Source: Patescibacteria group bacterium (GTDB lineage Bacteria; Patescibacteriota; Patescibacteriia; Buchananbacterales; UBA6539). From it: a stretch of 64,000 nucleotides of DNA. The stretch spans positions 118,467 to 182,466 of the forward strand of contig JBAZSB010000001.1 of assembly GCA_041662625.1 (NCBI GenBank), in the 5' to 3' direction. Below, in pieces: positions 1 to 64,000 of the stretch (positions are counted from its first letter, which is position 1; each line of letters opens with the position of its first letter). The notes below the pieces were generated by a model. The model saw only the letters and a list, made by a program, of their open reading frames with translations. It ran no database searches and was not told where the DNA came from. The translations under genes and the position numbers were made by a program.

Positions 1-305
1 CCTTATGGATAGCGTCGACCAGCGATCGGGCCACGGCCTTATTCCAGAATGCCCCTCATATTCTTGCTTTATTGATGAGGTTATCCATGGGTGGTTTGAT
101 TGTAATTGCGATTTTATATACTTTAATGTTACCCACCAAACCAAAAGATTATGGCTGGCAGCATTATCTGATTATGTTACTGCAGTGGGTTTTAGTCCCA
201 GTCACTTTAATTTTATTTGGGTCCTTTCCGGCCGTTGATGCCCAAACCCGTTTGGCGCTTGGGGGTCGCTTCCGACTTGGTTTTTGGGTGACGGAGAAAA
301 AATAA
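1..305 (+). CDS. Partial CDS, C-terminal end of a multi-TM membrane protein (possibly a membrane glycosyltransferase); reading frame stays open to the window edge
   Basis: Frame starting at nt 3 has no stop until TAA at 303-305; hydrophobic helices (GGLIVIAILYTLML..., LLQWVLVPVTLILFG); followed by two GT2 genes. Confidence 0.4.
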   Translation, partial: LWIASTSDRATALFQNAPHILALLMRLSMGGLIVIAILYTLMLPTKPKDYGWQHYLIMLLQWVLVPVTLILFGSFPAVDAQTRLALGGRFRLGFWVTEKK

Positions 306-370
306 AGCGATGCTAATCTACTAATACATGCTAATGATACGAATCGTTCGTAGCATTCGCATAAATTTGC
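306..370 (+). promoter_or_regulatory. About 65-bp conserved leader element (copy 1) directly upstream of a GT2 gene; contains an ATGCTAAT direct repeat and an imperfect hairpin (atgcta..acgaa/ttcgt agcat)
   Basis: Near-identical copy at 1413-1477 upstream of the second GT2 gene. Confidence 0.5.
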
Positions 371-382
371 ATTATTAGTATT

Positions 383-1411
383 ATGTCTAAAGTTTCAATC
401 CAAATTGTTACCTGGAATTCAATGCGTTATGTTTTTGATTGCCTGGAATCTTTGATGAAACAAAGCTTCCGGGATTTTTCGATTTTAGTGATTGATAATG
501 GTTCTGATGACGGAACCGTAGAATTCATCCGCTCCAATTATCCAACCGTATCAGTCCTCCAAAACTTTAAAAATCTTGGTTTTTCTAAGGCTAACAATCA
601 AGGCATTCAGTTGGCTAAAAGTGATTATGTTTTAGTGATGAATCCTGACGTTGTCCTAGCCGATGATTTTTTGGAAAAATTAGTTGTTTTTGCTGATCAG
701 CACCCAAATGGGGCAAGCTTTGGCGGAAAAGTTTTGAAGCTTCACAGTGAAGCCATTGATGATAATGATCAAAGCGGCTTGCGGGAAATGGTAAAATCCG
801 ATATCATCGACGCGGCTGGCCTGAAAATTTTTAAGAGCCGCAAAGTAATCAACCGGGGCGAGGGAGAAAAAGACAAGGGCCAATATAATAGAGCAGAAGA
901 GGTTTTTGGCCTTTCCGGGGCTTGTGTTTTATACCGGAAAGCAGCCCTGGAAGACGTAGCGGTCAAAAACGAATTTTTTGATGTTGATTTTTTTGCCTAT
1001 AAAGAAGATATTGATTTATCTTGGCGACTACGGCTTTATGGTTGGCTAAACTGGTATTATCCTGATGCCGTTTGTCATCACCGGCGCCGCTTGGTAAGTT
1101 ATGAGAGTAAAGGGGCTAAAAGAGTCATTTATCAAAGGCAAGATGTTTCTAAGTTGTTGCGGGCATTATCTTTTCGTAATCATCATTTGTTGCTAGTTAA
1201 AAATGACCAATCATTGAATATCATTTTGGATTTACCTTGGATTTTACCCCGTGAATTGAAAGTTGTAATTTATGCTTTAATTTTTGAGCCGTTTCAATAT
1301 AGAAGTCTGCTCCGATTTTTTCAGTTATTACCCTCTGTTTTGATGAAGCGGCGGATAATTATGGCTCATAAAAAAGTTCAGCCAAAAGAAATTAGAAAAT
1401 GGTTTAAATAA
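383..1411 (+). CDS. Glycosyltransferase family 2 (GT-A fold)
   Basis: N-terminal IVTWN...DNGSDDGT and DxD-type motifs; 342 aa. Confidence 0.85.
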   Translation: MSKVSIQIVTWNSMRYVFDCLESLMKQSFRDFSILVIDNGSDDGTVEFIRSNYPTVSVLQNFKNLGFSKANNQGIQLAKSDYVLVMNPDVVLADDFLEKLVVFADQHPNGASFGGKVLKLHSEAIDDNDQSGLREMVKSDIIDAAGLKIFKSRKVINRGEGEKDKGQYNRAEEVFGLSGACVLYRKAALEDVAVKNEFFDVDFFAYKEDIDLSWRLRLYGWLNWYYPDAVCHHRRRLVSYESKGAKRVIYQRQDVSKLLRALSFRNHHLLLVKNDQSLNIILDLPWILPRELKVVIYALIFEPFQYRSLLRFFQLLPSVLMKRRIIMAHKKVQPKEIRKWFK

Positions 1412-1412
1412 T

Positions 1413-1504
1413 GCGATGCTAATCTACTAATACATGCTAATGATACGAATCATTCGTAGCATTAGAATAAATTTGCTCGCCTCGCTACGCGAGTCGTAGC
1501 GGGC
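1413..1504 (+). promoter_or_regulatory. Conserved leader element (copy 2) plus an inserted GC hairpin (gctcgcctcgctacgcgagtcgtagcgggc) upstream of the second GT2 gene
   Basis: About 95% identity to 306-370 over about 65 bp; extra palindromic cgctacg/cgtagcg hairpin. Confidence 0.5.
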
Positions 1505-1522
1505 ATTATTAGCATTATATTT

Positions 1523-2389
1523 ATGGATTTATCAGTCATCATTCTAAATTACAAACAAAAAGGCTTACTTAAACAGTGTATCAAAGGAATTGTTACGGCT
1601 CAGCCTCAATTGGATTACGAATTGATTGTAGTTGACAATAATTCTGGTGATGATAGTTTGGCAATGGTGAAAAATATGTTTAAACCTGAGCTAGAGCCTG
1701 GTAAGCATCAGGTGGAGTTGCCAATTGTCAAGCCCCTTAAAGTTCCTAAGATTATTACTATTCAAGCGGTAGCTAATAATGGATTTGCGGCGGGTAATAA
1801 TTTAGGCATTAAACAAGCCCAAGGTAGATACATAATGATTCTTAATCCTGATATTGCCGTTGTCCCTGGCGCTTTAGAAAAAATGGTTGATTTTATGGAA
1901 AGAAATATCAATGCGGGAATTATTGGACCGAAATTAATTAATCCTGACGGGAGCGTTCAATATTCCTGTCGGCGCTTCCCTAAATTTTTGACCCCGATTT
2001 ATCGTCGAACAATTTTGGGCAAATTATCGTTTGCCCGGAAATCAACTAGTGATTATCTGATGACTGACTTTGATCATAGAAATAATCAGGAAGTCGACTG
2101 GCTATTTGGCGCTTGTTTGTTGATTAGAAAGTCAGTATTGGCAAAGACTGGTTTATTTGATGAACGTTTTTTCATGTATTTTGAAGATTTAGACTTATGC
2201 CGGCGGGTTTGGGAAGCAGGATTTAAAATAATTTATTTTGCCCAAGTTGAAATGGTTCATTATCACCAGCGGCTTTCAGCCGAACGTGGCGGAGTTTTAG
2301 GAATTTTCAGCCATGGCGGCCGGATTCATACTGCTTCTGGCATTAAATATTTTGCCAAGTATTTAGGGGCTAAATTACCTCAAATTTAA
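1523..2389 (+). CDS. Glycosyltransferase family 2
   Basis: VIILNYK...VVDNNSGDDS, NPDIAVVPG; 288 aa. Confidence 0.85.
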   Translation: MDLSVIILNYKQKGLLKQCIKGIVTAQPQLDYELIVVDNNSGDDSLAMVKNMFKPELEPGKHQVELPIVKPLKVPKIITIQAVANNGFAAGNNLGIKQAQGRYIMILNPDIAVVPGALEKMVDFMERNINAGIIGPKLINPDGSVQYSCRRFPKFLTPIYRRTILGKLSFARKSTSDYLMTDFDHRNNQEVDWLFGACLLIRKSVLAKTGLFDERFFMYFEDLDLCRRVWEAGFKIIYFAQVEMVHYHQRLSAERGGVLGIFSHGGRIHTASGIKYFAKYLGAKLPQI

Positions 2390-2454
2390 ATATTTAAAGA
2401 CTAGACAAAGTTAACAAAAAAGGCTAAGATTAGGTTGCTAAAATTATATTTATT

Positions 2455-3462
2455 ATGTTAATCAAAAAAATCGGAATTGATTTAGGTACTACCAACTCAC
2501 TCGTTTATGTTCCTAAGCGAGGGATTGTTATTAATGAGCCTTCGGTCGTGGCCGTTTCGGTGATTGATAAAAAGATTTTAGCCGTTGGGGCCGAAGCCAA
2601 AGAAATGCTTGGACGAACTCCGGATACCATTATTGCCGTTCGACCGATGAAAGACGGAGTTATTGCTGACTATAAAACTACGGCCGCCATGTTACGTTAT
2701 TTTGTCAATAAATCATTAGGCGGAGTAAGGTTATTTCGGCCGGAAGTGATGGTGGCTGTTCCTGCCGGTATTACTTCGACAGAGCGGCGGGCGGTGATTG
2801 ATGCAACTATTGCCGCTGGCGCTAAAGCGGCTTATATCATCAAAGAACCAATTGTGGCCGCTATCGGTGCCGATGTGCCAATTGGTTCACCCTCCGGCCA
2901 CATGATTATTGATATTGGTGGCGGAACGTCAGAAATGGCGGTTATTTCTTTAGGCGGAATTGTGGCCTCCACTTCTGTCAGAATTGGTGGTAACCGATTT
3001 GATGCGGCGATTGCTGATTTTATTCGTCGAAAGTACAATTTAGCTATTGGTGAACGGACGGCGGAAAGAATTAAAATTAATATTGGTTCAGCGATGTATA
3101 TGGAGGAACGGTTATCAGAAGAAGTGCGGGGCCGTGATATCGTCACTGGTTTACCGCGGACAATTACCGTAACTTCCGATGATATTACCGATGCAATTCA
3201 GGGCGAGCTAGAAGGAATTATTCAGGCGGTTAAGGAAGTTTTACATAAAACACCGCCGGAGCTTTCCGCCGATGTAATTGATAAGGGAATTATTATGTCG
3301 GGGGGTTCCAGCCTTTTACGTAATATTGATCAGTTAGTTACTCGCGTTACTGGCGTGCCAGCCTATTTAGCTGATGAGCCTTTATTTTGTGTTGCTAAGG
3401 GAACAGGTATTGCCTTGGAAAATTTGGAGTCATATAAACGGAGTATTTTGGCAATTAAATAA
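2455..3462 (+). CDS. mreB: Rod-shape-determining actin homologue MreB (copy 1)
   Basis: IGIDLGTTNSLVYV, actin-fold phosphate loops; 335 aa. Confidence 0.9.
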   Translation: MLIKKIGIDLGTTNSLVYVPKRGIVINEPSVVAVSVIDKKILAVGAEAKEMLGRTPDTIIAVRPMKDGVIADYKTTAAMLRYFVNKSLGGVRLFRPEVMVAVPAGITSTERRAVIDATIAAGAKAAYIIKEPIVAAIGADVPIGSPSGHMIIDIGGGTSEMAVISLGGIVASTSVRIGGNRFDAAIADFIRRKYNLAIGERTAERIKINIGSAMYMEERLSEEVRGRDIVTGLPRTITVTSDDITDAIQGELEGIIQAVKEVLHKTPPELSADVIDKGIIMSGGSSLLRNIDQLVTRVTGVPAYLADEPLFCVAKGTGIALENLESYKRSILAIK

Positions 3463-3471
3463 TTTAATAAT

Positions 3472-3750
3472 ATGACTGATGTTGAAAGAATAACTGAATC
3501 CGAAGCCCCTGCCGATATTGACAGACAAGTTTGGCTTCAGAAATGGCGGGAGTTTTTACAGTCCGAGATAATGGGTACCGATAAAGGCACATTTGAAGAA
3601 CTAAGTAAGATAGCTGGATTGTCTGATGAAGAAATAGAAAAAATCGCCCGTGGCCGTTTAGAAACGAAAACCGGTCAGGGAGAAGCTATTGAATTTCCCG
3701 ATCTACCGAAAACCGCCGCTGGATCAAGGGAGGGTCAAGAAGCCGCTTAA
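3472..3750 (+). CDS. Hypothetical small acidic protein (92 aa)
   Basis: ORF with intrinsic terminator immediately downstream. Confidence 0.4.
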   Translation: MTDVERITESEAPADIDRQVWLQKWREFLQSEIMGTDKGTFEELSKIAGLSDEEIEKIARGRLETKTGQGEAIEFPDLPKTAAGSREGQEAA

Positions 3751-3792
3751 AAAGTAAGTCATCATCTTGCCTCAACTTGGCGGAGAGTTTTA

Positions 3793-3814
3793 GGACCGAC
3801 AATGGTCTTTTTTA
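3793..3814 (+). terminator. Rho-independent terminator (ggacc gacaat ggtc + T6)
   Basis: GC stem followed by tttttt. Confidence 0.6.
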
Positions 3815-3914
3815 AATTGGTTTAAATCGAAATTTTTGCTATAATTGCTAGTGAGGGGCGGGGGACCAAACGACGCGATTTCATATTCGCCGTAGGCGAT
3901 TCTTTAATTAAGGT

Positions 3915-4931
3915 ATGAAAGAATTTTGGAAAAAAAACAAAAAGTCAGTAATAATTTTATTTTCTCTCTTTTTAATAATTGGCCTTTGGCTTTTTTTATT
4001 TATCCTTAATTTTAACTCAGGTAAAACTGTTTACGGTGTGACTTTCAGCGAAAAGTATGCTTTAGATTTAGGCCTAGATTGGCAAAAGACTTATTTAGCG
4101 ATTCTGGATGATCTAAAAGTTAGCAATTTAAGGTTAGTTGCTTATTGGGATGAAATTGAAGCTAGGCAAGATGTCTTTAATTTTACTGATTTAGACTGGC
4201 AGTTGCAGCAGGCGCAGGCTAGAAATATCAAAGTACTTTTAGTCGTCGGCCGCCGGACGCCGCGCTGGCCTGAATGTCATGATCCGACCTGGCTTTCACC
4301 TTTAGCGCCGCTGGCCATTGAGCAACAACAGCTGGAACTTATTAAAGCCGTTATTGATCGCTACAAAGATAATCCAGCGATTTATGCTTGGCAGGTAGAA
4401 AATGAGCCGTTTTTGGCGGTTTTTGGCAAATGTCCTTTATTGGATAAACAGTTTTTGAAAAAAGAAATTAGTTTAGTTAAATCATTAGACCAAAAACCGA
4501 TTGTCATTACTGACAGTGGTGAACTGGGTTGGTGGCAGCAGGCGGCCTCGTTGGGTGATATCTTGGGTAGTACGATGTACCGGATTGTTTGGAACAAAAA
4601 TTTAGGCTTTTGGGATTACTTTTTTATCCCCCCGGCATTTTATCATTATAAAGCTGAATTGACGAAGTTTTTTCATCCCAATTTAAAAAAAGTCATAATT
4701 ACTGAATTGCAGATGGAACCCTGGACGTTTGATCGGGATATGACTGATTTGACTTGGGATGAGCAGGAGCAATCTTTTGACTTGAAGCGTTTTCAGAATA
4801 ATATTATTTATGTCCAAAAAACTGGTTTTTCCGAAGTCTATTTATGGGGAGTAGAGTACTGGTATTGGCTGATTGAGCAAGGCCATCCCGAAATTTGGCA
4901 GCAGGCCAAGACGCTTTGGCAAGTTAAATAA
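3915..4931 (+). CDS. Membrane-anchored glycoside-hydrolase-like protein (TIM-barrel, GH5-like NEP motif)
   Basis: N-terminal TM helix; YAWQVENEPF motif; 338 aa. Confidence 0.45.
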   Translation: MKEFWKKNKKSVIILFSLFLIIGLWLFLFILNFNSGKTVYGVTFSEKYALDLGLDWQKTYLAILDDLKVSNLRLVAYWDEIEARQDVFNFTDLDWQLQQAQARNIKVLLVVGRRTPRWPECHDPTWLSPLAPLAIEQQQLELIKAVIDRYKDNPAIYAWQVENEPFLAVFGKCPLLDKQFLKKEISLVKSLDQKPIVITDSGELGWWQQAASLGDILGSTMYRIVWNKNLGFWDYFFIPPAFYHYKAELTKFFHPNLKKVIITELQMEPWTFDRDMTDLTWDEQEQSFDLKRFQNNIIYVQKTGFSEVYLWGVEYWYWLIEQGHPEIWQQAKTLWQVK

Positions 4932-4990
4932 GAAATTAAGAAAATAAAAAATTAAAACAATTAATTTCTTATTTTTTTAATTTTGTGTCA
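4932..4990 (+). terminator. AT-only hairpin (aagaaattaa...ttaatttctt) + T-run; terminator-like repeat also present at 9361-9425
   Basis: Inverted repeat aagaaattaa/ttaatttctt followed by attttttta. Confidence 0.4.
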
Positions 4991-5056
4991 TAATTAGAAC
5001 TTAATGGGGCAAAAAACAGGGCTTGCCAAATCCTTATTTTATGTTAAAATATATCT

Positions 5057-6085
5057 ATGTCAGATAGCAAAAATAATCGGTTCCAGTGGCCAATTGTTGG
5101 TCACTCTAATATTGTTAGCTATTTACAACAGAGTCTTTTGAATGGTCGTCTCGCTCAGGCTTATTTATTTGTTGGCCCCCTTCAGGTCGGCAAGACGACA
5201 ATCGTTAAAAGTTTTGTCAATTCTTTGGTTTGTGAAAATTTACATCAAGGTAAAGAATTGGTCCCTTGCGGCCAGTGTCAGCATTGTCGGCAGGTAACAA
5301 ATAAAATTCATCCGGATATTTTTTGGCTGGAAAGAATTGATAATGAAAAAACCGGCAAGTTGAAAAAAAATATTGGTATTGAGCAAATCAGGGAATTACA
5401 GAATAAATTAAGCCTTCATTCTTTTTTGGATTCATATAAAATTGCTGTTATTAACGAGGCCCAAACTTTAAGTTCGGAAGCTGCTAATTCCTTATTAAAA
5501 ACTTTAGAGGAACCGACACCCAAAACAATAATTATTCTTTTGACCACCAGCCTAGCTTCTTTGCCGCAAACCATTGTTTCTCGTTGTCAGATTTTGAAGT
5601 TTTTACCCGTCAGTAGTCAAGAAATATTTGATTATTTAATTTCATTAAAAGTTGAGCGCAAGAAAGCCAAAGTTTTGGCGGCCTTAGCTTTTGGCCGGCC
5701 TGGTCTAGCTATTGATTATTTTAATGAGCCGGAAAATTATCTTACGTTTCAGGATCAAACCAAACAGTTAATTACTTTGGTAAAAGCGGATCTTACTAGT
5801 CGTTTCAAAATTGTTAATGATTTAGCGTTAGGTAATGATGTTAATTCAATTAAAGAATCTTTGAGCAATTGGCAAAGAATTTTTCGGGATTTATCTTTGA
5901 TCAAAATTGGTGCGGAAAATTTAATTAGCAACCTGAATTTACAAACCGAACTAAAATCCCTGGCTGAAGGCTACAGCCGGGATAATTTACTGAAAATTAT
6001 GGCGGAAATTACTACTGCTAAACGTTATTTGGATGCTAATGTTAATCCTAAGTTAACCTTAGAAAATCTAATTTTAAACTTCTGA
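5057..6085 (+). CDS. holB: DNA polymerase III delta-prime subunit
   Basis: AAA+ GPLQVGKTT P-loop, CxxC-x-C zinc module, clamp-loader motifs; 342 aa. Confidence 0.8.
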   Translation: MSDSKNNRFQWPIVGHSNIVSYLQQSLLNGRLAQAYLFVGPLQVGKTTIVKSFVNSLVCENLHQGKELVPCGQCQHCRQVTNKIHPDIFWLERIDNEKTGKLKKNIGIEQIRELQNKLSLHSFLDSYKIAVINEAQTLSSEAANSLLKTLEEPTPKTIIILLTTSLASLPQTIVSRCQILKFLPVSSQEIFDYLISLKVERKKAKVLAALAFGRPGLAIDYFNEPENYLTFQDQTKQLITLVKADLTSRFKIVNDLALGNDVNSIKESLSNWQRIFRDLSLIKIGAENLISNLNLQTELKSLAEGYSRDNLLKIMAEITTAKRYLDANVNPKLTLENLILNF

Positions 6086-6122
6086 TATAAAATAATTTTT
6101 AAACTTTTTTACTGAAAAACCT

Positions 6123-7214
6123 ATGAAAAGAATAAAAGATAGTGTGTCCGCCAAAGGCGGCAAAAAAATTCTAGTCTTACTTTTACTTTCCCTCGTTTTA
6201 ACTAGTGGTTGCGTCGTTAAATTTGGTGGTACTAGTAAAACTCCGGTTGTCGCCGGGGTCTTTAAATCATTTGATAAAGGTACTACCTGGGTGCAAAAAA
6301 GTTTATTTATTCATTCCGGCGGAACCGGCAGTATTACCGGTCTTAATGTTGTTTCTTTAAATTTTGACCCACAAGACAATAAAGCTATTTATTTGGCCTC
6401 GGCCAGTAATGGTTTGCTTTATAGTTATGATGCTGGTGACAGCTGGTTTAAAGCCAAGGGGATTCCTGATGGGAAAATCGAGTCGGTCGCCATTGATCCA
6501 AAGAATAAATGTGTTATTTATACCACTTTTGCCGTTGCTATCCGTAAGAGTGTTGATTGCAGTCGGAGCTGGCAAGAGATTTATGTTGATACTAGGGCCG
6601 ATAAAACCGTAACTGCTTTGGCCATTGATCCCGACGATAATTTGATTATTTATGCTGGTAATAGCGCTGGTGACATTTTAAAAAGTATTGACGGCGGTGG
6701 CAATTGGCAGGTGAGTAACCGTTTTGGTAATCCGATCACTAAAATTTTAATTGACCCTAATGATAGTCGGGTAATTTATGTTGCTACTAAGTCTAAAGGT
6801 ATTTTCAAAACCATTACGGCTGGTGCTGACTGGTTTGATATTAATGAGGGTTTAAAGCAATATTCCGGTTCGCTAGAATACAAAAATTTAATTTTTGACC
6901 TTAGCCAACCCGATTCACTTTTGTTGGTTGCGAAGTATGGTTTAATTAAAACAACTGATGGTGGTGCCACTTGGGAGGCAATAAAATTAATTACCCCACC
7001 GGCCAGTACGGATATTTTTTCTGTAGCAATTAACCCGCAAGATAATCAAGAGATTTATTATGCCACGGCTTCAACTTTCTACAAAACTACCGATGGTGGT
7101 CAAAATTGGATTACCAAAAGATTGCCTTCAGCTGCCGTGGCGACTTATTTATTAATTGATCCACTCGACTCAAATATTATTTATTTAGGTATGTCGAATC
7201 TTAACAAGAAATAA
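6123..7214 (+). CDS. Secreted/lipoprotein with BNR/Asp-box repeats (sialidase/Ycf48-like beta-propeller)
   Basis: Signal peptide + repeated S-x-D-x-G-x-(T/N)-W motifs (TTDGGATW, SIDGGGNW, TTDGGQNW). Confidence 0.6.
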   Translation: MKRIKDSVSAKGGKKILVLLLLSLVLTSGCVVKFGGTSKTPVVAGVFKSFDKGTTWVQKSLFIHSGGTGSITGLNVVSLNFDPQDNKAIYLASASNGLLYSYDAGDSWFKAKGIPDGKIESVAIDPKNKCVIYTTFAVAIRKSVDCSRSWQEIYVDTRADKTVTALAIDPDDNLIIYAGNSAGDILKSIDGGGNWQVSNRFGNPITKILIDPNDSRVIYVATKSKGIFKTITAGADWFDINEGLKQYSGSLEYKNLIFDLSQPDSLLLVAKYGLIKTTDGGATWEAIKLITPPASTDIFSVAINPQDNQEIYYATASTFYKTTDGGQNWITKRLPSAAVATYLLIDPLDSNIIYLGMSNLNKK

Positions 7215-7219
7215 CAAAT

Positions 7220-7774
7220 ATGGGTTCATTAATTGATAATTATAAATCTGATTTTGGCCGGGTGATTGATAATTTAACTGGCGAATTAGCAACCCTGCGA
7301 GTTGGCCGAGCTAACCCGATAATGGTTGAAAATATTTTTGTTCAAGCCTATGGAGTTAAGACTCCGCTTAAGCAATTAGCCTCAATCACTGTGCCCGAAG
7401 CCCGAACGATTCTCATTCAACCTTGGGATAAAACAATTACTAAAGACGTCGAAAAAGCAATCTTTGAAGCTAATATTGGTATTAGCCCCACAAACGAAGG
7501 CGCTCAGATTCGTTTAACTATTCCGCCGTTAACTGAAGAAAGCCGGAAAGAACTCACCAAATCAGTCGGAGAGAAAATGGAAAAAGCCAGAATAGCCATG
7601 CGGCAAATCCGGGATAAAGTTAAAGAAGAAATTGTTAAGCAGGAAAAAAACAAAGAGATTACCGAAGATGACAAGTATGACTTACAGAAAAAATTGGATG
7701 AGTTAGTCAAGGATTATAATGAGCAAATTAAAAAATTAGGTGACAAAAAATCAGAGGAAATAATGACTTTATAA
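7220..7774 (+). CDS. frr: Ribosome recycling factor
   Basis: Characteristic RRF N-terminus and length (184 aa). Confidence 0.9.
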   Translation: MGSLIDNYKSDFGRVIDNLTGELATLRVGRANPIMVENIFVQAYGVKTPLKQLASITVPEARTILIQPWDKTITKDVEKAIFEANIGISPTNEGAQIRLTIPPLTEESRKELTKSVGEKMEKARIAMRQIRDKVKEEIVKQEKNKEITEDDKYDLQKKLDELVKDYNEQIKKLGDKKSEEIMTL

Positions 7775-7779
7775 TTTTT

Positions 7780-8949
7780 ATGCTATTTACTATTGTTACT
7801 TTTTTTGCTGTTTTAGGAATTTTAGTTCTGGTCCATGAGCTTGGTCATTTTTTTGCGGCCCGAAAAGGGGGTGTTAAAGTGGAAGAATTCGGCCTTGGTT
7901 TACCGCCGCGAATTTTTGGGTTTTATAAAAATGATGAGGGCAAATGGAAGCCAGTTGGTTTGAAGACCAAACAGGTGAACGGGACAATTTGGTCTTTAAA
8001 TTGGATCCCTCTGGGTGGTTTTGTCAAAATTAAAGGTGAAGAAGGGGGTAATGCCGAAGAAGAAGATAGTTTCGCTCATAAAAGTGTCTTGCGGCGAATT
8101 TGGATTATTTCGGCTGGAGTTTTAATGAATGTAGTTTTAGCTATAGTTTTTTTAAGTTTTGGTTTAGCTTTTGGCTCACCCCAGATGATTGACGATAGTA
8201 AGTTGCCGGCTTTTGCTAAAATCCGGGACGTCCAAATCAGAATTATGGAAGTATTGCCAGATTCACCGGCGGCGCGGGCTGGCTTGGAAGTAGCTGATAC
8301 TCTTTTGACAGTTGATGGCCAGACTTTTAGTCGAGTTGAAGATTTTCAAGATTACTTTAATCAGAAAATTGGCATTACTGTCCAACTAGAAATCGAAAGA
8401 AAACAAAAAAAACTAGCCAAAGAATTAGTACCCGAAGTAATTCCCCAAATTGGCCGGGGCGGCATGGGAGTGGCCTTGGTCCAGACTGGTTTTGTTTCTT
8501 ATCCCTGGTATATTGCGCCTTTCTACGGAGTGATAGAAACCGTCAAAATGATTGGCGGAATAATTATGGGTTTTTATCTAATTATTAAAAGCTTGATTAT
8601 ATCTCAGCAGATGATCGGCGATGTTTATGGCCCTGTTGGTATTGCCACTTTAGTTGGCGATGCCGCCCGTTTAGGCTTTTTATATATTTTGCAATTCACA
8701 GCAATGTTATCAGTTATTATCGCGGTGATCAATTTTTTGCCATTTCCGGCTTTGGATGGGGGACGAGTATTCTTTTTACTGATTGAAGGATTACGCGGTA
8801 AGCCAGTAAATCAAAAATTAGAAACTGCCATGCATAACATTGGCTTTGCTTTGTTGATGATTTTAGCCGTAGTTATTACTTTTCGCGATATCGCTCGGAT
8901 TTCTTCCGGTTTTTTGGGCTGGTGGCAGAAGATCTCAGGACTCTTCTAG
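7780..8949 (+). CDS. rseP: Site-2 (RIP) zinc metalloprotease RseP-like with PDZ domain
   Basis: HELGHFF zinc motif, PDZ segment, LDGG motif; 389 aa. Confidence 0.8.
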   Translation: MLFTIVTFFAVLGILVLVHELGHFFAARKGGVKVEEFGLGLPPRIFGFYKNDEGKWKPVGLKTKQVNGTIWSLNWIPLGGFVKIKGEEGGNAEEEDSFAHKSVLRRIWIISAGVLMNVVLAIVFLSFGLAFGSPQMIDDSKLPAFAKIRDVQIRIMEVLPDSPAARAGLEVADTLLTVDGQTFSRVEDFQDYFNQKIGITVQLEIERKQKKLAKELVPEVIPQIGRGGMGVALVQTGFVSYPWYIAPFYGVIETVKMIGGIIMGFYLIIKSLIISQQMIGDVYGPVGIATLVGDAARLGFLYILQFTAMLSVIIAVINFLPFPALDGGRVFFLLIEGLRGKPVNQKLETAMHNIGFALLMILAVVITFRDIARISSGFLGWWQKISGLF

Positions 8950-8952
8950 ATA

Positions 8953-9360
8953 GTGGATTTTTTTGACTCCCTAGTAATTCACCTTATGAAGATTTATTTG
9001 CCTTTTGAGTTTCAAATCAATTTAAGGATTTTTTTTCAGCGTGCAGGTTATACGGAGTTCAATGATCCCAATACCGGCAAAAGCAGTTATACTAAAAGAT
9101 TAAGTCATGATTATTATCCTCGGTTTCACTTATATGTTGAAACCGATAAAGATAACCGGAAATTTTTCAATTTACACTTAGACCAAAAAAAACCATCTTA
9201 TGCCGGTTCTTCCGCTCATAATGCCGAATATGATAGCCAAATTGTGATTCAGGAAGCTGAACGATTAAAGGGGCTGATAAAAAACCAGCAGGATAATGAA
9301 AAGCAGCAGCAAAAGCCAGTAGCCGAAAATAGAGGGTTTTGGAGTAAATTGTTTCATTAA
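8953..9360 (+). CDS. Hypothetical protein (135 aa)
   Basis: ORF only. Confidence 0.35.
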   Translation: MDFFDSLVIHLMKIYLPFEFQINLRIFFQRAGYTEFNDPNTGKSSYTKRLSHDYYPRFHLYVETDKDNRKFFNLHLDQKKPSYAGSSAHNAEYDSQIVIQEAERLKGLIKNQQDNEKQQQKPVAENRGFWSKLFH

Positions 9361-9425
9361 AATAAGAAATTGAAAAATTAAGAAAATAAAAAATTAAGGC
9401 CATTATTTTCTTAATTTCTTACTTT
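9361..9425 (+). terminator. AT-only hairpin terminator-like repeat (second copy of the 4932-4990 element)
   Basis: aagaaattgaaaaattaagaaaataaaaaattaa...cttaatttcttactttttta. Confidence 0.4.
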
Positions 9426-9441
9426 TTTATTTCTTTATTCC

Positions 9442-10677
9442 ATGCTTCAATCTAAACTTTTTGGTAAAACTTTAAAAGAACCGCCAAAAGACGAAGTCAG
9501 TATCAATGCGGTTATGCTTACCCGGGGCGGGTTTATTGATAAACTTACAGCCGGGGTTTATACTTATCTGCCGCTGGGTTTACGGGTTTTAAATAAAATT
9601 AAACAGATTGTTCGCGAAGAAATGAATGCCATCGATGGTCAAGAAATTTTAATGCCGGCTTTGCATCCTAAAGAAATCTGGGAAATCACCGGCCGCTGGA
9701 CTGATCCGGGTAAAGAGGTAATGTTTGAATTCAAGGGCAGAAGTAATAAAGAATATGGCTTAGGCTGGACCCACGAAGAAGTAATTACACCGCTAGTAAA
9801 AAAATTCGTTAATTCCTACAAAGATTTGCCAGTTTATCTTTACCAAATTCAGGATAAATTCCGAAACGAGCCGCGGGCCAAATCCGGGCTTTTGCGCGGC
9901 ATCGAATTTTCCATGAAAGATTTATACAGTTTTAATCGTAATGAAAAGGATTTAGAAGAATATTATCAGGAGGCCTTACAAGCTTATAGCAAAGTATTTA
10001 AGCGCTGCGGTTTGGACGCATTAGTAGTTGAAGCTTCAGGCGGCAGCTTTTCCAAATATTCTCATGAGTTTCAAGTTTTAACACCATATGGCGAAGACAC
10101 GATTTATTTTTGTGAAAAATGCCATTATGCCCAAAACAAAGATATCGCTACAGTGAAAGCTGGTGATCGATGCCCTAAGTGCGGGGGTGAAATTAAAGAA
10201 GGCAAAGCAATAGAAGTGAGCAATATTTTTCCTTTAAAAACAAAATATTCCGAGCCTTTTAAGCTGGAATATGTTGATGAAGATGGCAAGAAAAAACCAG
10301 TGATGATGGGTTGCTATGGCATTGGGCCAAGCCGGGTAATGGGCTCGGTGGTTGAAGTTTTTCACGACGAAAAAGGCATTATTTGGCCTGAAAGTATCGC
10401 GCCTTTTAAAGTCCACTTGTTGGTTTTGGGGACTGAAGGGGCGGTTGTCAAAAAAGCTAAAGAGGTGTACGATAAATTACTTAAAAGCGATGTTGAAGTC
10501 TTATTTGATGACCGGACTGAAATCAGCGCCGGTCAGAAATTTGCCGAGGCGGATTTGCTGGGTATCCCTTACCGTTTAGTGGTTTCGGGCAAAACTGGCG
10601 ACCAAATTGAAGTTAAAAAACGAAGTGAAACTAAAGCGGAAATAATGGCTTTAGATAAATTGATAAAAAAATTGTAA
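9442..10677 (+). CDS. proS: Prolyl-tRNA synthetase, short form lacking the INS editing domain
   Basis: Class II aaRS motifs, ProRS N-terminus (LTRGGFIDKL.GVYTYLPLG), Cys4 cluster; 411 aa. Confidence 0.85.
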   Translation: MLQSKLFGKTLKEPPKDEVSINAVMLTRGGFIDKLTAGVYTYLPLGLRVLNKIKQIVREEMNAIDGQEILMPALHPKEIWEITGRWTDPGKEVMFEFKGRSNKEYGLGWTHEEVITPLVKKFVNSYKDLPVYLYQIQDKFRNEPRAKSGLLRGIEFSMKDLYSFNRNEKDLEEYYQEALQAYSKVFKRCGLDALVVEASGGSFSKYSHEFQVLTPYGEDTIYFCEKCHYAQNKDIATVKAGDRCPKCGGEIKEGKAIEVSNIFPLKTKYSEPFKLEYVDEDGKKKPVMMGCYGIGPSRVMGSVVEVFHDEKGIIWPESIAPFKVHLLVLGTEGAVVKKAKEVYDKLLKSDVEVLFDDRTEISAGQKFAEADLLGIPYRLVVSGKTGDQIEVKKRSETKAEIMALDKLIKKL

Positions 10678-10701
10678 GTTTACCAGTTTGATTTTCTTAT
10701 T

Positions 10702-11760
10702 ATGTTCAACAAATTATTCAAAAAATTTTCCCGCGATGTTGGGATTGACCTAGGGACTTCTAATACCTTGATTTACGTTAAAGATCGAGGGATTGTGGTT
10801 AATGAGTCGTCAATTGTCGCCATCAATAATCGTAATGATCAGATTTTAGCGGTAGGTGAAGAGGCACAAAAGATGGTGGGCAAAACACCACCCCATATCA
10901 CAATTTCTAAACCTTTGGTTGATGGCATAATTTCTGATTTTGAAGTGACGGAAAAAATGCTTAAATATTTCATTGGCCGAATTTCTCGGGAAAGCTTTGG
11001 TCTTTCCCCACGGCCGCGAGTGGTAATTGGCGTACCTTTGGATGTGACGGAAGTGGAAAAAAAGGCCGTGGAAGACGTAGTCTTGTCTGCTGGCGCCCGG
11101 GAAGTTTATCTGGTGGAAAATGTAGTTGCTACAGCAATCGGCGCTAGGCTGCCAATTCAGGACCCGTCAGGCAGTATGGTCGTTGATCTGGGCGGTGGGG
11201 TTACTGAGATTGCCGTGATTTCTCTTTCTGGTGTTGTTGCCTGGAAATCACTGCGGACGGCGGGTAATAAATTGAATCAAGATATTATGCAGTTTGCCCG
11301 AAGTGAATTTAACTTATTGGTTGGTGAACGAGTTGCTGAAGATATTAAAATTAAAGCCGGTCGGGTAATGGACTCCGGTGAATCAGTTGAATTAAGGATG
11401 CGGGGGCGAGATTTAATGACTGGTTTGCCAAAAGAAGTTATTATTACCACCGACCAGGTTAGGCAAGCTCTCCAGCGATCAATTGCCACCATTATTGATG
11501 GCATTAAAAGCACATTAGAAATTACTCCGCCGGAACTAGTGGCTGACATTTACCAGCGAGGTATGGTTTTGGCCGGTGGGGGAGCAATGTTGGCTGGCTT
11601 AGATAAAATTATCGCTCAAACGACTAAAATACCGATTAAAGTTATAGAAGATGCCTTGACTTGCGCCGTTAGGGGCATGGGCTTGATTTTGGAAGATGAA
11701 AATTTGCTTAAAGAGGTCGCCGTGCCTTCGTCAACTCAAGAAGAAAAAAACTCTAGATAA
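10702..11760 (+). CDS. mreB: MreB paralogue (copy 2) heading the mreBCD-mrdA cluster
   Basis: VGIDLGTSNTLIYV; 352 aa. Confidence 0.85.
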   Translation: MFNKLFKKFSRDVGIDLGTSNTLIYVKDRGIVVNESSIVAINNRNDQILAVGEEAQKMVGKTPPHITISKPLVDGIISDFEVTEKMLKYFIGRISRESFGLSPRPRVVIGVPLDVTEVEKKAVEDVVLSAGAREVYLVENVVATAIGARLPIQDPSGSMVVDLGGGVTEIAVISLSGVVAWKSLRTAGNKLNQDIMQFARSEFNLLVGERVAEDIKIKAGRVMDSGESVELRMRGRDLMTGLPKEVIITTDQVRQALQRSIATIIDGIKSTLEITPPELVADIYQRGMVLAGGGAMLAGLDKIIAQTTKIPIKVIEDALTCAVRGMGLILEDENLLKEVAVPSSTQEEKNSR

Positions 11761-11792
11761 TATATGTATTCGTATTTATTAGCATCGCGTCC

Positions 11793-12608
11793 ATGTTTAA
11801 ATTTTTAAGACAAAGTCGATTATCCCTAATTTTATTAGCAGTGGCAGTTCTGCTAATTTTTTTGCATTATTCTGGTGTTGTTAGGCCAATTGAAAATTTG
11901 GCAATAAAAGTTTTTTCGCCTGTCCAAAGTCGAGTTTATTCTTTGGGTGTTAAAATTAATAATATTTATTCTAATCTTTCAGTGAATAAGGATTTAGCGG
12001 GGGAAAATCGCAGGCTGAATGAAGAAGTAAATCAGTTGACAGTTGCTAATTCTCAACTCAAAACCCAGCTTCAAGAATTTCAAGAATTCAAAGTTCAGCA
12101 AGATTTTGTTGCCTCGGCTGGCCTTGGGGCAATCGCTGCTAAAGTGATTGGTAAAAATCTAGAGCCTAATTCTCAGTCGATTATCCTTAATAAAGGCAGT
12201 GATGACGGGATTAGAGTTGATTTTCCTTTAATCACAGCTGATGGTGTTATTGTTGGCAAAATATCACGCGTTAAAGCCAGTAGCGCTGAAGCGATCTTAA
12301 TCAATGATTCCAGAAGTCGAATAGCGGTTTTGGTCCAAAATGAAGCAAATAGCCAGGGTGTGGTTGTTGGTGAACATGGTTTAAGTTTAAGAATTGAATT
12401 AATTCCTCCCAATGACCTGATTAAAGAAGATGATATGGTAGTGACTTCTGGCCTTGAGCCAACAATCCCGCGGGGGTTAGTGGTTGGTAAAATTAGTCGA
12501 ATTTTAAGTGAACCAAACAGTTTTTTTCAAACAGCAGCGATTCGGCCACAAGTTAAAATTGATAGTTTGACCGTAGTTACAGTTTTAATCAGTCCAGATT
12601 ATGACTAA
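11793..12608 (+). CDS. mreC: Rod-shape-determining protein MreC
   Basis: N-terminal TM, coiled-coil then beta-rich domain; position after mreB. Confidence 0.75.
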   Translation: MFKFLRQSRLSLILLAVAVLLIFLHYSGVVRPIENLAIKVFSPVQSRVYSLGVKINNIYSNLSVNKDLAGENRRLNEEVNQLTVANSQLKTQLQEFQEFKVQQDFVASAGLGAIAAKVIGKNLEPNSQSIILNKGSDDGIRVDFPLITADGVIVGKISRVKASSAEAILINDSRSRIAVLVQNEANSQGVVVGEHGLSLRIELIPPNDLIKEDDMVVTSGLEPTIPRGLVVGKISRILSEPNSFFQTAAIRPQVKIDSLTVVTVLISPDYD

Positions 12609-13143
12609 AATTTTAGTTAATTTATTTTCTCTAGTTATTCTCGGCATTATTCAGGTCAGTTTTTTAACGACTTGGTTGCCACCAATTAGTAATTTAAATT
12701 TGATTTTGAGTTTAGTGATTTTTTTGACAGTAATTATTAATTATCAAAAAGGCTTATGGTGGGCGCTGGGGGGAGGTTTGTTTCTGGAACTTTATAGTGG
12801 TTTAAATTTTGGTGTAACAACGCTTAGCTTAATTCTGGTTGTAGTGGAAATTAATTTTTTATTTAATAATTTTTTTACTAATCGTTCCCTTTATTCTTTA
12901 ATGATTTTAGGCTTTTTAGGCTCGCTTACTTATAATTTATTAGTTTTAATTTTTAGTTTGGTCGCTTCCGCTTTTGGTGTTTTTAGTTTAGGGATCAATT
13001 TTTGGCTTTATTTTTTCTGGCCGCCAATTTTAAATTTAGTTATTTTAGCCATTATCTTTTTTTCTTATTATATCTCAACGGTCAGACTAAAAAATATCTT
13101 TTTATTTCACTCATCAGGCTATGAAACAAAGGGCAAATTTTAA
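12601..13143 (+). CDS. mreD: Rod-shape-determining protein MreD (polytopic membrane protein)
   Basis: Hydrophobic 180 aa, between mreC and PBP2. Confidence 0.6.
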   Translation: MTKILVNLFSLVILGIIQVSFLTTWLPPISNLNLILSLVIFLTVIINYQKGLWWALGGGLFLELYSGLNFGVTTLSLILVVVEINFLFNNFFTNRSLYSLMILGFLGSLTYNLLVLIFSLVASAFGVFSLGINFWLYFFWPPILNLVILAIIFFSYYISTVRLKNIFLFHSSGYETKGKF

Positions 13144-15085
13144 TCCCTTTATTCTGACGGGCAGTCAGAAATTGAGGAATTATTCTGTAGCCACTAAATC
13201 CAAACGCCGGTGGTTTGAAGTGGATCTATTTAGTGATAAACAAAATCAAGAGGGAAATGATTCCCTTAGCCTTTTAATTAGTCAAAAAATTATCAATTGG
13301 TGGTTGATTATTATTTTAGTTGGGATTTTAGCCCTGGTGGGACGGACGGCCTATCTGCAGTTAGTTAAAGGTGATGATTTCCGGGCAATTGCTGAAGGTA
13401 ACCGAATCCGGATTAGAGATATTAAAGCGGCCCGGGGAGTAATTTATGATCGTAGCCGTAATTTATTGGTCGAAAATGTGCCTAGTTTTTCTTTAGCCAT
13501 CATTCCGGTTGATTTACCTAAAGATAAAGCTGAGTTACAGCAATTGGCCGAAGGCATTGCGCCGATTGCTCAGAAATCCGCCTCTGAGATTAATCAAATT
13601 TTAACTAGTCAACCGTTGTATTCTTATCAGCCGGTAGAAATTGCCGAAAATTTAAATCATGACCAGGCGATTTTAACCCAGATTCTTTCCAGCCATTTCA
13701 CCGGAGTAATTTTAAAGACTAATAGTACTCGTCATTATTTAACCACCATTGATCAACCAAGCTTATCCCATATTTTAGGTTATCCAGGTAAAATTGAGGA
13801 AGAAAAATTACAAGACTATTTAGCTGAAGGTTATTCCATTGATGATTATATTGGTAAAGCTGGCCTAGAGTTTTTTTATGAAACTGAGCTTAAGGGGGTT
13901 AACGGCCGGGAACAGGTTGAAGTCGATGCCACTGGCCAGGCGAAAGAAGTTTTAGCTCAGCAGAAGTCGATTTCGGGTCAAAACTTAGTTTTGACTATTG
14001 ATTCGGATTTACAAAAGCAGGCGCAAGACAGTTTATCCCGGGCTTTGGGTGCTTCTAGCAAAAAAAAGGGAGCCGTTATTGTTTTGGACCCTAATTCCGG
14101 GCAAGTTTTAGCCCTGGTTAGTCTGCCTGCCTTTGATAATAATTTATTTAGTCAGGGTATTTCCAGTGTGGATTTTAGTAAATTATTAGACGACTTGAGC
14201 CAGCCGCTTTTCTCCCGCGCCGTTTCGGGTGAATATCCTTCCGGTTCAACTTTTAAATTGGTGGTTTCTGCCGCTGCCTTGCAAGAAGGCATTATTAATG
14301 AATCAACCAGGTTTTTGAGCACTGGTGGCATTGCCGTTGATCGATGGTTTTTCCCCGATTGGAAAGCCGGCGGCCATGGCTGGACTAATGTGACAAAAGC
14401 CCTAGCCGAGTCAGTCAATACTTTCTTTTATATTATCGGCGGTGGCTACGAAGATTTCGTTGGTTTGGGGGTTGATAAGATGAAAGAATATGCGGAGAAA
14501 TTTGGTTTAAATAATAAATTAGGCATTGATTTACCCAATGAAGCCTCAGGCTTTTTTCCGAGTGTGGCTTGGAAAAATCAAACTAAAGGCGAGAAATGGT
14601 TTATTGGTGATACTTATCATGTGGCAATCGGCCAGGGTGATATTATAGTTACGCCCTTGCAGGTGGCTGCCTGGACTTCAGTTATTGCTAATGGTGGCAC
14701 GCTTTATAAACCGCACCTTATCAAAGAGCTATTGGATTCAGATAATCAAGTGACTAGTGAAATCAAGCCTCAAGTTTTGAATGAAAATTTCATTAGTCAA
14801 GAAAATATTGATATTGTTAAGCGCGGTTTGCGTTTAGCCGTAACTACGGGCAGCGCCAAAGGTCTATTTAGTCTGCCGCTTCCCGTGGCCGCCAAAACCG
14901 GTACTGCCCAATGGTCAAGTACCAAGCCGCCACACGCTTGGCTGACTGCTTTTGCTCCATACTCTAAGCCGCAAATTGTTGTAACGATTTTAGTTGAGGA
15001 AGCCGGCGAAGGCTCAAGCGTGGCTTTACCAGTAGCTTATGATATCATCAATTGGTGGGCCACTAATCGTTATTCATCAAATTAA
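13121..15085 (+). CDS. mrdA: Penicillin-binding protein 2 (peptidoglycan D,D-transpeptidase)
   Basis: SGSTFK active site, SxN, KTGT; 654 aa. Confidence 0.85.
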   Translation: MKQRANFNPFILTGSQKLRNYSVATKSKRRWFEVDLFSDKQNQEGNDSLSLLISQKIINWWLIIILVGILALVGRTAYLQLVKGDDFRAIAEGNRIRIRDIKAARGVIYDRSRNLLVENVPSFSLAIIPVDLPKDKAELQQLAEGIAPIAQKSASEINQILTSQPLYSYQPVEIAENLNHDQAILTQILSSHFTGVILKTNSTRHYLTTIDQPSLSHILGYPGKIEEEKLQDYLAEGYSIDDYIGKAGLEFFYETELKGVNGREQVEVDATGQAKEVLAQQKSISGQNLVLTIDSDLQKQAQDSLSRALGASSKKKGAVIVLDPNSGQVLALVSLPAFDNNLFSQGISSVDFSKLLDDLSQPLFSRAVSGEYPSGSTFKLVVSAAALQEGIINESTRFLSTGGIAVDRWFFPDWKAGGHGWTNVTKALAESVNTFFYIIGGGYEDFVGLGVDKMKEYAEKFGLNNKLGIDLPNEASGFFPSVAWKNQTKGEKWFIGDTYHVAIGQGDIIVTPLQVAAWTSVIANGGTLYKPHLIKELLDSDNQVTSEIKPQVLNENFISQENIDIVKRGLRLAVTTGSAKGLFSLPLPVAAKTGTAQWSSTKPPHAWLTAFAPYSKPQIVVTILVEEAGEGSSVALPVAYDIINWWATNRYSSN

Positions 15086-15104
15086 TTATTATATTGATAT
15101 TGAC

Positions 15105-15400
15105 TTTTTAGGCAAAGGGTGATAATCTTCATTAGCTCTGCAGTCCTTTGCCTTTATTATCTCGGCAGGTAGAAGTCCCAGCCACGTCCTTTCCTTTGTC
15201 TGATCGAGGCAGAACATGCGACTCTTCCGCGGAGGCGCCTTCCCGTTGCTGCATGTGCAGAATCGGGGTTTTGATCAGAAAAGTCAAGGATGTTTCGCCT
15301 CGGGCGAGTAACGGCTTAAACTTCCAACTCGAAGTTTTCTTCCGGCTAGTGGTTTGTTACGCTAGCACCCGAAGAGCTTCTACCTGCTTTTCTTTTTTAG
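15105..15400 (+). ncRNA. GC-rich structured RNA candidate of unknown class (RNase P, SRP or tmRNA identity could not be established)
   Basis: About 50% GC island in 35% GC context; 11-bp long-range stem gcaggtagaag(15165-75)/cttctacctgc(15378-88); hairpin ggcaaagg...cctttgcc; only a spurious ORF. Confidence 0.35.
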
Positions 15401-15598
15401 AGGTTTGACTTTACTTTAGTGGGGGGTTATAATTAACGAAATAATTTTCGACTGTGGATAAGTCTTGTCTTAAATCCTGTGATGACAGACTGAGAGAACC
15501 AAGATAAGCACTACCTTAAAGATCTCAACAATGTTATAAAATTTTTATTCCCAAAAGGTTAATTTATCCTCTTTTTTTATAAATCAAAATTTGAAAAT

Positions 15599-16057
15599 AT
15601 GGGTCTTAATTATATCACTAAAGAAGGGCTGCAAAAGCTAAGAGAAGAGCTAGAATACTTGAGAAAGACAAAGATGCCTGACGTAGTTGAAAGGATCGCC
15701 CGAGCTAAAGAGCTTGGTGATTTATCCGAAAATGCCGAGTACCAAGATGCTAAAGACGAACAGGGTTTTATCGCTGGCCGGATTGCTGAACTCGAAAATT
15801 TAATTAATAAGTCAGAGATTATTCGGGCCAATGGTAGCAAGGAAGTCGTTAATATCGGTTGTACGATTAAAGTCCGCTGTGGCCAGGATGAATATAGCTA
15901 CACCATCGTTGGCTCTAACGAAGCCAATCCTAGCAAAGGCTTAATTTCCAATGAATCGCCCATTGGTCGGGCATTTTTGGGTTGCAAAAAGGGCGAGAAG
16001 GTTATTGTCACAATTCCTCGAGGTGAAATGGAGTGTGAAATTTTAGAGATTTCTTAG
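15599..16057 (+). CDS. greA: Transcription elongation factor GreA
   Basis: Coiled-coil N-terminus + FKBP-like C-terminus; 152 aa. Confidence 0.9.
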   Translation: MGLNYITKEGLQKLREELEYLRKTKMPDVVERIARAKELGDLSENAEYQDAKDEQGFIAGRIAELENLINKSEIIRANGSKEVVNIGCTIKVRCGQDEYSYTIVGSNEANPSKGLISNESPIGRAFLGCKKGEKVIVTIPRGEMECEILEIS

Positions 16058-16078
16058 TCAGCTTATTGATTTACTCAG

Positions 16079-16098
16079 GCCGCCGAAAAGGCGGTTTT
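16079..16098 (+). terminator. Rho-independent terminator after greA (ccgcc gaaaag gcgg + tttt)
   Basis: GC stem + T-run. Confidence 0.55.
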
Positions 16099-16146
16099 AG
16101 TTTTGACTAAAGTCAGTATTTTTAGTAAAATATCTATATTAAACAT

Positions 16147-17616
16147 ATGGAAAAGACCTTGAACGACGAGTATCAAACCCGGCTAAATAAGCTGAAAAAG
16201 CTGAAAGAGCAGGGGATTAATCCTTATCCGGATAAATTTGAAAAGACTCAGCTTGTAGCTGAGGTTTTAAAGTTAAAACTGGGCAGCCAGGTTAAAACCG
16301 CTGGCCGGCTTTTGACGATCCGGGAAATGGGCAAGATTTGTTTTTGTCATATTTTGGACAGTTCTGGCAAAATGCAGATTGTTTTGAAGCAGGATGATGT
16401 TGATTTGAAGCAGTTTCTCAAGTTTTTTGACCCCGGCGATTTTATTGGCGTTTCGGGTGAAGTTTTCAAAACCCAGAAAGGCGAGATTTCAATTCTAGTC
16501 AAAGAATGTGTTTTGTTAGGCAAAGCTTTGCGCGGTTTGCCAGAAAAATGGCATGGTTTACAGGACCAGGAATTAAAATATCGCCAGCGCTATTTGGATC
16601 TGTTGGCTAATGATCAAACCTATCAGCGTTTTTTATTTCGCAGTGAATTCATTAAAGTTTTGCGGGAGTTTTACTGGAGTAAAGGTTTTGTTGAGGTGGA
16701 AACTCCGATTTTGACTAACGTTGCTTCTGGTGCTTTAGCTAAACCGTTTAGCACCCATTATAATGCTTTGGACCTTGATGTTTATTTGAGGATTGCGCCA
16801 GAAACTTATTTGAAAGAATGTATAATCGGTGGTCTGGAAAAAGTTTTTGAAATTGGACGGTGTTTTCGTAATGAAGGCATGGACCCTTCCCATCTTCAGG
16901 ATTTTACCATGTGCGAGCATTATGTCGCTTATTGGAACTATCAAGACAATATGAAGTTTACCGAAGAAATGTTTGCTGCAATTTTAGGTAAATTATTTGG
17001 CAGTCTGAAGATTGAAATCAAAGATCGGCAGGGGAAAATCCAAAAAATTGATTTTACCCCGCCTTGGCCAAAAGTTAGTTTTGCTGATTTAATTAAAAAA
17101 GATTGTCAGATTGATATTGATAAATTCGAAACTGCGGCTGACTTAAGAAAAGAGATCAAAAAGAAAAAAATTAAAATCAGCGATATTGATAGCCTCCAGC
17201 GGGGTAATTTGATTGATGCTTTGTATAAAACAGTTTCGCGCGATAAAATTATTCAGCCAACTTTTTTGATTTCTCATCCACTTGATCTATCGCCTCTAGC
17301 TCGGAGCAATGATAAAAAACCAAATACCGTCGATCGTTTCCAGTTGATCGTCAATACCTGGGAAATCATTAACGCCTATTCCGAGCTGGTTGATCCGCTT
17401 GACCAGAAAGAACGTTTTGCTAATCAGGCTAAGGCTAAGGCTGCTGGTGACATTGAGGCTCACGGCAAAGATGACGAATATGTTAAAGCCTTGGAACACG
17501 GTGCGCCGCCAATTTCAGGCTGGGGAATGGGTGTTGACCGAATTATTACTTTATTAACCCAACAAGATAATTTAAGGGATGTAGTGTTATTTCCGCTACT
17601 TCGTCCCGAAAAATAA
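16147..17616 (+). CDS. lysS: Lysyl-tRNA synthetase, class II
   Basis: OB-fold anticodon-binding N-terminus and class II motifs; 489 aa. Confidence 0.9.
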   Translation: MEKTLNDEYQTRLNKLKKLKEQGINPYPDKFEKTQLVAEVLKLKLGSQVKTAGRLLTIREMGKICFCHILDSSGKMQIVLKQDDVDLKQFLKFFDPGDFIGVSGEVFKTQKGEISILVKECVLLGKALRGLPEKWHGLQDQELKYRQRYLDLLANDQTYQRFLFRSEFIKVLREFYWSKGFVEVETPILTNVASGALAKPFSTHYNALDLDVYLRIAPETYLKECIIGGLEKVFEIGRCFRNEGMDPSHLQDFTMCEHYVAYWNYQDNMKFTEEMFAAILGKLFGSLKIEIKDRQGKIQKIDFTPPWPKVSFADLIKKDCQIDIDKFETAADLRKEIKKKKIKISDIDSLQRGNLIDALYKTVSRDKIIQPTFLISHPLDLSPLARSNDKKPNTVDRFQLIVNTWEIINAYSELVDPLDQKERFANQAKAKAAGDIEAHGKDDEYVKALEHGAPPISGWGMGVDRIITLLTQQDNLRDVVLFPLLRPEK

Positions 17617-17626
17617 TTAAAATTAT

Positions 17627-18121
17627 ATGGCATTAACTCTTGGTCAAATCATTTTTCGTTTAGTCCTAGCCGCAGTTTTGTCCGCCGCCATTGGTTTAGA
17701 GCGCGAATATCGGCATAAGCCAGCTGGTTTAAGAACTAATATCTTGGTGGCAGTTGGTTCAACTTTGGTCATGCTCACCTCAATTTATGCCGCTGGTATT
17801 ACCGATCAAGGTGATATTACGCGGATTGCTTCCGGCGTACTTACTGGTATTGGATTTTTGGGAGCTGGGGTAATTATGCGTGGTCGAAGTAAGGATCGAG
17901 AAGATGAGGAAATCGTCCAGGGTATTACCACGGCAGCAACAATTTGGATAGTGGCGGCAATTGGTTTGGCAGTCGGTTTAGGTTTTTATTCGGCCGCTAT
18001 CTTTTCCACCCTTATCGCCTTATTGATCCTTTTTGTTTTTAATAGCGAAAGAATTAGAGATAAATTAGACAATTTAGACAATTTGGATCAGAAAAATAGT
18101 AAAGTGAATAAGCATGAATAG
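17627..18121 (+). CDS. MgtC/SapB family membrane protein
   Basis: LAAVLSAAIGLEREYRHKPAGLRTNILVAVGSTL signature. Confidence 0.75.
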   Translation: MALTLGQIIFRLVLAAVLSAAIGLEREYRHKPAGLRTNILVAVGSTLVMLTSIYAAGITDQGDITRIASGVLTGIGFLGAGVIMRGRSKDREDEEIVQGITTAATIWIVAAIGLAVGLGFYSAAIFSTLIALLILFVFNSERIRDKLDNLDNLDQKNSKVNKHE

Positions 18122-18680
18122 AGAAACCGCTCAAAATTTATTAATTTTGCACCTAAAAGATCCGGCTAACTTGAACCATAGTCGGGAGTCAGAAGTAATA
18201 ATGAGAGCCTTAGCCGGCCATTTGGGAGAAGATCAAGATTATTGGGGCAATTTGGGCTTACTGCATGATATTGATTGGGAATATGGCGAAGATGTCCATT
18301 GTAAGAAATGCCGTGAAATTCTTGGCCAAGCGGGATTTGATGAAGAATTTATTGAAACAATTATTTCGCACGGTTATGGCGTTACGGCTTGCGGGGCGGA
18401 ATTAGCCGCTAAGCAACGCACGACTAAGCTTCAGCATTTGTTAGCTGCCGCCGAGACAATTACCGGTTTAATTTATGCCAGTGCCTTGGTCAGGCCGGAC
18501 AAGAAATTAGAATCAGTCGAGGTCAGTTCAATCAAAAAAAAGATGAAAGATAAATCATTTGCCGCCAAAGTTAACCGGGAAGTGATTCGGGAATGCGAGG
18601 CTGCCGGGATTCCGTTAGATGAATTTATCGCCATCAGTTTAAAGGCGATGAAAGAGATCGCCGGTGAAATCGGAGTTTAA
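18114..18680 (+). CDS. HD-superfamily phosphohydrolase
   Basis: LLHDIDWEYG motif; 188 aa. Confidence 0.5.
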   Translation: MNRETAQNLLILHLKDPANLNHSRESEVIMRALAGHLGEDQDYWGNLGLLHDIDWEYGEDVHCKKCREILGQAGFDEEFIETIISHGYGVTACGAELAAKQRTTKLQHLLAAAETITGLIYASALVRPDKKLESVEVSSIKKKMKDKSFAAKVNREVIRECEAAGIPLDEFIAISLKAMKEIAGEIGV

Positions 18681-18682
18681 TT

Positions 18683-19084
18683 ATGAATAAGGTAATGATT
18701 TTTGGCACTTTTGATGGTTTGCATCCTGGGCATTTAAATTTTTTTGAGCAGGCGAGAAAGTTTGGCGATAAATTGATTGTAGTCGTTGCCAGAGATAAAA
18801 ATGTAAAAAAAGTTAAAGGCCGATTGCCGAAGTTAGGTGATAAGCAAAGATTAATGAAAGTTAATAAAGCGATAAAGCAATATAGTAATAAAGCGGTTTT
18901 GGGCGGGCTAGGGGATCCGCTGGCAGTGATTAGGAAGTTTAAGCCAGACGTGATTTGCCTTGGCTATGATCAGAAAGGTTTTACCAAGGGTTTAGTCGGT
19001 AAGTTTCCAAAGATAAAGATTGTTAGACTAAAGCCTTACAAGGCTGATATTTACAAGTCCTCAAGAATTAATAAGGAATTATAA
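18683..19084 (+). CDS. Cytidylyltransferase-like nucleotidyltransferase (HxGH; FMN-adenylyltransferase/RibL-like)
   Basis: FGTFDGLHPGH motif; 133 aa. Confidence 0.5.
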   Translation: MNKVMIFGTFDGLHPGHLNFFEQARKFGDKLIVVVARDKNVKKVKGRLPKLGDKQRLMKVNKAIKQYSNKAVLGGLGDPLAVIRKFKPDVICLGYDQKGFTKGLVGKFPKIKIVRLKPYKADIYKSSRINKEL

Positions 19085-19106
19085 ACTAGCCCCTAGGCGC
19101 CTAGAG

Positions 19107-19131
19107 CCTAATTCCTAATTCCTAATTCCTA
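19107..19131 (+). repeat. (TAATTCC)x3.5 heptamer tandem repeat ending 4 nt before the serS start codon
   Basis: cctaattcctaattcctaattcctaagatATG; the same repeat precedes the GT2 start at 44185 and a CCTAATC variant precedes rpsK. Confidence 0.8.
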
Positions 19132-19135
19132 AGAT

Positions 19136-20383
19136 ATGCTAGACATTAATAAAATTCGTAACGAAAAAGAAGCAGTCAAAAAAGCGCTTTTGAAAAGAAT
19201 TAGCGAGGCTGATTTTGATTTGGATGCAATTATTAAAATTGATGATTCTAGGCGTCAATTATTGGCTGAGGTTGAAGCTTTGAAAGCTGAAAGGAATAAA
19301 TTTTCCAAGACTAAGCCCAGCCCCGATATTATCGCCAAAATGAAAGCAACTGGTGAAAAGATCAAAGAACTTGATGAACAAGTTAAGGCGACTGAAACCG
19401 AACTGACTGAACGGCTTTCTGCTTTGCCTAATATCCCGGCCGATGATGTTTTGCCTGGTGGTAAAGAAAATAACAAAGTGATCAAAACTTTTGGCAAAAA
19501 GCCCCAGTTTAAATTCGAACCCAAAGATCATTATGATTTGGCCACAAGTCTTGGAATTATTGATTATGAACGGGCGGTTAAAATGTCAGGCAATGGCTTT
19601 TGGATTTACAAGGGGGCCGGAGCAATTTTAGAATGGGCGATTTTAAGCTATTTTATTAAATTCCATCAGGAAAATAATTATACTTTTATGATCCCGCCGT
19701 TTTTGCTGACTGAGCAGTCTGCTTATACTTCTGGACATTTGCCCAAATTCCGTGATGATTTATTCTGGACCCAGGATAAGCAATGCTTGGATGCCACAGC
19801 CGAGATGATGCTAGGGAATTACCATCGCGATGAAATTTTAAACGAAGAGGAACTACCTTTGAAATACGCCGCTTACTCAGCCTGCTTTCGGCGCGAAGCC
19901 GGATCTTACCGCAAAGAAGAGCGGGGGATGATCCGCGGCCACCAGTTTAATAAAATTGAAATGTTCCATTATGCCAAGCCGGCCCAGTCTTGGGATTGTT
20001 TTGCCGAATTAGTGAGCAATGCCGAAAAATTAGTGGAGGGCTTGGGACTTCATTATCAATCAGTCCAGTTGGCAGCTGCTGATGCTTCCGCGGCGATGGC
20101 AAAAACCGTGGATGTTGAAGTCTGGCTGCCCAGTATGAATACTTATAAAGAGGTTAGTAGTGTGTCTAATGCTTTAGACTACCAGGCTAGGCGGGGTAAC
20201 GTTCGATTTAAAAACAAGGCAGGTGGTAAAAACGATTTTGTTCACACTTTGAATGCTTCGGGTTTAGCCACTAGCCGGCTTTTGCCGGCAATTCTGGAGC
20301 AGTTCCAGAATAAAGACGGCAGTGTTGAAGTGCCAAAGGTTTTACAGAAATTCTGTGGTTTTAAGAAAATTGAAAAGAAATAA
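19136..20383 (+). CDS. serS: Seryl-tRNA synthetase
   Basis: Coiled-coil N-arm + class II core; 415 aa. Confidence 0.9.
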   Translation: MLDINKIRNEKEAVKKALLKRISEADFDLDAIIKIDDSRRQLLAEVEALKAERNKFSKTKPSPDIIAKMKATGEKIKELDEQVKATETELTERLSALPNIPADDVLPGGKENNKVIKTFGKKPQFKFEPKDHYDLATSLGIIDYERAVKMSGNGFWIYKGAGAILEWAILSYFIKFHQENNYTFMIPPFLLTEQSAYTSGHLPKFRDDLFWTQDKQCLDATAEMMLGNYHRDEILNEEELPLKYAAYSACFRREAGSYRKEERGMIRGHQFNKIEMFHYAKPAQSWDCFAELVSNAEKLVEGLGLHYQSVQLAAADASAAMAKTVDVEVWLPSMNTYKEVSSVSNALDYQARRGNVRFKNKAGGKNDFVHTLNASGLATSRLLPAILEQFQNKDGSVEVPKVLQKFCGFKKIEKK

Positions 20384-20423
20384 GGCAAAGTAAAAACCAC
20401 CCGCGACTTTGACAATTGTCCTT
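20384..20423. repeat. Conserved 40-bp motif (copy 1): aaggcaaagtaaaaaccacccgcgactttgacaattgtcc; on the - strand it is the 3' flank of the small gene 20499-20705
   Basis: Second copy at 20852-20890 with compensatory change in stem caaagt/actttg vs caaagt/attttg. Confidence 0.55.
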
Positions 20424-20498
20424 TTGTTGCTTTGGACATTGCTTCCAGTCGTCTAGGTGGTTTTGGGGGGCGCGGTGCGGGCCGGGTCGGGATAGAGG

Positions 20499-20705
20499 TC
20501 AGAACCTCTCAATCCCGTCGGTCTGGACTCGGAAGAGTCCGTAACCGAAGGTCCCGATCGTGCCGGCGACCAACAGCAGCATGGCGCCGATGACGGGAAT
20601 CGTTCCCAGAGTGACCTCCGAGATCTTGTTCACCGTTTCGGTGCTGCCGGCGATGCCAGTAATGGTTGAAAGAACCAACGCTGCGAGAAACATGTACTTG
20701 ATCAT
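20499..20705 (-). CDS. Small hydrophobic membrane protein (68 aa) in a GC-rich islet
   Basis: SD aggagagag; TM core; TTGACA-17-TATCAT promoter upstream. Confidence 0.5.
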   Translation of the reverse strand: MIKYMFLAALVLSTITGIAGSTETVNKISEVTLGTIPVIGAMLLLVAGTIGTFGYGLFRVQTDGIERF

Positions 20706-20762
20706 GGTGACTCTCTCCTCTAGTTCTCTAGCATTTGCTAGATCCTCAGTTTGAATAATATA

Positions 20763-20791
20763 ATGATAACATATTTAAAGAAATTTGTCAA
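20763..20791 (-). promoter_or_regulatory. Sigma70-type promoter TTGACA-N17-TATCAT for the small gene at 20705
   Basis: -35 (rc of 20786-91) and -10 (rc of 20763-68); paralogous promoter at 21417-21445. Confidence 0.6.
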
Positions 20792-20851
20792 TAGTAAATT
20801 GATAAAAATAGCTAAATTTAGTCAAATTATAGTTTAAACAAATCGAAAATA

Positions 20852-20890
20852 AGGCAAAGTGAAAACCGCCTGCGATTTTGACAGTATCCC
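20852..20890. repeat. Conserved 40-bp motif (copy 2): aaggcaaagtgaaaaccgcctgcgattttgacagtatcc
   Basis: See 20384-20423. Confidence 0.55.
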
Positions 20891-20975
20891 GAAGGACTCT
20901 ATCAGAATCGAGGCGGTTCCTCGTGTGTTGGGTGGACTCGGACGCCGAGGCTTGGCGACTGGCGTCCTACGTCAG

Positions 20976-21122
20976 TTACTTCTGCTCAGCGTTTTGCCGA
21001 GCTTTTTCGTCGGCCGCTTCCATCAGACTGCCGACTCTGGTAAAGACTCCGCCTATCATGGCAATGATTGTCTCACCAGTCGTGGTTGCAGCCTTTGCCG
21101 GGTTACTACTCTGCTCACTCAT
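20976..21122 (-). CDS. Small protein (48 aa), second gene of a two-gene mini-operon
   Basis: SD ggaagga 6 nt upstream of ATG; 42 nt after the upstream small gene; GC-rich. Confidence 0.35.
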   Translation of the reverse strand: MSEQSSNPAKAATTTGETIIAMIGGVFTRVGSLMEAADEKARQNAEQK

Positions 21123-21164
21123 GGATTTCCTTCCGTTTTCAGGCTCGTGTGCCTGACTGCTTTG

Positions 21165-21350
21165 TCAGCTTCTGACTCGGCTGACCCTTACCACTACGAC
21201 ACATAGCAGCATCGCAGCGCCCCCGTATAGCAGCGCCGCAAAAACTGTCATTGATGTGGGCAGCGCCATACTGCCGGTTATGCCGCCGACAGCGATGCCG
21301 GCCAGCAACAGCACGATGGCGACTGCACCCAAAAAAAGGTTCAATTTCAT
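21165..21350 (-). CDS. Small hydrophobic membrane protein (61 aa), possible paralogue of the 20499-20705 product
   Basis: SD gagggacag; TM helices; TTGACA-17-TATCAT promoter. Confidence 0.5.
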   Translation of the reverse strand: MKLNLFLGAVAIVLLLAGIAVGGITGSMALPTSMTVFAALLYGGAAMLLCVVVVRVSRVRS

Positions 21351-21416
21351 CTGTCCCTCGCTTTCTTTTTCCTTCCGGTTTATATCACTCTTGTTACCAT
21401 TCCGAATTGATATATA

Positions 21417-21445
21417 ATGATACCATTTTTTAGATAAACTGTCAA
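21417..21445 (-). promoter_or_regulatory. Sigma70-type promoter TTGACA-N17-TATCAT (paralogue of 20763-20791)
   Basis: The roughly 70-bp upstream regions of both small genes are clearly homologous. Confidence 0.6.
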
Positions 21446-21488
21446 TGGAAATTTAGGAAAATAGCTAAAATAAGCAATAAATATTATC

Positions 21489-21565
21489 CAAATCTACGAA
21501 TTTATGCCAATCTACAAATTATAGGGATATTCGTAGATTCGGATAGATTTGTAGATTGGTATAAT
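21489..21565 (+). promoter_or_regulatory. Interleaved inverted repeats (aatctacgaat/attcgtagatt and aatctacaaat/atttgtagatt) plus TGGTATAAT box immediately upstream of alr; putative operator/promoter
   Basis: Two nested inverted-repeat pairs within 75 bp; extended -10 ends 3 nt before ATG. Confidence 0.4.
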
Positions 21566-21568
21566 GTT

Positions 21569-22738
21569 ATGTATAGTTCTTGGGTTGAAATTTCCAAATC
21601 CGCTATTTCGTATAATCTTGCCCAATATCAAAGAATTGTTGGCTCGAAAGTTGCCGTCATGCCGATTGTTAAAAGTAATGCCTATGGTCATGGCATGATC
21701 CAGATTGCTAAGTTAGTCAGCGCAAAAGTCAAATGGTTAGGTGTGGTGAATTTGGGCGAAGCCTTGGCGTTACGCCAAAATAAAATTAAAAATCGAATTT
21801 TTGTTTTAAGCTATTGCCAGTCAGAGTTGTTAGAGGAGGGGATTAGGCAAAATATTGATTTGCCAGTTTATGATTTAGCCATGGCTAAGCTGATTTCCAA
21901 GAAAACAAGAAATCAAAAAATCAACCCGTTCGACTACCGCTCAGGGTTGATGGTGAGCGAAGTCGAATCCATCAAGAAAACAAAAGTGCATATTAAAATT
22001 GATACTGGTGCTTCACGGGTTGGTGTTTTACCAAAAGATGCGGTAAATTTTATCAGGCAGGTATGTCAACTACCAAATTTGAAAGTAGAAGGAATTTACA
22101 GTCATTTCGCCGCTTCTGAAGAAAATCCAAAGTATACTAAGTGGCAATTAAATAATTTCAATCAAGTTTTAGCCAATTTAAAAAAAGAAGGAATTAATAT
22201 TCCTTATAAACATTTTGCCTGCAGTGCGGCCGCTTTAGTTGAGCCAAAGTCGTATTTCAATCTAATTCGCCTTGGCTTAGGTCTTTATGGTTTGTGGCCG
22301 TCCAATTTGGCTAAAAAGATAGCAATCAAGAAATATCCATGGTTAAAATTAAAACCAGCTTTAAGTTGGAAGACTAAAATTATTCAAGTTAAAGAAATTT
22401 CCAAAGACACTAAAATTGGTTACGGCTGCACTTTTATCGCCAAGAAAAAAATGAAAATTGCAGTTTTGCCGGTTGGTTATTGGGAAGGCTATGATCGGCA
22501 CTTAAGTAATCAAGGAGAAGTGATAATCAAAAATAAAAAATGCCCAGTTATTGGGCGAGTCTGTATGAATTTAACTATGGTTGATGTCAGTTTAGTTAAA
22601 GATGTTAAAATAGGTGATGAGGTAGTCTTGCTAGGCGGGGGAGTACCAGCTGAAGAATTGGCAGAAAAGATTAGGACAATCAATTATGAAGTAGTGACGC
22701 GGATTAATCCTATCTTAGAAAGACGATATTTAAAATAA
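21569..22738 (+). CDS. alr: Alanine racemase
   Basis: PLP-lysine motif VKSNAYGHG; 389 aa. Confidence 0.9.
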   Translation: MYSSWVEISKSAISYNLAQYQRIVGSKVAVMPIVKSNAYGHGMIQIAKLVSAKVKWLGVVNLGEALALRQNKIKNRIFVLSYCQSELLEEGIRQNIDLPVYDLAMAKLISKKTRNQKINPFDYRSGLMVSEVESIKKTKVHIKIDTGASRVGVLPKDAVNFIRQVCQLPNLKVEGIYSHFAASEENPKYTKWQLNNFNQVLANLKKEGINIPYKHFACSAAALVEPKSYFNLIRLGLGLYGLWPSNLAKKIAIKKYPWLKLKPALSWKTKIIQVKEISKDTKIGYGCTFIAKKKMKIAVLPVGYWEGYDRHLSNQGEVIIKNKKCPVIGRVCMNLTMVDVSLVKDVKIGDEVVLLGGGVPAEELAEKIRTINYEVVTRINPILERRYLK

Positions 22739-22740
22739 AA

Positions 22741-22800
22741 AAATTGGGCTCCCGGTCGGCACAGCAGTTTTTCCTGAACTCTTTGTGAGTTCGACTGTGT
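22741..22800 (-). terminator. Strong Rho-independent terminator for a minus-strand transcript (ggctcccggccgacacacag...ctgtgccgaccgggagcc + TTTTTT)
   Basis: About 19-bp GC stem followed on the - strand by aattttttt. Confidence 0.65.
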
Positions 22801-23435
22801 GTCGGCCGGGAGCCGTCCAATTAGGGCGATGCGCTCGCTCATCAGCGTCTTGCCAGCCTTGGGCTGACAACGCCGAAATACGGGCGTGCCCGAACACGGA
22901 GATGCGGCTTAGCCAGTCGCGGGCGATCCCGGGTTTAGGCCTGGGCGCCGTGCAATCAGCGGGGTTTAGTCCCCGCAGCACTATGTTGGCAAATGCCGCT
23001 CTCCTATCTTAGGAACACTACCTCGTAGTGGGCAAGGACCCGTAGGTCCTCGCGCAGTGTCCCTTGTCCGCGCGCCACCTCGCGCTAAACCCGCTCAGTT
23101 TGCCCGAAGGCCGACGCCGCTGAGATTGATTGCGCGACTGAACGGGTACTACCGATTGGTCAACCAGCCAAGGTCCCCAGCCTTGCGGTCGACCAGAAGA
23201 TCAATGACTTAACCAAGAAAGCCATATTCTCCCTTCCTGTTTGTCGGTTGCGACGCTACGGAGCGTCTGGTTAAAACCCAAAGTAGAAAGTCTTGGTTAC
23301 GAACTTTCTACCCGTGGAATCGGGCTCCATACACCGGCCCAAACGGTGCGGTAGCCCCCATACAACGGGAATTGACGCAACAACATCGTTCGCCCTCCAT
23401 GAGCGCCATAACTTCTGACGCTTGTTGAGGATGTG
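22741..23435 (-). ncRNA. About 700-nt GC-rich (about 58%) hairpin-dense RNA candidate of unknown class, bounded by a promoter and an intrinsic terminator
   Basis: No credible ORF (only terminator-spanning or overlapping ORFs); many hairpins with UUCG/UACG tetraloops (gcc-uucg-ggc, aggacc-uacg-ggucc); promoter at 23438-23466. Confidence 0.4.
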
Positions 23436-23437
23436 GA

Positions 23438-23466
23438 TACGTTAACATATATCTAAAAATTTGTCA
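23438..23466 (-). promoter_or_regulatory. Minus-strand promoter TTGACA-N17-TAACGT driving the GC-rich RNA locus
   Basis: TTGACA = rc of 23461-66; 17-nt spacer. Confidence 0.45.
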
Positions 23467-23483
23467 ATGATAATTGAATAAAT

Positions 23484-24641
23484 ATGTCTAAGATTAGCAA
23501 AAAAAATAAGATTAAGGTCGGTGTAATTTTTGGTGGTCGCTCAGGCGAGCACGAAGTTTCTATTGTTTCCGCTCAGTCCGTAATGAAAGCTTTGGATCGG
23601 AACAAATATGAGGTTATTCCGATTGGCGTGACTAAGGAAGGCAAATGGATTGCCGGGCCCCAGGCAGTGCAATTTCTAAAAGAAGGGTTGAAAAAATTGC
23701 CGTTCAAATCAGTTTTAACGCCTGACCCAACCGAAAAACATCTGGTCAAAGTCAAGGAAAAAGGTTTGGTGCCGCTCAAGTCTCAAGGGTCGTCAATCAC
23801 TAACCTTGACGTAGTGTTTCCGTTAATCCACGGGACTTATGGCGAAGACGGCAAGCTGCAAGGACTTTTGGAACTGGCCAACATTGCTTATATTGGGGCC
23901 GGCGTTTTAGGTTCAGCTTTAGGCATGGATAAAATTGTCCAGAAACAATTGTTTGCTGAGGTGGGGTTGGCCATAACTAAATATACTTGGTTTTTAAGTC
24001 AGGATTGGCCTAGGAAAAGAAAAAATATTTTAAGCCAGCTGGAAAAAGAACTGAAATACCCGATGTTTACCAAGCCGGCCAATACCGGTTCCAGTGTTGG
24101 TGTGGGTAAATGCCATAATCAGAAAGAATTAATTTTGGGCATTGGTGATGCTAGCCAATATGATCGCAAGGTGATTGTTGAGCAGGGGATTAATAACATT
24201 TCTGAGATTGAAGTGGCGGTTTTAGGTAATGATAATCCCAAAGCTTCAGTGCCCGGCGAAATTATTGCTAGTAATGAATTTTATGATTATGATGCCAAAT
24301 ATGTTGATGGCAAATCACAGGCAATAATTCCGGCTAAACTGCCCCAAGCAGTGGTTAAGAAAATTCAAAGAATGGCAGTTGAGGCTTTTAAAGTTTTAGA
24401 TTTATCCGGTATGGCCCGGGTTGATTTTTTGGTCACCAAAGGCCGCTATCAAATTTATCTGAATGAAGTCAACACTATTCCCGGCTTTACTTCAATTTCC
24501 ATGTATCCAAAGCTCTGGCAGGCTTCCGGTCTTTCGTATTCTGATTTGCTGGGTGAATTGATTAAATTGGCAATTGAGCGTTTTAAAGAAAAAAATAAGC
24601 TGAAAACTTCTTATCAGCCGAAGCAGGATTGGTATAAATAA
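23484..24641 (+). CDS. ddl: D-alanine--D-alanine ligase
   Basis: KVGVIFGGRSGEHEVS N-terminus, ATP-grasp; 385 aa. Confidence 0.9.
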   Translation: MSKISKKNKIKVGVIFGGRSGEHEVSIVSAQSVMKALDRNKYEVIPIGVTKEGKWIAGPQAVQFLKEGLKKLPFKSVLTPDPTEKHLVKVKEKGLVPLKSQGSSITNLDVVFPLIHGTYGEDGKLQGLLELANIAYIGAGVLGSALGMDKIVQKQLFAEVGLAITKYTWFLSQDWPRKRKNILSQLEKELKYPMFTKPANTGSSVGVGKCHNQKELILGIGDASQYDRKVIVEQGINNISEIEVAVLGNDNPKASVPGEIIASNEFYDYDAKYVDGKSQAIIPAKLPQAVVKKIQRMAVEAFKVLDLSGMARVDFLVTKGRYQIYLNEVNTIPGFTSISMYPKLWQASGLSYSDLLGELIKLAIERFKEKNKLKTSYQPKQDWYK

Positions 24642-24645
24642 TTTT

Positions 24646-25509
24646 GTGAAACGCAAACGAGATTACCAAAGAAAAAATTTTAGGAACCCTTTTTTTAATA
24701 AGAAGGGGAAAACACATAAACGCCGGCCTTGGCTGGTTTTAATTTTATTTTTAGTTATTTTTTTTATCAGCTCATACTTTCTAAATAATATTAGCCAATT
24801 ACAGATTAAAACGGTCCAAATTAAAGGTAATGAGCATATTAGTCAGCAGGAAATTGAAGGCTTGGTCTTTAAACAGGCCCATGAGAGGCGTCTTTTCTTT
24901 TTCAGCCAGAATAACCTGATTTTTTTTAGCAAACGCGAATTGAAGAAAAAATTGAACGAAAATTACTTTTTGGAGCAGCTGAAAATCCATAAAAAATATC
25001 CTGGTACTTTAATTATTGAAATTAAAGAGGAAATTTCATCTTTAATTTGGTCGAGTGGCGGTATCCAGTATTACTTGGATTTAAAAGGAGTGGCCTTAAG
25101 AAAAGCCACGACTGATGACTTGATTATTGAGCCTGGAGCCGGGGAGATGAAACTTATTAGACCGCAAGTCAGTTCTGGTCAATATCCATTGATTTATGAT
25201 CAAAGTAATACTCCTGTTACTATTGGTCAGCCAATTATTACCGAAATTTTAGTTAATTTTATTATTAATTTAACTGAGCAAGTTAAACAGAGAGCTGAGT
25301 TTATTTTGGCTCACTACCAAATTCCTGACCCCAGTTCAACGGAAATTACTTTAGTTACTAATGAAGGTTTGAAAATATATTTTAGATTAACTGATCCATT
25401 AGATCAACAACTGGAAACCTTATTTTCGGTTTTAAACACAGAAGTTAAAGATTGGCATAGATTAGAATATATTGATTTACGTTTTGGCGGAAAAGTTTTT
25501 TGGAAATAA
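24646..25509 (+). CDS. ftsQ: Cell-division protein FtsQ/DivIB-like (TM + POTRA)
   Basis: Basic N-terminus, one TM, POTRA-like region; classic ddl-ftsQ synteny. Confidence 0.55.
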   Translation: MKRKRDYQRKNFRNPFFNKKGKTHKRRPWLVLILFLVIFFISSYFLNNISQLQIKTVQIKGNEHISQQEIEGLVFKQAHERRLFFFSQNNLIFFSKRELKKKLNENYFLEQLKIHKKYPGTLIIEIKEEISSLIWSSGGIQYYLDLKGVALRKATTDDLIIEPGAGEMKLIRPQVSSGQYPLIYDQSNTPVTIGQPIITEILVNFIINLTEQVKQRAEFILAHYQIPDPSSTEITLVTNEGLKIYFRLTDPLDQQLETLFSVLNTEVKDWHRLEYIDLRFGGKVFWK

Positions 25510-25651
25510 TATAAATGCCTCCTCATTCCCACTAATTTTATTCCTAGTATCTATGCGTCGTAAAATATTTTAGAGTGGGGAAGTCATCTTTAGCGGGGAA
25601 GAGGCAATTAGTTTAACCAATTAAGATCAATTTGGACATCTAAGTACCCTT

Positions 25652-25726
25652 AAAGCCCTGAAAGTGCATTTTGTCATCCTGAACTTGATTTAGGATCTCA
25701 TCAGAATCGCACCTTCAGGGCTTTTA
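25652..25726 (+). terminator. Long hairpin (gccctgaaagtgc...gcaccttcagggc) + TTTT after ftsQ
   Basis: 12-bp stem with one mismatch, T-run. Confidence 0.45.
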
Positions 25727-25800
25727 GTAATTTTTGAATATAAATAGCTAAATATAAATAGCTATAGGTGGTTTATATGAGTTGCTAAATCTGCGCTATG

Positions 25801-25945
25801 TTAAGTGACTCATTGAGATACTCAAATGGTCTTATAATGAGTCGCTTAACCAGATTTTACGACACCGTGTCGGTGTCATAAAATCTGGTCACCTTAAGCG
25901 ACTCATAAGGACAACAAAATGGTCATACTATGAGTCGCTTAAGGT
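25801..25945. repeat. About 145-bp nested palindromic element: three consecutive hairpins (gactcat..atgagtc; 17-bp central ccagattttacgacaccg|cggtgtcataaaatctgg; gactcat..atgagtc) linked by gcttaa/ttaagc palindromes
   Basis: Direct reading of the sequence; capable of alternative cruciform or three-way pairing. Confidence 0.7.
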
Positions 25946-26057
25946 ATATTGTGCGACCCTAAACTATCCAACAAATAAGGCAAAATGACTCTCCCCTAGG
26001 AATAAGATGTAATAGATTGAGTTTATTTCCGTCTTAATTATATGGCGCCAAGATGAT

Positions 26058-26086
26058 TCTTTACTGGAAAAAGAATTTGACGGAAG
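26058..26086 (+). promoter_or_regulatory. Promoter TTGACG-N17-TAAGAT
   Basis: Hexamers with 17-nt spacer; drives the GC-rich 26.1-26.48 kb transcript. Confidence 0.5.
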
Positions 26087-26264
26087 AATCTTTTTGCCCT
26101 AAGATATGAAGTCGCCCTTTGAAACCACACCCATTGCCCTCCCCTAGCTGTTGGTGTTAGCCGCCGCTAGCTAAAGGAGGGCAATTGCGAGAATGTGACT
26201 TGCACGGCCAGTGTCGTCAGCTGGTTGTTAGCCTCTCCGATTCTAATCAATAAGCCCCAATCAT

Positions 26265-26438
26265 ATGATCAGGGCACTTTCGGGGGCGCTAACACTAGCT
26301 TTGGGCATTATCGTGCTAAAGCTTCTGTTACCTGAGATTGCTGTGGGTTTGATTGACCTTATCGTCAAAATCATCCACATCATCAATGTTGCAGTCGATC
26401 AGACTTCAGCTAATCTCAATATCCCCATCTCGCACTAA
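26265..26438 (+). CDS. Candidate small hydrophobic peptide (57 aa), no obvious SD
   Basis: ATG ORF MIRALSGALTLALGIIVLKLLLPEIAVGLIDL...; promoter upstream, terminator downstream. Confidence 0.3.
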   Translation: MIRALSGALTLALGIIVLKLLLPEIAVGLIDLIVKIIHIINVAVDQTSANLNIPISH

Positions 26439-26440
26439 TC

Positions 26441-26480
26441 AAAAAGGCTCAAGGATTTCTCCCTGAGCCTTTTGTCTTTA
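26441..26480 (+). terminator. Rho-independent terminator (ggctcaagg...cctgagcc + TTTTGTCTTT), also placed to terminate the convergent sdpI-like gene
   Basis: Stem + T-run. Confidence 0.55.
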
Positions 26481-26494
26481 TTGTTTTGTTTTCG

Positions 26495-27163
26495 CTAGAT
26501 ATTTTGATTTCTATTTTTTCGGTAAAGCAGATACGAATAAACCATTGGCACCAAAGAGACAATAGCGATGCCAGCGACAAAAAGCCACCAAAATATGGCT
26601 GGCGGTAGAATTGCCCCAAAAATCATAAATAAACCCATGATCATAAATAATTTACCGCCCAAGCGATGAGTTTTATTCCAAACTTCCTCGCTAGACAAAG
26701 TCCAGGGCGTGCGGATACCCATAAACCAGTTCGATTTAATTTTTCCCATGTAATTGCCTAAAACAACAAATAAAATGCCAATTGCTGGCGGGATGACCAT
26801 GGTTACCGGTAACTCATAGCCTAAACCGGCTAAGCCCACATAAAAATAGATTGCTGTCATTACTGCAACCATCAGGCCTTTAAAAACGTGATAGACTTTA
26901 GCAAACTCAGCATAGCGGTCTTTTTTTGGGTCAAGATAAGGAAAAACCAAAAACAGCAGATACATTCCTAAGTTTAAGCCGGGAAAGAAAAAAGCGGCAA
27001 AAGTTTTGCCTGACCAGCCGTCGATTTCCCCTTTGTAGTTCCAATGGGTTGGGACTTTATCAGGAAAATTGGCATAGAAATAGAAGCTGGCCAAAACACT
27101 TAAAATAATTAAAACAATTGGGATAATTTCGGTTTTAAAGGTTGGTTTGATTGGGTTAGCCAT
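26495..27163 (-). CDS. SdpI/YhfL-family membrane protein (DUF1648 + SdpI immunity/signalling domain)
   Basis: KSNWFMGIRTPWTLSSEEVWNKTH signature, 6 TM; paired with an ArsR repressor. Confidence 0.7.
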   Translation of the reverse strand: MANPIKPTFKTEIIPIVLIILSVLASFYFYANFPDKVPTHWNYKGEIDGWSGKTFAAFFFPGLNLGMYLLFLVFPYLDPKKDRYAEFAKVYHVFKGLMVAVMTAIYFYVGLAGLGYELPVTMVIPPAIGILFVVLGNYMGKIKSNWFMGIRTPWTLSSEEVWNKTHRLGGKLFMIMGLFMIFGAILPPAIFWWLFVAGIAIVSLVPMVYSYLLYRKNRNQNI

Positions 27164-27168
27164 ATTTT

Positions 27169-27438
27169 TTATTTAGATTTATTAAAAAAATTATAAATTT
27201 CTTCAGCAATTTCTTCAAAAACGCTCAAATTTAAAGAATAAATAATCTGTTGTCCCCTTCTTTGGGTGGAAACTAAATCGGCCCCTTTTAAGATAGTTAA
27301 ATGGTGGGAAAGCGATGGTAAGGTAATATCAAAATTTATGGCGATTTCATTAACCGGCAGATCCTTTTTTTTAAGCAATTGGAGAATTTTGCGGCGGGTC
27401 GGATCAGATAAGGCAAAAAATGTATTATTTAAAGTCAT
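27169..27438 (-). CDS. ArsR/SmtB-family HTH repressor (SdpR-like)
   Basis: LSDPTRRKILQLL...VNEIA...SLSHHL wHTH; 89 aa; 5 nt upstream of the sdpI-like gene. Confidence 0.8.
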   Translation of the reverse strand: MTLNNTFFALSDPTRRKILQLLKKKDLPVNEIAINFDITLPSLSHHLTILKGADLVSTQRRGQQIIYSLNLSVFEEIAEEIYNFFNKSK

Positions 27439-27482
27439 ATTCCCCTACTTTGTGATCCCTTGTAGCAATTGGGATAAGTTTA

Positions 27483-27507
27483 GATATTTAGACAACTATC
27501 TAAATAT
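27483..27507. promoter_or_regulatory. 12-1-12 inverted repeat ATATTTAGACAA|CTATCTAAATAT, putative ArsR/SdpR operator about 45 bp upstream of the repressor gene
   Basis: 10/12 symmetric positions. Confidence 0.5.
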
Positions 27508-27597
27508 TATCATAAAAAAATAGTCTGTCAAGACCTTATTTTTAAAAAATGTGGATATCTTATTTGTCTAAAATGGAATAATTAGTTAATATAATTA

Positions 27598-27830
27598 TGT
27601 GGACATCCCCCCCAGGATGCGAAACGTTAGGCCCCGCTAGGGTTCCCTCCGGGGAACCCCGGCGAAAACAAACTCGCACCTAGTGCGAACAGTGCGAGAG
27701 ATCCACATAGATCTTTGCCGGGCTTTGCGCCCAACAACCGCGGCTGCTACGGCGGCCAACGACCCTCCCCAGAGTGGACAGGTAGAGTAAGAGAGTTTTG
27801 CTCAGCCTGTCCCTCATTTTTTTTATTTTT
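27598..27830 (+). ncRNA. GC-rich (about 60%) small structured RNA candidate with its own terminator
   Basis: Hairpins gggttcc-ctcc-ggaaccc, ctcgcac...gtgcgag, closing tgtgga/tccaca; TATAAT at 27590; terminator ggacagg..cctgtcc + T8 at 27775-27826. Confidence 0.3.
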
Positions 27831-28230
27831 AGAGCTGGCCCCAATACATTATCTTTAAGTAAGATAAAACCAAAAAAACCGTCACTGCGGCCAAAACATC
27901 TTTTAGAGTGGGAACTTGTTTAAAGAAAAAAGGTAAAATTATAATCAGAACTGGGAGAAAATAAGTTAAAAGGTCATGTTTTAAGGCCTGGTACCAGTTT
28001 AATTCGATACTAATTTTAGAATCAGTTTTGTCTTTGGTTTTTTTGATTTGCTCCTGGTCGCGGCCAAAAACTAAAATCCCTCCAATTGTGAAGACAATTG
28101 TTGGGATAAGTGAAATTAGAATATCAACCAGTGATTTAGATTTATAGAGATAGTTAAAATAGACAATGGCAGTGGCAACAGTCAGAAACATGATGACAAT
28201 GCTGCTTATTTTTTGCTGTGAAATTTTCAT
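27829..28230 (-). CDS. Hypothetical membrane protein (133 aa)
   Basis: 4 predicted TM segments. Confidence 0.4.
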   Translation of the reverse strand: MKISQQKISSIVIMFLTVATAIVYFNYLYKSKSLVDILISLIPTIVFTIGGILVFGRDQEQIKKTKDKTDSKISIELNWYQALKHDLLTYFLPVLIIILPFFFKQVPTLKDVLAAVTVFLVLSYLKIMYWGQL

Positions 28231-28233
28231 GGG

Positions 28234-29553
28234 TTAAAATGGGGGCAGATATTCCAAAGGATTAACTGGGATACCATTCAGCCGGACTTCAAAGTGAAGA
28301 TGAGGTCCGGTGCTGAGATTACCTGACCCAGTTCCGCCCGGCATCCCACCAGATAAAGCAATCGCCTGGCCCTTGTTTACATATTCATCCTCTTTAACTA
28401 ACGGTTGAGAAATATGGCCAAAGACAGTAGAGAGACCATCATTGTGGATTAACATAATATAGGCATAGCTACTGTCACCTCGGAATTGAACTCGGGCGAC
28501 GTATCCTGACTCGGGAGCCTGGATGGTTGTCCCTTGGCCAGCCCGAATGTCAATTGCCGGGTGTTCAAAGATATAGCGGAATGGGTAATCTGGGTCATGA
28601 AAATAGGCACTAACTCCTTTAACAGGGATAATTGGCCAAGCTAGCTGAGCCGGGCCGAAACCTTTGAATCTTTCCGCTGCATCTCTGGCTTCGAGTTGTT
28701 CCCGAACGTTTTTTTCTAAAGTAACAATTTCGGAATTAATCTGCTGCTGCTCCAGTTGGAGTTGGTATTTAAAGTTTTGGTATTGTTTTTCCGTCAGTCG
28801 TGCCTGGAGAAGCAGAACTCCTTGAGCGGTACTTTTTTCCGTTAATTCCGATTTTTCTTCTTGAAGTTGGTCTTTAAGCTTTTCCTCTAGCTTTGCTTTT
28901 TCTTCCCAATTTGATTTTTGCACCCCTAAATTTTGCTTATGATTTTTTAATTTTACTAAAGCGGCCGAAAGATTATTATGGATTTCTTCGGTATATTTGG
29001 TTTGATCAAAGAAATCGGAGAATGATTCATTGACTAAAAGTATTTCAAAGTAACTGATTTGATCAGTTTTGTAAATTAGGCGGAGGTATTCAGAAATTTT
29101 TTGTTTTCGGTCAGCAATCAAATTTTCCAAATCTTGGATTTGAAGGTTCAAGCTCTGGATTTCTAGATTGGTTTCTTCGATTCTGGCTTCGGTGGCTTCA
29201 ATATCGAGATTAATTTTAGCCACCTGATTATCTAAAATGGCAATTTGATTTCTTAAACTTTTTGCCTCTTTTTGTTTAGTGCTAATTTGTTGGTTATAAG
29301 CGTCGATTTCTTGTTGTAAAGCATTAATATCCTTGCGTCGAGTTTCAATCCGGCGGTTTAGCTCAGCTATTTCTTCTTCCCGAGTTGAGCTAGTTGTTTC
29401 ATTCTGGTCAGTTTCCGCCCAAGCGGTCAGTATTGGTTGGCTAATAAAAAAAATAGCCAAACTAAAGCTAAATATTAGGGGAAAAATAAATATTTTCCTT
29501 GAATGCTGAATTTTGTTTCTGTTTTTATTATTCATTAATATATTGTAGCACAA
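28234..29553 (-). CDS. M23 family peptidoglycan metalloendopeptidase with long N-terminal coiled coil (EnvC-like)
   Basis: HxxxD...GPHLHFE M23 motifs; coiled-coil repeats. Confidence 0.85.
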   Translation of the reverse strand: MCYNILMNNKNRNKIQHSRKIFIFPLIFSFSLAIFFISQPILTAWAETDQNETTSSTREEEIAELNRRIETRRKDINALQQEIDAYNQQISTKQKEAKSLRNQIAILDNQVAKINLDIEATEARIEETNLEIQSLNLQIQDLENLIADRKQKISEYLRLIYKTDQISYFEILLVNESFSDFFDQTKYTEEIHNNLSAALVKLKNHKQNLGVQKSNWEEKAKLEEKLKDQLQEEKSELTEKSTAQGVLLLQARLTEKQYQNFKYQLQLEQQQINSEIVTLEKNVREQLEARDAAERFKGFGPAQLAWPIIPVKGVSAYFHDPDYPFRYIFEHPAIDIRAGQGTTIQAPESGYVARVQFRGDSSYAYIMLIHNDGLSTVFGHISQPLVKEDEYVNKGQAIALSGGMPGGTGSGNLSTGPHLHFEVRLNGIPVNPLEYLPPF

Positions 29554-29596
29554 AATTTTGGAAAAATCAATTTTTTCTTTTCCCGTAGTAGTTTTT

Positions 29597-31033
29597 TTAT
29601 TTCAATAAATCAATAGCTTTTTGAATCCGTTTTAAACTTTCCGTTTTTCCTAAAACTTCAGCAATTTCAAAAGGACCCGGTGAAGCTTGGCGGCCACTTA
29701 GGGCAACGCGCATTGGCCAAAGCATATCCCCTACTCCCCGCCCCTTTTCTTTAATTAATCCGATAATTTCTTCTTCTAAATCTTTTTTTTGCCATTTTTT
29801 TTCAGCGAGATTTTCCAAAAATTCTTTTAAAATTTTTAGATTATCAGCAGTTTGATTTTTATCTATTTTTTTCCAGATAAGTAATTTTGGTTCGTAGGTT
29901 GGCTCTTTAAAGAAAAACTCCGTGACCGGGACAATGTCACTTAATTTTTTAATTCTTTCGTGTTCTGTGGCAACTATTTTTTCCAGACTTTTTAAATCCG
30001 CTTTAATGCCGACTTCAGCAAAAAATGGCTGACAGAGTTTAGCTAGTTCAGGTAAAGGTTTTTGGCGAATGTATTGGCCGTTTAGCCAGTCAAGTTTTTG
30101 GGTATCAAACACCGCTCCGGATTTATTAACTTTTTCCAAATCAAAAGCCTTTGCCATTTCTTCCAGATTACTAAAAATTTCTTGGTCAGTTCCGGGATTC
30201 CAACCCAAAAGCAAAACAAAATTAAGCAAGGCTTCGGGAAGATAGCCTTTTTTCAAAAAATCTTCAACTGCTACATCCCCTTGGCGTTTAGAAAGTTTTG
30301 AACGGTCGGGATTAAGCAAAAGCGGCAGATGGGCAAATTCCGGCGGCTGCCAGCCAAAAGCTTGATATAACAAAATATGTTTTGGTGTTGAGGGTAGCCA
30401 TTCCTCCCCCCTAAACACGTGGGTTGTCGCCATATCGTGGTCATCAACCACCGAAGCTAAATGATAGGCGGGAAAGCCATCTGATTTCAAAATAATCGGA
30501 TCATCCAAAAGTTTATTATCAAAAGTCACCTGGCCGCGGATTAAATCAGTGAATTCAGTTTGACCGGTTCTTGGTATCTTGAAACGAATAACGTAAGGCG
30601 TTTTAGCCGTTAGCTTAGCTTTGGTTTCAGCAGCAGGTAAATCCCGGCAGCAGCCGTCATACATTGGCGGCAGACCTTTTTGCTGCTGGACTTTTCTTAA
30701 ATTATCTAATCTTTCTTTGGAACAAAAACAGTAATAGGCTTTTTCTTTTTTGATTAACTCTTGGGCGGCTTGCTGGTATTCTTTCAGTCGTTCAGATTGA
30801 ACCATGACTTTTTTATTATCCCAAGTCAAACCAAACTGTTTTAAAATTATTTTTAAATTTTCAGAGGCCCCTTCGACTTTTCTTTCCTGATCCGTATCCT
30901 CAATCCGCAGTAAAAAATTTCCCTGATTTTTTTTAGCAAAAAGATAATTATATAAAGCCGTTCGAAGACTGCCGACGTGCAAAGAGCCAGTCGGGCTGGG
31001 GGCAAAGCGAGTTATTATTTTTTTAGGCATCAT
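29597..31033 (-). CDS. gltX: Glutamyl-tRNA synthetase
   Basis: Class I HIGH (SLHVGSL) and KLSKR motifs; 478 aa. Confidence 0.9.
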   Translation of the reverse strand: MMPKKIITRFAPSPTGSLHVGSLRTALYNYLFAKKNQGNFLLRIEDTDQERKVEGASENLKIILKQFGLTWDNKKVMVQSERLKEYQQAAQELIKKEKAYYCFCSKERLDNLRKVQQQKGLPPMYDGCCRDLPAAETKAKLTAKTPYVIRFKIPRTGQTEFTDLIRGQVTFDNKLLDDPIILKSDGFPAYHLASVVDDHDMATTHVFRGEEWLPSTPKHILLYQAFGWQPPEFAHLPLLLNPDRSKLSKRQGDVAVEDFLKKGYLPEALLNFVLLLGWNPGTDQEIFSNLEEMAKAFDLEKVNKSGAVFDTQKLDWLNGQYIRQKPLPELAKLCQPFFAEVGIKADLKSLEKIVATEHERIKKLSDIVPVTEFFFKEPTYEPKLLIWKKIDKNQTADNLKILKEFLENLAEKKWQKKDLEEEIIGLIKEKGRGVGDMLWPMRVALSGRQASPGPFEIAEVLGKTESLKRIQKAIDLLK

Positions 31034-31236
31034 ATTTTTTGACGTGGGTTTTACTCCTCGGTTTGAGCGGGACCTTCTTTTTTAGTTTTTAATTATATTC
31101 ACAATCCTAGCTTTTTTAAGTTTTGACTTTGTCCGCCATATTGAGTTCAGAGGCGTATTCCGGTATTCTTGACAAAAATTGATTATTATATAAACTTAAT
31201 TGAGTGATTGATTACGTATATGGAGGGTCAAACCAG

Positions 31237-31557
31237 ATGAAAATACGCAGAGATCGCTGTGATGAGGCATGGGCTAAAGCCCCGATTCTGGCCGAGTTTC
31301 GTCAGGGCACAGAGCCTTTGAGGATTAAGGCTAAGGTTTTTCGAGCGATTATTGCTAGGGTCAAAGATCGCCGAGACGGCTTGATTCGTGTTTTGGCACT
31401 TGACCGACCTGACGGTAAGAAGCGCTTGCGCCAAGAAATCTGCTGGGAAAGAAATGGCATGAGTCGCATTTTTCGCTGCCAGACCAAGAAACCAATGGCT
31501 CTGGAATACAGAGTCGTATTGGACTTGGGTAGGCTCACCAGCTCTTTGTCTGATTAG
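31237..31557 (+). CDS. Hypothetical basic protein (106 aa) in a GC-rich islet
   Basis: SD ggaggg 8 nt upstream of ATG 31237; about 50% GC. Confidence 0.4.
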   Translation: MKIRRDRCDEAWAKAPILAEFRQGTEPLRIKAKVFRAIIARVKDRRDGLIRVLALDRPDGKKRLRQEICWERNGMSRIFRCQTKKPMALEYRVVLDLGRLTSSLSD

Positions 31558-32339
31558 TCGGCACCTTCGTCGGTATTATTCTCCCGAGGTTCTTTGGGGA
31601 AACCAAGGAATCTTTTTTTTATTATTAAAAGCGGAAAAATAATTACGGCATTAATGATTCTTCTCCAGCGCTGCGGTTGTTTGATTAAACGATAAAGCCA
31701 TTCTAGCCCGGCTCTTTTAATAAATCGGGGCGGCCGTTTGACCACGCCGGAAATATAATCAAAAGCCCCGCCGACGCCAATTGCTAATTTCACCGAAGGC
31801 AATTTATCAAGATGATAAAAAATCCATTTTTCCTGTTTGACTTGGCCAAAAGCAATAAACAAAATTTTTGGCCCGGCATCATTAATTCTATTTAATAAAT
31901 CTAAATCAACCTGTTGTGGGTCAGCAATCTCTCCCCCGCTTTCAGCCCCAACGACTTTCAAGTTTGGGAATTCCTGCTGTAAAACTTCAGTGGCAGCGGC
32001 CGCGACCATCTCACCGCCACCCAAAAAATAAACCGGACAACTTTTTTGTTCAGCTAGTTCTGAAATCGCCCAGACTAAATCAACGCCCGTGACTCTTATT
32101 AATTGCTTGCCTAAATATTTAGCGGCTTTGATTAAACCGATGCCATCAGCAACAGCAATGTCGGCATAATTTAGAATTTCTTTAAAATTTGGATCTTTTT
32201 GTGCTGCTACCAGAAATTCTGGATTAGGGGTAACAATATAATGTTGATCAGGTGAATCTAAAAACTGGCTGACTTTTTCCAAGACTTCCTGTAAGGAGAG
32301 ATTATCAATTTTAACTCCCAGAATCTCTACTTTGTTCAT
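31554..32339 (-). CDS. WecB/TagA/CpsF family glycosyltransferase (GT26)
   Basis: ILGVKID...YIVTPNPE...ADGIGLI motifs; 261 aa. Confidence 0.8.
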   Translation of the reverse strand: MNKVEILGVKIDNLSLQEVLEKVSQFLDSPDQHYIVTPNPEFLVAAQKDPNFKEILNYADIAVADGIGLIKAAKYLGKQLIRVTGVDLVWAISELAEQKSCPVYFLGGGEMVAAAATEVLQQEFPNLKVVGAESGGEIADPQQVDLDLLNRINDAGPKILFIAFGQVKQEKWIFYHLDKLPSVKLAIGVGGAFDYISGVVKRPPRFIKRAGLEWLYRLIKQPQRWRRIINAVIIFPLLIIKKRFLGFPKEPRENNTDEGAD

Positions 32340-32496
32340 ATCGTAATTTCCATACTTTTAAACCAATTTTTTAGGTCGAGGCAGGGGCTGGCTAAATCTA
32401 AAGCGCTGGACTTCCTGCGGCCCGTTGGCCAGGTAGCGGCTTTTGGTCCGATAGCGGGTCACTTTTGATTTGTTGTATTTTCGGGAAGAATGGTCT

Positions 32497-32650
32497 CTCA
32501 TAGAATTTTGAATTTTTAATTTCGCCTCTCGACTCGCTTCGCTTGCTCGAGGCGACCTGAGCGGAGTCGAATGGTCGAATTTTGATTCAATATTATAATA
32601 TTTGAATATTCAAAATTGATTCAAAATTTAAAATTCAAAATTAAGATTTA
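32497..32650. repeat. Intergenic composite repeat, copy 1: AT-rich palindrome (aatattataatatt) flanked by ttgaat/ttcgaa words plus a GC-rich hairpin module
   Basis: Reverse complement of 39585-39730 (near identical); AT part also at 46070-46180. Confidence 0.75.
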
Positions 32651-33202
32651 TTTCAATGTGTAACTTTCGATTATTCTATACTCCGCACTATTGGGCAAAA
32701 GAGTGCTTTCCATCAGTTCCAGGCTTTTGACCGGAATTAACAAATTCGGCAATTTTATTGGTTCAGTTTTGAACTGGCAAGGGCCAACAATTCGGGCCAA
32801 AGTTAAATGCGGGTGCCAGGCTCGGTGATCAACGTCAATACCAATTTTTTCCAATTCCGCGCCAAGATTTTCTTGGAGGCCGGTTAAACTATCCCCTGCT
32901 TTTTCCTGGCTACTTAAAAAAATAACTCGCGGGTATTTTAAATTGGGAAAAGCGCCAATTGGACCGGTAATCAGTTCAGTTTGCTTGTACTTTTGCGCTA
33001 AATTTTTTAAGACAGTTTTAACTTGATTAATTTGTGCCTCATCTAAATAACCCAAAAAATGTAAAGTCAGATGAATGCCTTTGGTTTTTACGTAGCGAAT
33101 CACCGGCCGGGAATTAATTTTTTGACAAAGTGAAAGTAATTTATTTAATTCCCCTTTGATATTTTCCGGTAGGTTAATCGCTATAAAAACCCGTTTTTTC
33201 AT
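32648..33202 (-). CDS. 2'-5' RNA ligase / 2H phosphoesterase (ThpR/LigT)
   Basis: Two HxTx motifs (HLTLHF, HPHLTLAR); start taken at internal MKKRVFIAINLP because the upstream part of the ORF overlaps the divergent radical-SAM gene. Confidence 0.7.
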   Translation of the reverse strand: MKKRVFIAINLPENIKGELNKLLSLCQKINSRPVIRYVKTKGIHLTLHFLGYLDEAQINQVKTVLKNLAQKYKQTELITGPIGAFPNLKYPRVIFLSSQEKAGDSLTGLQENLGAELEKIGIDVDHRAWHPHLTLARIVGPCQFKTEPIKLPNLLIPVKSLELMESTLLPNSAEYRIIESYTLK

Positions 33203-33240
33203 AATTGAATTATACCATCCAGAAATGTTATAATCAAGAT

Positions 33241-34128
33241 ATGAAAGAAGCTTTATTCTATCAAAAATTAGAAAATAAACAGGTGAAATGCGAACTTTGT
33301 CACCAGTTCTGTCAGATTGCTCCTGGTAAACGGGGTTTATGCGGTGTTCGCGAAAATCAAAATGGTGTTTTGGTAACTTTAGTCTACGGTAAGGTGATTG
33401 CCGCTCACGTTGACCCAATTGAGAAAAAGCCGCTTTATCATTTTTTACCAGGAACTTATTCTTATTCCCTGGCCACGATTGGCTGTAATTTCCGTTGTGC
33501 CCATTGTCAAAACGCCGATATTTCTCAGGCCTCAAAAGAAGGTTTATTTTTTCAGCGGCAAGAAATTCCGGGCGAAGAAATGGCGCCAAAAGACGTGATT
33601 GATCAGGCTAAAAAGTCCCAGTGCCCCAGTATTTCTTATACTTACACTGAGCCGACAATTTTTTTTGAGTTTGCTTTTGATTGCATGAAGTTAGCCCAAG
33701 AAAGCAAGCTAAAAAATGTCTGGGTTTCTAACGGTTATACCAATCTACCGGCTTTAGAAATGGCTAAGCCTTACTTGGATGCAGTCAATATTGATTTGAA
33801 ATTTTTTAACGATTCAACTTACAAAAAAATTTGTGGCGCTAGACTTCAGCCAGTTTTGGACAACCTGGTTTGGTATAAACAAAATGGCGTTCATTTAGAA
33901 GTCACTACTTTGATTATCCCCTCTTTAAATGATAGTGATGAAGAATTAACTGGAATTGCTAAATTTATTAAAGACAAATTGGGAGCTGATACTCCCTGGC
34001 ACGTTACGGCTTTTTGGCCGACTTATAAATTGAATGATTTACCGCCGACTTCGCGGGAAACGATTTTGCAAGCCAAAGAGATTGGAGAAAAGGCGGGGTT
34101 GGAGCATGTCCACGTGGGAAATATTTAA
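33241..34128 (+). CDS. AmmeMemoRadiSam-system-type radical SAM enzyme (PFL-activase-like)
   Basis: CNFRCAHCQN CxxxCxxC cluster, N-terminal CxxC...C; start at MKEALFYQKL (ORF opens at 33205). Confidence 0.7.
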   Translation: MKEALFYQKLENKQVKCELCHQFCQIAPGKRGLCGVRENQNGVLVTLVYGKVIAAHVDPIEKKPLYHFLPGTYSYSLATIGCNFRCAHCQNADISQASKEGLFFQRQEIPGEEMAPKDVIDQAKKSQCPSISYTYTEPTIFFEFAFDCMKLAQESKLKNVWVSNGYTNLPALEMAKPYLDAVNIDLKFFNDSTYKKICGARLQPVLDNLVWYKQNGVHLEVTTLIIPSLNDSDEELTGIAKFIKDKLGADTPWHVTAFWPTYKLNDLPPTSRETILQAKEIGEKAGLEHVHVGNI

Positions 34129-34129
34129 T

Positions 34130-35515
34130 ATGCAAAGAAATAAGAAATTAAGAAATCAAAAAATTAAGAAATTAAAGCTATACTCTGTTTTATTTTCTTA
34201 TTTTCTTATTTTCTTATTTTTTTATCCGAGCGTAGCCTTGGCTGAGTATTATTTTAATCCTCATTTTATTTTGACTGATGAAGAAATGACTGACTCGTTG
34301 GCTCTGACTTTGAACGAGGTCCAAAAGTTTTTAGAAGCAAAAGGCAGCGGTTTGGCTAATTTAGTTTCATCAGATTATAATGGCGTTAATAAAAAAGCTT
34401 CAGAGATTATTTGGCAGGCTGCTATTGAAAGCAAAATTAGCCCTAAAGTTTTGCTGGTGACTTTGCAAAAAGAACAAAGTCTAGTGGAAGAACCATTCCC
34501 AACTCAAACTCAATTAGATCGGGCAATGGGCTATCGTTGTCCTGACAGTGGATCATGCAATCCGAGTACGCTAGATTTTGGCAAACAGGTCGACGGCGCG
34601 GCCTGGCAATTTCGCCAATACTTTGATAATCCATTCAACTGGAATTATCAAAAGGGCCAGACTTATGTAGTTGATGATTATTTAATAACTCCAGTCAATC
34701 AGGCCACGGCTTGCCTTTATAATTATACCCCTCATTACTCTGGCAACCGGCATTTTTGGCAAATTTGGCAGAGCTACTGGGGCCGCGATTACCTCGATGG
34801 TTCACTTTTAAAAGGTTATGACAGTCCGGCTGTCTGGCTTATTCAGTATGGCGGCCGAAGATTGATTACTTCCTGGGGAGTTTTGATTTCCCGCTTTGAT
34901 CCGAAGAAAATAATTACCGTTTCCCAAACCGATTTGGAAAAATATGAAATTGGCCCACCGATTAAATTTTATAACTACTCATTATTGGAAGCGCCGGACG
35001 GTAAAATTTATTTGTTAGTTGATGACCAGTTGCGTCATATTGCCAGTCTGGAAGTTTTTCGGATTATCGGTTTTAATCCCGAAGAAGTAATTGCGGTAGA
35101 GGAAGCCGATTTAGCCGGTTATAAATATGGTCCCGACATTACTACCAGTAGTGTCTACCCGACTGGAGCTTTAATTCAAAATAATAAAACTGGCGGTGTC
35201 TATTATGTTGAAGATGGCATAAAACACCCGATTTATTCTCGTGAAATTCTTGCTGCCAATTTTAAAAGCAAGGTCCTGACTGCCGTTAGCCCCGAAGAAC
35301 TAGATCAATATCAGCTGGGCCTACCGGTTAAATTTAAAGATGGTGAGTTGATTAAAGCCAGTAACGACTCAAAAATTTATGTAATTGCCGATGGCCTTCG
35401 CCATTGGATTAAATCTGAAGAAGCATTTGCCAAGTTTTCCTATAAATGGGATAATGTAATTGTCACGACGCAGCAGGCGGTTGAAATTCATCTTCTTGGT
35501 GAAGATATCGAATGA
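34130..35515 (+). CDS. Secreted protein with four degenerate repeats of a (K/D)GxIY.V.DG.(R/K)H.I.S motif
   Basis: Signal peptide after MQRNKK...; start 1 nt after the radical-SAM stop. Confidence 0.5.
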   Translation: MQRNKKLRNQKIKKLKLYSVLFSYFLIFLFFYPSVALAEYYFNPHFILTDEEMTDSLALTLNEVQKFLEAKGSGLANLVSSDYNGVNKKASEIIWQAAIESKISPKVLLVTLQKEQSLVEEPFPTQTQLDRAMGYRCPDSGSCNPSTLDFGKQVDGAAWQFRQYFDNPFNWNYQKGQTYVVDDYLITPVNQATACLYNYTPHYSGNRHFWQIWQSYWGRDYLDGSLLKGYDSPAVWLIQYGGRRLITSWGVLISRFDPKKIITVSQTDLEKYEIGPPIKFYNYSLLEAPDGKIYLLVDDQLRHIASLEVFRIIGFNPEEVIAVEEADLAGYKYGPDITTSSVYPTGALIQNNKTGGVYYVEDGIKHPIYSREILAANFKSKVLTAVSPEELDQYQLGLPVKFKDGELIKASNDSKIYVIADGLRHWIKSEEAFAKFSYKWDNVIVTTQQAVEIHLLGEDIE

Positions 35516-35537
35516 TGTATAATTTATAATTAATTTT

Positions 35538-36335
35538 ATGCCGTTAGTTTTTTCTGCCATTACTCCTCATCCGCCGGTTTTGATTCCGGAGATTGGCAAG
35601 GACAATTTAAAAAAGTTGGTTAAAACTGAAGAGGCAATGAAAAAGTTGGAGCAAGAATTTTATGCTTCAAAGCCGGAAAGTATTTTAATTATTTCCCCCC
35701 ACGGCGAAATTTTTGACAGTTCCTTTAATATTAATTTAAGCGCTGACTACTCGGCCAACTTTAAAGAATTTGGTGATTTCGGTTTGGAATTAAAATTTAA
35801 AAGTGATTACATGTCAATTCAGGAAATCCGGGCGGCTGACGAAACCCAAAAGGCAGTCGCTGTAGCTTTGACCAGCAATCAGGAGCTGGATCATGGTTGT
35901 TCTATCCCGCTCTATTATTTGACCCAGCATCTTAAAAATATCCCAATTATCCCGGTTACCTATTCTGGTTTAGATTTAAAGCAGCATTTCATTTTTGGTC
36001 AGTTTTTATATCAGCAGTTGGCTAAAATTAATAAACGTTTTGCCGTGATTGCTTCTGGTGATTTATCTCATCGTTTAACTAAAGATGCTCCTGGTGGTTA
36101 TTCTGCCCAAGGTAAAGAATTTGATAAAAAATTAGTTGGTTTAATTAAAAAAAAGGATGTTCAGGGAATTTTGAACATCGATCCAAAGTTAGGCCAGGAA
36201 GCTGGCGAGTGTGGCCTGCGGTCAATTGCAATTCTTCTGGGAATAATCGAATCACTTAATACAAAAACCGACGTGCTATCTTATGAAGGACCTTTTGGCG
36301 TCGGTTACTTAGTTTGCAATTTTCAGTTAGTTTAG
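35538..36335 (+). CDS. Memo-like / class III extradiol dioxygenase B-subunit family protein (AmmeMemoRadiSam protein B-like)
   Basis: MPLVFSAITPHPPVLIPEIG, SPHG, SGDLSHRL motifs; 265 aa. Confidence 0.6.
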   Translation: MPLVFSAITPHPPVLIPEIGKDNLKKLVKTEEAMKKLEQEFYASKPESILIISPHGEIFDSSFNINLSADYSANFKEFGDFGLELKFKSDYMSIQEIRAADETQKAVAVALTSNQELDHGCSIPLYYLTQHLKNIPIIPVTYSGLDLKQHFIFGQFLYQQLAKINKRFAVIASGDLSHRLTKDAPGGYSAQGKEFDKKLVGLIKKKDVQGILNIDPKLGQEAGECGLRSIAILLGIIESLNTKTDVLSYEGPFGVGYLVCNFQLV

Positions 36336-36342
36336 AAAAGAA

Positions 36343-36395
36343 ATCAGAAATCAGAGATTATAAAACAGAGACTAAAATTAGTTCTCTGATTTTTT
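36343..36395 (+). terminator. Bidirectional hairpin terminator (aatcagaga...tctctgatt + T6)
   Basis: 9-bp stem, T-run. Confidence 0.5.
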
Positions 36396-36659
36396 ATTGG
36401 CTAGCTTGAAGAAGTATTTCCAGCACTCTCCTGTCTGGCAAAGTTCTTTGGTGTCATTAAGGCATTTTTCCACAAATTGTTTGGGATTTTCCTTGCAGAC
36501 TTTGAAGACAGAATTTCTTTTATAAGACGGAATGTTTAATTCTTCAATTATTTTTAAGGCAAAGTCTTGCCAAGGATAAGCCGGCGGTTTGACGGTCTTT
36601 TTTTGTTTGATAATATCTTGGAAATTCTGGGGGCCAGTATTGATTTTTGAGGTATTCAT
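36378..36659 (-). CDS. Hypothetical Cys-containing small protein (93 aa)
   Basis: ORF only. Confidence 0.35.
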   Translation of the reverse strand: MNTSKINTGPQNFQDIIKQKKTVKPPAYPWQDFALKIIEELNIPSYKRNSVFKVCKENPKQFVEKCLNDTKELCQTGECWKYFFKLANKKSEN

Positions 36660-36724
36660 AGTATTAAAATTATATCAATTTTTTGTTAATAAAAAAAGAG
36701 ATTCGCCAAATTAAGGGCAAATCA

Positions 36725-36892
36725 CTACAAGGAACTTAGGCTATCGCCATAGATACCACTTGGCCGCCGACCAATGATCCAAGCACCGAATTCCCAGAGA
36801 AATACCCCTAGAGCGATGGCGAGAACAGCGATCGTCACGCCGGCAATAAAAAGGAATTCGGACAGAGTTAGTCTGTGATTGGTTGTTGGCAT
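36725..36892 (-). CDS. Small single-TM membrane protein (55 aa), third gene of a mini-protein operon
   Basis: MPTTNHRLTLSEFLFIAGVTIAVLAIALGVFLW...; SD gggaga; start 5 nt after the previous stop. Confidence 0.5.
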   Translation of the reverse strand: MPTTNHRLTLSEFLFIAGVTIAVLAIALGVFLWEFGAWIIGRRPSGIYGDSLSSL

Positions 36893-36896
36893 CTTT

Positions 36897-37124
36897 CTAC
36901 ATCTCCCACTTGGAAGAGCCGTGTGGCGATTGGGGTGGGTACGGGAACTCGTCACGGGCGACGTTTTCCCAGATTGAGCAAACCCGGTCAAAGAGCCACG
37001 ATAACGCCAGCCCCAGAGCCAGTACAATGCCGAAGGCTTGTCGTCTGACTAGAACTAGCAGACTCGCGCCGACGGCAAGTAGAATTATAACAATTGCCGT
37101 CCAGGTGGTAATGTCTCTTACCAT
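36897..37124 (-). CDS. Small two-TM membrane protein (75 aa), second gene of the operon
   Basis: MVRDITTWTAIVIILLAVGASLLVLV...; SD aagggagga; ATG 2 nt after the upstream stop (tga tc atg). Confidence 0.5.
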   Translation of the reverse strand: MVRDITTWTAIVIILLAVGASLLVLVRRQAFGIVLALGLALSWLFDRVCSIWENVARDEFPYPPQSPHGSSKWEM

Positions 37125-37126
37125 GA

Positions 37127-37276
37127 TCAGTCCTCCCTTATGACCAGAATGCCAAGGCCGCCAAAACAGATGGCACCTACATTCAGGCCGGCTACAATGA
37201 CTAGTACGGCTAGGTGTTTGGCTAGCCAAACTATTATTGCTGCTTGCCACAGAGCAATAAAAAGATCTCCTATCAT
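37127..37276 (-). CDS. Small hydrophobic protein (49 aa), first gene of the operon
   Basis: MIGDLFIALWQAAIIVWLAKHLAVLVIVAGL...; SD ggaggg 8 nt upstream. Confidence 0.5.
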   Translation of the reverse strand: MIGDLFIALWQAAIIVWLAKHLAVLVIVAGLNVGAICFGGLGILVIRED

Positions 37277-37344
37277 AATCAAGCCCTCCGTTGTTGTCCA
37301 CTGCAGTGAGCTTAGATAATTTATAGAAAAAAGTCAATTATAGA

Positions 37345-37385
37345 TATAGAAAAACCCGGCGGTCGCAGGGCGACGTCGGGTGTGA
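37345..37385 (-). terminator. Compound GC hairpin + TTTTT terminating the upstream mono-cistronic small gene
   Basis: cccgacgtcgccctgcgaccgccggg + ttttt on the - strand. Confidence 0.5.
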
Positions 37386-37415
37386 ATCTTCCCTCGGTTC
37401 ATCAAGGAGTTTTCC

Positions 37416-37562
37416 TCAAATTCCTTTGGGCGGAGTGTACCAGTGTTTTGGTCTCACAAAACCAATGAGCAGGTCGGACCAAGCCATCGGCGGCCATGTC
37501 AACCAAAGGTTGAACGCGACAATGGCTAACACTCCAACTATTACCGCAATGATCCACCACAT
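37416..37562 (-). CDS. Small hydrophobic protein (48 aa), mono-cistronic
   Basis: MWWIIAVIVGVLAIVAFNLWLTWPP...; SD ggaggg 8 nt upstream; TTGACT-17-TAAGAT promoter near 37700. Confidence 0.5.
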   Translation of the reverse strand: MWWIIAVIVGVLAIVAFNLWLTWPPMAWSDLLIGFVRPKHWYTPPKGI

Positions 37563-37818
37563 ATCTGTACCCTCCAAGGGTTGCCCTTTCTACTGTAGAG
37601 AATTATTCCCAACAAATAGGGTAGTTCTCCCGGAAGGATATCATCATTAGCGAATGCAAAAGCTATCTATTTTTAATCTTAAGCCTATTGGAAGAAAAAG
37701 TCAATTTATCCTCCTACCTTTTAATTATTTTATAAAAGATAACTCCATAGATTGATAAATGATTTCAATTTGATTTTAAAGTATCAAAGGTGGGAGGATT
37801 TATCCCCAAAAAGAGCTT

Positions 37819-37848
37819 GACATAATAATTGATTGCGGTATAATATAT
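37819..37848 (+). promoter_or_regulatory. Near-perfect sigma70 promoter TTGACA-N16/17-TATAAT for the def-fmt transcription unit
   Basis: agcTTGACAtaataattgattgcggTATAAT. Confidence 0.65.
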
Positions 37849-37923
37849 TTTTCAAAACCAAATTTCTCCCAAAAGTTACCGGGAGTTTTTAATTTTCTAA
37901 CAAAAATAACAACAAAAAATAAA

Positions 37924-38061
37924 ATGCCAAAAGACAATCAATCAACCGTTGATCAGCTGAAATTTTTTCTGACTTTGCAGCTGGAAGCTTACCAAAGAAA
38001 CGACCAGCCACTTTATCAGCAGCTGGAAGAAAAAATTTTGGATCTAGAAAAAAAATTATAG
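37924..38061 (+). CDS. Possible 45-aa leader ORF between the promoter and def
   Basis: ATG ORF MPKDNQSTVDQLKFFLTLQLEAYQRNDQPLYQQLEEKILDLEKKL. Confidence 0.25.
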   Translation: MPKDNQSTVDQLKFFLTLQLEAYQRNDQPLYQQLEEKILDLEKKL

Positions 38062-38102
38062 TTTTAAGCTAAGCTATGCTATAATATAAGCAGGTTTTAA
38101 TT

Positions 38103-38627
38103 ATGTCTAAGTTGCTGCCCATAAAAATTTATCCCTGTCAGGTTTTACGCCAGAAATCAGAGGAACTAAAAACCGAAGAGCTGCATCAATCCGAGATTAA
38201 GCAGCTTATTTTGGATATGGAAAAAACCATGCGGGAAAAAGATGGTGTCGGTTTGGCTGCTCCCCAGGTGGGAGTTAATAAAAGGATTGTCGCGATTGAA
38301 ATTGCCGCGGATAACCCACGTTATCCCGGTCATTCCCCGGTTTCGTCATTAGTTCTCATTAATCCAAAAATTTTAAGAAAGTCATGGAAAAAAGAAATCA
38401 TGGAAGAAGGCTGTTTGAGCCTGCCTGAGATTTTTGGTCTGGTTAAACGTTCAGCCAAAATCACCGTAGTTGCCTTGGACCGTAATGGCAAAAAAATAAC
38501 CTTCAAGGCTTCGGGAATGTTTGCCCGGGTGGTGCAACATGAAGTTGATCATCTTGATGGAGTTTTGTTTATTGATCGAGCCAAGGAGATTGTTAAGGGA
38601 AAAGAAAAATTAAAGAAGATGAATTAG
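38103..38627 (+). CDS. def: Peptide deformylase
   Basis: GLAAPQVG, EGCLSLP, HEVDHLDG motifs. Confidence 0.9.
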   Translation: MSKLLPIKIYPCQVLRQKSEELKTEELHQSEIKQLILDMEKTMREKDGVGLAAPQVGVNKRIVAIEIAADNPRYPGHSPVSSLVLINPKILRKSWKKEIMEEGCLSLPEIFGLVKRSAKITVVALDRNGKKITFKASGMFARVVQHEVDHLDGVLFIDRAKEIVKGKEKLKKMN

Positions 38628-38632
38628 GAATT

Positions 38633-39583
38633 ATGAATATGGAAGTTTCAAAGTCAAAAATTGTTTTTCTCGGCACGCCTGAGTTTGCTATGCCAATCTT
38701 GCAGGCTTTAATTGGCAATAATTATAAGCTAGCCTTAGTTATTACTCAGCCGGATAAACCAGCAGGACGTAAACAAGAATTAATTCCCCCACCGATTAAA
38801 GTTTTAGCTCAGAAAAATAATCTGGCAATTGCCCAGCCAAATAATAAAAAAGAATTAGCCGCTATCTTTGAACAGAATAAATTTGATCTGGCAGTATTAG
38901 CGGCCTATGGCATGATTATTCCTGACGAAATTTTGACCAAACCGAAGTTTGGTTTTTTAAATATTCATCCTTCGCTTTTGCCGAAGTATCGTGGCTCTTC
39001 ACCAATTCAATCAGCAATTTTGACCGGCGACAAAAAAACTGGCGTTAGCATCATTCAGCTTGCCAAAAAGATTGATGCCGGTCCGATAGTAGCCCAAGCA
39101 GAGACGGAAATTGAACCTCAAGACAATGTCGAAATACTAAGCCAGAAATTAGCGGAATTGGGTGGGCAGTTGCTAATTGAAACTATACCGGGTTATCTGA
39201 AAGGTGAGGTTAAATTACGGCCGCAAAACGAAACCGAAGCCACTTTTACTAAGATGATTGAACGCGAAGATGGCCTGATAAATTGGCAAAAAACAGCCAG
39301 TCAAATAGAACGGCAATTTCGGGCTTTTTACCCTTGGCCAGGTGTATTTACCCACTTGGCGGGCAAACGCCTTAAAATCGCAAATTTAGGCGTTTTAGAG
39401 GGTGATTTTAAGCCTAATCTAGGTCCAGGGACGGTATTTTTAGGGCCAAATCAAACCTTGGCAGTTAAATGTGGTCAGGGCGCAGTTGAACTTAAGGCGG
39501 TCCAGCTTGAAGGTAAAAAAGAACTGCTCGGCAAAGAATTTTTACGCGGGCAGAAAGAGTTGATTGGAAAGATTTTGGAATAA
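38633..39583 (+). CDS. fmt: Methionyl-tRNA formyltransferase
   Basis: N-terminal formyltransferase core + C-terminal domain; def-fmt synteny. Confidence 0.9.
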   Translation: MNMEVSKSKIVFLGTPEFAMPILQALIGNNYKLALVITQPDKPAGRKQELIPPPIKVLAQKNNLAIAQPNNKKELAAIFEQNKFDLAVLAAYGMIIPDEILTKPKFGFLNIHPSLLPKYRGSSPIQSAILTGDKKTGVSIIQLAKKIDAGPIVAQAETEIEPQDNVEILSQKLAELGGQLLIETIPGYLKGEVKLRPQNETEATFTKMIEREDGLINWQKTASQIERQFRAFYPWPGVFTHLAGKRLKIANLGVLEGDFKPNLGPGTVFLGPNQTLAVKCGQGAVELKAVQLEGKKELLGKEFLRGQKELIGKILE

Positions 39584-39584
39584 A

Positions 39585-39730
39585 TTTGAATTTCGAATTT
39601 TTAATTTTGAATCAATTTTTAATATTCGAATATTATAATATTGAATTGAAATTCGACCATTCGACTCCGCTCAGGTCGCCTCGAGCAAGCGAAGCGAGTC
39701 GAGAGGCGAAATTAAAAATTTAAAATTTTA
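39585..39730. repeat. Intergenic composite repeat, copy 2 (inverted relative to copy 1), between convergent fmt and the phosphatase gene
   Basis: rc matches 32497-32650 including the GC hairpin tcgactcgcttcgcttgctcgaggcgacctgagcggagtcga. Confidence 0.75.
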
Positions 39731-40262
39731 AAATATATTGCCAGCCTGGTTGCCAGGCTTTTTTGTTTCGCCAGTCTTGGGCAATCGCTTGTGCCCAAGT
39801 TTTTTTATTTAGGATAACTTCCAAGGCCAGTTGCGGCGCTTGGTGAGCGACTAAAGCAATATTTTTGCCGTCGTAATTTTCTTTAAGAAAATTTAAGAAA
39901 CCAGTAATTCGTTTTTCAACATCTGAATAACTTTCGCCATTAGGAAATGGTTTGTCAACATAAGCGACCAAGTTATTTTTAAAGTCATCAGGCTTTTGGG
40001 TAAAATCGCCGTAGTTAATTTCTCTTAGTCTTTTGTCAGAAATGATTTTATGTTTAGCACCAAAAGCCAGCTGAGCTGAATCAACAGCTCTTTTTAGATC
40101 AGAACAAAATATGGCGTCGAAGTTTTTGGGCGTGACCAATTGGCCCAATTCTTTCATCTGGCTTTTACCCAGTTCGGATAATTCCCCGTCCTGCCAGCCA
40201 GTAGCCAAACCCTTCTCGTTATCAGTAGTGGTGCCGTGGACAAAGTAAGTAATTTTAATCAT
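39720..40262 (-). CDS. Histidine phosphatase (phosphoglycerate-mutase-like) family protein
   Basis: KITYFVHGTT...RHG-type catalytic motif; 180 aa. Confidence 0.7.
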   Translation of the reverse strand: MIKITYFVHGTTTDNEKGLATGWQDGELSELGKSQMKELGQLVTPKNFDAIFCSDLKRAVDSAQLAFGAKHKIISDKRLREINYGDFTQKPDDFKNNLVAYVDKPFPNGESYSDVEKRITGFLNFLKENYDGKNIALVAHQAPQLALEVILNKKTWAQAIAQDWRNKKAWQPGWQYILKF

Positions 40263-41745
40263 GGATATTTAATATTGTTGAGACTAGCATAATATAGCTG
40301 ATCCCTAATGGGTGGTTAAGATAAGGTGAAAATATGTTGGTGATGCAAAGGGCAGTCAGGCCAAGGAGTAGGCCAGGAAATAGAAGGTAGGAATTAGGAA
40401 GTAGGTCGATATTCTTGATTCTTGATTCTTGATTCTTGATTCTTTTTAGCCCTTGATAAAATATCATCCCAATTAAGGCCAGATAAATTAACAATCCCAC
40501 CAACCCGAGCTTTAGAACAATATCCAAATATCCCCATTCAAAAGCATAGGTGGTATAAATACCGCCGGGGTGAGTTTTTAAAATCCGGGGGTCATTACTT
40601 TGATAAGTTAATTCTTTGCCAAAACCATAGCCGAATAAAGCCTGCTGGCCGATATTATAAAGTAATGGCTGAAGCTGGTTTAAGCGGCTGATGCCAGCAG
40701 CTTCACCTTGGAGATTTCCGAACCGATCCGCAATAACATTACCGGCAAAGTTGCCGCTGACCAGCTGGATTAGAAATACTTGGGAGGCAAAGGTTACTGC
40801 CAAAATAATTATTAATAAAGCGGTTTTTTTGATTCTAAAGTTAAATTTCCACCAGCTAAAAATTAAAAGTCCAAAGATGGCGACTGCTCCCCCAACCCAA
40901 AAACTGCGCGATTGGCTGATAATTATTGTTAAGCTAATCAGGTAAAGATAAATGGCGGGCAAAAGATACTTTTTCCATTCCTTAAGTCGGGAGTTAGCAA
41001 TTAAAATCGTCAGGACAATCAGAAAGCCGATTAGGCAATAAAGCTGGGATTGGAAAAAAATGCGAAACATGGTGCCGGAAATGTAAGTGATTTCCCCTAC
41101 TCCGCTGTCGCGCAGCCATTTGTAAAAAAAACCGCCAATGCCGGCGAAATTATGGGAGAATAAAAAAAGCACGCTGATTGTTTTTAATGCCAAATAGGTT
41201 GTGGCGCCGGTTAAAACCTGCAAAATGTTTTCAATTGTTTGTTTATTATTGATGACATTAAAAAAGACAAAAATTAAAGCAAAATAAAGCCAAGCATTGG
41301 CGTCGAAGAAGACGTTGGCGGGTTGATTATGACTAAAGCCATTAATAGCACCAAGCAAGATGGTGATAAAGAGCAAGGAGTAAAGAATCAAGGGGTTAGA
41401 ATTAAGAATTAAGGAAAGGCTACCCTTAACTCTTAATTCCTTATTCTTAATTCTAGTAAACAGCCAGACTACCAAAAGCACCAAAAATAATCCCATTCTG
41501 ATTGACACCGTAATGCCACCTAAATTCAGGTCAAACAAATGGCCATGGCCGCCGACAAAAAGTTCTGCCAGTAAAGCATAAAAGCCATATTCTAGTTTTA
41601 TTATCGAAAGAATCAAAACGGCACCTAAAATAACAAAAAAAGCCACCGGTCCAAGTGGCGATAAAAGATAAGCTATTAAAGAAAAAAGTTCAGTAAAAAT
41701 TAAAAGTAAGATTGTGAGTGATGATAGCTTGCTGAAGAGATTCAT
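40255..41745 (-). CDS. Polytopic membrane protein, O-antigen ligase/polymerase (Wzy/WaaL)-like; coding sequence contains heptamer tandem repeats
   Basis: At least 10 TM; (aagaatc)n at 40411-40445 and gaattaag repeats at 41386-41455 translated in frame. Confidence 0.5.
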   Translation of the reverse strand: MNLFSKLSSLTILLLIFTELFSLIAYLLSPLGPVAFFVILGAVLILSIIKLEYGFYALLAELFVGGHGHLFDLNLGGITVSIRMGLFLVLLVVWLFTRIKNKELRVKGSLSLILNSNPLILYSLLFITILLGAINGFSHNQPANVFFDANAWLYFALIFVFFNVINNKQTIENILQVLTGATTYLALKTISVLFLFSHNFAGIGGFFYKWLRDSGVGEITYISGTMFRIFFQSQLYCLIGFLIVLTILIANSRLKEWKKYLLPAIYLYLISLTIIISQSRSFWVGGAVAIFGLLIFSWWKFNFRIKKTALLIIILAVTFASQVFLIQLVSGNFAGNVIADRFGNLQGEAAGISRLNQLQPLLYNIGQQALFGYGFGKELTYQSNDPRILKTHPGGIYTTYAFEWGYLDIVLKLGLVGLLIYLALIGMIFYQGLKRIKNQESRIKNIDLLPNSYLLFPGLLLGLTALCITNIFSPYLNHPLGISYIMLVSTILNIHD

Positions 41746-41840
41746 GGCTTTATTTTAGCCTAAAATAGTCAGGAAAACAAGGAATGAAAAAACGCCAGCC
41801 GATCCCAAGTGGAATCAGTGGCGTTGACGGTAAGTTTTCT

Positions 41841-42224
41841 TCAGCCAAAGATGGCTTTGAAGGCAGCCGGAATATCTAGCAACCGTAAACCATCTTCTCC
41901 TTTCCGGAATCTTTTTTCCTCATCTTCGGTGATTGGACTTGCCTTCTTTTGTCTTTTGCTTAATCCCGGATCAAGCTTTGGAGTTGCCTCCGCTTCCCGA
42001 GACGAAGGTTGAGTATTGGGTAGTACCGCGTTAGCGATAACACCCATCACTGCTCGAAAAATCTCTCCTCGAGCACTCTCTGCATCTTTCCCCAATTCTC
42101 GAGGATCAACCATGGCACAACCCTTAAAATTCACCAGGGGTTGGCCGCATTGACAATGGGTAATCTCAAGAACATCTCGAGGTTCTTGTCCTTCCGCTCC
42201 ACATCTTGGGCAAGATATCCTCAT
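41841..42224 (-). CDS. Hypothetical zinc-ribbon protein (127 aa) in a GC-rich island
   Basis: CPRCG...CQCG four-Cys ribbon; SD ggtgagg before internal ATG; ORF opens further upstream at 42365. Confidence 0.4.
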   Translation of the reverse strand: MRISCPRCGAEGQEPRDVLEITHCQCGQPLVNFKGCAMVDPRELGKDAESARGEIFRAVMGVIANAVLPNTQPSSREAEATPKLDPGLSKRQKKASPITEDEEKRFRKGEDGLRLLDIPAAFKAIFG

Positions 42225-42457
42225 AGTAACCTCACCTTTCTTGCTTGGTTTGTACCTTTTGTTCCTTTCTGTTTGTACCCCCATTATCGCCTTGTCATAT
42301 TTAGTTAAAAAAGTCAATAATTGACCAATAAAAAATACAGCCCCAACTTCAGCTGTCTTCTCCACCGAGGGCGGAAAAAACTGCCAAAGAAGGGGCTGGG
42401 TAATGCTTACTGCAATGCCGGTTCAAACCGGTGACTCACGCGACGAGCTGTCGTGCG

Positions 42458-42955
42458 TTAAGCCACGGTAAGGACCGGCGCCGGCGCATACCCGATGATC
42501 AGGCTTGATCCCGGTGCCGGACTGGCGACGAGCGAACTCCCAACGAAAGAACTTCCGATATCTGCGTACGCGGCTTCGACGACGGCGAAATGGTACGCAT
42601 CGGGGTGTGTGGCCGGGACTACGACAGCGGCCATGGTTCTCGTGCCGGCGATGTATGACACATCGCCGGTTCTCATCAACTCAACGTCCACGCGGTTCGC
42701 CGTAATATTGGCTGTGCTCTTCGAAAGGGCCGTGCTCGTCCCAATGTCTACATCGGGCCGGGCGGAAATCGTCAACAGGTAATCGCCAGCGGTCGCAGCG
42801 TACGTTTCGGGCGTGACCGTCAACAGGGGGGTAATCGCGGCAGGCTGTACCACGAGGGCTTCGATCGCAGCGTTCGGCGCGGTCTTCGCGGAAGCCGGGG
42901 TGGCCAGGACGAGCATAATCGTAAACGCAATCAACAGCACGGTACATCGTTTCAT
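42458..42955 (-). CDS. Secreted Ala/Thr/Val-rich hypothetical protein (165 aa) in a GC-rich (about 60%) island
   Basis: Signal peptide MKRCTVLLIAFTIMLVLATPASA; SD agagagg; TTGACA -35 upstream. Confidence 0.45.
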   Translation of the reverse strand: MKRCTVLLIAFTIMLVLATPASAKTAPNAAIEALVVQPAAITPLLTVTPETYAATAGDYLLTISARPDVDIGTSTALSKSTANITANRVDVELMRTGDVSYIAGTRTMAAVVVPATHPDAYHFAVVEAAYADIGSSFVGSSLVASPAPGSSLIIGYAPAPVLTVA

Positions 42956-43396
42956 AGGGACCTCTCTTTCTGATTCGCGTTCCATCTAAGGGACGCAGTC
43001 CTTGTCAACTTCGTTCCGTTTTTGACGCTTGGTGCCAATCTGCCGTTGGCGTTTCTCCTCCTTTCGATCTAGCTTCTTTATCCGAAGCGGATTGGGCTTC
43101 AGTAAGAAGCTAGGGTTGCCAATCTTGGATCAGCCTCCTTTCTCCAGGGCCGCGCTGGTAACACAAGCGGCTGTCACGGCATTCTTCGTAGCCATGATTT
43201 GGAGAACCTCCAGGTACTGTAGAAGCGGCGACATTGCCGCCACAGGTTGGTTGTATACTAACCTATTTTTACCAAAAAGTCAATTTTTGGGGAATTTTTA
43301 GCTAAATTTATTTAAAATAAAAAGTCCCAGCGGTTTTGTGGCACTGGGTGATTCTAATTGGTTATTTTTTAAGTGTAGGAATTATGGTTTCCTGAT

Positions 43397-44185
43397 TCAG
43401 TTTTTACCAAAACCATGTTTACTAAAATAATACCAGGCGCTTTTGAAAAAAGTTATTTGGTTTTTCCAGGGCACTTCTTTTTTGAAGCTTTGGCCGCCAT
43501 AATGGATGATTTCAGTTTCGGGATTATACCAAACTTGCCAGCCCGCCGATTTGGCGCGTTTACATAAGTCGACTTCCTCAAACCAAGTGAAGAAATTTTC
43601 ATCAAACATGCCAATTTCATCAATCAGTTGGCGCCGGATCATAAAAAAACTGCCCGCCACTTGATCAACCGGCTGGGCGATTTTGTAATCAAAATCTTTG
43701 GCTAAATAATTATAAACCGGCGGGATGTTTGGAATAATTTTGGCAATTTTGGTGAAGATAAAAAACAGGGCAAAAAAATTGGGAAAGCGCCGAACCGAAG
43801 GCTGCAAAGTCCAATCCGGGTTAAGATGCTTGCAGCCGGCAATGCCAATCTGGGGATTTCTTTTCATAAAGTCAACCATTTTTTGCAAAGCATCTTTAAT
43901 GATTTTAGTATCCGGATTTAAAGCCAAAATAAACTGGCCTTGGCTTTTCAAAATCCCCTGGTTGTTGGCTGTAGCAAAACCTAAATTATTGGAATTAGGA
44001 ATCAGTTTAACCTGGGTGAATTCTTTTTTTATCATTTCCACTGTCCCATCATTTGAGGCATTATCAGCAACAATTATTTCGAATTCCAATTTGCCCTGAT
44101 GCTTAAAAATAGACAGCAGGCATTCCTTCAGCAGTTTTTTGACATTCCAAGAAACAATGATGATGGATAGGTCGGTCGTGGACAT
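43397..44185 (-). CDS. Glycosyltransferase family 2
   Basis: IIVSWNVK...ADNASNDGT, NPDT; 262 aa. Confidence 0.85.
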   Translation of the reverse strand: MSTTDLSIIIVSWNVKKLLKECLLSIFKHQGKLEFEIIVADNASNDGTVEMIKKEFTQVKLIPNSNNLGFATANNQGILKSQGQFILALNPDTKIIKDALQKMVDFMKRNPQIGIAGCKHLNPDWTLQPSVRRFPNFFALFFIFTKIAKIIPNIPPVYNYLAKDFDYKIAQPVDQVAGSFFMIRRQLIDEIGMFDENFFTWFEEVDLCKRAKSAGWQVWYNPETEIIHYGGQSFKKEVPWKNQITFFKSAWYYFSKHGFGKN

Positions 44186-44187
44186 TT

Positions 44188-44275
44188 TAGGAATTAGGAA
44201 TTAGGAATTAGGAATTAGGGTTTTGATATGCTTCCCTAATTCATAATTCTTAATTTATGATTCTTGATTTTAATA
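44188..44275. repeat. (GGAATTA)x5 heptamer tandem array (= TAATTCC on the - strand) abutting the GT2 start codon, followed by degenerate taattc/tgattct units
   Basis: ggaattaggaattaggaattaggaattaggg at 44191-44220. Confidence 0.8.
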
Positions 44276-44947
44276 AACCTCTTCTCGCCCAATCTCCCGC
44301 CACTCCCCTTCCTTTAAGTCCCCTAATTCCAATTTACCGATTCTGATTCTTTTTAATTTTACCACGTTATAGCCCAGCCTGCCCAGCATTCGTCTGATTT
44401 GGCGGTTGATTCCTTCATGTAAAATTATTTTGGCCGATTTATTTTTGCTCATTATCACTTTAATCGGCTGCAATTTTTTGCCGCTAATCATCATTCCCCT
44501 CTCTAATTTTTTTATATCTTCTGGCCTTAAGTCTTGATCCAAAACAACGAAGTATTCTTTGCTTGACTGGTAGCGGGGGTGAGTAATTTGGTTGGCAAAT
44601 TCGCCGTCATTAGTCAAAAGAATCAAGCCGCTTGAGTCTTTATCGAGTCGGCCGACCGGGTAAAGTCGCTGTTTTGATTTAACCAAATCTAAGATTGATT
44701 TACCCTGGGTTCGGTCGGTGCTGCAGATATAGCCAGTCGGTTTATTAAGGGCAATATAGATCCTCAGTGGTTTTACCTTCAGGATTTTTCCTTTAAACTC
44801 CACGGTGTCGAGCTTTTCATCGACTTTAGTTCCTAGCTCGGTTGTGATTTTGCCGTTTACCTTGATTTGGCCCGCCTCGATCAGTTTTTCCGCCTGGCGG
44901 CGTGAAGTAATTCCGGCAGCCGCTAAAAATTTTTGCAGCCTCATCAT
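44270..44947 (-). CDS. rRNA pseudouridine synthase, RsuA/RluB family (S4 + PUS domains)
   Basis: S4 domain N-terminus, catalytic GRLDKDSSGLILLTND; 225 aa. Confidence 0.85.
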   Translation of the reverse strand: MMRLQKFLAAAGITSRRQAEKLIEAGQIKVNGKITTELGTKVDEKLDTVEFKGKILKVKPLRIYIALNKPTGYICSTDRTQGKSILDLVKSKQRLYPVGRLDKDSSGLILLTNDGEFANQITHPRYQSSKEYFVVLDQDLRPEDIKKLERGMMISGKKLQPIKVIMSKNKSAKIILHEGINRQIRRMLGRLGYNVVKLKRIRIGKLELGDLKEGEWREIGREEVY

Positions 44948-45393
44948 AATTTTATTTTATTCCATTTTACGTAGTTGCTAAGTAGCTGGCGCAGGGCAGG
45001 GTGAAATAATTTTTTAATATTTTTTGGAGTCAGCTTTATCCATTTAAACTCAGTATGCTCGTCAGAAATTTTAATTTGGCCCGCAAGATGTTTAGCTTCA
45101 AATAAAATATAAAGTCGTTCATGCTCAAAACTATAACGATATTTTGCCAGTGATACCGGATCAAGTCGCAATTTGTATTTAATTGGTCCGCACTCTTCCC
45201 TGATTTCTCGGCGGATAATTTTTTGAAAATCAGTATTGATTTCGTCAAAATCAATCGTGCCGCCCGGTAGATCATACCTGCCGCAAAAATATTTGCTTTT
45301 GGAAAGTGATTTTAAAATTAAAAATCTGTTATGTTTGTCCCAAATAGCAGCTTTTACCGAAATATAAAACAAAGCTCGTTTTTTTAGATTCAT
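44944..45393 (-). CDS. NUDIX hydrolase
   Basis: Nudix box GG..DFDE...REIREECG. Confidence 0.8.
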   Translation of the reverse strand: MNLKKRALFYISVKAAIWDKHNRFLILKSLSKSKYFCGRYDLPGGTIDFDEINTDFQKIIRREIREECGPIKYKLRLDPVSLAKYRYSFEHERLYILFEAKHLAGQIKISDEHTEFKWIKLTPKNIKKLFHPALRQLLSNYVKWNKIKL

Positions 45394-46067
45394 AAATTAT
45401 GTTTTTCTTTAATAATTTTTTCCGCCTCTTTGTATTGCCTGACTTTTTTTAGCCAAGGTAATTTATAGGCAACGCTGGGTAGCCAATTGCTCATCGTGCC
45501 GCCAGGTTTGACCGTAAATAAAACTTGGTTGATAAAAAGTCCTTTATGCCCCCGCTTTAGCATCGTCAGCCATAAATCCCAGTCCTGGAACCTTTTTAAT
45601 TTTTTATCAAAACCGGGGAAATGTTTTTGCCTAATCAAAGAAGTGGTATGGATATAAGGCATTGTTTTTAATCGTTTGGGATCAAAGGGCCAAAGCTTGA
45701 AAGTCTTGCGGCCAAATTTAAATGATGAATAAACGTATGAGGCACCCTGTTTTTTCCGGAGAGCTTTAGTCATTATCTCAAGCATTTTTGGGGTCATCAC
45801 GATATCGGCATCACAAAAAATTAGAAATTGGCCCCGGCTGATTTTGGCTCCGGCGTTTCTGGCCCCACCCGCCCCTTGGTTTGGCTGATTGACAATAGTA
45901 ATCTGCCTTTGGTATTTTTGCAGAATTTTTAAGCTGTTATCCGTGCTGCCATCATTAACAGCGATAACTTCGAAACTTCTGAAGGTTTGGCTAAAAACGC
46001 TGGCTAAACATTTTTCCAGCGTCTTTTGGGCATTATAAACAGGGATGATGATGCTGATTTGGGGCAT
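45390..46067 (-). CDS. Glycosyltransferase family 2
   Basis: ISIIIPVYNA...AVNDGSTDNS, DAD motif. Confidence 0.8.
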   Translation of the reverse strand: MPQISIIIPVYNAQKTLEKCLASVFSQTFRSFEVIAVNDGSTDNSLKILQKYQRQITIVNQPNQGAGGARNAGAKISRGQFLIFCDADIVMTPKMLEIMTKALRKKQGASYVYSSFKFGRKTFKLWPFDPKRLKTMPYIHTTSLIRQKHFPGFDKKLKRFQDWDLWLTMLKRGHKGLFINQVLFTVKPGGTMSNWLPSVAYKLPWLKKVRQYKEAEKIIKEKHNL

Positions 46068-46069
46068 AA

Positions 46070-46180
46070 TTTTTAAATTCGAATTTTGAATTTTGAATCA
46101 ATTTTGAATATTCAAATATTATAATATTGAATCAAAATTCGAAATTAAAAATTCAAAATTATTTTAAAATTGCTTTAATC
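46070..46180. repeat. Intergenic AT-rich repeat, copy 3 (lacks the GC hairpin module)
   Basis: ttttgaattttgaatcaattttgaatattcaaatattataatattgaatcaaaattcga identical to rc of copy 1. Confidence 0.7.
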
Positions 46181-47424
46181 CTCTCTGTCTGGCTATGCCA
46201 GTCAAATTCTTCCTCAACTCTTTGCAGCCCTTGGAGACCCAATCTTTCCGCATAGGCTTGGTCGGTCAGTAATTTGATAGCGGCCTGGGCAATTTCTTCG
46301 GTATCAGTGGGATTAACTAGAATTCCTGTTTGGCCATCGAGCACAGCTTCAGGTACTCCCCCGCTTTTGCCGCCGATTACCGGTTTGCCAAATAAATTGG
46401 CTTCTAAATAAACAATGCCAAAACCTTCAACGTCGCCATTAGGCAGTCGGCGAGCGGGCATAATGAAGACATCACCGATTTGATAAAACGAAGCTAAATC
46501 ATTTTGCGTCACTGACCCGACAAATTTGACATAATCACCTAAATTATTTTGGTTGACTAGCTCTTCCAATTTTTTCCGGTTGGGGCCACCACCGACAATC
46601 AAATAAACTACATTGGGCACAGCTTTGATTATTTTAGGCAAAGCTTTGATCACCATATCATGGCCTTTTCTTTCAACCAGGCGGCCGACGGTCAAAAGAA
46701 TTTTTTTACCTTTTAGCTCATGTTCCTCGGTGATTTCGGCCATCTTCCATTCTGAAGCCTGTTCAGTTTTTAGATTAGGACCAGGATGAACAACAATCAC
46801 TTTTTCTTTTTCGGCTCCCAGCTTAATTAGTTCATCTTTAGTCCAGTAACTATTAGCAACGATATTTTGGGCATTAGCAATAATTTTCTTGAGCAAAGTT
46901 TTTTTGCGCATGAATTTTTGGGGCAAGGTAATATCCAGGCCATGTGCATAAACAATGTAAGGAATATTTTTTCTTTTTTTGTAAATCAATGCCAGCGTGC
47001 CCAAAGGTAAAATTTGGCCCACCTGGATCAATTCAATCTGATGATTTTTTATTGTTTGCGCTAAATGTTTAATAATCGAAAGCCAACGGATTGTCGCGGT
47101 AATTTTAATAATTCCGCAGATTCCTTTAGGGAAAGTCTCGGGGAAGCGATTGAGGAGTTTTTTGCGAATGATAGTAAAGTCTTGTTTTTGGTCAAAGCCT
47201 TCTGTCCCGATTTCCACCGGCGGTAAGACTACAGTTTTATCGCGAATGATAGTAAAATTTTGTTTTTGGTCAAAGCCTTCTGCTCCGATTTGCTCCGGCG
47301 CTAGTACCACAATTTTATTTGGGGGCAAATTTTTACAAACATTATAATAAAAGGTAGCCACGCCACCAAGACGGGGTGGAAAATCCAGAGTAACAAGCAG
47401 GGTTTTTTTAATGTCGGAAGACAT
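46159..47424 (-). CDS. Glycosyltransferase family 4 (GT-B, retaining) carrying an in-frame 75-bp tandem duplication
   Basis: EX7E motif EGFGIVYLEA; duplicated ...EGFDQKQ(N/D)FTIIR(D/K)K... Confidence 0.85.
   Translation of the reverse strand: MSSDIKKTLLVTLDFPPRLGGVATFYYNVCKNLPPNKIVVLAPEQIGAEGFDQKQNFTIIRDKTVVLPPVEIGTEGFDQKQDFTIIRKKLLNRFPETFPKGICGIIKITATIRWLSIIKHLAQTIKNHQIELIQVGQILPLGTLALIYKKRKNIPYIVYAHGLDITLPQKFMRKKTLLKKIIANAQNIVANSYWTKDELIKLGAEKEKVIVVHPGPNLKTEQASEWKMAEITEEHELKGKKILLTVGRLVERKGHDMVIKALPKIIKAVPNVVYLIVGGGPNRKKLEELVNQNNLGDYVKFVGSVTQNDLASFYQIGDVFIMPARRLPNGDVEGFGIVYLEANLFGKPVIGGKSGGVPEAVLDGQTGILVNPTDTEEIAQAAIKLLTDQAYAERLGLQGLQRVEEEFDWHSQTERIKAILK
47150..47300. repeat. Intragenic 75-bp x2 tandem duplication (about 92% identity)
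   Basis: cgaatgatagtaaa.t.ttgtttttggtcaaagccttctg.cccgattt repeated. Confidence 0.8.
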
Positions 47425-47457
47425 AGTAAAATTAAAAATTCGAATTTAGTAATGAAA

Positions 47458-48891
47458 TTATTTGATTCCTTTCCTGACCATTTCTTTCACTTCGATAACA
47501 GTAAAACCCTTAAACAAAAATAAACTGAAAAAATAAATCACTATGCCAAAAGGCACTAAAAACGCCAGGTGCAGGTATGGTCTAACCAGATAAATTGCTA
47601 TTATCATTATAATACTGGCACTTAATGATTTGAATACCACTTTGAATAAGACCGGCCAATCTAAGGGAATAATTTTTCTGACCCAGAAAAAATCCAAAAA
47701 AAGCAAAATGAAGTTGGTGATAAAAAAAGTAATGCCGGTCCCAAAAAAGCTTAATTTGGGGATTAAAATTATGTTTAAGATTACGGCTAAAGCCGTTATC
47801 AGGCCGCGGTTAAGAGTAGTATTTCTTTGCCGGTCACAAGAATTAAGCAGATAGCCGGTGGGAAAAGCCAAAAAGATGAAAGGAATGGCCAGACTCATGG
47901 CATAAAAAGTTGGAATAACTCTAGCGTAAGAGGGCCAAACCGAATTGATAATTTGGGGTGCTAAAATAATTAAGCCTGCCGTAATCGGTAACGAGACAAT
48001 TGTTAAATAAGCAAAAGCTTTGTCAAAGGTTTTAGCCAAAAGCTCTTTAGAATTGGCGTAGTAAAAACTAAAAGCGGGAAAAATGACAGCGGCAAACGCT
48101 GCCGGAATAATTTGCTGTAAGGCATAAACAACTTTAGCGGGGACGGCAAAAAAGCCAACAGCAGCATCTGAATCTAGATAACCCAAAAGGACTGAATCTG
48201 AAGTATTATAAATTTTGACAAAAATTCCGGCCAAAGCAAAAGCTGGGACAATTTTTAAAAAGTATTTGACAATTTCTGGATCATACTGGGGAGCCAGAGA
48301 AAATTTAAGTTTAAATTTTAAAAGGCTTAAAGACAGCAAAAAATTAAAAATGCTGGCAACCAGCAAGGCCAGCATCAAGTATTTGACATTATGAGTGGTA
48401 AATAATGCAATAATTCCCAAAGTGAAAATAATGATTTGGACCAAAATCGTAGCGATACTTTCATATTTCATGATTTGTCTAGCTCGGAAAATCACCCAAA
48501 AACTTAGCGAGAAAGAATCTAAAAGCATGATTACGCTTGCCAAATAAACCAAGATCCGGACGTTTTCGGGTTTACCCGTGACATTAATAACTACCCAGGC
48601 AACGATCATAGTGATAGCAGCAAGTGGAATTTTCAAACCTAAAATGTTTTTCAAATAAATATTAGCCTGTTCTTTGCTTTTGGCCGCTTCTCTGGTGAGG
48701 ACTGGCGATAAGCCCAAATCAATGAAGATGGAAAACATGGTGGTAAAAGAAAGAGCAAAAATATACTGGCCTAATTGGTTGGGAAATAAATTGTTAGAAA
48801 TGAACCAAAAATAAATAAAAGCCAGAATTTTCTGGAGAGTGAGTGCGGCAGTATAATAAGTTGTATTTTTAGTCAAACTTGGATTAGACAT
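47458..48891 (-). CDS. Polysaccharide/O-unit flippase, MOP superfamily (Wzx-like)
   Basis: About 14 TM, 477 aa, within the GT cluster. Confidence 0.7.
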   Translation of the reverse strand: MSNPSLTKNTTYYTAALTLQKILAFIYFWFISNNLFPNQLGQYIFALSFTTMFSIFIDLGLSPVLTREAAKSKEQANIYLKNILGLKIPLAAITMIVAWVVINVTGKPENVRILVYLASVIMLLDSFSLSFWVIFRARQIMKYESIATILVQIIIFTLGIIALFTTHNVKYLMLALLVASIFNFLLSLSLLKFKLKFSLAPQYDPEIVKYFLKIVPAFALAGIFVKIYNTSDSVLLGYLDSDAAVGFFAVPAKVVYALQQIIPAAFAAVIFPAFSFYYANSKELLAKTFDKAFAYLTIVSLPITAGLIILAPQIINSVWPSYARVIPTFYAMSLAIPFIFLAFPTGYLLNSCDRQRNTTLNRGLITALAVILNIILIPKLSFFGTGITFFITNFILLFLDFFWVRKIIPLDWPVLFKVVFKSLSASIIMIIAIYLVRPYLHLAFLVPFGIVIYFFSLFLFKGFTVIEVKEMVRKGIK

Positions 48892-49008
48892 GCCTTAATT
48901 TTGCCATTTTTTTGCTTTTTAGTCAAAACAAAAAAGATCAGGCTCAGCACCTGCATCCAAGTAATCAAAAAGACGGTCTGATATTAGACCAGTCTTAATG
49001 GTTTTATT

Positions 49009-49257
49009 TCAACTAATTCCCAATACCTGTGAGAGTTTTTGTTGGTCAAAGCCAACAATCATTTCTTCTTGACCATCTTTTTCGACAATAATAACCGGGG
49101 TTCCCATTTGACCTGATTTTTTGATCATTATTTCGGCCTCATCAGGATTAGCTAAAACATCAATATCTTGGTATTCAATCTTATTTTCATCTAAAAACCT
49201 CTTTGCCATTTTACAATAAGGACAAGTCGGCAGAGAATAAATTGTAACTTTTGTCAT
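49009..49257 (-). CDS. Glutaredoxin/NrdH-like redoxin
   Basis: CPYC active site, 82 aa. Confidence 0.8.
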   Translation of the reverse strand: MTKVTIYSLPTCPYCKMAKRFLDENKIEYQDIDVLANPDEAEIMIKKSGQMGTPVIIVEKDGQEEMIVGFDQQKLSQVLGIS

Positions 49258-49270
49258 AATTTAAAAGTGA

Positions 49271-49603
49271 TTATTTTTTCAGACCAAAAAAGGCAAAAAA
49301 GCCGTAAAAGAATATTAAGGGCGGGGCAAAAACACCTAAAATTCCGATCAACCCGAGCCAGCCCATCTTCCAGACATCTTTAGGTTCACCTTTATTGATA
49401 TACGTTAGAACGTTATAAATTACCGAGACAGCAAAGATTAAAGTCAGCATCAGAGCAGTAATAAACAAGACCGCCTCCTCAATCCTGAAAATAGCATAAA
49501 TAAAATTGTGAATAACTACGACGATAAGTGTGGCCGCCGCTAGCCAAAACGGCAAAAGGGTCGCCGGTTCCAAAAAAGTCTTTTTTTTCATGAAGTTTTT
49601 CAT
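49271..49603 (-). CDS. Hypothetical membrane protein (110 aa)
   Basis: 3 TM. Confidence 0.4.
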   Translation of the reverse strand: MKNFMKKKTFLEPATLLPFWLAAATLIVVVIHNFIYAIFRIEEAVLFITALMLTLIFAVSVIYNVLTYINKGEPKDVWKMGWLGLIGILGVFAPPLIFFYGFFAFFGLKK

Positions 49604-49684
49604 AAAGCCTCCTTTTAATATTTAAGTAACCTACTTTAATCCTCTCATTTATTTAACTTTATGTCAAAGCCGGCTGGTTGATTT

Positions 49685-50683
49685 TTACGGCTGCAAAATA
49701 TCTTCTGTTCGGCCGTCAATCGAGATAATTACATTATTTACGGTCGGGAATTGTTTTAAGGTTTGCCTAATTTGACTGCTGATTGCCGCCACCCGGCAGG
49801 AACCGCCGACTGCATACTCCAGTTGGGCGTTAAAGTCGACTTTGGCAGTGCCATTTTCAATATTTAAGCTTTGGATTTTAACTCCGGGATTAATTGAGGT
49901 AAAATAACCATCATTTTTTTCCGTTTCAGTTGGCCCTTTTAGTAATTCTTCTAAAGCAGCTCGGCCAATGGCTTCGGTTTTAACAATCGTTCTTTGGATT
50001 GCAAAAACCTTAGTACAATCCATCACTTCAGGATCAAACTGGGAATTACCAAAATAAACATTGATATTATCAGTCTCTGGTTGGCTCAAAATCAAGGGAA
50101 TAGTTATTTGTTCATCGTTTTGGGGTAAGCCGGAAGGGTTATCGCGCTGTAAAACCAAGGTCACTGGTATCTGGCCGCTTTGGCTTAAAATACTGCCGAC
50201 AATTTCGGCTTCGAAAGGCACAAAGTCCGTTGTCATCCAGTCGCTTTTGGCTGAAGCAATAGTTTGAGCAATGACTTGATTATTAGCATCGAGTAGTTTA
50301 ACTGGGAATGAAGCCTCAAAAAACCAATTGCCTCGGGCTTCCCCGGTAATGGTTAAAGGGAAAGTGAATTCTTGGTTTTTGTTTGGCGAATAAACAATAA
50401 TTTTGTTGCCGACCTGACATTCATTGCGGAAATAAGCCCATTCTTCACATTTGGAACCATCAGAAAAAGTGCAAATGCCAATTTGATTGCCAACTAATCC
50501 GCCAGCGTCTTCGATGATATTTAAGGTACCGCTGTCTTGCTCGCATTTAACTGAAGCGGGGTTAGCTAAGCCGACATTAGTGTTAGTTTGTCCTTCTTGT
50601 TTTGAAGATTGTATCAGTTTTAGGCAACCGGTCAACAAAAGAGTCAGGATAAGAATTGAAATCAAAAAAAGATTTTTTTTCAT
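49685..50683 (-). CDS. Lipoprotein with DUF333 (putative haemolysin-like) N-domain and GerMN/Gmad2-like C-domains
   Basis: Lipobox LLTGC; CEQDSG...CTFSDGSKCEEWAYFRNEC; GerMN-like C-terminus. Confidence 0.55.
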   Translation of the reverse strand: MKKNLFLISILILTLLLTGCLKLIQSSKQEGQTNTNVGLANPASVKCEQDSGTLNIIEDAGGLVGNQIGICTFSDGSKCEEWAYFRNECQVGNKIIVYSPNKNQEFTFPLTITGEARGNWFFEASFPVKLLDANNQVIAQTIASAKSDWMTTDFVPFEAEIVGSILSQSGQIPVTLVLQRDNPSGLPQNDEQITIPLILSQPETDNINVYFGNSQFDPEVMDCTKVFAIQRTIVKTEAIGRAALEELLKGPTETEKNDGYFTSINPGVKIQSLNIENGTAKVDFNAQLEYAVGGSCRVAAISSQIRQTLKQFPTVNNVIISIDGRTEDILQP

Positions 50684-50693
50684 AGAGACTAAA

Positions 50694-51179
50694 TTAAATA
50701 TTTAAGGTAGCAAGCCACTCGGCTAATTTTTTCTTATTTTCAGCTTGATTTCTCAGCGGTTCTCTAAAAGCAATTTCTCCGATTATCTCATTACCCGTTA
50801 ATTCCGATTTTAGATTAGTTAAAGCCTTGCCCGGCATCCCATCATGACAGCAAAATAAAGCAATTTTTTTATTGGTCAGTTCATTTTGGCTCAGAAAAGT
50901 CCGCAGGGCCGGGGCAAAACTAAAAGCCCAGACCTGTGTGCCTAAAATTATTAGGTTGTAATCAGCTATATTTTTTGTTAAAGGTAAGAGCTTTGGTTTT
51001 TCTTTGGTCATGACCTGCTTGCCGCCCCAAAAAATTGTCCGCAAATCGTGGCTGCTTTTAAATTCTTTTTCCAGTTTTAATTCCAAAATTTCGCCACTAG
51101 TGATTTCGGCGATAGTTTGGGCAATAAATTTAGTGTTGCCGGTCAATGAATAAAAAATGATTATTGGTTTTTCTGTCAT
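50694..51179 (-). CDS. Flavodoxin
   Basis: IIFYSLTGNTKFIA FMN-binding loop. Confidence 0.75.
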   Translation of the reverse strand: MTEKPIIIFYSLTGNTKFIAQTIAEITSGEILELKLEKEFKSSHDLRTIFWGGKQVMTKEKPKLLPLTKNIADYNLIILGTQVWAFSFAPALRTFLSQNELTNKKIALFCCHDGMPGKALTNLKSELTGNEIIGEIAFREPLRNQAENKKKLAEWLATLNI

Positions 51180-51185
51180 AATTAT

Positions 51186-51650
51186 TTAGCGGTTTAATAA
51201 CCAAACTTGGTAAGTTAGATAGGTGGCAAAACAAACCCAGCCAAAATATGGTAGCAGTAAGATTGCCGCTGCTAGTGAATAAGGCCAAATCAAAATAATT
51301 AAGGCTAGAACAGAAATACCTAAAAGTCCGGCTTCAAAAACAGCCGGACCAATTAGATTTAAGCCGAAAAAAAGATAGCTCCAGCCAACATTCAATAAGG
51401 CATTGACGATAAAAAGTAAGATAATAAGCCAGAAATTTCTTTCTGTAAAATAACGGTTCCAGATAATCAATACTGAGATAGTGGCTAAAATGAAAATTAC
51501 GGTCCAAACTGTGCCAATGACTGAGCCTGGTGGTGTCCAGCTGGGCAGGTTAATACTTTTGTACCAACTCATTCCTCGATTAGTCAGCCAACTGCCAAGG
51601 GCGGCGGTTAAAAAGGTTAGAATAGGAATGATTAAATAATTTGGTTTCAT
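51186..51650 (-). CDS. TspO/MBR (tryptophan-rich sensory protein) family
   Basis: WY.SINLPSWTPPG...VWTVIF motif, 5 TM. Confidence 0.7.
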   Translation of the reverse strand: MKPNYLIIPILTFLTAALGSWLTNRGMSWYKSINLPSWTPPGSVIGTVWTVIFILATISVLIIWNRYFTERNFWLIILLFIVNALLNVGWSYLFFGLNLIGPAVFEAGLLGISVLALIILIWPYSLAAAILLLPYFGWVCFATYLTYQVWLLNR

Positions 51651-52034
51651 AAGCTAATTTTCTCATTTTTAGGTTTCTTAGTCAAACAAAAAATAAGGCC
51701 AAAAGCCTTTTTAGATATGCGAAAAGACTGAGTGCTTTTCGGGATGATGGCGAAATGCGAGAATGAAGTTGTTGTTGTGGGGGTATTGTATTGAGGTGTT
51801 GCACGAAAGTGTGCGGCGTATGGTAGAGAAGAAGTGGGGGGTGATGGGTTCTGAACCCATCTAAGGTACAAAACTCATCACCCATCGCCTCATATCTCTA
51901 TTCCCCTTTTAAACTTCAATCTATTCTCAGTCTTCAATTATATTTTACCATACTGATATTGGCTGTCAATAGTTTTTTATTTTGCGGAGTTGAGAGAATT
52001 TTTTTAGTTATCCCCAATTTGGTTTTTTAAAGTA

Positions 52035-52067
52035 AAAAAAGAACCAGCTTAGTCGCTGGTTCTTTTG
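52035..52067 (-). terminator. Rho-independent terminator for the rpsI-rplM unit (agaaccagc gactaa gctggttct + T7 on the - strand)
   Basis: 9-bp stem + T-run. Confidence 0.6.
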
Positions 52068-52090
52068 AATGATATTTATTGATTTTGTAA

Positions 52091-52552
52091 TTACCGTTTG
52101 CTGAACTGAGGGGCACGCCGGGCGCGTTTGAGACCTGGTTTTTTCCGTTCTTTGCGCCGCGGATCGCGCCGAAGATAACCCTGATGTTTCAAAACTTTCC
52201 TAAAGTCTTTTTCAAAAATCACTAAAACCCGGGCAATGCCGTGTCTAGCAGCTTCGGCTTGACCGCTAGGCCCGCCGCCGGCGACTTTGATTGAAATATT
52301 GAATTCTTTGAGCTTACCCAGTGTTTCTAGTGGTTGAGTAACTGTTTGGCGTAATTCAAAAGTGGGAAAATATTTATCGTATTCTTTATCGTTAACTGTG
52401 ATTTTTCCTTCTCCTTTTTTAAAGAGGCGAACTCGGGCAACCGCTTTTTTTCGACGACCGACGGCATATAAATAGCTATGTCGTACCCGCTTTTTTTCGG
52501 CTTCGCTTTCTTTTTTTTCTTCAACTTTTTTTGGTCGAGGCATAGATAACAA
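52091..52552 (-). CDS. rpsI: Ribosomal protein S9
   Basis: C-terminal ...RRAPQFSKR. Confidence 0.9.
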   Translation of the reverse strand: MLSMPRPKKVEEKKESEAEKKRVRHSYLYAVGRRKKAVARVRLFKKGEGKITVNDKEYDKYFPTFELRQTVTQPLETLGKLKEFNISIKVAGGGPSGQAEAARHGIARVLVIFEKDFRKVLKHQGYLRRDPRRKERKKPGLKRARRAPQFSKR

Positions 52553-52577
52553 TTAACATTTAACCATTAGCAATTGA

Positions 52578-52997
52578 CTAATTAGTAATTTTTAGCCGCT
52601 TAATCATTTTGGCTCTTAACTTATTTTTTGGTAGCATATTCCAGACTGCTCTTTTTAAAACCTCTGAGGGATTTTTGGAAAAAACTTCATTCATTTTTTT
52701 TATTTTTAAACCACCGGGGTAGCCGGAATAATGATAATAAACTTTTTGATTTAATTTTTTACCGCTGGTTTTGATTTTAGCGGCGTTAATAACGATGATA
52801 TTATTACCCCCTTCGATATGATGTTGAAAAGTTGGCTTATTTTTGCCCCGTAATAAAATAGAGATTTCCGAAGCTAACCGTCCCAAAATTTTAGCCGTGG
52901 CATCAATTTTATAAGTTTCCCGCACCACTGTCAGCTTTTTCTTTTTGGCCGGTTTAATTATTCGTTTGGTTTGTTTTTTTAAATCTTTGGTTACCAT
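52578..52997 (-). CDS. rplM: Ribosomal protein L13
   Basis: YKIDATAKILGRLAS motif; start trimmed to MVTKDLKK (the ORF as drawn overlaps L17). Confidence 0.85.
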   Translation of the reverse strand: MVTKDLKKQTKRIIKPAKKKKLTVVRETYKIDATAKILGRLASEISILLRGKNKPTFQHHIEGGNNIIVINAAKIKTSGKKLNQKVYYHYSGYPGGLKIKKMNEVFSKNPSEVLKRAVWNMLPKNKLRAKMIKRLKITN

Positions 52998-53001
52998 AAG
53001 A

Positions 53002-53352
53002 TTAAACAAATTCGATTTGGACAATTTCTGCTCCATCACCTTGTCTTCGACCTAAATTGATAATTCTTAAATAACCACCCTGGCGTTCTTTGTAACGCGG
53101 GCCCAAGACTTCCAAAGCTTTATTAACAGCTTTTTTATGATAAAGGATGGTTAGAAGTTTTCGGCGAGCAGTTAAGTCATTCTTTTTGGCAGTCGTAATT
53201 AATTTCTCGACTAAAGGTTTAACGGCTTTAGCTTTTGCTTTGGTCGTTTTGATTTTTTCATAAATAACAATACTGGTCGCTAAACTGCGCAGCAAAGCTT
53301 CTCGCGATTCTTTTTTTCGGTCCAAGATTTTTCCTTTTTTTCGATGACGCAT
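53002..53352 (-). CDS. rplQ: Ribosomal protein L17
   Basis: MRHRKKGKILDRKK...LATSIV. Confidence 0.9.
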   Translation of the reverse strand: MRHRKKGKILDRKKESREALLRSLATSIVIYEKIKTTKAKAKAVKPLVEKLITTAKKNDLTARRKLLTILYHKKAVNKALEVLGPRYKERQGGYLRIINLGRRQGDGAEIVQIEFV

Positions 53353-53367
53353 AAATACCAGTCGGAC

Positions 53368-54216
53368 TTATTTTTTATCTTCTTTTTTATCGGCTTTTTT
53401 TGTTCGTTTTCGGCCAACTTTTGCTTCCGGCTCAGACGCCACGGCCTCCGTGTCGCTTTCGCTAGCTTTTTCTTCTTTTTCTTTGGCTTTCTTTTCCTTG
53501 GTTGTTTTTTTAGCCTTAACTTCTGGGACAACTTGATCAGCAATAAATTGGAAATGGTTGATTAAAATTTGAGTTGCTTGGTTTAAAGCTTCCTGCGGCG
53601 AGATTGAGCCATCAGTTTCAATCGTTAAGATCAAATTTTCATAGTTTGTCATCTGGCCGACCCGAATACTTTCAAGATTAAAACCGACATTTTTGACGGG
53701 GGTAAAAATGGAATCAATCATGATCATATTGGTTTCCAAATCTTCTTTTTCTCTCGTTTCGGTCGGGATATAGCCTCGGCCCTGGGTGGCAACAATTTCA
53801 ATCTCTAGTTCCGCCTCTTTATTGGTTAAAGTGGCGATAACTAAATCAGAGTTGATAACTTCCACATCGCTATTAGTCTTGATATCTTTAGCGGTGACTA
53901 CTTTTTCACCCTTAGCTTTAAGTTCCAGACGAACCGGTTCTTCTGAATAAACCTTTAATCGTAGTTGTTTTAAATTTAAAGAGATTTCCACCAGGTCTTC
54001 TTTGACATAAGGAACAGTTGAAAATTCATGACTAACCCCTTTGATTTTAAAAGCGGTGACGGCGGCTCCTGGTAAAGAAGATAACATCACCCGGCGTAAA
54101 GCATTACCCAAAGTGGTACCATAGCCAGGATGGCAAGGTTGGATACTAATAATTTCTTCGTTTTGTTTTTGGCCCGGCCGAGCTTCAATTTTTGAGGGCA
54201 AAGGAATATTTTCCAT
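53368..54216 (-). CDS. rpoA: RNA polymerase alpha subunit with N-terminal domain only; canonical alpha-CTD replaced by a 50-aa K/E-rich tail
   Basis: YGTTLGNALRRVMLSS NTD motifs; C-terminus KKTTKEKKAKEKEEK...KKADKKEDKK with no HhH module; 282 aa. Confidence 0.85.
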   Translation of the reverse strand: MENIPLPSKIEARPGQKQNEEIISIQPCHPGYGTTLGNALRRVMLSSLPGAAVTAFKIKGVSHEFSTVPYVKEDLVEISLNLKQLRLKVYSEEPVRLELKAKGEKVVTAKDIKTNSDVEVINSDLVIATLTNKEAELEIEIVATQGRGYIPTETREKEDLETNMIMIDSIFTPVKNVGFNLESIRVGQMTNYENLILTIETDGSISPQEALNQATQILINHFQFIADQVVPEVKAKKTTKEKKAKEKEEKASESDTEAVASEPEAKVGRKRTKKADKKEDKK

Positions 54217-54248
54217 AATTTTTTTATTCCGCCTTTGGCGGAAATTAA

Positions 54249-54878
54249 TTATCTTGAATAAAACTCAACGATTAGTCGGGGGTTGAATATTTGTTCAAGT
54301 GCACTCCCGCTTGGTTTATTTAAAATTTTTGCCGTTTTGGTTTTTAAATCAAAACTAATCCAACCCGGGGCTTCTTGCTTTTCTAATTTTTTTTCTAAAT
54401 CAGTGAAATTTTTTACTTTGATTTTTTCTGGCTTAATGGTGATTTCATCTTTAGCTTTAAGCTGGTAGGACGGGATATTAACAGTTTTACCATTAACTAA
54501 AAATAGATTATGGCCCACCATTTGTCGCGCTTGCTTTCTTGATTTGGCAAGATTCAGGCGATAAATAACATTATCTAGTCTCATTTCTAAGAGTTGTTGG
54601 ATAATTTCTCCCGTGTCCCCTTTTTGCGTAATTGCCTTGCGGTAATAATTTCGGAATTGTCTTTCTAAAATGCCATAAACCCTTTTTGCTTTTTGTTTTT
54701 CGCGTAATTGCTGGCCATATTCTGTCTGCCGGCGCCGTCCCTTAGGACCGTGGAGACCAGGCGGATAATTCCTTTTCAAAATCGCGCATTTCGGTGAAAA
54801 ACATCTCTCACCTTTCAAAAAGAGTTTTGTACTCTCACGTCGACATTGTTTACATTTTGGATCTAAAGTTTTTGCCAT
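54249..54878 (-). CDS. rpsD: Ribosomal protein S4 (zinc-ribbon form)
   Basis: CKQCRRE...C..C and S4 domain. Confidence 0.9.
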   Translation of the reverse strand: MAKTLDPKCKQCRRESTKLFLKGERCFSPKCAILKRNYPPGLHGPKGRRRQTEYGQQLREKQKAKRVYGILERQFRNYYRKAITQKGDTGEIIQQLLEMRLDNVIYRLNLAKSRKQARQMVGHNLFLVNGKTVNIPSYQLKAKDEITIKPEKIKVKNFTDLEKKLEKQEAPGWISFDLKTKTAKILNKPSGSALEQIFNPRLIVEFYSR

Positions 54879-54884
54879 AGATTA

Positions 54885-55340
54885 TTAAACTCGTCTTGGT
54901 TTTTTAGGTCGGCAACCGTTATGAGGAATCGGGGTCACGTCTTTGATACTTAAAACATTAATGCCATTAGTGTTGATTGATCGGATAGCGGCTTCTCGGC
55001 CACCGCCAACACCTTTAACAAAAACGTTAACTTCTTTGAGACCATAGGGTTTGACTCGTTCAGCGGCCTTTTGGACAATTATGCCGGCGGCATAAGGCGT
55101 TGATTTTTTTGGGCCGCGGAAACCAACTTGGCCAGCCGAACACTGAGTCAAAGTATCACCGTTTTGATCGGTAAAAGTAATAACGGTATTATTATAGGTT
55201 GCTTTAACATAAGCCCGGCCGGAAGTAACCTGCCTTTTCATTTTTTTCTTGGAAACAGTTTTAGCTTTAACTTCCTTTTCTGGAGCTTCTTTTGTTTCCT
55301 CGGTTTCGGTAGAGGGTTTTTTAACTTTCTGTTGACCCAT
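54885..55340 (-). CDS. rpsK: Ribosomal protein S11
   Basis: K-rich N-terminal extension + S11 core. Confidence 0.9.
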   Translation of the reverse strand: MGQQKVKKPSTETEETKEAPEKEVKAKTVSKKKMKRQVTSGRAYVKATYNNTVITFTDQNGDTLTQCSAGQVGFRGPKKSTPYAAGIIVQKAAERVKPYGLKEVNVFVKGVGGGREAAIRSINTNGINVLSIKDVTPIPHNGCRPKKPRRV

Positions 55341-55381
55341 AGATTAGGGATTAGGTTATATAGGTTATTAGGGATTAGGTT
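55341..55381. repeat. Heptamer repeat (GATTAGG / CCTAATC) filling the rpsM-rpsK intergenic and abutting the rpsK start codon
   Basis: minus strand: ccctaataacctatataacctaatccctaatctATG. Confidence 0.7.
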
Positions 55382-55764
55382 TTTTGGGCAGTTGGTTTGC
55401 GGCCAGAACCCATGGTTCGTCTGACATTACCGCGAACCGTTCGGGTGTTGGTTTTAGTTCTTTGGCCACGGCAGGGTAAACCTTTAGCATGGCGAGAACC
55501 ACGATAGCTATCAATTTCTTTCAATCTTTTGATATTTAATAAAATTTCTCTTTTTAGTTCACCTTCTACTTTATGGTTTTTTTCAATAATTTCTCTCAGC
55601 CGGTTAGTTTCTTCGTCGGTTAAATTTTTGACGCGGGTATTAGGATCAACTTTGGCTTCCTTTAAAATTTTGTTGGCAGAAGTTTTGCCAATGCCAAAAA
55701 TATAAGTCAAACCGATTTCCACTCTTTTGTCGTTAGGTAAGGTTATGCCCGCAATTCTTGCCAT
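55375..55764 (-). CDS. rpsM: Ribosomal protein S13
   Basis: [10 protein letters not shown]... Confidence 0.9.
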
Positions 55765-55773
55765 AAGTAGTAA

Positions 55774-55887
55774 TTAGCCTTGTCTTTGGCGATGTCTCGG
55801 ATTTTTACAAATAATATGAACCCGCTTTTTGCGGCGGATTACTTTGCAATCTTTACAAATTTTTTTTACTGAAGCTTTAACTTTCAT
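55774..55887 (-). CDS. rpmJ: Ribosomal protein L36 (37 aa; below the ORF-track cutoff)
   Basis: Manual translation [37 protein letters not shown]. Confidence 0.85.
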
Positions 55888-56004
55888 CCCGTTAGAGATA
55901 GGTCACGGCCAAAACCGTTACCTGTCTATTAGTTAGTTAAATAATATTTTTATCTTTAACCCGTTAAAATGTTTCCATCAATGCAACAGCAATCTCTAAC
56001 GGGA
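55888..56004. promoter_or_regulatory. 12-bp inverted repeat cccgttagagat ... atctctaacggg bracketing the 95-nt rpmJ-infA spacer
   Basis: Perfect 12-bp arms at 55888-99 and 55993-56004. Confidence 0.45.
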
Positions 56005-56013
56005 TTCATATCC

Positions 56014-56250
56014 TTAGTAACGGAAAGTAATACGGCCTTTGGTTAAATCATAAGGGGTCATTTGAATTTTGACTTTATCTCCTGGCAAAAGCCGAATTTT
56101 AAACATCCGCATTTTTCCGGACAGATGGGCCAAAACTTCGTGCCCATTTTCCAGCTTAACCCTAAAAGTGGCTGCTGGCAGTAATTCTATAACTTCTCCA
56201 TTAATTTCGATAAACTCTTTGCTGGGGGGAGTATTTTTGTTTTTTGCCAT
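56014..56250 (-). CDS. infA: Translation initiation factor IF-1
   Basis: S1-like OB fold sequence. Confidence 0.9.
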
Positions 56251-56403
56251 AATTTAGATTGAATCCCTGGCTGTGGATATGGGATTATGCCCGATTAAAT
56301 GGCTCATTTAGAAAAAATAAAATTCTTGGCATCATCAGAAATCTTACTTTAGCCTAGAATTTTACCCAAAATAAGACAAATTTTATTTATCTTCACTAAA
56401 ATT

Positions 56404-56433
56404 ATTATAGTGGATTTGGATTTAATTTGTCAA
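56404..56433 (-). promoter_or_regulatory. Consensus sigma70 promoter TTGACA-N17-TATAAT for the infA-rpmJ-rpsM-rpsK-rpsD-rpoA-rplQ operon
   Basis: Perfect hexamers (rc of tgtcaa 56428-33 and attatag 56404-10). Confidence 0.7.
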
Positions 56434-56562
56434 TAATAGAATTATTCTATAGCAAACTCAGAAAAATGTCAACATAAAGGGAAAGGCCACCAGTTCAGCT
56501 TTTCCCTTTGTGGGGCTTACTTTGGTGGCCTTTGTGGGCGCAATGACGATGTTCCTTACCGG

Positions 56563-56865
56563 TTAGGCAAGGACAAGGGCGGGTTGTCCACTCGTCGTCG
56601 TGTCGGCGCCGTAATCGCCGCGGCCAGTGAAGAAAGTGGACATCACATCTTCCATATCCGCCAAGGGGCGGTTACCTTCGAAGACGGTCTTTTGGCCGGT
56701 AAACTTCTCCCAACTCGGGGATTTCTCGGCCTCGGCGAGGTCACTTTCGGTGGCGTGGTGGTGTGTGCACCCCGGCCTGATCCGGAGTATGAGTCCGTTG
56801 CTGTCCTTGGCCAGAAATACTGGCTTTCCATTATGGACATATAGGACTTCGATCTTGTACGGCAT
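56563..56865 (-). CDS. Hypothetical 100-aa protein in a GC-rich islet (paralogue A)
   Basis: SD agagaggag; MPYKIEVLYVHNGKPV...PGCTHHH; about 56% GC. Confidence 0.45.
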   Translation of the reverse strand: MPYKIEVLYVHNGKPVFLAKDSNGLILRIRPGCTHHHATESDLAEAEKSPSWEKFTGQKTVFEGNRPLADMEDVMSTFFTGRGDYGADTTTSGQPALVLA

Positions 56866-57075
56866 TAGTATTCTCCTCTCTTTCTTTGCTTCTGCTTCCG
56901 TTGAGACACACAAACCCAAATTGATAAGTGTATTATAGCAGATTATTATGGGTATGTCAATGGATTTTGAATAAAAATGGCTAAAATTAGATATTTTTGT
57001 TGATTTAAAGTAATAAAAAAACACCAGTCCAAGAGGAAAAACCCTGGACCGGCTTCAAAAGGTCAGAAATAAGAA

Positions 57076-57408
57076 TCAGTCGCTGCTGCAACTACCAGCA
57101 GGAACCGGCGTCGGCTGGTCACTTTGGTGATTGAAGTACACCGTCATGTGGCGGACCATGCAGCGCCGGGCTAAGAAAGTAAAGTCAGGGCTGACAATGC
57201 CCAGGCGCTCGGCGAATGCTTCAGCCGTGGTAAACTCGGGTGTTGTATCCGGGTTAACTGGAAACGCTGGTGAGCCCTCGTCAAAGACCTCAGGCTCGGG
57301 TTCTCCGGCCACAAGAACCATTAGACGGTGCTTTGTGGCCATTCCACCCATACTCTCCTCGACAAGGCAACTTCTTTGACCCGGGTTAACATAAAGAACC
57401 TTTAGCAT
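57076..57408 (-). CDS. Hypothetical 110-aa protein in a GC-rich islet (paralogue B, shares the VLYV(N/H)xG N-terminus)
   Basis: SD ggaggaaaag; TTGACA-17-TAATTT promoter upstream. Confidence 0.45.
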   Translation of the reverse strand: MLKVLYVNPGQRSCLVEESMGGMATKHRLMVLVAGEPEPEVFDEGSPAFPVNPDTTPEFTTAEAFAERLGIVSPDFTFLARRCMVRHMTVYFNHQSDQPTPVPAGSCSSD

Positions 57409-57509
57409 ATCTTTTCCTCCATCCCCGTTGGCTTGGGGAAATCTAGTTTTGCTGTGACTAGCTAGATAAATTATCACGGTAGGTATTTTTTGTCAAAAAT
57501 GAATAAAAC

Positions 57510-57563
57510 AAAAAAGGCACGAGGTCCCGGATTGAGTCTAAGATGACAATTGTGCCTTTTTTG
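57510..57563. terminator. Bidirectional hairpin terminator (aaggcac...gtgcctt flanked by A6/T6) after alaS
   Basis: 7-bp stem, runs on both sides. Confidence 0.5.
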
Positions 57564-57565
57564 GT

Positions 57566-59332
57566 TTATTCTAAGATTGCTTTGATTCTTCGGACGCCGG
57601 CGCTGCTGGATTCTTCTTTGAGGATTTTGAAATGCCCCAGCTCGCCGGTTGTTTTGGCATGCGGCCCGCCGCAGATTTCTTTACTGAATTCGCCGGCTGA
57701 GTAAACCTTTACTTTGTCGCCGTATTTATTTTCAAAAACACCCATTGCCCCTTTGGCTTTGGCTTGTTCTAAGCTTAACTCTTCGCAAACTACAGGCAGA
57801 TTTTTTTTGATTTGTTCATTAACGATATCTTCAACCTGCTTAATCTGTTCGGGTGTCATTTTTTCGCTGTGGGAAAAATCAAAGCGAATTCGTTCGGGAG
57901 TGATGTTTGAACCTTTTTGAAAAACATGGTCACCTAGAATTTGGCGCAGGGCGGCTAGCATTAAATGAGTGGCGGTGTGCATTTTCGCAGTTATCTCAGA
58001 ATTGTCAGCCAGTCCACCTTTGAATCGGCCTTCTGTGGCGGTGCGGGAAAGTTCCTGGTGTTTTTTAAATTCTTCGTTAAATCCGGCTTCGTCGATTTCT
58101 ATTCCTTTTTCTGCCGCCAGCTCCTTAGTTATTTCAAAAGGAAAACCGTAAGTGGAAAATAAAATAAAAGCTTCTTGACCGGAAATGCCGTCTTCAGACA
58201 TTTTTTCAAATTGTTTTAAACCATTCTCTAAAGTTTGGGAAAATTTTTCTTCTTCTCTGACTAGTTGCTCTTCAATGAAATCCTTATTCTTTTTTAATTC
58301 CGGATAATCAGCGCTGTATTCTTTTACCACAATTTTGGCAATAGCAAAAGTAAAGGGTTTATCAATGCCAATCATTTTGCCGTGGCGGATGGCCCGCCTG
58401 ATCAGCCGGCGCAAAACATAACCTTGGTCTAAGTTTGAAGGCACTATTCCCTTTTCATCACCCAGAATGAAAGTGGCGCTGCGCAAATGGTCAGCAATGA
58501 TCCGGATTGATTTCTCGCCTCGATTCGGAGTCGAAGCGGGTTCATTTTCAGTCTTAGCCAGCTTTTTTATTTCTTTAATGATTGGTGCAAATAACTCAGT
58601 AGTAAAGACATTATTTTGGCCATTTAATACCGCTAAGGTTCTTTCGACGCCCATGCCAGTATCAACATTTTTTTGCTTTAACTCCTCATACTTACCAGCA
58701 GCGGTTTTATTGTATTGCATAAATACATCATTCCAGATTTCCACCCAGCCGCTCTTATTGTCGCCTGTAAGCAGATCTGGCGGGTTACCTTTGCCGGTCC
58801 AATAAAACATTTCTGTGTCCGGACCGCAAGGACCAGTCTGGCCGGCTGGGCCCCACCAGTTGTCATTTTTGCCAAAAAAATAGATTCGGTTTTTTGGAAT
58901 ACCCATCTTCTGCCAGATCGCCGCTGACTCTTCATCTTTTGGCGCATCCGAGTCGCCGGCAAAGCAAGAGACAGCTAATTTTTCCAAAGGGATATTAAGT
59001 TCCTTGGTTAAAAATTCAAAGCTCCACTGGATCGCTTCTTTTTTCCAGTAGTCGCCCAGCGACCAGTTACCGAGCATCTCAAAGAAAGTCAAATGGACAT
59101 CATCGCCGACTTCATCAATATCACCGGTTCTGATGCATTTTTGGACATCAACTAATCTTTTGCCGGCTGGATGCTTTTCACCTAGTAAATAAGGCACGAG
59201 CGGATGCATGCCGGCATTGGTAAACAAAACCGTGGGGTCGTTTTCCGGAATCAAAGAAGCCGAAGGGATGATTGCATGGCCCTTTTCAGCAAAAAATTTA
59301 AGATATTTTTTCTTAAGTTCGTTGGCTTTCAT
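57566..59332 (-). CDS. alaS: Alanyl-tRNA synthetase, minimal form (catalytic + tRNA-recognition + editing domains; no C-Ala domain)
   Basis: AlaRS N-terminus, editing HxxxH and CGGPH motifs; only 588 aa. Confidence 0.85.
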   Translation of the reverse strand: MKANELKKKYLKFFAEKGHAIIPSASLIPENDPTVLFTNAGMHPLVPYLLGEKHPAGKRLVDVQKCIRTGDIDEVGDDVHLTFFEMLGNWSLGDYWKKEAIQWSFEFLTKELNIPLEKLAVSCFAGDSDAPKDEESAAIWQKMGIPKNRIYFFGKNDNWWGPAGQTGPCGPDTEMFYWTGKGNPPDLLTGDNKSGWVEIWNDVFMQYNKTAAGKYEELKQKNVDTGMGVERTLAVLNGQNNVFTTELFAPIIKEIKKLAKTENEPASTPNRGEKSIRIIADHLRSATFILGDEKGIVPSNLDQGYVLRRLIRRAIRHGKMIGIDKPFTFAIAKIVVKEYSADYPELKKNKDFIEEQLVREEEKFSQTLENGLKQFEKMSEDGISGQEAFILFSTYGFPFEITKELAAEKGIEIDEAGFNEEFKKHQELSRTATEGRFKGGLADNSEITAKMHTATHLMLAALRQILGDHVFQKGSNITPERIRFDFSHSEKMTPEQIKQVEDIVNEQIKKNLPVVCEELSLEQAKAKGAMGVFENKYGDKVKVYSAGEFSKEICGGPHAKTTGELGHFKILKEESSSAGVRRIKAILE

Positions 59333-59459
59333 ATTTGGATTTTAGCAGATACAGTAGTTATTTTCAAGCTGTTTAATTAAAAAAAGAACCTCGGCAACCA
59401 AAACCTTTTGGTCAGGCTGGAGAGGTGGATAGGAAAGGAATCACTTCGTCCCCCGTAGT

Positions 59460-59897
59460 CTATTTCTTTGTTCGCACGTGGATGACATCGAAGTACTCGG
59501 CGAGCTGATGGAACAGATCACTCGTCAGGTAGTAGACGTACTTGAGTTGGTCTGACTCTTTGAAATTGTTGAAGTCGACCATGGCGACTTTCTTCAAACC
59601 CTCCTGCTCAGAGTCAGGATAAACCACGAGTGTGTAAGTCGCCGAGTTGAAGGACATTTCGGTCAGATCAGCAGTCATCTGCTCGGGCGCAGATTCCCCT
59701 AATCGAATTCGCAGAATTGCTTGGCCAGGACCTTGTTTGACCAAGTCGAAACCCAGATCCCGGGTCTCCTCTGCTTTCTTTGCTGCCTCCTTTGCCTCCT
59801 TGCTCACGTTGGTCAGCGGCTGCTGGCTTTTGGTGCTAGCCAGGCAAAATCCAGCCAGGACAACCAACACCAGCGAAAGAACTGTTGCCTTTCTCAT
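59460..59897 (-). CDS. Secreted hypothetical protein (145 aa) in a GC-rich (about 52%) islet
   Basis: SD aaggaggg before MRKATVLSLVLVVLAGFCLA signal peptide; TTGACA-17-TAAGAT promoter. Confidence 0.5.
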   Translation of the reverse strand: MRKATVLSLVLVVLAGFCLASTKSQQPLTNVSKEAKEAAKKAEETRDLGFDLVKQGPGQAILRIRLGESAPEQMTADLTEMSFNSATYTLVVYPDSEQEGLKKVAMVDFNNFKESDQLKYVYYLTSDLFHQLAEYFDVIHVRTKK

Positions 59898-59994
59898 TTG
59901 AGGACCCTCCTTGTGTGACACGGCAGTTGTCTATCTATTCTTTGGCATCTTATGATTTATTAATTTGGATGTCAATATTGTATAAATTATTAAG

Positions 59995-61098
59995 TTAAAT
60001 TGAATTGATAACGCCGCCACCCAAAACCGTTTGGCCCTGGTAAAAAACTGCGGACTGGCCAGGCATGATAGCGCGCTGGGGTATTTTTAAAGTGACAATA
60101 TTTTTATTGATAGTACAAGGAATGGTTTTGGCTTGGTATCTGATTTTAACGCCAAACTTTTCGGACTTTTTTGGTGGTTGGCCCAAAATCCAGTTAAGCT
60201 CTTTAATCTTAAATTTTTTTGTATAAAGCAGTTTATCGTCGCGATTATTGGAAACAAATAAAGTATTAGTTTTGTAATCTAGCTTAACCACATAGAACGG
60301 GCCAATACCGCCGATTTTAATCCCCTGCCGCTGGCCCAAAGTATAAAGAGGCAAACCATCATGTTGGCCTAAAGCTTTGCCAGCCAGATTTTTGATTGGC
60401 CCCGGCTTTAATTTTAAATGGCGTTTTAAAAAAGGATAATGAGTCTTTTCCGGAATAAAACAAATTTCCTGGCTTTCAGCTTTTTGGTAGACTGGCAGCT
60501 TTAGTTTTTTTGCTATTGCTCTGACCTCGGTCTTGGTTAAATTACCCAGCGGGAAAAGTAAATGCTTAAGCTGATTTTGAGTTAAGGTGTATAGAAAATA
60601 GGACTGATCTTTTTGTTTGTCTTTGGCTGTTTTAAGAAAACAGAGACCAGAGATCAGAGATAAGTTTCTGTTTTCTGATTTCTGTTTTCTGATTTCTGCG
60701 TAGTGTCCTGTTGCCAGATAATCGCAACCAAGCATTTTCGCTTTTCGCAAAAGCAAATCAAACTTAATGAACTGATTGCAGCGGATGCAGGGATTTGGGG
60801 TTAAACCTTGCCGGTGTTTTCTTAGCCAGTCATCAACAACAGTCTTTTTAAATGGTTGCTGAAAATTTAAAGTATACAAAGGAAAGCCGATTTTATTAGC
60901 AACTCTTCTGGCATCATTATAGGCATCAGCTGAACAGCATTTATTTTCGATGTCGGTTTTTGTCTCGGTCCAAAATTTTAGGAAAATGCCAATACAATCA
61001 TAGCCTTGCTGTTTTAGCAAAGCTGCGGCCACCGATGAATCAACGCCGCCGGACATTGCTATTGCGATTTTTTTCCCTTTGTTTAGCTTTGTATCCAT
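59995..61098 (-). CDS. mnmA: tRNA-specific 2-thiouridylase MnmA (coding sequence includes an AGAAATCAGAAAAC x2 repeat)
   Basis: PP-loop SGGVDSS, catalytic Cys; 367 aa. Confidence 0.9.
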   Translation of the reverse strand: MDTKLNKGKKIAIAMSGGVDSSVAAALLKQQGYDCIGIFLKFWTETKTDIENKCCSADAYNDARRVANKIGFPLYTLNFQQPFKKTVVDDWLRKHRQGLTPNPCIRCNQFIKFDLLLRKAKMLGCDYLATGHYAEIRKQKSENRNLSLISGLCFLKTAKDKQKDQSYFLYTLTQNQLKHLLFPLGNLTKTEVRAIAKKLKLPVYQKAESQEICFIPEKTHYPFLKRHLKLKPGPIKNLAGKALGQHDGLPLYTLGQRQGIKIGGIGPFYVVKLDYKTNTLFVSNNRDDKLLYTKKFKIKELNWILGQPPKKSEKFGVKIRYQAKTIPCTINKNIVTLKIPQRAIMPGQSAVFYQGQTVLGGGVINSI

Positions 61099-61233
61099 AG
61101 TTAATTTATTTCGATTTTATGTCCGTCCCGAGCTTGTCGAGGGGCCGACATAGCAATGCAGACTTTTTTACCCCGATTTTTCATAATTTTATTATATCAA
61201 ATAAATGCTGATTAACGAAAAGTTTTCCGGCTC

Positions 61234-61262
61234 TTGACAGTTGTTTTGAGTTTGGCTAGAAT
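61234..61262 (+). promoter_or_regulatory. Promoter TTGACA-N17-TAGAAT for the small acidic-protein gene
   Basis: cTTGACAgttgttttgagtttggcTAGAAT. Confidence 0.6.
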
Positions 61263-61387
61263 ATTTTTATTGCCGAATGAAGCAAGTAAAATACAAAAAT
61301 CGATAACTAATTATTAAGGTTCTGGTTATCTTATTTTTTTGGCCTTTTTTCGAGCTTTTCTGCCAGAACTAAAAGGAGAAAATCTAA

Positions 61388-61546
61388 ATGATTTTCCAAG
61401 ATCAAGATGATGATTTAACCACCACTGATGAAGGCATGGATGAAGATGGTGGTGACGACGCCATGGGCGATGATGATATGGATGAAGACATGGATGATAT
61501 GGATGATGAAACTGCCGAAGGCGAAGAAGAAGCCGAAGTTGAATAG
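61388..61546 (+). CDS. Small highly acidic protein (52 aa, 50% Asp/Glu)
   Basis: SD aaaaggag 8 nt upstream; MIFQDQDDDLTTTDEGMDEDGGDDAMGDDDMDEDMDDMDDETAEGEEEAEVE; own promoter and terminator. Confidence 0.55.
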   Translation: MIFQDQDDDLTTTDEGMDEDGGDDAMGDDDMDEDMDDMDDETAEGEEEAEVE

Positions 61547-61580
61547 TTATCTAATCAAGAATCGAATTTCTTCAATTTTG

Positions 61581-61620
61581 AAAAATAGGAGCCAGGTTTC
61601 CCCGGCTCCTATTTTTATTT
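61581..61620. terminator. Bidirectional Rho-independent terminator (ggagccagg tttcc ccggctcc flanked by A5/T5)
   Basis: GC stem with runs on both sides. Confidence 0.65.
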
Positions 61621-61663
61621 ATTGTTGAGAGTAATAATTTAAAATAAAAAGTCGTCCAGATTT

Positions 61664-61800
61664 TTCTCCTCCAAAGCCACTATTTTCTAATAATGAACTT
61701 GGAGGAGAGGAGCTGGTATACACGCTATCGCATGTTACGTCAGCTCCCCAATACTTTCGGACTCGTTTCGCTCGCTTCAGCCAATCGGCTGATTAGCGGG
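61664..61800. repeat. About 130-bp structured direct repeat, copy 1, immediately 3' of the stop codon of the minus-strand gene 61806-62036
   Basis: About 95% identical to 62270-62395; hairpins ctcctccaa...ttggaggag and ggagctg...cagctcc; 5-nt indel between copies destroys the apparent ORF. Confidence 0.8.
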
Positions 61801-61805
61801 AGGAA

Positions 61806-62036
61806 TCACTGGGCAACGGCCAGCGCATTGCGTTTTTCTATGCGCGCCAGCCTCTTGAAATACGCCCAAACCTCATCGCGGAGGTCCTGAAACTCACTGT
61901 TGCGCACGACCCCAATGAGGTCGCGTAACATGGGAGTCCACGTAATCGAATTCCAGGACTTCATGTTACTTTGCAGGTATTCACACCCGCAGTTCTCGTC
62001 ACAATCGTGACATGGGGTAGAACACTGAAATGCCAT
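61806..62036 (-). CDS. Small Cys-rich protein (76 aa; CSTPCHDCDENCGC at the N-terminus), possible metal-binding module
   Basis: SD agaggag; GC about 52%. Confidence 0.45.
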   Translation of the reverse strand: MAFQCSTPCHDCDENCGCEYLQSNMKSWNSITWTPMLRDLIGVVRNSEFQDLRDEVWAYFKRLARIEKRNALAVAQ

Positions 62037-62269
62037 CTCTATATCTCCTCTGTAGAGATTCCGGCTAAGAATAGCCGTGTCTACCTCCGGGTTGACAACC
62101 CATCATCAGTAGACTGACAATCTGCCCTGGCTCCCTATGAACCCGGGGTACTGAATCGCCTGGACAGTGGCGCATTTTTCCAAATTTTCTCGCATTACTG
62201 GCGAGAGGTTTAGGGAAGTATTTTCCCCAAGCTTCTCACCAGTAACTAAGAAATCTTGTAAAGAACTAT

Positions 62270-62395
62270 TCTCCTCCAAACCCACTATTTTCTAATAATG
62301 AACTTGGAGGAGAGGAGCTGGTATACACGCTATCGCATGTTACGTCAGCTCCCCAATACTTTCGGACTCGTTCCGCTCAGCCAATCGGCTGAGGA
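62270..62395. repeat. About 130-bp structured direct repeat, copy 2, starting right after the stop codon of gene 62414-62983
   Basis: See copy 1. Confidence 0.8.
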
Positions 62396-62413
62396 GCAGG
62401 AGGAGTCACCGAC

Positions 62414-62983
62414 TCACAGATTCCGGCATGCCTTTAGGCATGCGACGAACTCTTTGTTCCAGCTCATGTCGCTGTAATACCTGCCTCCCCAGACCCTTTT
62501 GGTTGTTGGAGAAGCGATAAGGCATTCAAGCTCATGGCGGAACTTTTCCTTTACCTCAGGGTGGTCAATTCCCACCGTTGATGCAAAGGTAAGAGCCTCG
62601 GGCTCAGACAAAACTTCAAGCGTTTGCCGGGCCAACTTCTCGTAGAGGAGATCACTGGAGGCAAGAGGATTTTGCCTACCAATGTAGAGGAAGAATATCT
62701 CCAGGGCGTGCGCAATCAGAGTTCGGTCAAAATTCTTGTCTCGCAATACCCTGTCGAGAAAGAAGCTTTCTCCATCGGTGATGAGACAATAACCCTCTCT
62801 GTTGCGGATGGAAATCAGCTCCTTCATAGCTTCTGCTGCCCCTCTCAATTGGACGCAGTTGTAGAGGAACTGATTGCGGTTATTGTATTCCCGCCGCATT
62901 TTGTCTACAAACTTCAATGCCGCCCAAAAGCCCAATACCGCGCCTACTATCAGCGCTACCACAACCACTATCAAAGTACCCAT
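62414..62983 (-). CDS. Hypothetical protein with one N-terminal TM helix and a 160-aa cytoplasmic domain (189 aa)
   Basis: SD gggag; promoter TTGACA-N17-TATATT at 63106-63134; GC about 52%. Confidence 0.5.
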   Translation of the reverse strand: MGTLIVVVVALIVGAVLGFWAALKFVDKMRREYNNRNQFLYNCVQLRGAAEAMKELISIRNREGYCLITDGESFFLDRVLRDKNFDRTLIAHALEIFFLYIGRQNPLASSDLLYEKLARQTLEVLSEPEALTFASTVGIDHPEVKEKFRHELECLIASPTTKRVWGGRYYSDMSWNKEFVACLKACRNL

Positions 62984-63105
62984 CGTTTTTCTCCCGCGTC
63001 ACTCGTAAGTGCCGCTTTTGTATGCCTTTTTTAACTCGGACGTATCCGGTTAGCGTGCGTACACGCAGGCATTGGCCACCATTGGATCTGTTCCAATGAT
63101 TTGTT

Positions 63106-63134
63106 AATATAGCATATTTTAAAGAATATGTCAA
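63106..63134 (-). promoter_or_regulatory. Promoter TTGACA-N17-TATATT for gene 62414-62983
   Basis: rc of tgtcaa 63129-34 and aatata 63106-11. Confidence 0.55.
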
Positions 63135-63216
63135 TAAAATTGGAATAGTTTTATCTAAAATTAGCCAAAAATAAAAAACTCCTATTTACAGAGTTTAAGG
63201 GTTTTTGGCTAATTTA

Positions 63217-64000
63217 TTAAATTTTTATCAATTCCACGGCGACGCCGGCCAAAAACATGATGATTATCAGATAGACCAAAATTTTAGGCAGATTGATTTG
63301 GTAGGTTGGCTTAAGCTGGCCGGTCTTTTTGGCTTTCTTGTGGATCAAAAAAACCAGGATGCCATCAATGCCCATAGTCACGGCGCCGGTGAAACCGATG
63401 ATGGCGATGAAATCTTTTAGCCCAATGAGGTATAAAAGTAAAGGAATAAAAGTGGCCAGGACCCAGGCGCTGAAATGGGAGAATTTTAGATCATACCAAA
63501 ATATTTTTTTGATGGTTAGCCCGACATTGATGTAAGAAGTAAAAACGGCCAAAGTGCCGAGTAAAAAACCGGCAATCAGAATTTTTTCACCCAAAAAAAG
63601 CTTTAAGCCGCTTAAGGCATCAGGTGTTGTAGTTGAGCCGCAGACGCCCAAGATAAAAAAGATAAAAATCAGGTAAATAAAAGCCGGAATCAGTGAGCCG
63701 GCAATAATAACGCTTTTAAGTTTTTTACTTTCATTGCCTAAAATTTCTCGGACTTCAGGAATAATCGACATGCCGGACAGGGCGAACAAAATCACGCCAT
63801 AAGGCAGGAAGAAGTTGGTAAGTTGGAAAGTTTGTAAGTTGGTAAGTTGGATGTGAGGTAGGCTTTTAATTAGTAAAAAAATTAGGATACCAAAGAAAAC
63901 CATTAGATTAATCAAATCAGAGCGAGAAATAGCCTTGCTGCCCAAAAAAATTACTAGGCTAGCGATGAAGAAAAAGATCAAGACATAAATCAGTTCATTG
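63217..64000 (-). CDS. Partial CDS: C-terminal part of a polytopic transporter-like membrane protein (amino-acid permease-like); frame open past the window end
   Basis: At least 7 TM; the drawn ORF starts on TTG and the frame continues upstream to the window edge. Confidence 0.4.
   Translation of the reverse strand, partial: NELIYVLIFFFIASLVIFLGSKAISRSDLINLMVFFGILIFLLIKSLPHIQLTNLQTFQLTNFFLPYGVILFALSGMSIIPEVREILGNESKKLKSVIIAGSLIPAFIYLIFIFFILGVCGSTTTPDALSGLKLFLGEKILIAGFLLGTLAVFTSYINVGLTIKKIFWYDLKFSHFSAWVLATFIPLLLYLIGLKDFIAIIGFTGAVTMGIDGILVFLIHKKAKKTGQLKPTYQINLPKILVYLIIIMFLAGVAVELIKI

Follow-up and report, generated by a model that had tools for sequence, protein, structure and literature searches.

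Introduction

Patescibacteria have tiny genomes and lead a host-attached life, in which membrane and surface proteins that are still uncharacterised are believed to play a large part. Bacterial small membrane proteins of less than about 75 aa include AcrZ, MgtS, KdpF and CydX, while the type I toxin-antitoxin (TA) loci, such as hok/sok, tisB/istR, fst and aapA/isoA, encode peptides that usually have fewer than 60 aa and a transmembrane (TM) helix. A different kind of precedent is the integron gene-cassette array, with its integrase and attC sites. In Patescibacteria, both genomic islands and the transfer of genes within the group have been documented (PMC12455944), and translation-arrest peptides of the RAPP type, with RAPP or RGPP near the C-terminus, are found upstream of the gene that they regulate (PMC12992588).

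Here we describe a hypervariable accessory islet in the divergent-promoter gap between p93 and p45-def-fmt in a Buchananbacteria-like Patescibacteria genome (Table 1), which lies within a 64-kb stretch of DNA that was analysed as a whole (“the window”). Like the known small membrane proteins, the four ORFs of the islet code for 48–75 aa with one or two TM helices, are led by a Shine-Dalgarno sequence (SD), belong to a kind often missed in annotation, and combine fast-evolving TM segments with short conserved polar tails. Unlike them, they are unrelated in sequence to all described members, come without a partner transporter or sensor, and are clustered, all four, in a replaceable islet. With the genomic islands and flexible hotspots of Patescibacteria (PMC12455944) the islet shares conserved flanks, non-homologous content, deviating composition and mostly hypothetical genes, but it is only 1.1 kb long, lacks an integrase, a tRNA and the hallmarks of mobile elements, deviates from the core towards higher GC rather than higher AT, and contains nothing but micro-protein genes, which follow a promoter whose position is conserved. 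As in integron arrays, short swappable ORF units in the same orientation occupy one site; in contrast to these arrays, there is no integrase among the called genes of L001, and each unit has its own promoter and terminator rather than attC; the cassette ends are intrinsic terminators and promoter boxes. A search of the literature on CPR small proteins, variable regions, Buchananbacteria and type I TA in CPR returned no description of the locus.

Results

An authentic islet with abrupt borders

When the window was compared with the relative L004 by blastn, homology stopped at 36702 and restarted at 37800, which sets the limits of an islet of about 1.1 kb with conserved genes on both flanks. The left-hand gene, p93, had no match in a Pfam search, and the promoter on the right matches the consensus at 12 of 12 positions in the promoter scan. 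Further neighbours include LigB/Memo, a radical SAM protein, Def, Fmt and glycosyltransferases.

Table 1 Features of the islet and its borders, with positions in the 64-kb window.
Feature	Position	Strand	Description
p93	36378..36659	-	Conserved 93-aa gene that borders the hotspot on the left; relatives are found in this position in ~150 Patescibacteria loci
Islet	36703..37799	-	Stretch without DNA similarity to the same position in L004
Terminator of ORF2-4 unit	36723-36690	-	Hairpin and T-run, from terminator scan
ORF4, 55 aa	36725..36892	-	One long hydrophobic segment; lineage-specific
ORF3, 75 aa	36897..37124	-	Predicted helical hairpin (2 TM), motif W-L-x-D-R-V-C-S-I-W-E-N-V-x-x-D-E-F-P, C-terminal W-E-M
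ORF2, 49 aa	37127..37276	-	Two hydrophobic segments; lineage-specific
Promoter P2	37337-37309	-	-35 box AATTGACTTTTT, 17-nt spacer, TAAGCT (TTGACT-17-TAAGCT); putative promoter of ORF2-ORF3-ORF4, read directly from the sequence
ORF1 intrinsic terminator	37382-37350	-	GC hairpin (CCCGACGTCGCCCTGCGACCGCCGGG) followed by T5; folds as a hairpin
ORF1, 48 aa	37416..37562	-	One N-terminal TM helix and conserved tail PPMAWSDLLIGFVRPKHWYTPPKGI
ORF1 leader, ~105 nt	37563..37668	-	CCUUCCGGG, predicted to pair with the SD GGAGG; holds conserved block TTGGGAATAATTCTCTACAGTAGAAAGGG
Promoter P1	37704-37676	-	-35 box AAATTGACTTTTT, 17-nt spacer, TAAGAT (TTGACT-17-TAAGAT); putative promoter of the ORF1 unit, from promoter scan
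Right border	37817..38061	+	Perfect TTGACA-16-TATAAT promoter (37817-37844) and p45
p45	37924-38061	+	45-aa gene heading the def-fmt operon; conserved in the islet-carrying clade

The islet differs from its surroundings in composition, although the contrast had been overstated in the initial annotation (55–58% against 35% GC): we measured 49.7% for 36725-37577, with single ORFs at 47–54%, against 40.1% for the whole window. The shift is abrupt at the islet borders. At third codon positions, GC is 0.53 in the islet ORFs and 0.37 in the core, and the excess is also seen in 6–7 of 8 relatives, including those in which the ORFs are unrelated. The suggestion, drawn from composition, of a distinct origin or function was supported to the extent that the islet is replaceable and evolves under a regime of its own.

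Jumps in composition of this sort might also arise if the GC-rich segment were a chimeric assembly artefact. The same junctions are however present at 99.97–100% identity in three independent assemblies, one from ENA (ERZ27249449) and two from Logan (SRR18595301 and SRR6484324), which represent three different samples, and homologous cassettes occupy the same position in the relatives L162 and L017. Because the identical DNA recurs in independent assemblies, the probability of a chimera is negligible, and the islet DNA is authentic.

Four SD-led membrane micro-protein ORFs in two predicted units

The four minus-strand ORFs of 48, 49, 75 and 55 aa (ORF1 to ORF4) were found as originally described. 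All start with ATG, each has GGAGG, GGGAG or GAGGG within 18 nt 5' of its start, and each encodes one or two hydrophobic helices, with a 19-residue Kyte-Doolittle (KD19) maximum of 2.3–2.8. In size (up to about 100 aa), in having at least one predicted TM helix and in having a plausible start they agree with small membrane proteins, and their products are predicted to be integral-membrane micro-proteins with one or two passes. Only seven distinct ORFs of 25–140 aa on both strands of the window combine such an SD 5-mer with a KD19 of at least 2.0, and four of these are the islet ORFs. Among 3000 dinucleotide-preserving shuffles of the islet, 2992 contained no such ORF and eight contained one, compared with the four observed. 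The view that all four ORFs escape automatic annotation applies to ORF1, which gene calling in the public assemblies left out; the 55-, 75- and 49-aa ORFs are called as genes in those assemblies of the same DNA, the 49- and 55-aa ORFs under the source name “hypothetical protein”.

Sequence signals suggest that these ORFs are organised into two self-contained minus-strand transcription units, each headed by a sigma-70 -35 box of the AATTGACTTTT type. The first would run from P1 through the leader of about 105 nt to ORF1 and its hairpin-T5 terminator, and the second from P2 through ORF2, ORF3 and ORF4 to a terminator of its own. Both promoters had been proposed from sequence. P1 was recovered by the promoter scan, and its -35 and -10 boxes are kept in L017 and L162. 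The -10 of P2 is too weak for the scan; P2 is nevertheless identical in L162 (46/46 aligned bases), and its -35 box is kept in L017 and L016. In the second unit the stop/start gaps are 2 and 4 nt (the second had been given as 5 nt), and the ORFs are therefore probably translationally coupled. It follows from this coupling that they would not be separate cassettes in the integron sense. For the terminator of this unit, alignments to L162 and L004 show that the T-run and the p93 promoter downstream are conserved, while the hairpin is not.

ORF1 lies in a transcript conserved beyond neutral expectation

Orthologues of ORF1 were identified in L162 (88% aa identity) and L017 (71%), with a fragment in L016, and in all carriers ORF1 is found at the same syntenic position. 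The predicted TM helix comprises residues 1–23 and is followed by a polar, charged tail, which is perfectly conserved at its C-terminal end; dN/dS is 0.39–0.46. Conservation extends to the flanking DNA. The leader is 75–82% identical to those of L017 and L162, comparisons in which neutral sites have reached saturation, and the GC-hairpin/T5 terminator noted in the initial annotation is almost invariant in L162, L017 and L016. Compared with L017, the ORF1 cassette has a pS of 0.33 against 0.70–0.83 in the core neighbours, with 75% identity in the leader and 80% in the 3'UTR and terminator. The nucleotide conservation of this cassette lies well above the neutral expectation and is also greater than a simple protein-coding model predicts. 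The conserved block is flanked by direct repeats of AATTGACTTTT; no direct repeats of 14 nt or more were found inside the islet, and the promoter box common to both units is only 11–12 nt long.

The leader may gate translation by pairing with the SD of its own message. Consensus folds of two and of three sequences retained all the SD-sequestering pairs, with C/U changes that are one-sided, and the pairing of CCUUCCGGG with GGAGG is present in the consensus fold for all three genomes. Across 98 pairs there are three double-sided changes, a count that comes from three sequences only, and the fold z-score of the ORF1 transcript is only -1.7.

These properties raise the question of whether ORF1 could be the toxin of a type-I-like TA or addiction cassette, in which a structured mRNA with an occluded SD would be controlled by an antisense or trans RNA and the cassette would move laterally as a selfish element. 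In its anatomy ORF1 fits such a reading, as the initial annotation had proposed for the locus at large: it is a small hydrophobic peptide of the right size with a single TM helix and a polar charged tail, it is monocistronic behind its own promoter and a long structured leader, which according to the predicted fold would hide the SD, it has a strong terminator, and the whole transcript is conserved at the nucleotide level, with direct repeats bounding the conserved block. The other three ORFs, in contrast to type I loci, have the form of an ordinary coupled operon. Neither an antisense promoter (at least 9/12 matches) nor a plus-strand terminator for an antitoxin RNA was found in 37340-37720, although a weak or atypical promoter could escape the scan, and ORF1 has no similarity to toxin families in Pfam or NCBIfam and no Rfam match. 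Furthermore, the stable syntenic position of ORF1 is atypical of a freely mobile addiction module, the z-score of the fold is modest and covariation minimal, and a dN/dS of about 0.4 with a perfectly conserved tail would also fit an ordinary membrane micro-protein. We consider this toxin reading unlikely. A scan of viral contigs for the ORF1 family gave no relatives, and a 71-aa ORF in L004 with a similar LTW...PKG pattern was rejected as a relative (HMM E = 0.5).

ORF3 anchors the islet and ORF2 and ORF4 are lineage-specific

ORF3 is the anchor gene of the islet. AlphaFold 2 predicted two helices for it (residues 3–28 and 31–59; pLDDT 69), and its family was found in L162 (P0139, 60% aa identity), L148, L014, L011/L012, L009/L015 and P0138, confined to the clade and always at the same locus. 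Against L162 its dN/dS is 0.41; for the C-terminal half against L148 the value is 0.14, in a comparison where synonymous sites are saturated (pS 0.74) and the DNA shows no similarity. In a word-indexed homology search ORF3 alone matched only itself, and it took synteny-guided comparison and a profile to reveal the family. This profile, run against 1.84 billion representative proteins, yielded only five convincing members, namely the query's four and P0139. Two further candidates, P0140 and P0141, are long repeat proteins of 294–312 aa with weak matches that look like spurious low-complexity hits. The ORF3 alignment is too variable for a scan of viral contigs.

L162 lacks ORF2, the two sequences differing there by a clean indel of about 155 nt. 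The protein score of ORF2 against ORF3 is 49, a value reached by 2 of 1000 shuffles, and ORF2 probably arose when the 5' half of ORF3, together with the SD, was partially duplicated in tandem. A search of 17,643 ORF segments of related loci revealed no homologue of ORF2. ORF4 is likewise missing from L162 as a clean indel and has no supported homologue in the related loci fetched; its “SD” is formed by the codons with which ORF3 ends (TGG GAG ATG), which are conserved, and is a by-product of the ORF3 C-terminus. A 73-aa ORF in L148 was rejected as a relative of ORF4, its score being reached by 215 of 5000 shuffles in a post-hoc C-terminal test and by 656 of 5000 over the full length. The two have no homologues in the related loci fetched, and ORF lengths of 49–55 codons are not rare in DNA of about 50% GC; they are candidate genes, marked as such only by SD, ATG, coupling and hydrophobicity. 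In our reading ORF2 and ORF4 would be young, translated, lineage-specific genes.

We therefore weighed whether some or all of the ORFs might be untranslated, the islet being instead a GC-rich structured or regulatory RNA, or a fast-evolving spacer with chance ORFs. The question concerns chiefly ORF2 and ORF4, which the closest relative lacks; the DNA here is poor in stops, and overlapping ORFs are numerous on either strand. Compared with its shuffles, the ORF2-4 transcript has a somewhat better fold (z = -2.2), and another GC-rich islet in the window, at 22740-23420, folds strongly (z about -5) without an SD-led ORF of note. The islet is nevertheless not a conserved RNA, because its DNA is not conserved in L004, and no Rfam family was matched: the window as a whole, searched at gathering thresholds, returned 0 matches, and the islet, searched at E ≤ 5, only chance matches to microRNAs and sRNAs. 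Four SD-led hydrophobic ORFs never occurred together in the shuffles, and gaps of 2 and 4 nt are typical of operons. For ORF1 and ORF3, protein motifs outlast detectable DNA similarity, dN/dS is below 1 and third-position changes are in excess; both genes truly code for protein, and the purifying selection acting on them is weak. Overall, it seems highly improbable that some or all of the ORFs are untranslated. Conservation of the ORFs in related CPR genomes, which the initial annotation had asked for, was thus obtained at the protein level for ORF1 and ORF3, which by these comparisons represent two new, tiny, clade-restricted micro-protein families (the latter marked by “DEFP”).

A hotspot of micro-protein turnover

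The order LigB/Memo-p93-Def-Fmt is kept in about 150 loci. Across 107 related loci the gap between Def and p93 has a median of 95 bp and is shorter than 200 bp in 74, whereas in the p45 clade it measures 0.4–1.8 kb, exceeds 0.8 kb in all but one case, and is filled with small TM ORFs on the same strand. In the Buchananbacteria-like clade, lineage-specific small membrane ORFs take up 0.6–1.7 kb of this gap. The closest relative, L162, which comes from GCA_041643015.1, has flanks that are 89% identical at the nucleotide level and carries ORF1 and ORF3 without ORF2 and ORF4. In L004, from Ga0265297_10002632, where Def is 90% identical in amino acids and the flanks 74–85% in nucleotides, the islet position is occupied by four other small ORFs that have no DNA or protein similarity to the present ones. 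Conserved flanks thus enclose content that is non-homologous, or present in one and absent from another close relative, as defines a hypervariable islet. The TTGACTTTT box is 14-fold enriched in the islets of related loci, and the promoter box is kept at the islet head in L013, L014, L017, L040 and L148. Core genes have a dN/dS of 0.05–0.08, compared with 0.39 for ORF1 and 0.41 for ORF3. The alignments indicate that islet content turns over between close relatives: gene-sized pieces are gained and lost, parts of genes are duplicated in tandem, and stretches are replaced by non-homologous sequence. We hold this structural and evolutionary description with high confidence.

Unrelated genes at one spot and an elevated GC3 could alternatively mean that the islet is foreign DNA, recently acquired from a higher-GC donor, a mobile element or a phage (as a holin-like lysis, superinfection-exclusion or bacteriocin-immunity cassette) at an integration hotspot; islands and transfer within Patescibacteria are on record (PMC12455944). 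Against this, the islet has no match in phage and plasmid collections (blastn), PHROGs or PADLOC, and no relative in viral contigs, and no integrase, transposase, endolysin, transporter or tRNA lies within 10 kb on either side. A tRNA/tmRNA scan of the window found none, and viral contigs scanned for the p93 family contained no relatives. The promoters, SDs and terminators of the islet are native in style; throughout the clade the promoter box keeps its position and the ORFs alone vary; the ORF3 family is restricted to the clade and to this locus; and the differences from L162 at ORF2 and ORF4 resemble local duplication and indels rather than the insertion of a foreign block. A recent foreign origin is therefore very unlikely.

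A further reading would see the GC3-rich islets of this genome as self-contained promoter-to-terminator micro-cassettes headed by the AATTGACTTTT box, which would be duplicated, lost and laterally exchanged among related CPR genomes through recombination at the box, in an integrase-free, integron-like manner, with the ORF1 cassette as an RNA-constrained, type-I-toxin-like selfish element. We regard this scenario as decidedly unlikely. A selfish ORF1 cassette of that type would, to our knowledge, be the first in Patescibacteria.

Possible roles of the islet proteins

The likeness to toxins, holins or bacteriocins suggested in the initial annotation found no support. Searches of Pfam, PHROGs, PADLOC and NCBIfam with the four peptides, a homologue and the neighbouring proteins gave nothing significant for the peptides, all PHROGs and Pfam matches having E > 0.1 apart from a sub-threshold CapC match of ORF3 (E = 0.0086). 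No endolysin or spanin adjoins the islet, its DNA matches no phage, and no ABC transporter, peptidase or modification gene of the kind that accompanies a bacteriocin or its immunity is located within 10 kb on either side. The products are probably not toxins, holins or bacteriocins. They also differ from RAPP-type arrest peptides (PMC12992588) in that a terminator follows ORF1; the tails of ORF1 (YTPPKGI) and ORF3 (FPYPPQSP) contain neither RAPP nor RGPP.

The islet proteins may instead be accessory envelope or membrane micro-proteins that confer strain-specific membrane or surface traits or modulate larger membrane proteins. We put this functional reading forward tentatively, at slightly less than an even chance, while the explanation as a whole is probable. 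The islet is a real accessory locus, ordinary in kind, whose micro-protein families are new. Even at a genome size of about 0.9 Mb, a defined hotspot is kept in which genes for micro-proteins arise, duplicate, replace one another and disappear at species-level distances, and the origin of ORF2 from ORF3 offers a concrete case of apparent gene birth. The clear motifs of the ORF1 and ORF3 families can be put to the test, and the ORF1 cassette, should it prove toxin-like or mobile, would be a tractable entry point to RNA-level regulation and selfish elements in CPR. At present the value of the locus is mainly in better annotation and in an evolutionary pattern, with no new mechanism revealed.

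Other islets in the window

The arrangement had been thought to recur elsewhere in the window, which has further GC3-rich islets at 20.4-21.5, 22.7-23.5, 41.8-43.4, 56.4-57.7, 59.4-60.0 and 61.7-63.1 kb. For the islet proteins at 20.5, 42.5, 56.6, 57.1, 59.5 and 62.4 kb, no homologue was found in the fetched loci. At 56.5-57.4 kb and 59.5 kb there are small GC3-rich ORFs that, save for one signal peptide, do not encode membrane proteins. The theme recurs clearly at 20.4-21.5 kb, where two tandem cassettes of small 2-TM ORFs are present, with promoter, terminator and TM-coding stretches all duplicated.

Four small membrane-protein ORFs in an islet of authentic DNA

All four minus-strand ORFs proposed in the initial annotation were found in the window at the sizes given there (ORF1-ORF4, listed in the table), in an islet bordered by a 93-aa gene (p93) and a 45-aa gene (p45) that precedes def and fmt. 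All are strongly hydrophobic (Kyte-Doolittle maxima of 2.3-2.8 over 19 residues); by simple segment mapping, ORF1 has one transmembrane (TM) helix, ORF2 and ORF3 have two each, and ORF4 has a single long segment. The gaps between stop and start are 2 nt from ORF2 to ORF3 and 4 nt from ORF3 to ORF4, the apparent Shine-Dalgarno-type site (SD) of ORF4 being formed by the conserved final codons of ORF3, TGG GAG ATG. When a 5-mer SD and a Kyte-Doolittle maximum of at least 2.0 were required, seven distinct ORFs (25-140 aa) were recovered window-wide, four of which were ORF1-ORF4, and 3000 shuffles of the islet that preserved dinucleotide content never yielded more than one SD-led hydrophobic ORF.

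Features of the islet and its borders, in window coordinates (P1 and P2, promoters of the ORF1 and ORF2-ORF3-ORF4 units)
Feature	Position	Strand	Description
ORF1	37416-37562	minus	48 aa; SD region and start GGAGGGTACAGAT-ATG
ORF2	37127-37276	minus	49 aa; SD region and start GGAGGGCTTGATT-ATG
ORF3	36897-37124	minus	75 aa; SD region and start GGGAGGACTGATC-ATG
ORF4	36725-36892	minus	55 aa; SD region and start GGGAGATGTAGAAAG-ATG
P1	37704-37676	minus	TTGACT-17-TAAGAT; promoter scan
P2	37337-37309	minus	TTGACT-17-TAAGCT; by sequence reading
Terminator after ORF1	37382-37350	minus	GC hairpin and T5
Second terminator, after ORF4	36723-36690	minus	terminator present
AATTGACTTTT copies	37696-37706; 37329-37339; 43275-43285	minus	all occurrences in the window
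p93	36378-36659	minus	93 aa; one islet border
p45	37924-38061	plus	45 aa; heads def-fmt operon; other islet border

The islet is authentic DNA, being 99.97-100% identical across three independent assemblies from different samples, which excludes an assembly artefact. In assemblies of this same DNA, public gene callers predicted the 55-, 75- and 49-aa ORFs and missed ORF1. The islet is a real feature, as first spotted. The GC contrast ascribed to it was overstated in magnitude (49.7% for the islet, 40.1% for the window) but holds at synonymous sites, where GC3 is 0.53 for ORF1-ORF4 and 0.37 for 28 core genes. Since core membrane proteins reach a GC3 of only 0.38-0.47, amino-acid composition is not the cause. 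The GC3 of hotspot ORFs also exceeds that of neighbouring core genes, both in the window and in 6-7 of 8 relatives, including those with unrelated ORFs. The exception is the AT-rich locus L106; promoter and spacer portions of the islet are AT-rich (25-42% GC). The GC3 excess may reflect foreign origin, a recombination hotspot with GC-biased gene conversion, or a bias of young ORFs towards stop-poor DNA. Scans of the window, which derives from a Patescibacteria (CPR) metagenome-assembled genome, found no tRNA or tmRNA genes and no Rfam families at gathering thresholds, and the named relatives nearest to its peptide deformylase are from Candidatus Buchananbacteria.

Conservation of ORF1 and ORF3

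On comparative sequence grounds, ORF1 and ORF3 are genuine genes. ORF1 has orthologs with 88% amino acid identity in L162 (NCBI JBGGHJ010009884.1), the nearest relative found, whose flanks are 89% identical in nucleotide sequence, and with 71% identity in a second related locus, L017 (dN/dS of 0.39 and 0.46, respectively), together with a fragment at the contig start of L016. Most substitutions affect the TM half, leaving the tail PPMAWSDLLIGFVRPKHWYTPPKGI almost invariant. ORF3 is 60% identical to its L162 ortholog (dS 0.64, dN 0.26, dN/dS 0.41), core genes in the same comparison having a dN/dS of 0.05-0.08, and its C-terminal half is 52% identical to that of the L148 relative (dN/dS 0.14, synonymous sites saturated), with no detectable DNA similarity between the two. 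Only five convincing ORF3-family members emerged when 1.84 billion representative proteins were searched with a profile, and all that could be placed are located at the p93/def hotspot. Members share one or two TM helices, a motif (W-[LI]-x-D-[RK]-[VI]-C-x-[IVA]-[WF]-x-[ND]-[VI]-x-x-[DE]-E-[FY]-P), a Pro-rich segment and, at the C-terminus, [WFYM]-E-[MLD]. In the AF2 prediction for ORF3 (mean pLDDT 69), helices 3-28 and 31-59 form a hairpin, the motif lies in a helix extension and the tail is disordered.

For ORF2 and ORF4, no homologs were found among 17,643 ORF segments of related loci; both are lineage-specific and unproven, and are either very young genes or non-genes. L162 is collinear with the window through P1, leader, ORF1, terminator and P2, from which it leads straight into the ORF3 ortholog (P0139, 73 aa), ORF2 and ORF4 being absent as clean indels of ~155 and ~150 nt. 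The sequence preceding ORF2, GGACAACAACGGAGGGCTTGATTATG, is similar to that preceding the L162 ORF3 ortholog, GGCAACATGGAGGGTTCAATTATG, and the alignment score between ORF2 and the N-terminal hairpin of ORF3 was matched in 2 of 1000 composition-preserving shuffles. From this likeness we infer that ORF2 probably originated as a tandem duplicate of the 5' part of ORF3, SD included.

A hotspot of turnover between p93 and p45-def-fmt

Across 149 loci fetched by p93 alignment from metagenomes and species-representative genomes, the order LigB/Memo - p93 - Def - Fmt is widely kept, in Buchananbacteria, Falkowbacteria, Komeilibacteria and other Patescibacteria. Among the 107 loci in which Def and p93 are divergent, the gap between them has a median of 95 bp and is below 200 bp in 74. 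In the subclade bearing p45, which stands first in the def-fmt operon behind a perfect TTGACA-16-TATAAT promoter, the gap is 0.4-1.8 kb, exceeding 0.8 kb in all loci but one, and in most of them the p45-p93 space is occupied by small SD-led hydrophobic ORFs that share the strand of p93 and vary between genomes. Because the wide gaps are filled by such genome-specific ORFs, the site is a hotspot at which micro-protein genes have repeatedly accumulated.

Related loci reveal the extent of this turnover. In L004, where Def is 90% identical and the flanks are 74-85% identical in nucleotide sequence, homology ends at window position 36702 and restarts at 37800, and the intervening 1.5 kb encodes a different set of four small ORFs (71, 64, 79 and 78 aa; three hydrophobic), none of them significantly similar to ORF1-ORF4 in DNA or protein. 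L017 (Def 64-68% identical) has only the ORF1 cassette in common with the window islet, and L148, L014, L011/L012 and L009/L015 only ORF3-family genes. The box TTGACTTTT, followed by a -10-like TAAAAT, TAAGAT or TAGAAT, heads the islets of L013, L014, L017 (twice), L040/L042 (twice) and L148 on the islet strand, and is enriched 14-fold in islets relative to the remainder of the loci; thus, the islet promoter keeps its position as the ORFs that follow it change.

The ORF3-family gene of L014 (3531-3914) has an in-frame TGA at 3735-3737, between the first TM/loop part and the second TM with the DEFP motif, which could indicate a pseudogene, read-through or a sequencing error.

p93 itself is a conserved and widely distributed uncharacterised gene. 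It contains Cys and the motifs PPAYPWQDFALKII, KRNSVFKxCKEN and CQTGExWKYFFKL, has no match in Pfam, NCBIfam or PHROG, and adjoins LigB/Memo and Def in ~150 Patescibacteria loci (L013-L161 included), lying between both in most. Upstream of the islet, genes for a radical SAM protein, a ~469-aa protein without a Pfam match and a LigB/Memo-like protein are grouped at 33205-36335, an arrangement that we take to be reminiscent of the AmmeMemoRadiSam triad.

The ORF1 cassette

The block conserved with L017 (37708-37329, 80% nucleotide identity) runs from the -35 box of P1 through that of P2, and is therefore bounded by two copies of the 11-mer AATTGACTTTT, which occurs exactly three times in the window, each copy heading an islet unit. 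Relative to L017, pS is 0.33 at ORF1 synonymous sites and 0.70-0.83 (saturated) in p93, p45 and def, and nucleotide identity is 75% in the ORF1 leader and 80% in its 3'UTR and terminator; relative to L162, dS is 0.17 for ORF1 and 0.5-0.8 for core genes. In consensus folds, the leader sequence CCUUCCGGG pairs with the SD in each of the three genomes, the only changes being one-sided C/U ones, and the fold z-score of the transcript is modest (-1.7). This conservation may stem from recent lateral exchange or from RNA-level constraint on the whole transcript, which would be akin to type I toxin mRNAs; however, the promoter scan found no antisense promoter at the cassette, and ORF1 has no homology to known toxins in Pfam or NCBIfam. 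The ORF1 cassette is the sole islet element beyond the ordinary, its nucleotide-level conservation and predicted SD-pairing leader making it a candidate for toxin-like or RNA-level function.

Relation to known systems

The toxin-, holin- or bacteriocin-like label in the initial annotation over-reaches. The ORF1-ORF4 peptides have no significant matches in PHROGs, PADLOC, Pfam or NCBIfam, the islet matches nothing in phage or plasmid DNA collections, viral contigs contain no ORF1 relative, and the neighbours are housekeeping genes. Neither the databases nor the gene context connects the peptides with holins, bacteriocins, defence systems or phage proteins. The peptides are consistent with the broad class of bacterial small membrane proteins, and the locus with a hypervariable islet; in Patescibacteria, genomic islands and within-phylum gene transfer are documented (PMC12455944). 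In the literature, we found no account of this locus or the ORF1 and ORF3 families. Overall, the islet is best seen as an accessory locus with fast turnover whose genes encode new membrane micro-proteins restricted to this clade.

Other islets and elements in the window

A ~680-nt segment of 60-63% GC (22740-23420), between two plus-strand genes, has no SD-led ORF of note and carries a long, near-perfect hairpin at its start (22746-22815); the remainder folds far better than shuffled sequence (z = -4.95 on the minus and -3.86 on the plus strand; 20 shuffles each). It matches no Rfam family even at E <= 1 and may encode a large structured RNA that is as yet unclassified. Two inverted copies of a ~153-nt element (32504-32656 and 39575-39730; 93% identical), AT-rich and intergenic with a GC-rich hairpin core (TTCGACTCCGCTCAGGTCGCCTCGAG...), flank the ~7-kb segment holding the main islet. 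The element is missing from the fmt/His_Phos gap of L004 and L009, which points to a MITE-like small mobile repeat.

Minus-strand small ORFs of 76-189 aa (GC3 0.57-0.68) at 56400-57700, 59390-59950 and 61670-63100, mostly non-membrane (one signal peptide, one N-terminal TM helix) and without homologs among the fetched loci, may mark further accessory islets of like compositional signature. A second islet of 56-60% GC (41767-43393), replaced in L004 by unrelated GC-rich DNA, is headed by the third copy of the 11-mer and carries, after a long leader, the gene of a 165-aa signal-peptide protein (42458-42955, GC3 0.70); in the leader, a candidate 21-codon SD-led mini-ORF (43130-43195) was read by eye. 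Finally, the minus-strand islet at 20380-21560 follows the logic of the main islet, with two tandem promoter-to-terminator cassettes and ORFs of 61, 48 and 68 aa (two of them 2-TM; GC3 0.55-0.77), and judging by its internal duplications (promoter, 50 nt, 72%; terminator, 35 nt, 89%; TM-coding stretch, 26 nt, 85%) it looks like a cassette duplication caught in progress.

Follow-up and report, generated by a model that had tools for sequence, protein, structure and literature searches.

A G+C-rich gene slot between a permease gene and mnmA

The window, by which we mean the whole 64-kb stretch of DNA that was analysed, contains at 61650-63100 an island of approximately 50 % G+C set in a background of about 39-40 %. 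The nearest relatives of its mnmA locus are found in Candidatus Buchananbacteria. The island's left neighbour in slot order is a Trp/Tyr-type permease gene (63217-64000+, minus strand), while its other flank is formed by a convergent gene encoding a 52-aa acidic protein (61388-61546, plus strand) beyond which lie mnmA and alaS. Genes for tRNA and tmRNA are absent from the window. Between these flanks the minus strand reads in the order promoter (P), gene B, structured repeat (R), leader element (L), gene A, R and terminator:

63106..63134, minus strand: slot promoter P, TTGACA, 17-nt spacer, TG-extended TATATT
62414..62983, minus strand: cargo gene B, 189-aa ORF, preceded by a variable 5′ UTR
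62266..62411, minus strand: R copy B, covariance model score 133 bits
62187..62268, minus strand: leader element L, abutting R copy B and upstream of gene A
62037..62186, minus strand: variable 5′ UTR of gene A, RBS AGAGGAG, unalignable with other genomes
61806..62036, minus strand: cargo gene A, 76-aa ORF
61661..61811, minus strand: R copy A, covariance model score 148.7 bits
61581..61616, both strands: bidirectional intrinsic terminator, inverted repeat I6

P matches the consensus at 11 of 12 positions and carries the TG extension in addition; it lies just past the permease terminator and is the final backbone sequence ahead of the G+C-rich island. The terminator at 61581-61616 forms the right-hand backbone boundary, and from 61619 downward the sequence aligns at 88 % identity with the related genome L086 described below. 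The arms of I6 are 94 % complementary with A and T runs on the flanks, and the terminator serves both the slot on the minus strand and the convergent acidic gene on the plus strand.

A three-domain structured repeat follows each cargo gene

R is a non-coding element of approximately 145 nt, present in the window as two direct copies for which the minus strand is the gene-sense strand. An initial annotation of this DNA had described a repeat of about 130 bp in two copies some 95 % identical, and the repeat is real: the copies are 94 % identical over 146 aligned positions, and a 39-mer of R with up to three mismatches allowed gives two matches in the window against zero expected. A covariance model of R run on the window returned these two copies and their palindromic reverse-strand shadows and nothing else. 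Identity reaches 98 % in a 110-nt core (61664-61773 and 62269-62378) and 98-100 % over the 3′ 100 nt, and is 81 % over the gene-proximal 42 nt, where there is a 5-nt indel. On the plus strand the copies are spanned by only two ORFs (61693-61890 and 62298-62477), which have 25 residues in common and diverge from the indel on, so that R is non-coding, as the initial annotation had reasoned.

The copies fold at -68 and -70 kcal/mol, with z-scores of -7.3 and -6.3 against shuffled sequence, into three hairpin domains:

61760-61807 (copy A) and 62365-62407 (copy B), minus strand: domain 3, long irregular stem
61709-61747 (copy A) and 62314-62352 (copy B), minus strand: hp2, GGAGCUG...CAGCUCC
61665-61708 (copy A) and 62270-62313 (copy B), minus strand: hp1, 20-bp stem

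All three hairpins named at the outset are thus present, although the one described as AGCC-loop-GGCT is the tip (CAGCC-GAUU-GGCUG) of the longer irregular stem of domain 3, in whose basal part the G and A of the stop codon pair with a downstream GAGUC. The arms of hp1 are UCUCCUCCAA...UUGGAGGAGA; the 5′ arm is invariant in all five copies of R known to us and resembles an anti-Shine-Dalgarno sequence.

The element had been placed at the first base after each stop codon. It does adjoin the stops, but the conserved sequence of copy A takes in the gene A stop TGA (61806-61808) and the CAG before it, and copy B has an out-of-frame TGA of its own (62406-62408), with the actual stop of gene B (62414-62416) 5 nt farther upstream. 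The reported lack of a U-run holds for copy A, in which hp1 is followed by AAAAA and is not flagged as a terminator; in copy B hp1 is followed by AUAGUUCUUU, a tail flagged as weakly terminator-like. There is no promoter-like site inside R, and a candidate promoter within the R-L junction was rejected. We likewise dismissed translation past the stop codon into R, the frame downstream differing between the copies.

L comprises approximately 80 nt, in which the conserved start TAGTTCTTTACAAG leads into a long hairpin (62188-62253), and is 82-85 % identical to its counterparts in two related genomes, L008 (7619-7695) and L086 (11247-11326). It offers mutually exclusive pairings, GGUGAGAAG:CUUCUCRCC and CUCRC:GYGAG, with a compensatory G/A-C/U change by which L008 differs from the window and L086. 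The R-L junction is identical in the window and L008, and L086 has L straight after the promoter. A possible kissing interaction between the linker of R and the loop of L, complementary at seven of seven bases in the window, was discarded as the pairing is lost in L008 and L086. The start of the first module in L008 looked L-like over 28 nt; under local alignment this came down to 7 nt (GTTCTTT).

The same slot in related genomes

Relatives were compared through their mnmA and permease neighbourhoods. R was found at the same permease/acidic-gene locus in two related Candidatus Buchananbacteria genomes, following other genes. One is L008 (the genome also represented by L089-L091), whose mnmA is 76 % identical to that of the window; here the order is P, a 167-aa gene, R, L, genes of 139 and 389 aa, R, terminator, acidic gene and mnmA. 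In the other, L086 (also L087 and L088), with a permease 94 % identical to that of the window, the slot begins with P, L, a 123-aa Csx3-like gene and a diverged R, and continues with a reverse-strand 231-aa gene, a second terminator-promoter module with a gene for a 32-aa peptide, the acidic gene and mnmA. Relatives at a greater distance differ. L095 represents an empty site, in which the permease gene is followed directly by the acidic gene and P, L and R are all missing. P, L and R are likewise absent from L010 and L011, which have a short gap at the slot position, and from L098, which has clpB there. P is kept in all three R-bearing genomes and missing from the empty-site relative.

The number of gene-plus-R modules per genome is thus 0, 1 or 2. 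R trails five different, mutually unrelated genes in three genomes at a single locus, and the two copies within a genome, 605 nt apart in the window and approximately 1.97 kb apart in L008, share one orientation and each follow an ORF. The proposal that a gene and a structured 3′ element form a repeated architecture is upheld and strengthened by these five genes, with the boundary at the stop codon in four of the five copies. As a conserved cassette boundary R is real, the foreign genes beside it being unrelated and subject to turnover. The repeat did not turn out to be the simple local duplication or MITE that had been set against such an architecture. Short contigs L002, L003, L092 and L093 have assembly breaks inside R, attributable to the presence of two R copies per genome.

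Between species R is 80-84 % and L 82-85 % identical, against 72-75 % nucleotide identity for neighbouring coding genes; R and L are at least as well conserved as the genes around them. Between mnmA, alaS and infA there are other G+C-rich segments bearing ORFans, and these cannot be aligned between the window and L089. Looking up the exact proteins encoded by mnmA and the acidic gene brought no strain variants with different cargo.

Cargo genes of foreign composition

Gene B (49.5 % GC, GC3 0.58) encodes a protein with an N-terminal transmembrane helix and gene A (52 % GC, GC3 0.64) one with a Cys-rich N-terminus. A homologue search of both among 5.8 billion proteins returned only the query proteins themselves, and the gene B protein compared with 1.8 billion cluster representatives matched itself and one weak repeat only. 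Neither protein belongs to a Pfam, PHROG or PADLOC family. The seven cargo proteins of the three genomes are mutually unrelated (best blastp E-value 1.7), and the only one with a family match in these collections is the 123-aa Csx3-like protein of L086 (PADLOC E = 6.4e-7). Single-sequence AlphaFold models of cargo proteins reached pLDDT values of 49 and 60, too poor for use.

The sense-strand cargo genes have approximately 50-54 % G+C in a host of about 40 %, and GC3 is 0.58-0.66 in those measured compared with 0.39-0.43 in mnmA and alaS. The raised G+C and GC3 of the cargo are the coding signature of a source richer in G+C. The reverse-strand 231-aa gene of L086 has 46 % G+C and a GC3 of 0.41.

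Conservation of structure and the strand on which it acts

RNAalifold applied to a structure-blind MAFFT alignment of four copies recovered all three domains with five compensatory pairs, including a stem that begins at the G and A of the stop codon. In a hand alignment of all five copies (A4), 94.1 % of cells pair compared with 37-45 % when the partners are slid, and six pairs are changed on both sides; one pair in hp2 is G-C, U-A or A-U among the copies and one in hp1 is U-A or C-G. As this alignment was fitted to the structure, and its five related rows come from three genomes whose kinship can inflate covariation, these figures support the structure of R, short of proof. The strongest single point for a selected structure is the copy in L086, in which domain 3 and hp2 have only 52-69 % sequence identity to the other copies yet form the same stems, with the stop codon UAA once more forming the foot of domain 3 (UAAUUGG:CCGGUUA). 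Four of the five copies, that of L086 included, have their stop codon paired in this basal stem.

The sense fold is the more stable in four of the five copies, the exception being copy 1 of L008, for which the antisense fold is slightly better. In the agreed structure G·U cells, which on the opposite strand would not pair, number 25 and A·C cells 11; hp1 has two G·U pairs that are the same in every copy. Because of this fold stability, the excess of G·U and the invariant pairs, an RNA on the sense strand is favoured, though not decisively. Judged by these alignments, R appears to be an RNA structure on the gene-sense strand that is under selection.

Comparison with known element families

The initial annotation had likened the arrangement to integron or CALIN attC cassettes, while noting that canonical core sites were not evident. 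The latter remark is borne out: a regular-expression scan for RYYYAAC/GTTRRRY (R′′/R′) cores found no pair in the five copies with 30-nt flanks, on either strand, or in the whole island, and a single GTTAAGT in L086 is located in the linker. R forms three separate domains in both RNA and DNA folds and not the single imperfect hairpin of an attC site, and its 5′ and 3′ ends show no consistent pairing with each other across copies. The copies do have the spacing used to define CALINs (at least two same-strand sites less than 4 kb apart with cassette ORFs between them). No tyrosine-recombinase motif occurs in the six-frame translation of the window. Pfam searches of 30 window ORFs of approximately 220 aa or longer assigned 29 to housekeeping families, with the ORF at 34034-35515 giving no match. 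The 10 kb upstream of the permease gene contain secDF, a sigma-like gene, DUF8128, a TrwB-like ATPase gene and a UDP-glucose dehydrogenase gene. Neither the Pfam-scanned window ORFs nor the genes called in this 10-kb flank include a recombinase, transposase or reverse transcriptase, and no tyrosine recombinase lies near the slot within approximately 61 kb on one side and 11 kb on the other. The search for a recombinase outside the window, which the initial annotation had proposed, was negative for the called genes of the 10-kb flank. On the features that could be tested, namely cores, fold, recombinase and confinement to a single locus, R does not pass as an integron attC site.

Rfam 15 gave no match in the window at the gathering threshold, and at E-values up to 10 nothing credible overlapped R. 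The sub-threshold matches on R were IS128 (E = 0.17, 22.8 bits against an 80-bit cutoff), AaHKsRNA41 (E = 5.2) and, at the 3′ edge of copy B, the Na+-riboswitch aptamer (E = 0.5). The covariance model of R, applied to the window and 85 loci (1.27 Mb), recovered only the five known copies. A 22-mer scan of a genome collection gave 0 matches and a 21-mer metagenome scan only a contig of the same organism. Among viral contigs, five exact patterns yielded either nothing or four chance matches that have no hairpin and were rejected by the covariance model, and blastn of the island against phage and plasmid collections found no match. As far as searched, the known distribution of R is three genomes and one locus; its absence elsewhere is weakly established.

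A diversity-generating retroelement (DGR) TR/VR pair was rejected, both copies being non-coding, their differences a mixture of substitutions and an indel, and no reverse transcriptase gene having been found. In one respect R resembles the promoter-early stem-loop (PeSL) type of module, being a motif repeated between ORFans with whole-gene indels between relatives (the slot is empty, single or double). The PeSL composite of a sigma-70 promoter and a terminator stem-loop is absent from R and fits instead the separate terminator-plus-promoter module of the slot.

Signatures of recombination

Within a genome hp2 and hp1 are 93-100 % identical between copies, while domain 3, on the cargo side, is 87-88 % identical, no better than between species. 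In L086, hp1 is 95 % identical to the window copy and the rest of that R has been replaced; the terminator-promoter module is also present twice in this genome. The first module of L008 has the 7-nt GTTCTTT on either side. The window organism and the L008 organism, the two species with two modules, are found in the same samples. These signals fit repeated homologous exchange, duplication and deletion through crossovers inside the conserved modules, in which case the part of R nearest the cargo would move along with it. Tandem duplication of an ancestral L-gene-R unit, with the genes then replaced, explains all three architectures without a dedicated recombinase. Homologous exchange covers turnover among relatives, not the first arrival of genes of foreign composition between L and R, with ends that coincide with the 5′ edge of R or fall a few bases from it.

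A proposed role for R and L and the alternatives

We favour a reading, to which we would give an even chance of being correct, in which R and L act in regulation as RNA modules of a hyperplastic slot for expression and, as DNA, double as homology for the swapping of genes. The slot would have arisen in one Buchananbacteria clade with a layout of P, L and one cargo position or two, each closed by an R as the conserved 3′ boundary module, ahead of a terminator. On the sense transcript R would form a compact three-domain 3′-UTR or intercistronic structure from the stop codon onward. Together R and L may insulate each cargo message through a block to 3′ exonucleases, double-strand-specific processing at the R-L junction or partial termination there. 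The DNA of P, L and R would provide the homology for duplication, deletion and exchange of compositionally foreign genes among co-occurring relatives. The comparison shows that the modules are conserved and structured, that the cargo varies and that some sites are empty; we infer the RNA function of R, from modelled folds, and likewise the recombination route. A shared 3′-UTR RNA element had been listed among the alternatives in the initial annotation and is a better-supported reading than the integron.

It is conceivable, but unlikely, that a site-specific capture system not yet described uses R as its attachment site, making R analogous to attC in function, with the recombinase encoded elsewhere in the genome. 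Such an enzyme would recognise R in folded or duplex form and insert or excise gene-plus-R cassettes beside the promoter. The presence of 0, 1 or 2 modules directly downstream of a strong promoter, the foreign composition of a cargo that has no known relatives and the boundary at the stop codon in four of five copies would all suit such a system. Copies more alike within than between species, as in chromosomal integrons, the mosaic R of L086 with its breakpoint beside hp1 and the GTTCTTT on both sides of the first L008 module point the same way. However, the attC core motifs are absent, the tested window ORFs and the 10-kb flank contain no recombinase, transposase or reverse transcriptase, and R occurs at one locus in 1.27 Mb of related sequence plus one metagenome contig. 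Nothing in the integron model corresponds to the conserved L that separates R from the following gene, and the invariant G·U pairs suit RNA over DNA. The more specific proposal that R with L is the recombination site of an undescribed gene-capture system of CPR/Patescibacteria, independent of an integron integrase, that would join foreign ORFs at or near their stops to a structured element and insert the cassette beside a resident promoter, strikes us as rather improbable.

We also regard as unlikely, if worth weighing, that R regulates in cis, as an RNA coupled to the termination of translation, or serves as template for a small RNA derived from the 3′ UTR. A ribosome at the stop codon would here melt the basal stem of domain 3 and switch downstream folding, controlling either read-through into the next cistron or the release of a regulatory fragment. 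This would agree with the stop codon lying in that stem in four of five copies, the divergent L086 copy included, and with the weak-terminator appearance of hp1 and the U-rich start of L, which is restricted to internal R-L junctions. The mutually exclusive pairings of L with their compensatory change, as well as the invariant hp1 arm resembling an anti-Shine-Dalgarno sequence, would also be consistent with it. Yet no alternative fold of R was identified, the next start codon is approximately 230 nt away, and a plain 3′ stabiliser would be expected near stop codons too.

We think it rather improbable that R has no function and is left over from a local tandem duplication of sequence 3′ to a gene, with gene conversion keeping the copies alike. 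There are only two copies per genome, 0.6-2 kb apart and nearly identical within the genome over their 3′ 100 nt, and a tandemly duplicated L-gene-R unit would yield the shared R-L junction. On the other hand R has been kept at 80-84 % across species while nearby ORFan-bearing segments of the same two species are unalignable, compensatory changes are present and the L086 copy has the same architecture in a different sequence. In addition, the genes between the copies have been wholly replaced and R stayed. That R is a MITE or the end of an insertion sequence, as a palindrome-rich repeat of approximately 145 nt with CCTCC/GGAGG in common at its ends might suggest, is very hard to credit: it has no further terminal inverted repeats, no target duplications at its ends and no dispersed copies in the 64-kb window or the 85 related loci, no transposase was found, and all copies have the same orientation and placement relative to the stop codon.

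Relation to described gene-shuffling systems

PeSL cassettes flank ORFans in the hyperplastic regions of T4-type phages, where they drive modular shuffling of ORFan genes and form mini-circles (Arbiol et al. 2010, PMC2839356; Comeau et al. 2014, PMC4122927). They are the nearest described counterpart of the slot. Both have short conserved modules repeated between the ORFans of a hypervariable region, and near relatives differ by insertion, deletion or replacement of whole module-bounded genes. In both, the module would combine an expression function with homology for recombination, as we infer for R, and the terminator-plus-promoter module of the slot is duplicated in L086. R differs in residing in a Patescibacteria chromosome and not a phage, in being far larger (approximately 145 nt in three domains), in having no promoter and in abutting the stop codon. 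It is moreover paired with a separate leader hairpin and known from one locus only.

Integron cassettes carry genes that lack promoters of their own, are often ORFans and all point the same way behind a strong promoter. Their attC repeats are structured, approximately 60-140 nt long, tight behind each gene and more alike within a genome, and the number of cassettes varies. The slot shares the unrelated genes in one orientation after a strong promoter, each with a structured repeat, the greater likeness of R copies within a genome and the variable number of units. In contrast to integrons and CALINs, R has no R′′/R′ cores, folds into three domains and not a single bulged hairpin, and has no integrase nearby. 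A conserved leader L stands between R and the next gene, the G·U pairs favour RNA, and there are only one or two units.

A looser analogue is provided by the minimal mobile elements of Neisseria, described in the account cited as fixed sites between conserved genes at which relatives carry differing whole-gene cassettes, with exchange thought to be homologous after DNA uptake and no mobility genes of their own (Saunders and Snyder 2002, as described in PMC3787668). As outlined there, they share with the slot a fixed chromosomal site holding different cassettes. The flanks in that account are conserved genes, whereas the homology for exchange at the slot would lie in non-coding structured modules repeated inside the site.

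The REP/BIME hairpins of E. coli operons number in the hundreds and are dispersed, and the RNase III sites that separate early genes of phage T7 are single hairpins. Like these, R is a repeated stable hairpin element straight after cistrons that would be part of one transcript, and long stems with nearly perfect pairing, such as the 20 bp of hp1, would suit an exonuclease block or cleavage by a double-strand-specific nuclease. In contrast to R, neither is associated with a slot for gene swapping or with the stop codon as such.

Implications

The genomes of Patescibacteria are small and streamlined, and the ways in which these bacteria gain and express new genes are poorly known. The locus described here is a dedicated chromosomal slot in which foreign-looking genes lie between structured non-coding modules and are swapped among co-occurring relatives, and the Csx3-like cargo hints at a role in conflict with phages. 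The locus also adds a new, predicted structured RNA motif with a defined context. Were R instead the target of a recombinase it would represent a new gene-cassette system, and if the capture system were true the slot would offer a tractable view of how cassettes gain their 3′ sites. If the modules act as we propose, regulatory cassettes that double as recombination handles would occur beyond T4-type phages, in bacterial chromosomes as well.

Coding-region features and G+C-rich ORFan genes of the window

Numerous small ORFan genes of 45–60 % G+C, as against ~39 %, are found singly or paired between housekeeping genes of the window, at the following eight positions:

20859-21206, plus strand, G+C-rich small ORFan
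31204-31557, plus strand, G+C-rich small ORFan
36897-37337, minus strand, G+C-rich small ORFan
41841-42365, minus strand, G+C-rich small ORFan
42458-42985, minus strand, G+C-rich small ORFan
56563-56865, minus strand, G+C-rich small ORFan
57076-57477, minus strand, G+C-rich small ORFan
59460-59921, minus strand, G+C-rich small ORFan

Two or more of these genes code for proteins with a signal peptide, and all eight lack both R, the three-hairpin element that follows cargo genes, and L, the leader hairpin. Sequence inspection of two of them (56563-56865 and 57076-57477) showed a terminator hairpin for each and a consensus promoter for the former. For the ORFans adjoining mnmA and alaS, the close relative L087 has counterparts at ~77 % nucleotide identity; L089 gave no alignment.

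The mnmA gene itself contains an in-frame 56-nt palindrome (60635-60690, minus strand; peptide RKQKSENRN...LSLISGLCFL), present in the window, L008 and the more distant L095 and absent from L086, which may be a hairpin insert tolerated by the coding region. The permease coding sequence contains an 8-nt unit (AAGTTGGT-like) in four tandem copies (63812-63851), encoding LTNLQTFQLTN. The 493-aa ORF at 34034-35515 (plus strand) is the only large ORF of the window without a Pfam assignment, no family being found at E up to 1e-5. A sub-threshold Rfam match to CsrC (61397-61627, plus strand; score 33.6 bits, cutoff 61 bits, E = 1.6e-7) spans the 52-aa acidic-protein gene together with its terminator, and is probably an artefact of GGA/GAT-rich coding sequence.

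Leader hairpin and cargo of the slot

The leader hairpin L, which directly follows the upstream R in the window and L008 and the promoter in L086, and precedes a cargo gene, was located at three loci:

window 62187-62268, leader hairpin L
L008 7619-7700, leader hairpin L
L086 11247-11330, leader hairpin L

It has two mutually exclusive pairings, GGUGAGAAG:CUUCUCRCC and CUCRC:GYGAG. These are supported by L008, where a G-C pair has changed to A-U in compensatory fashion; L may act as a switch or attenuator.

In L086, the closest relative, the module of permease terminator plus promoter is present twice, the second copy being 77 % identical to the first; the slot's regulatory modules have therefore themselves been duplicated.

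L086 12786-12867 and 12970-13068, second terminator-plus-promoter module, driving a gene for a 32-aa hydrophobic peptide

The slot cargo gene of L086 (11432-11803) is Csx3-like (PADLOC PDLC01045, E = 6.4e-7), with a weak match to Pfam Cas_csx3. This similarity hints that the slot may carry phage-conflict-related functions.
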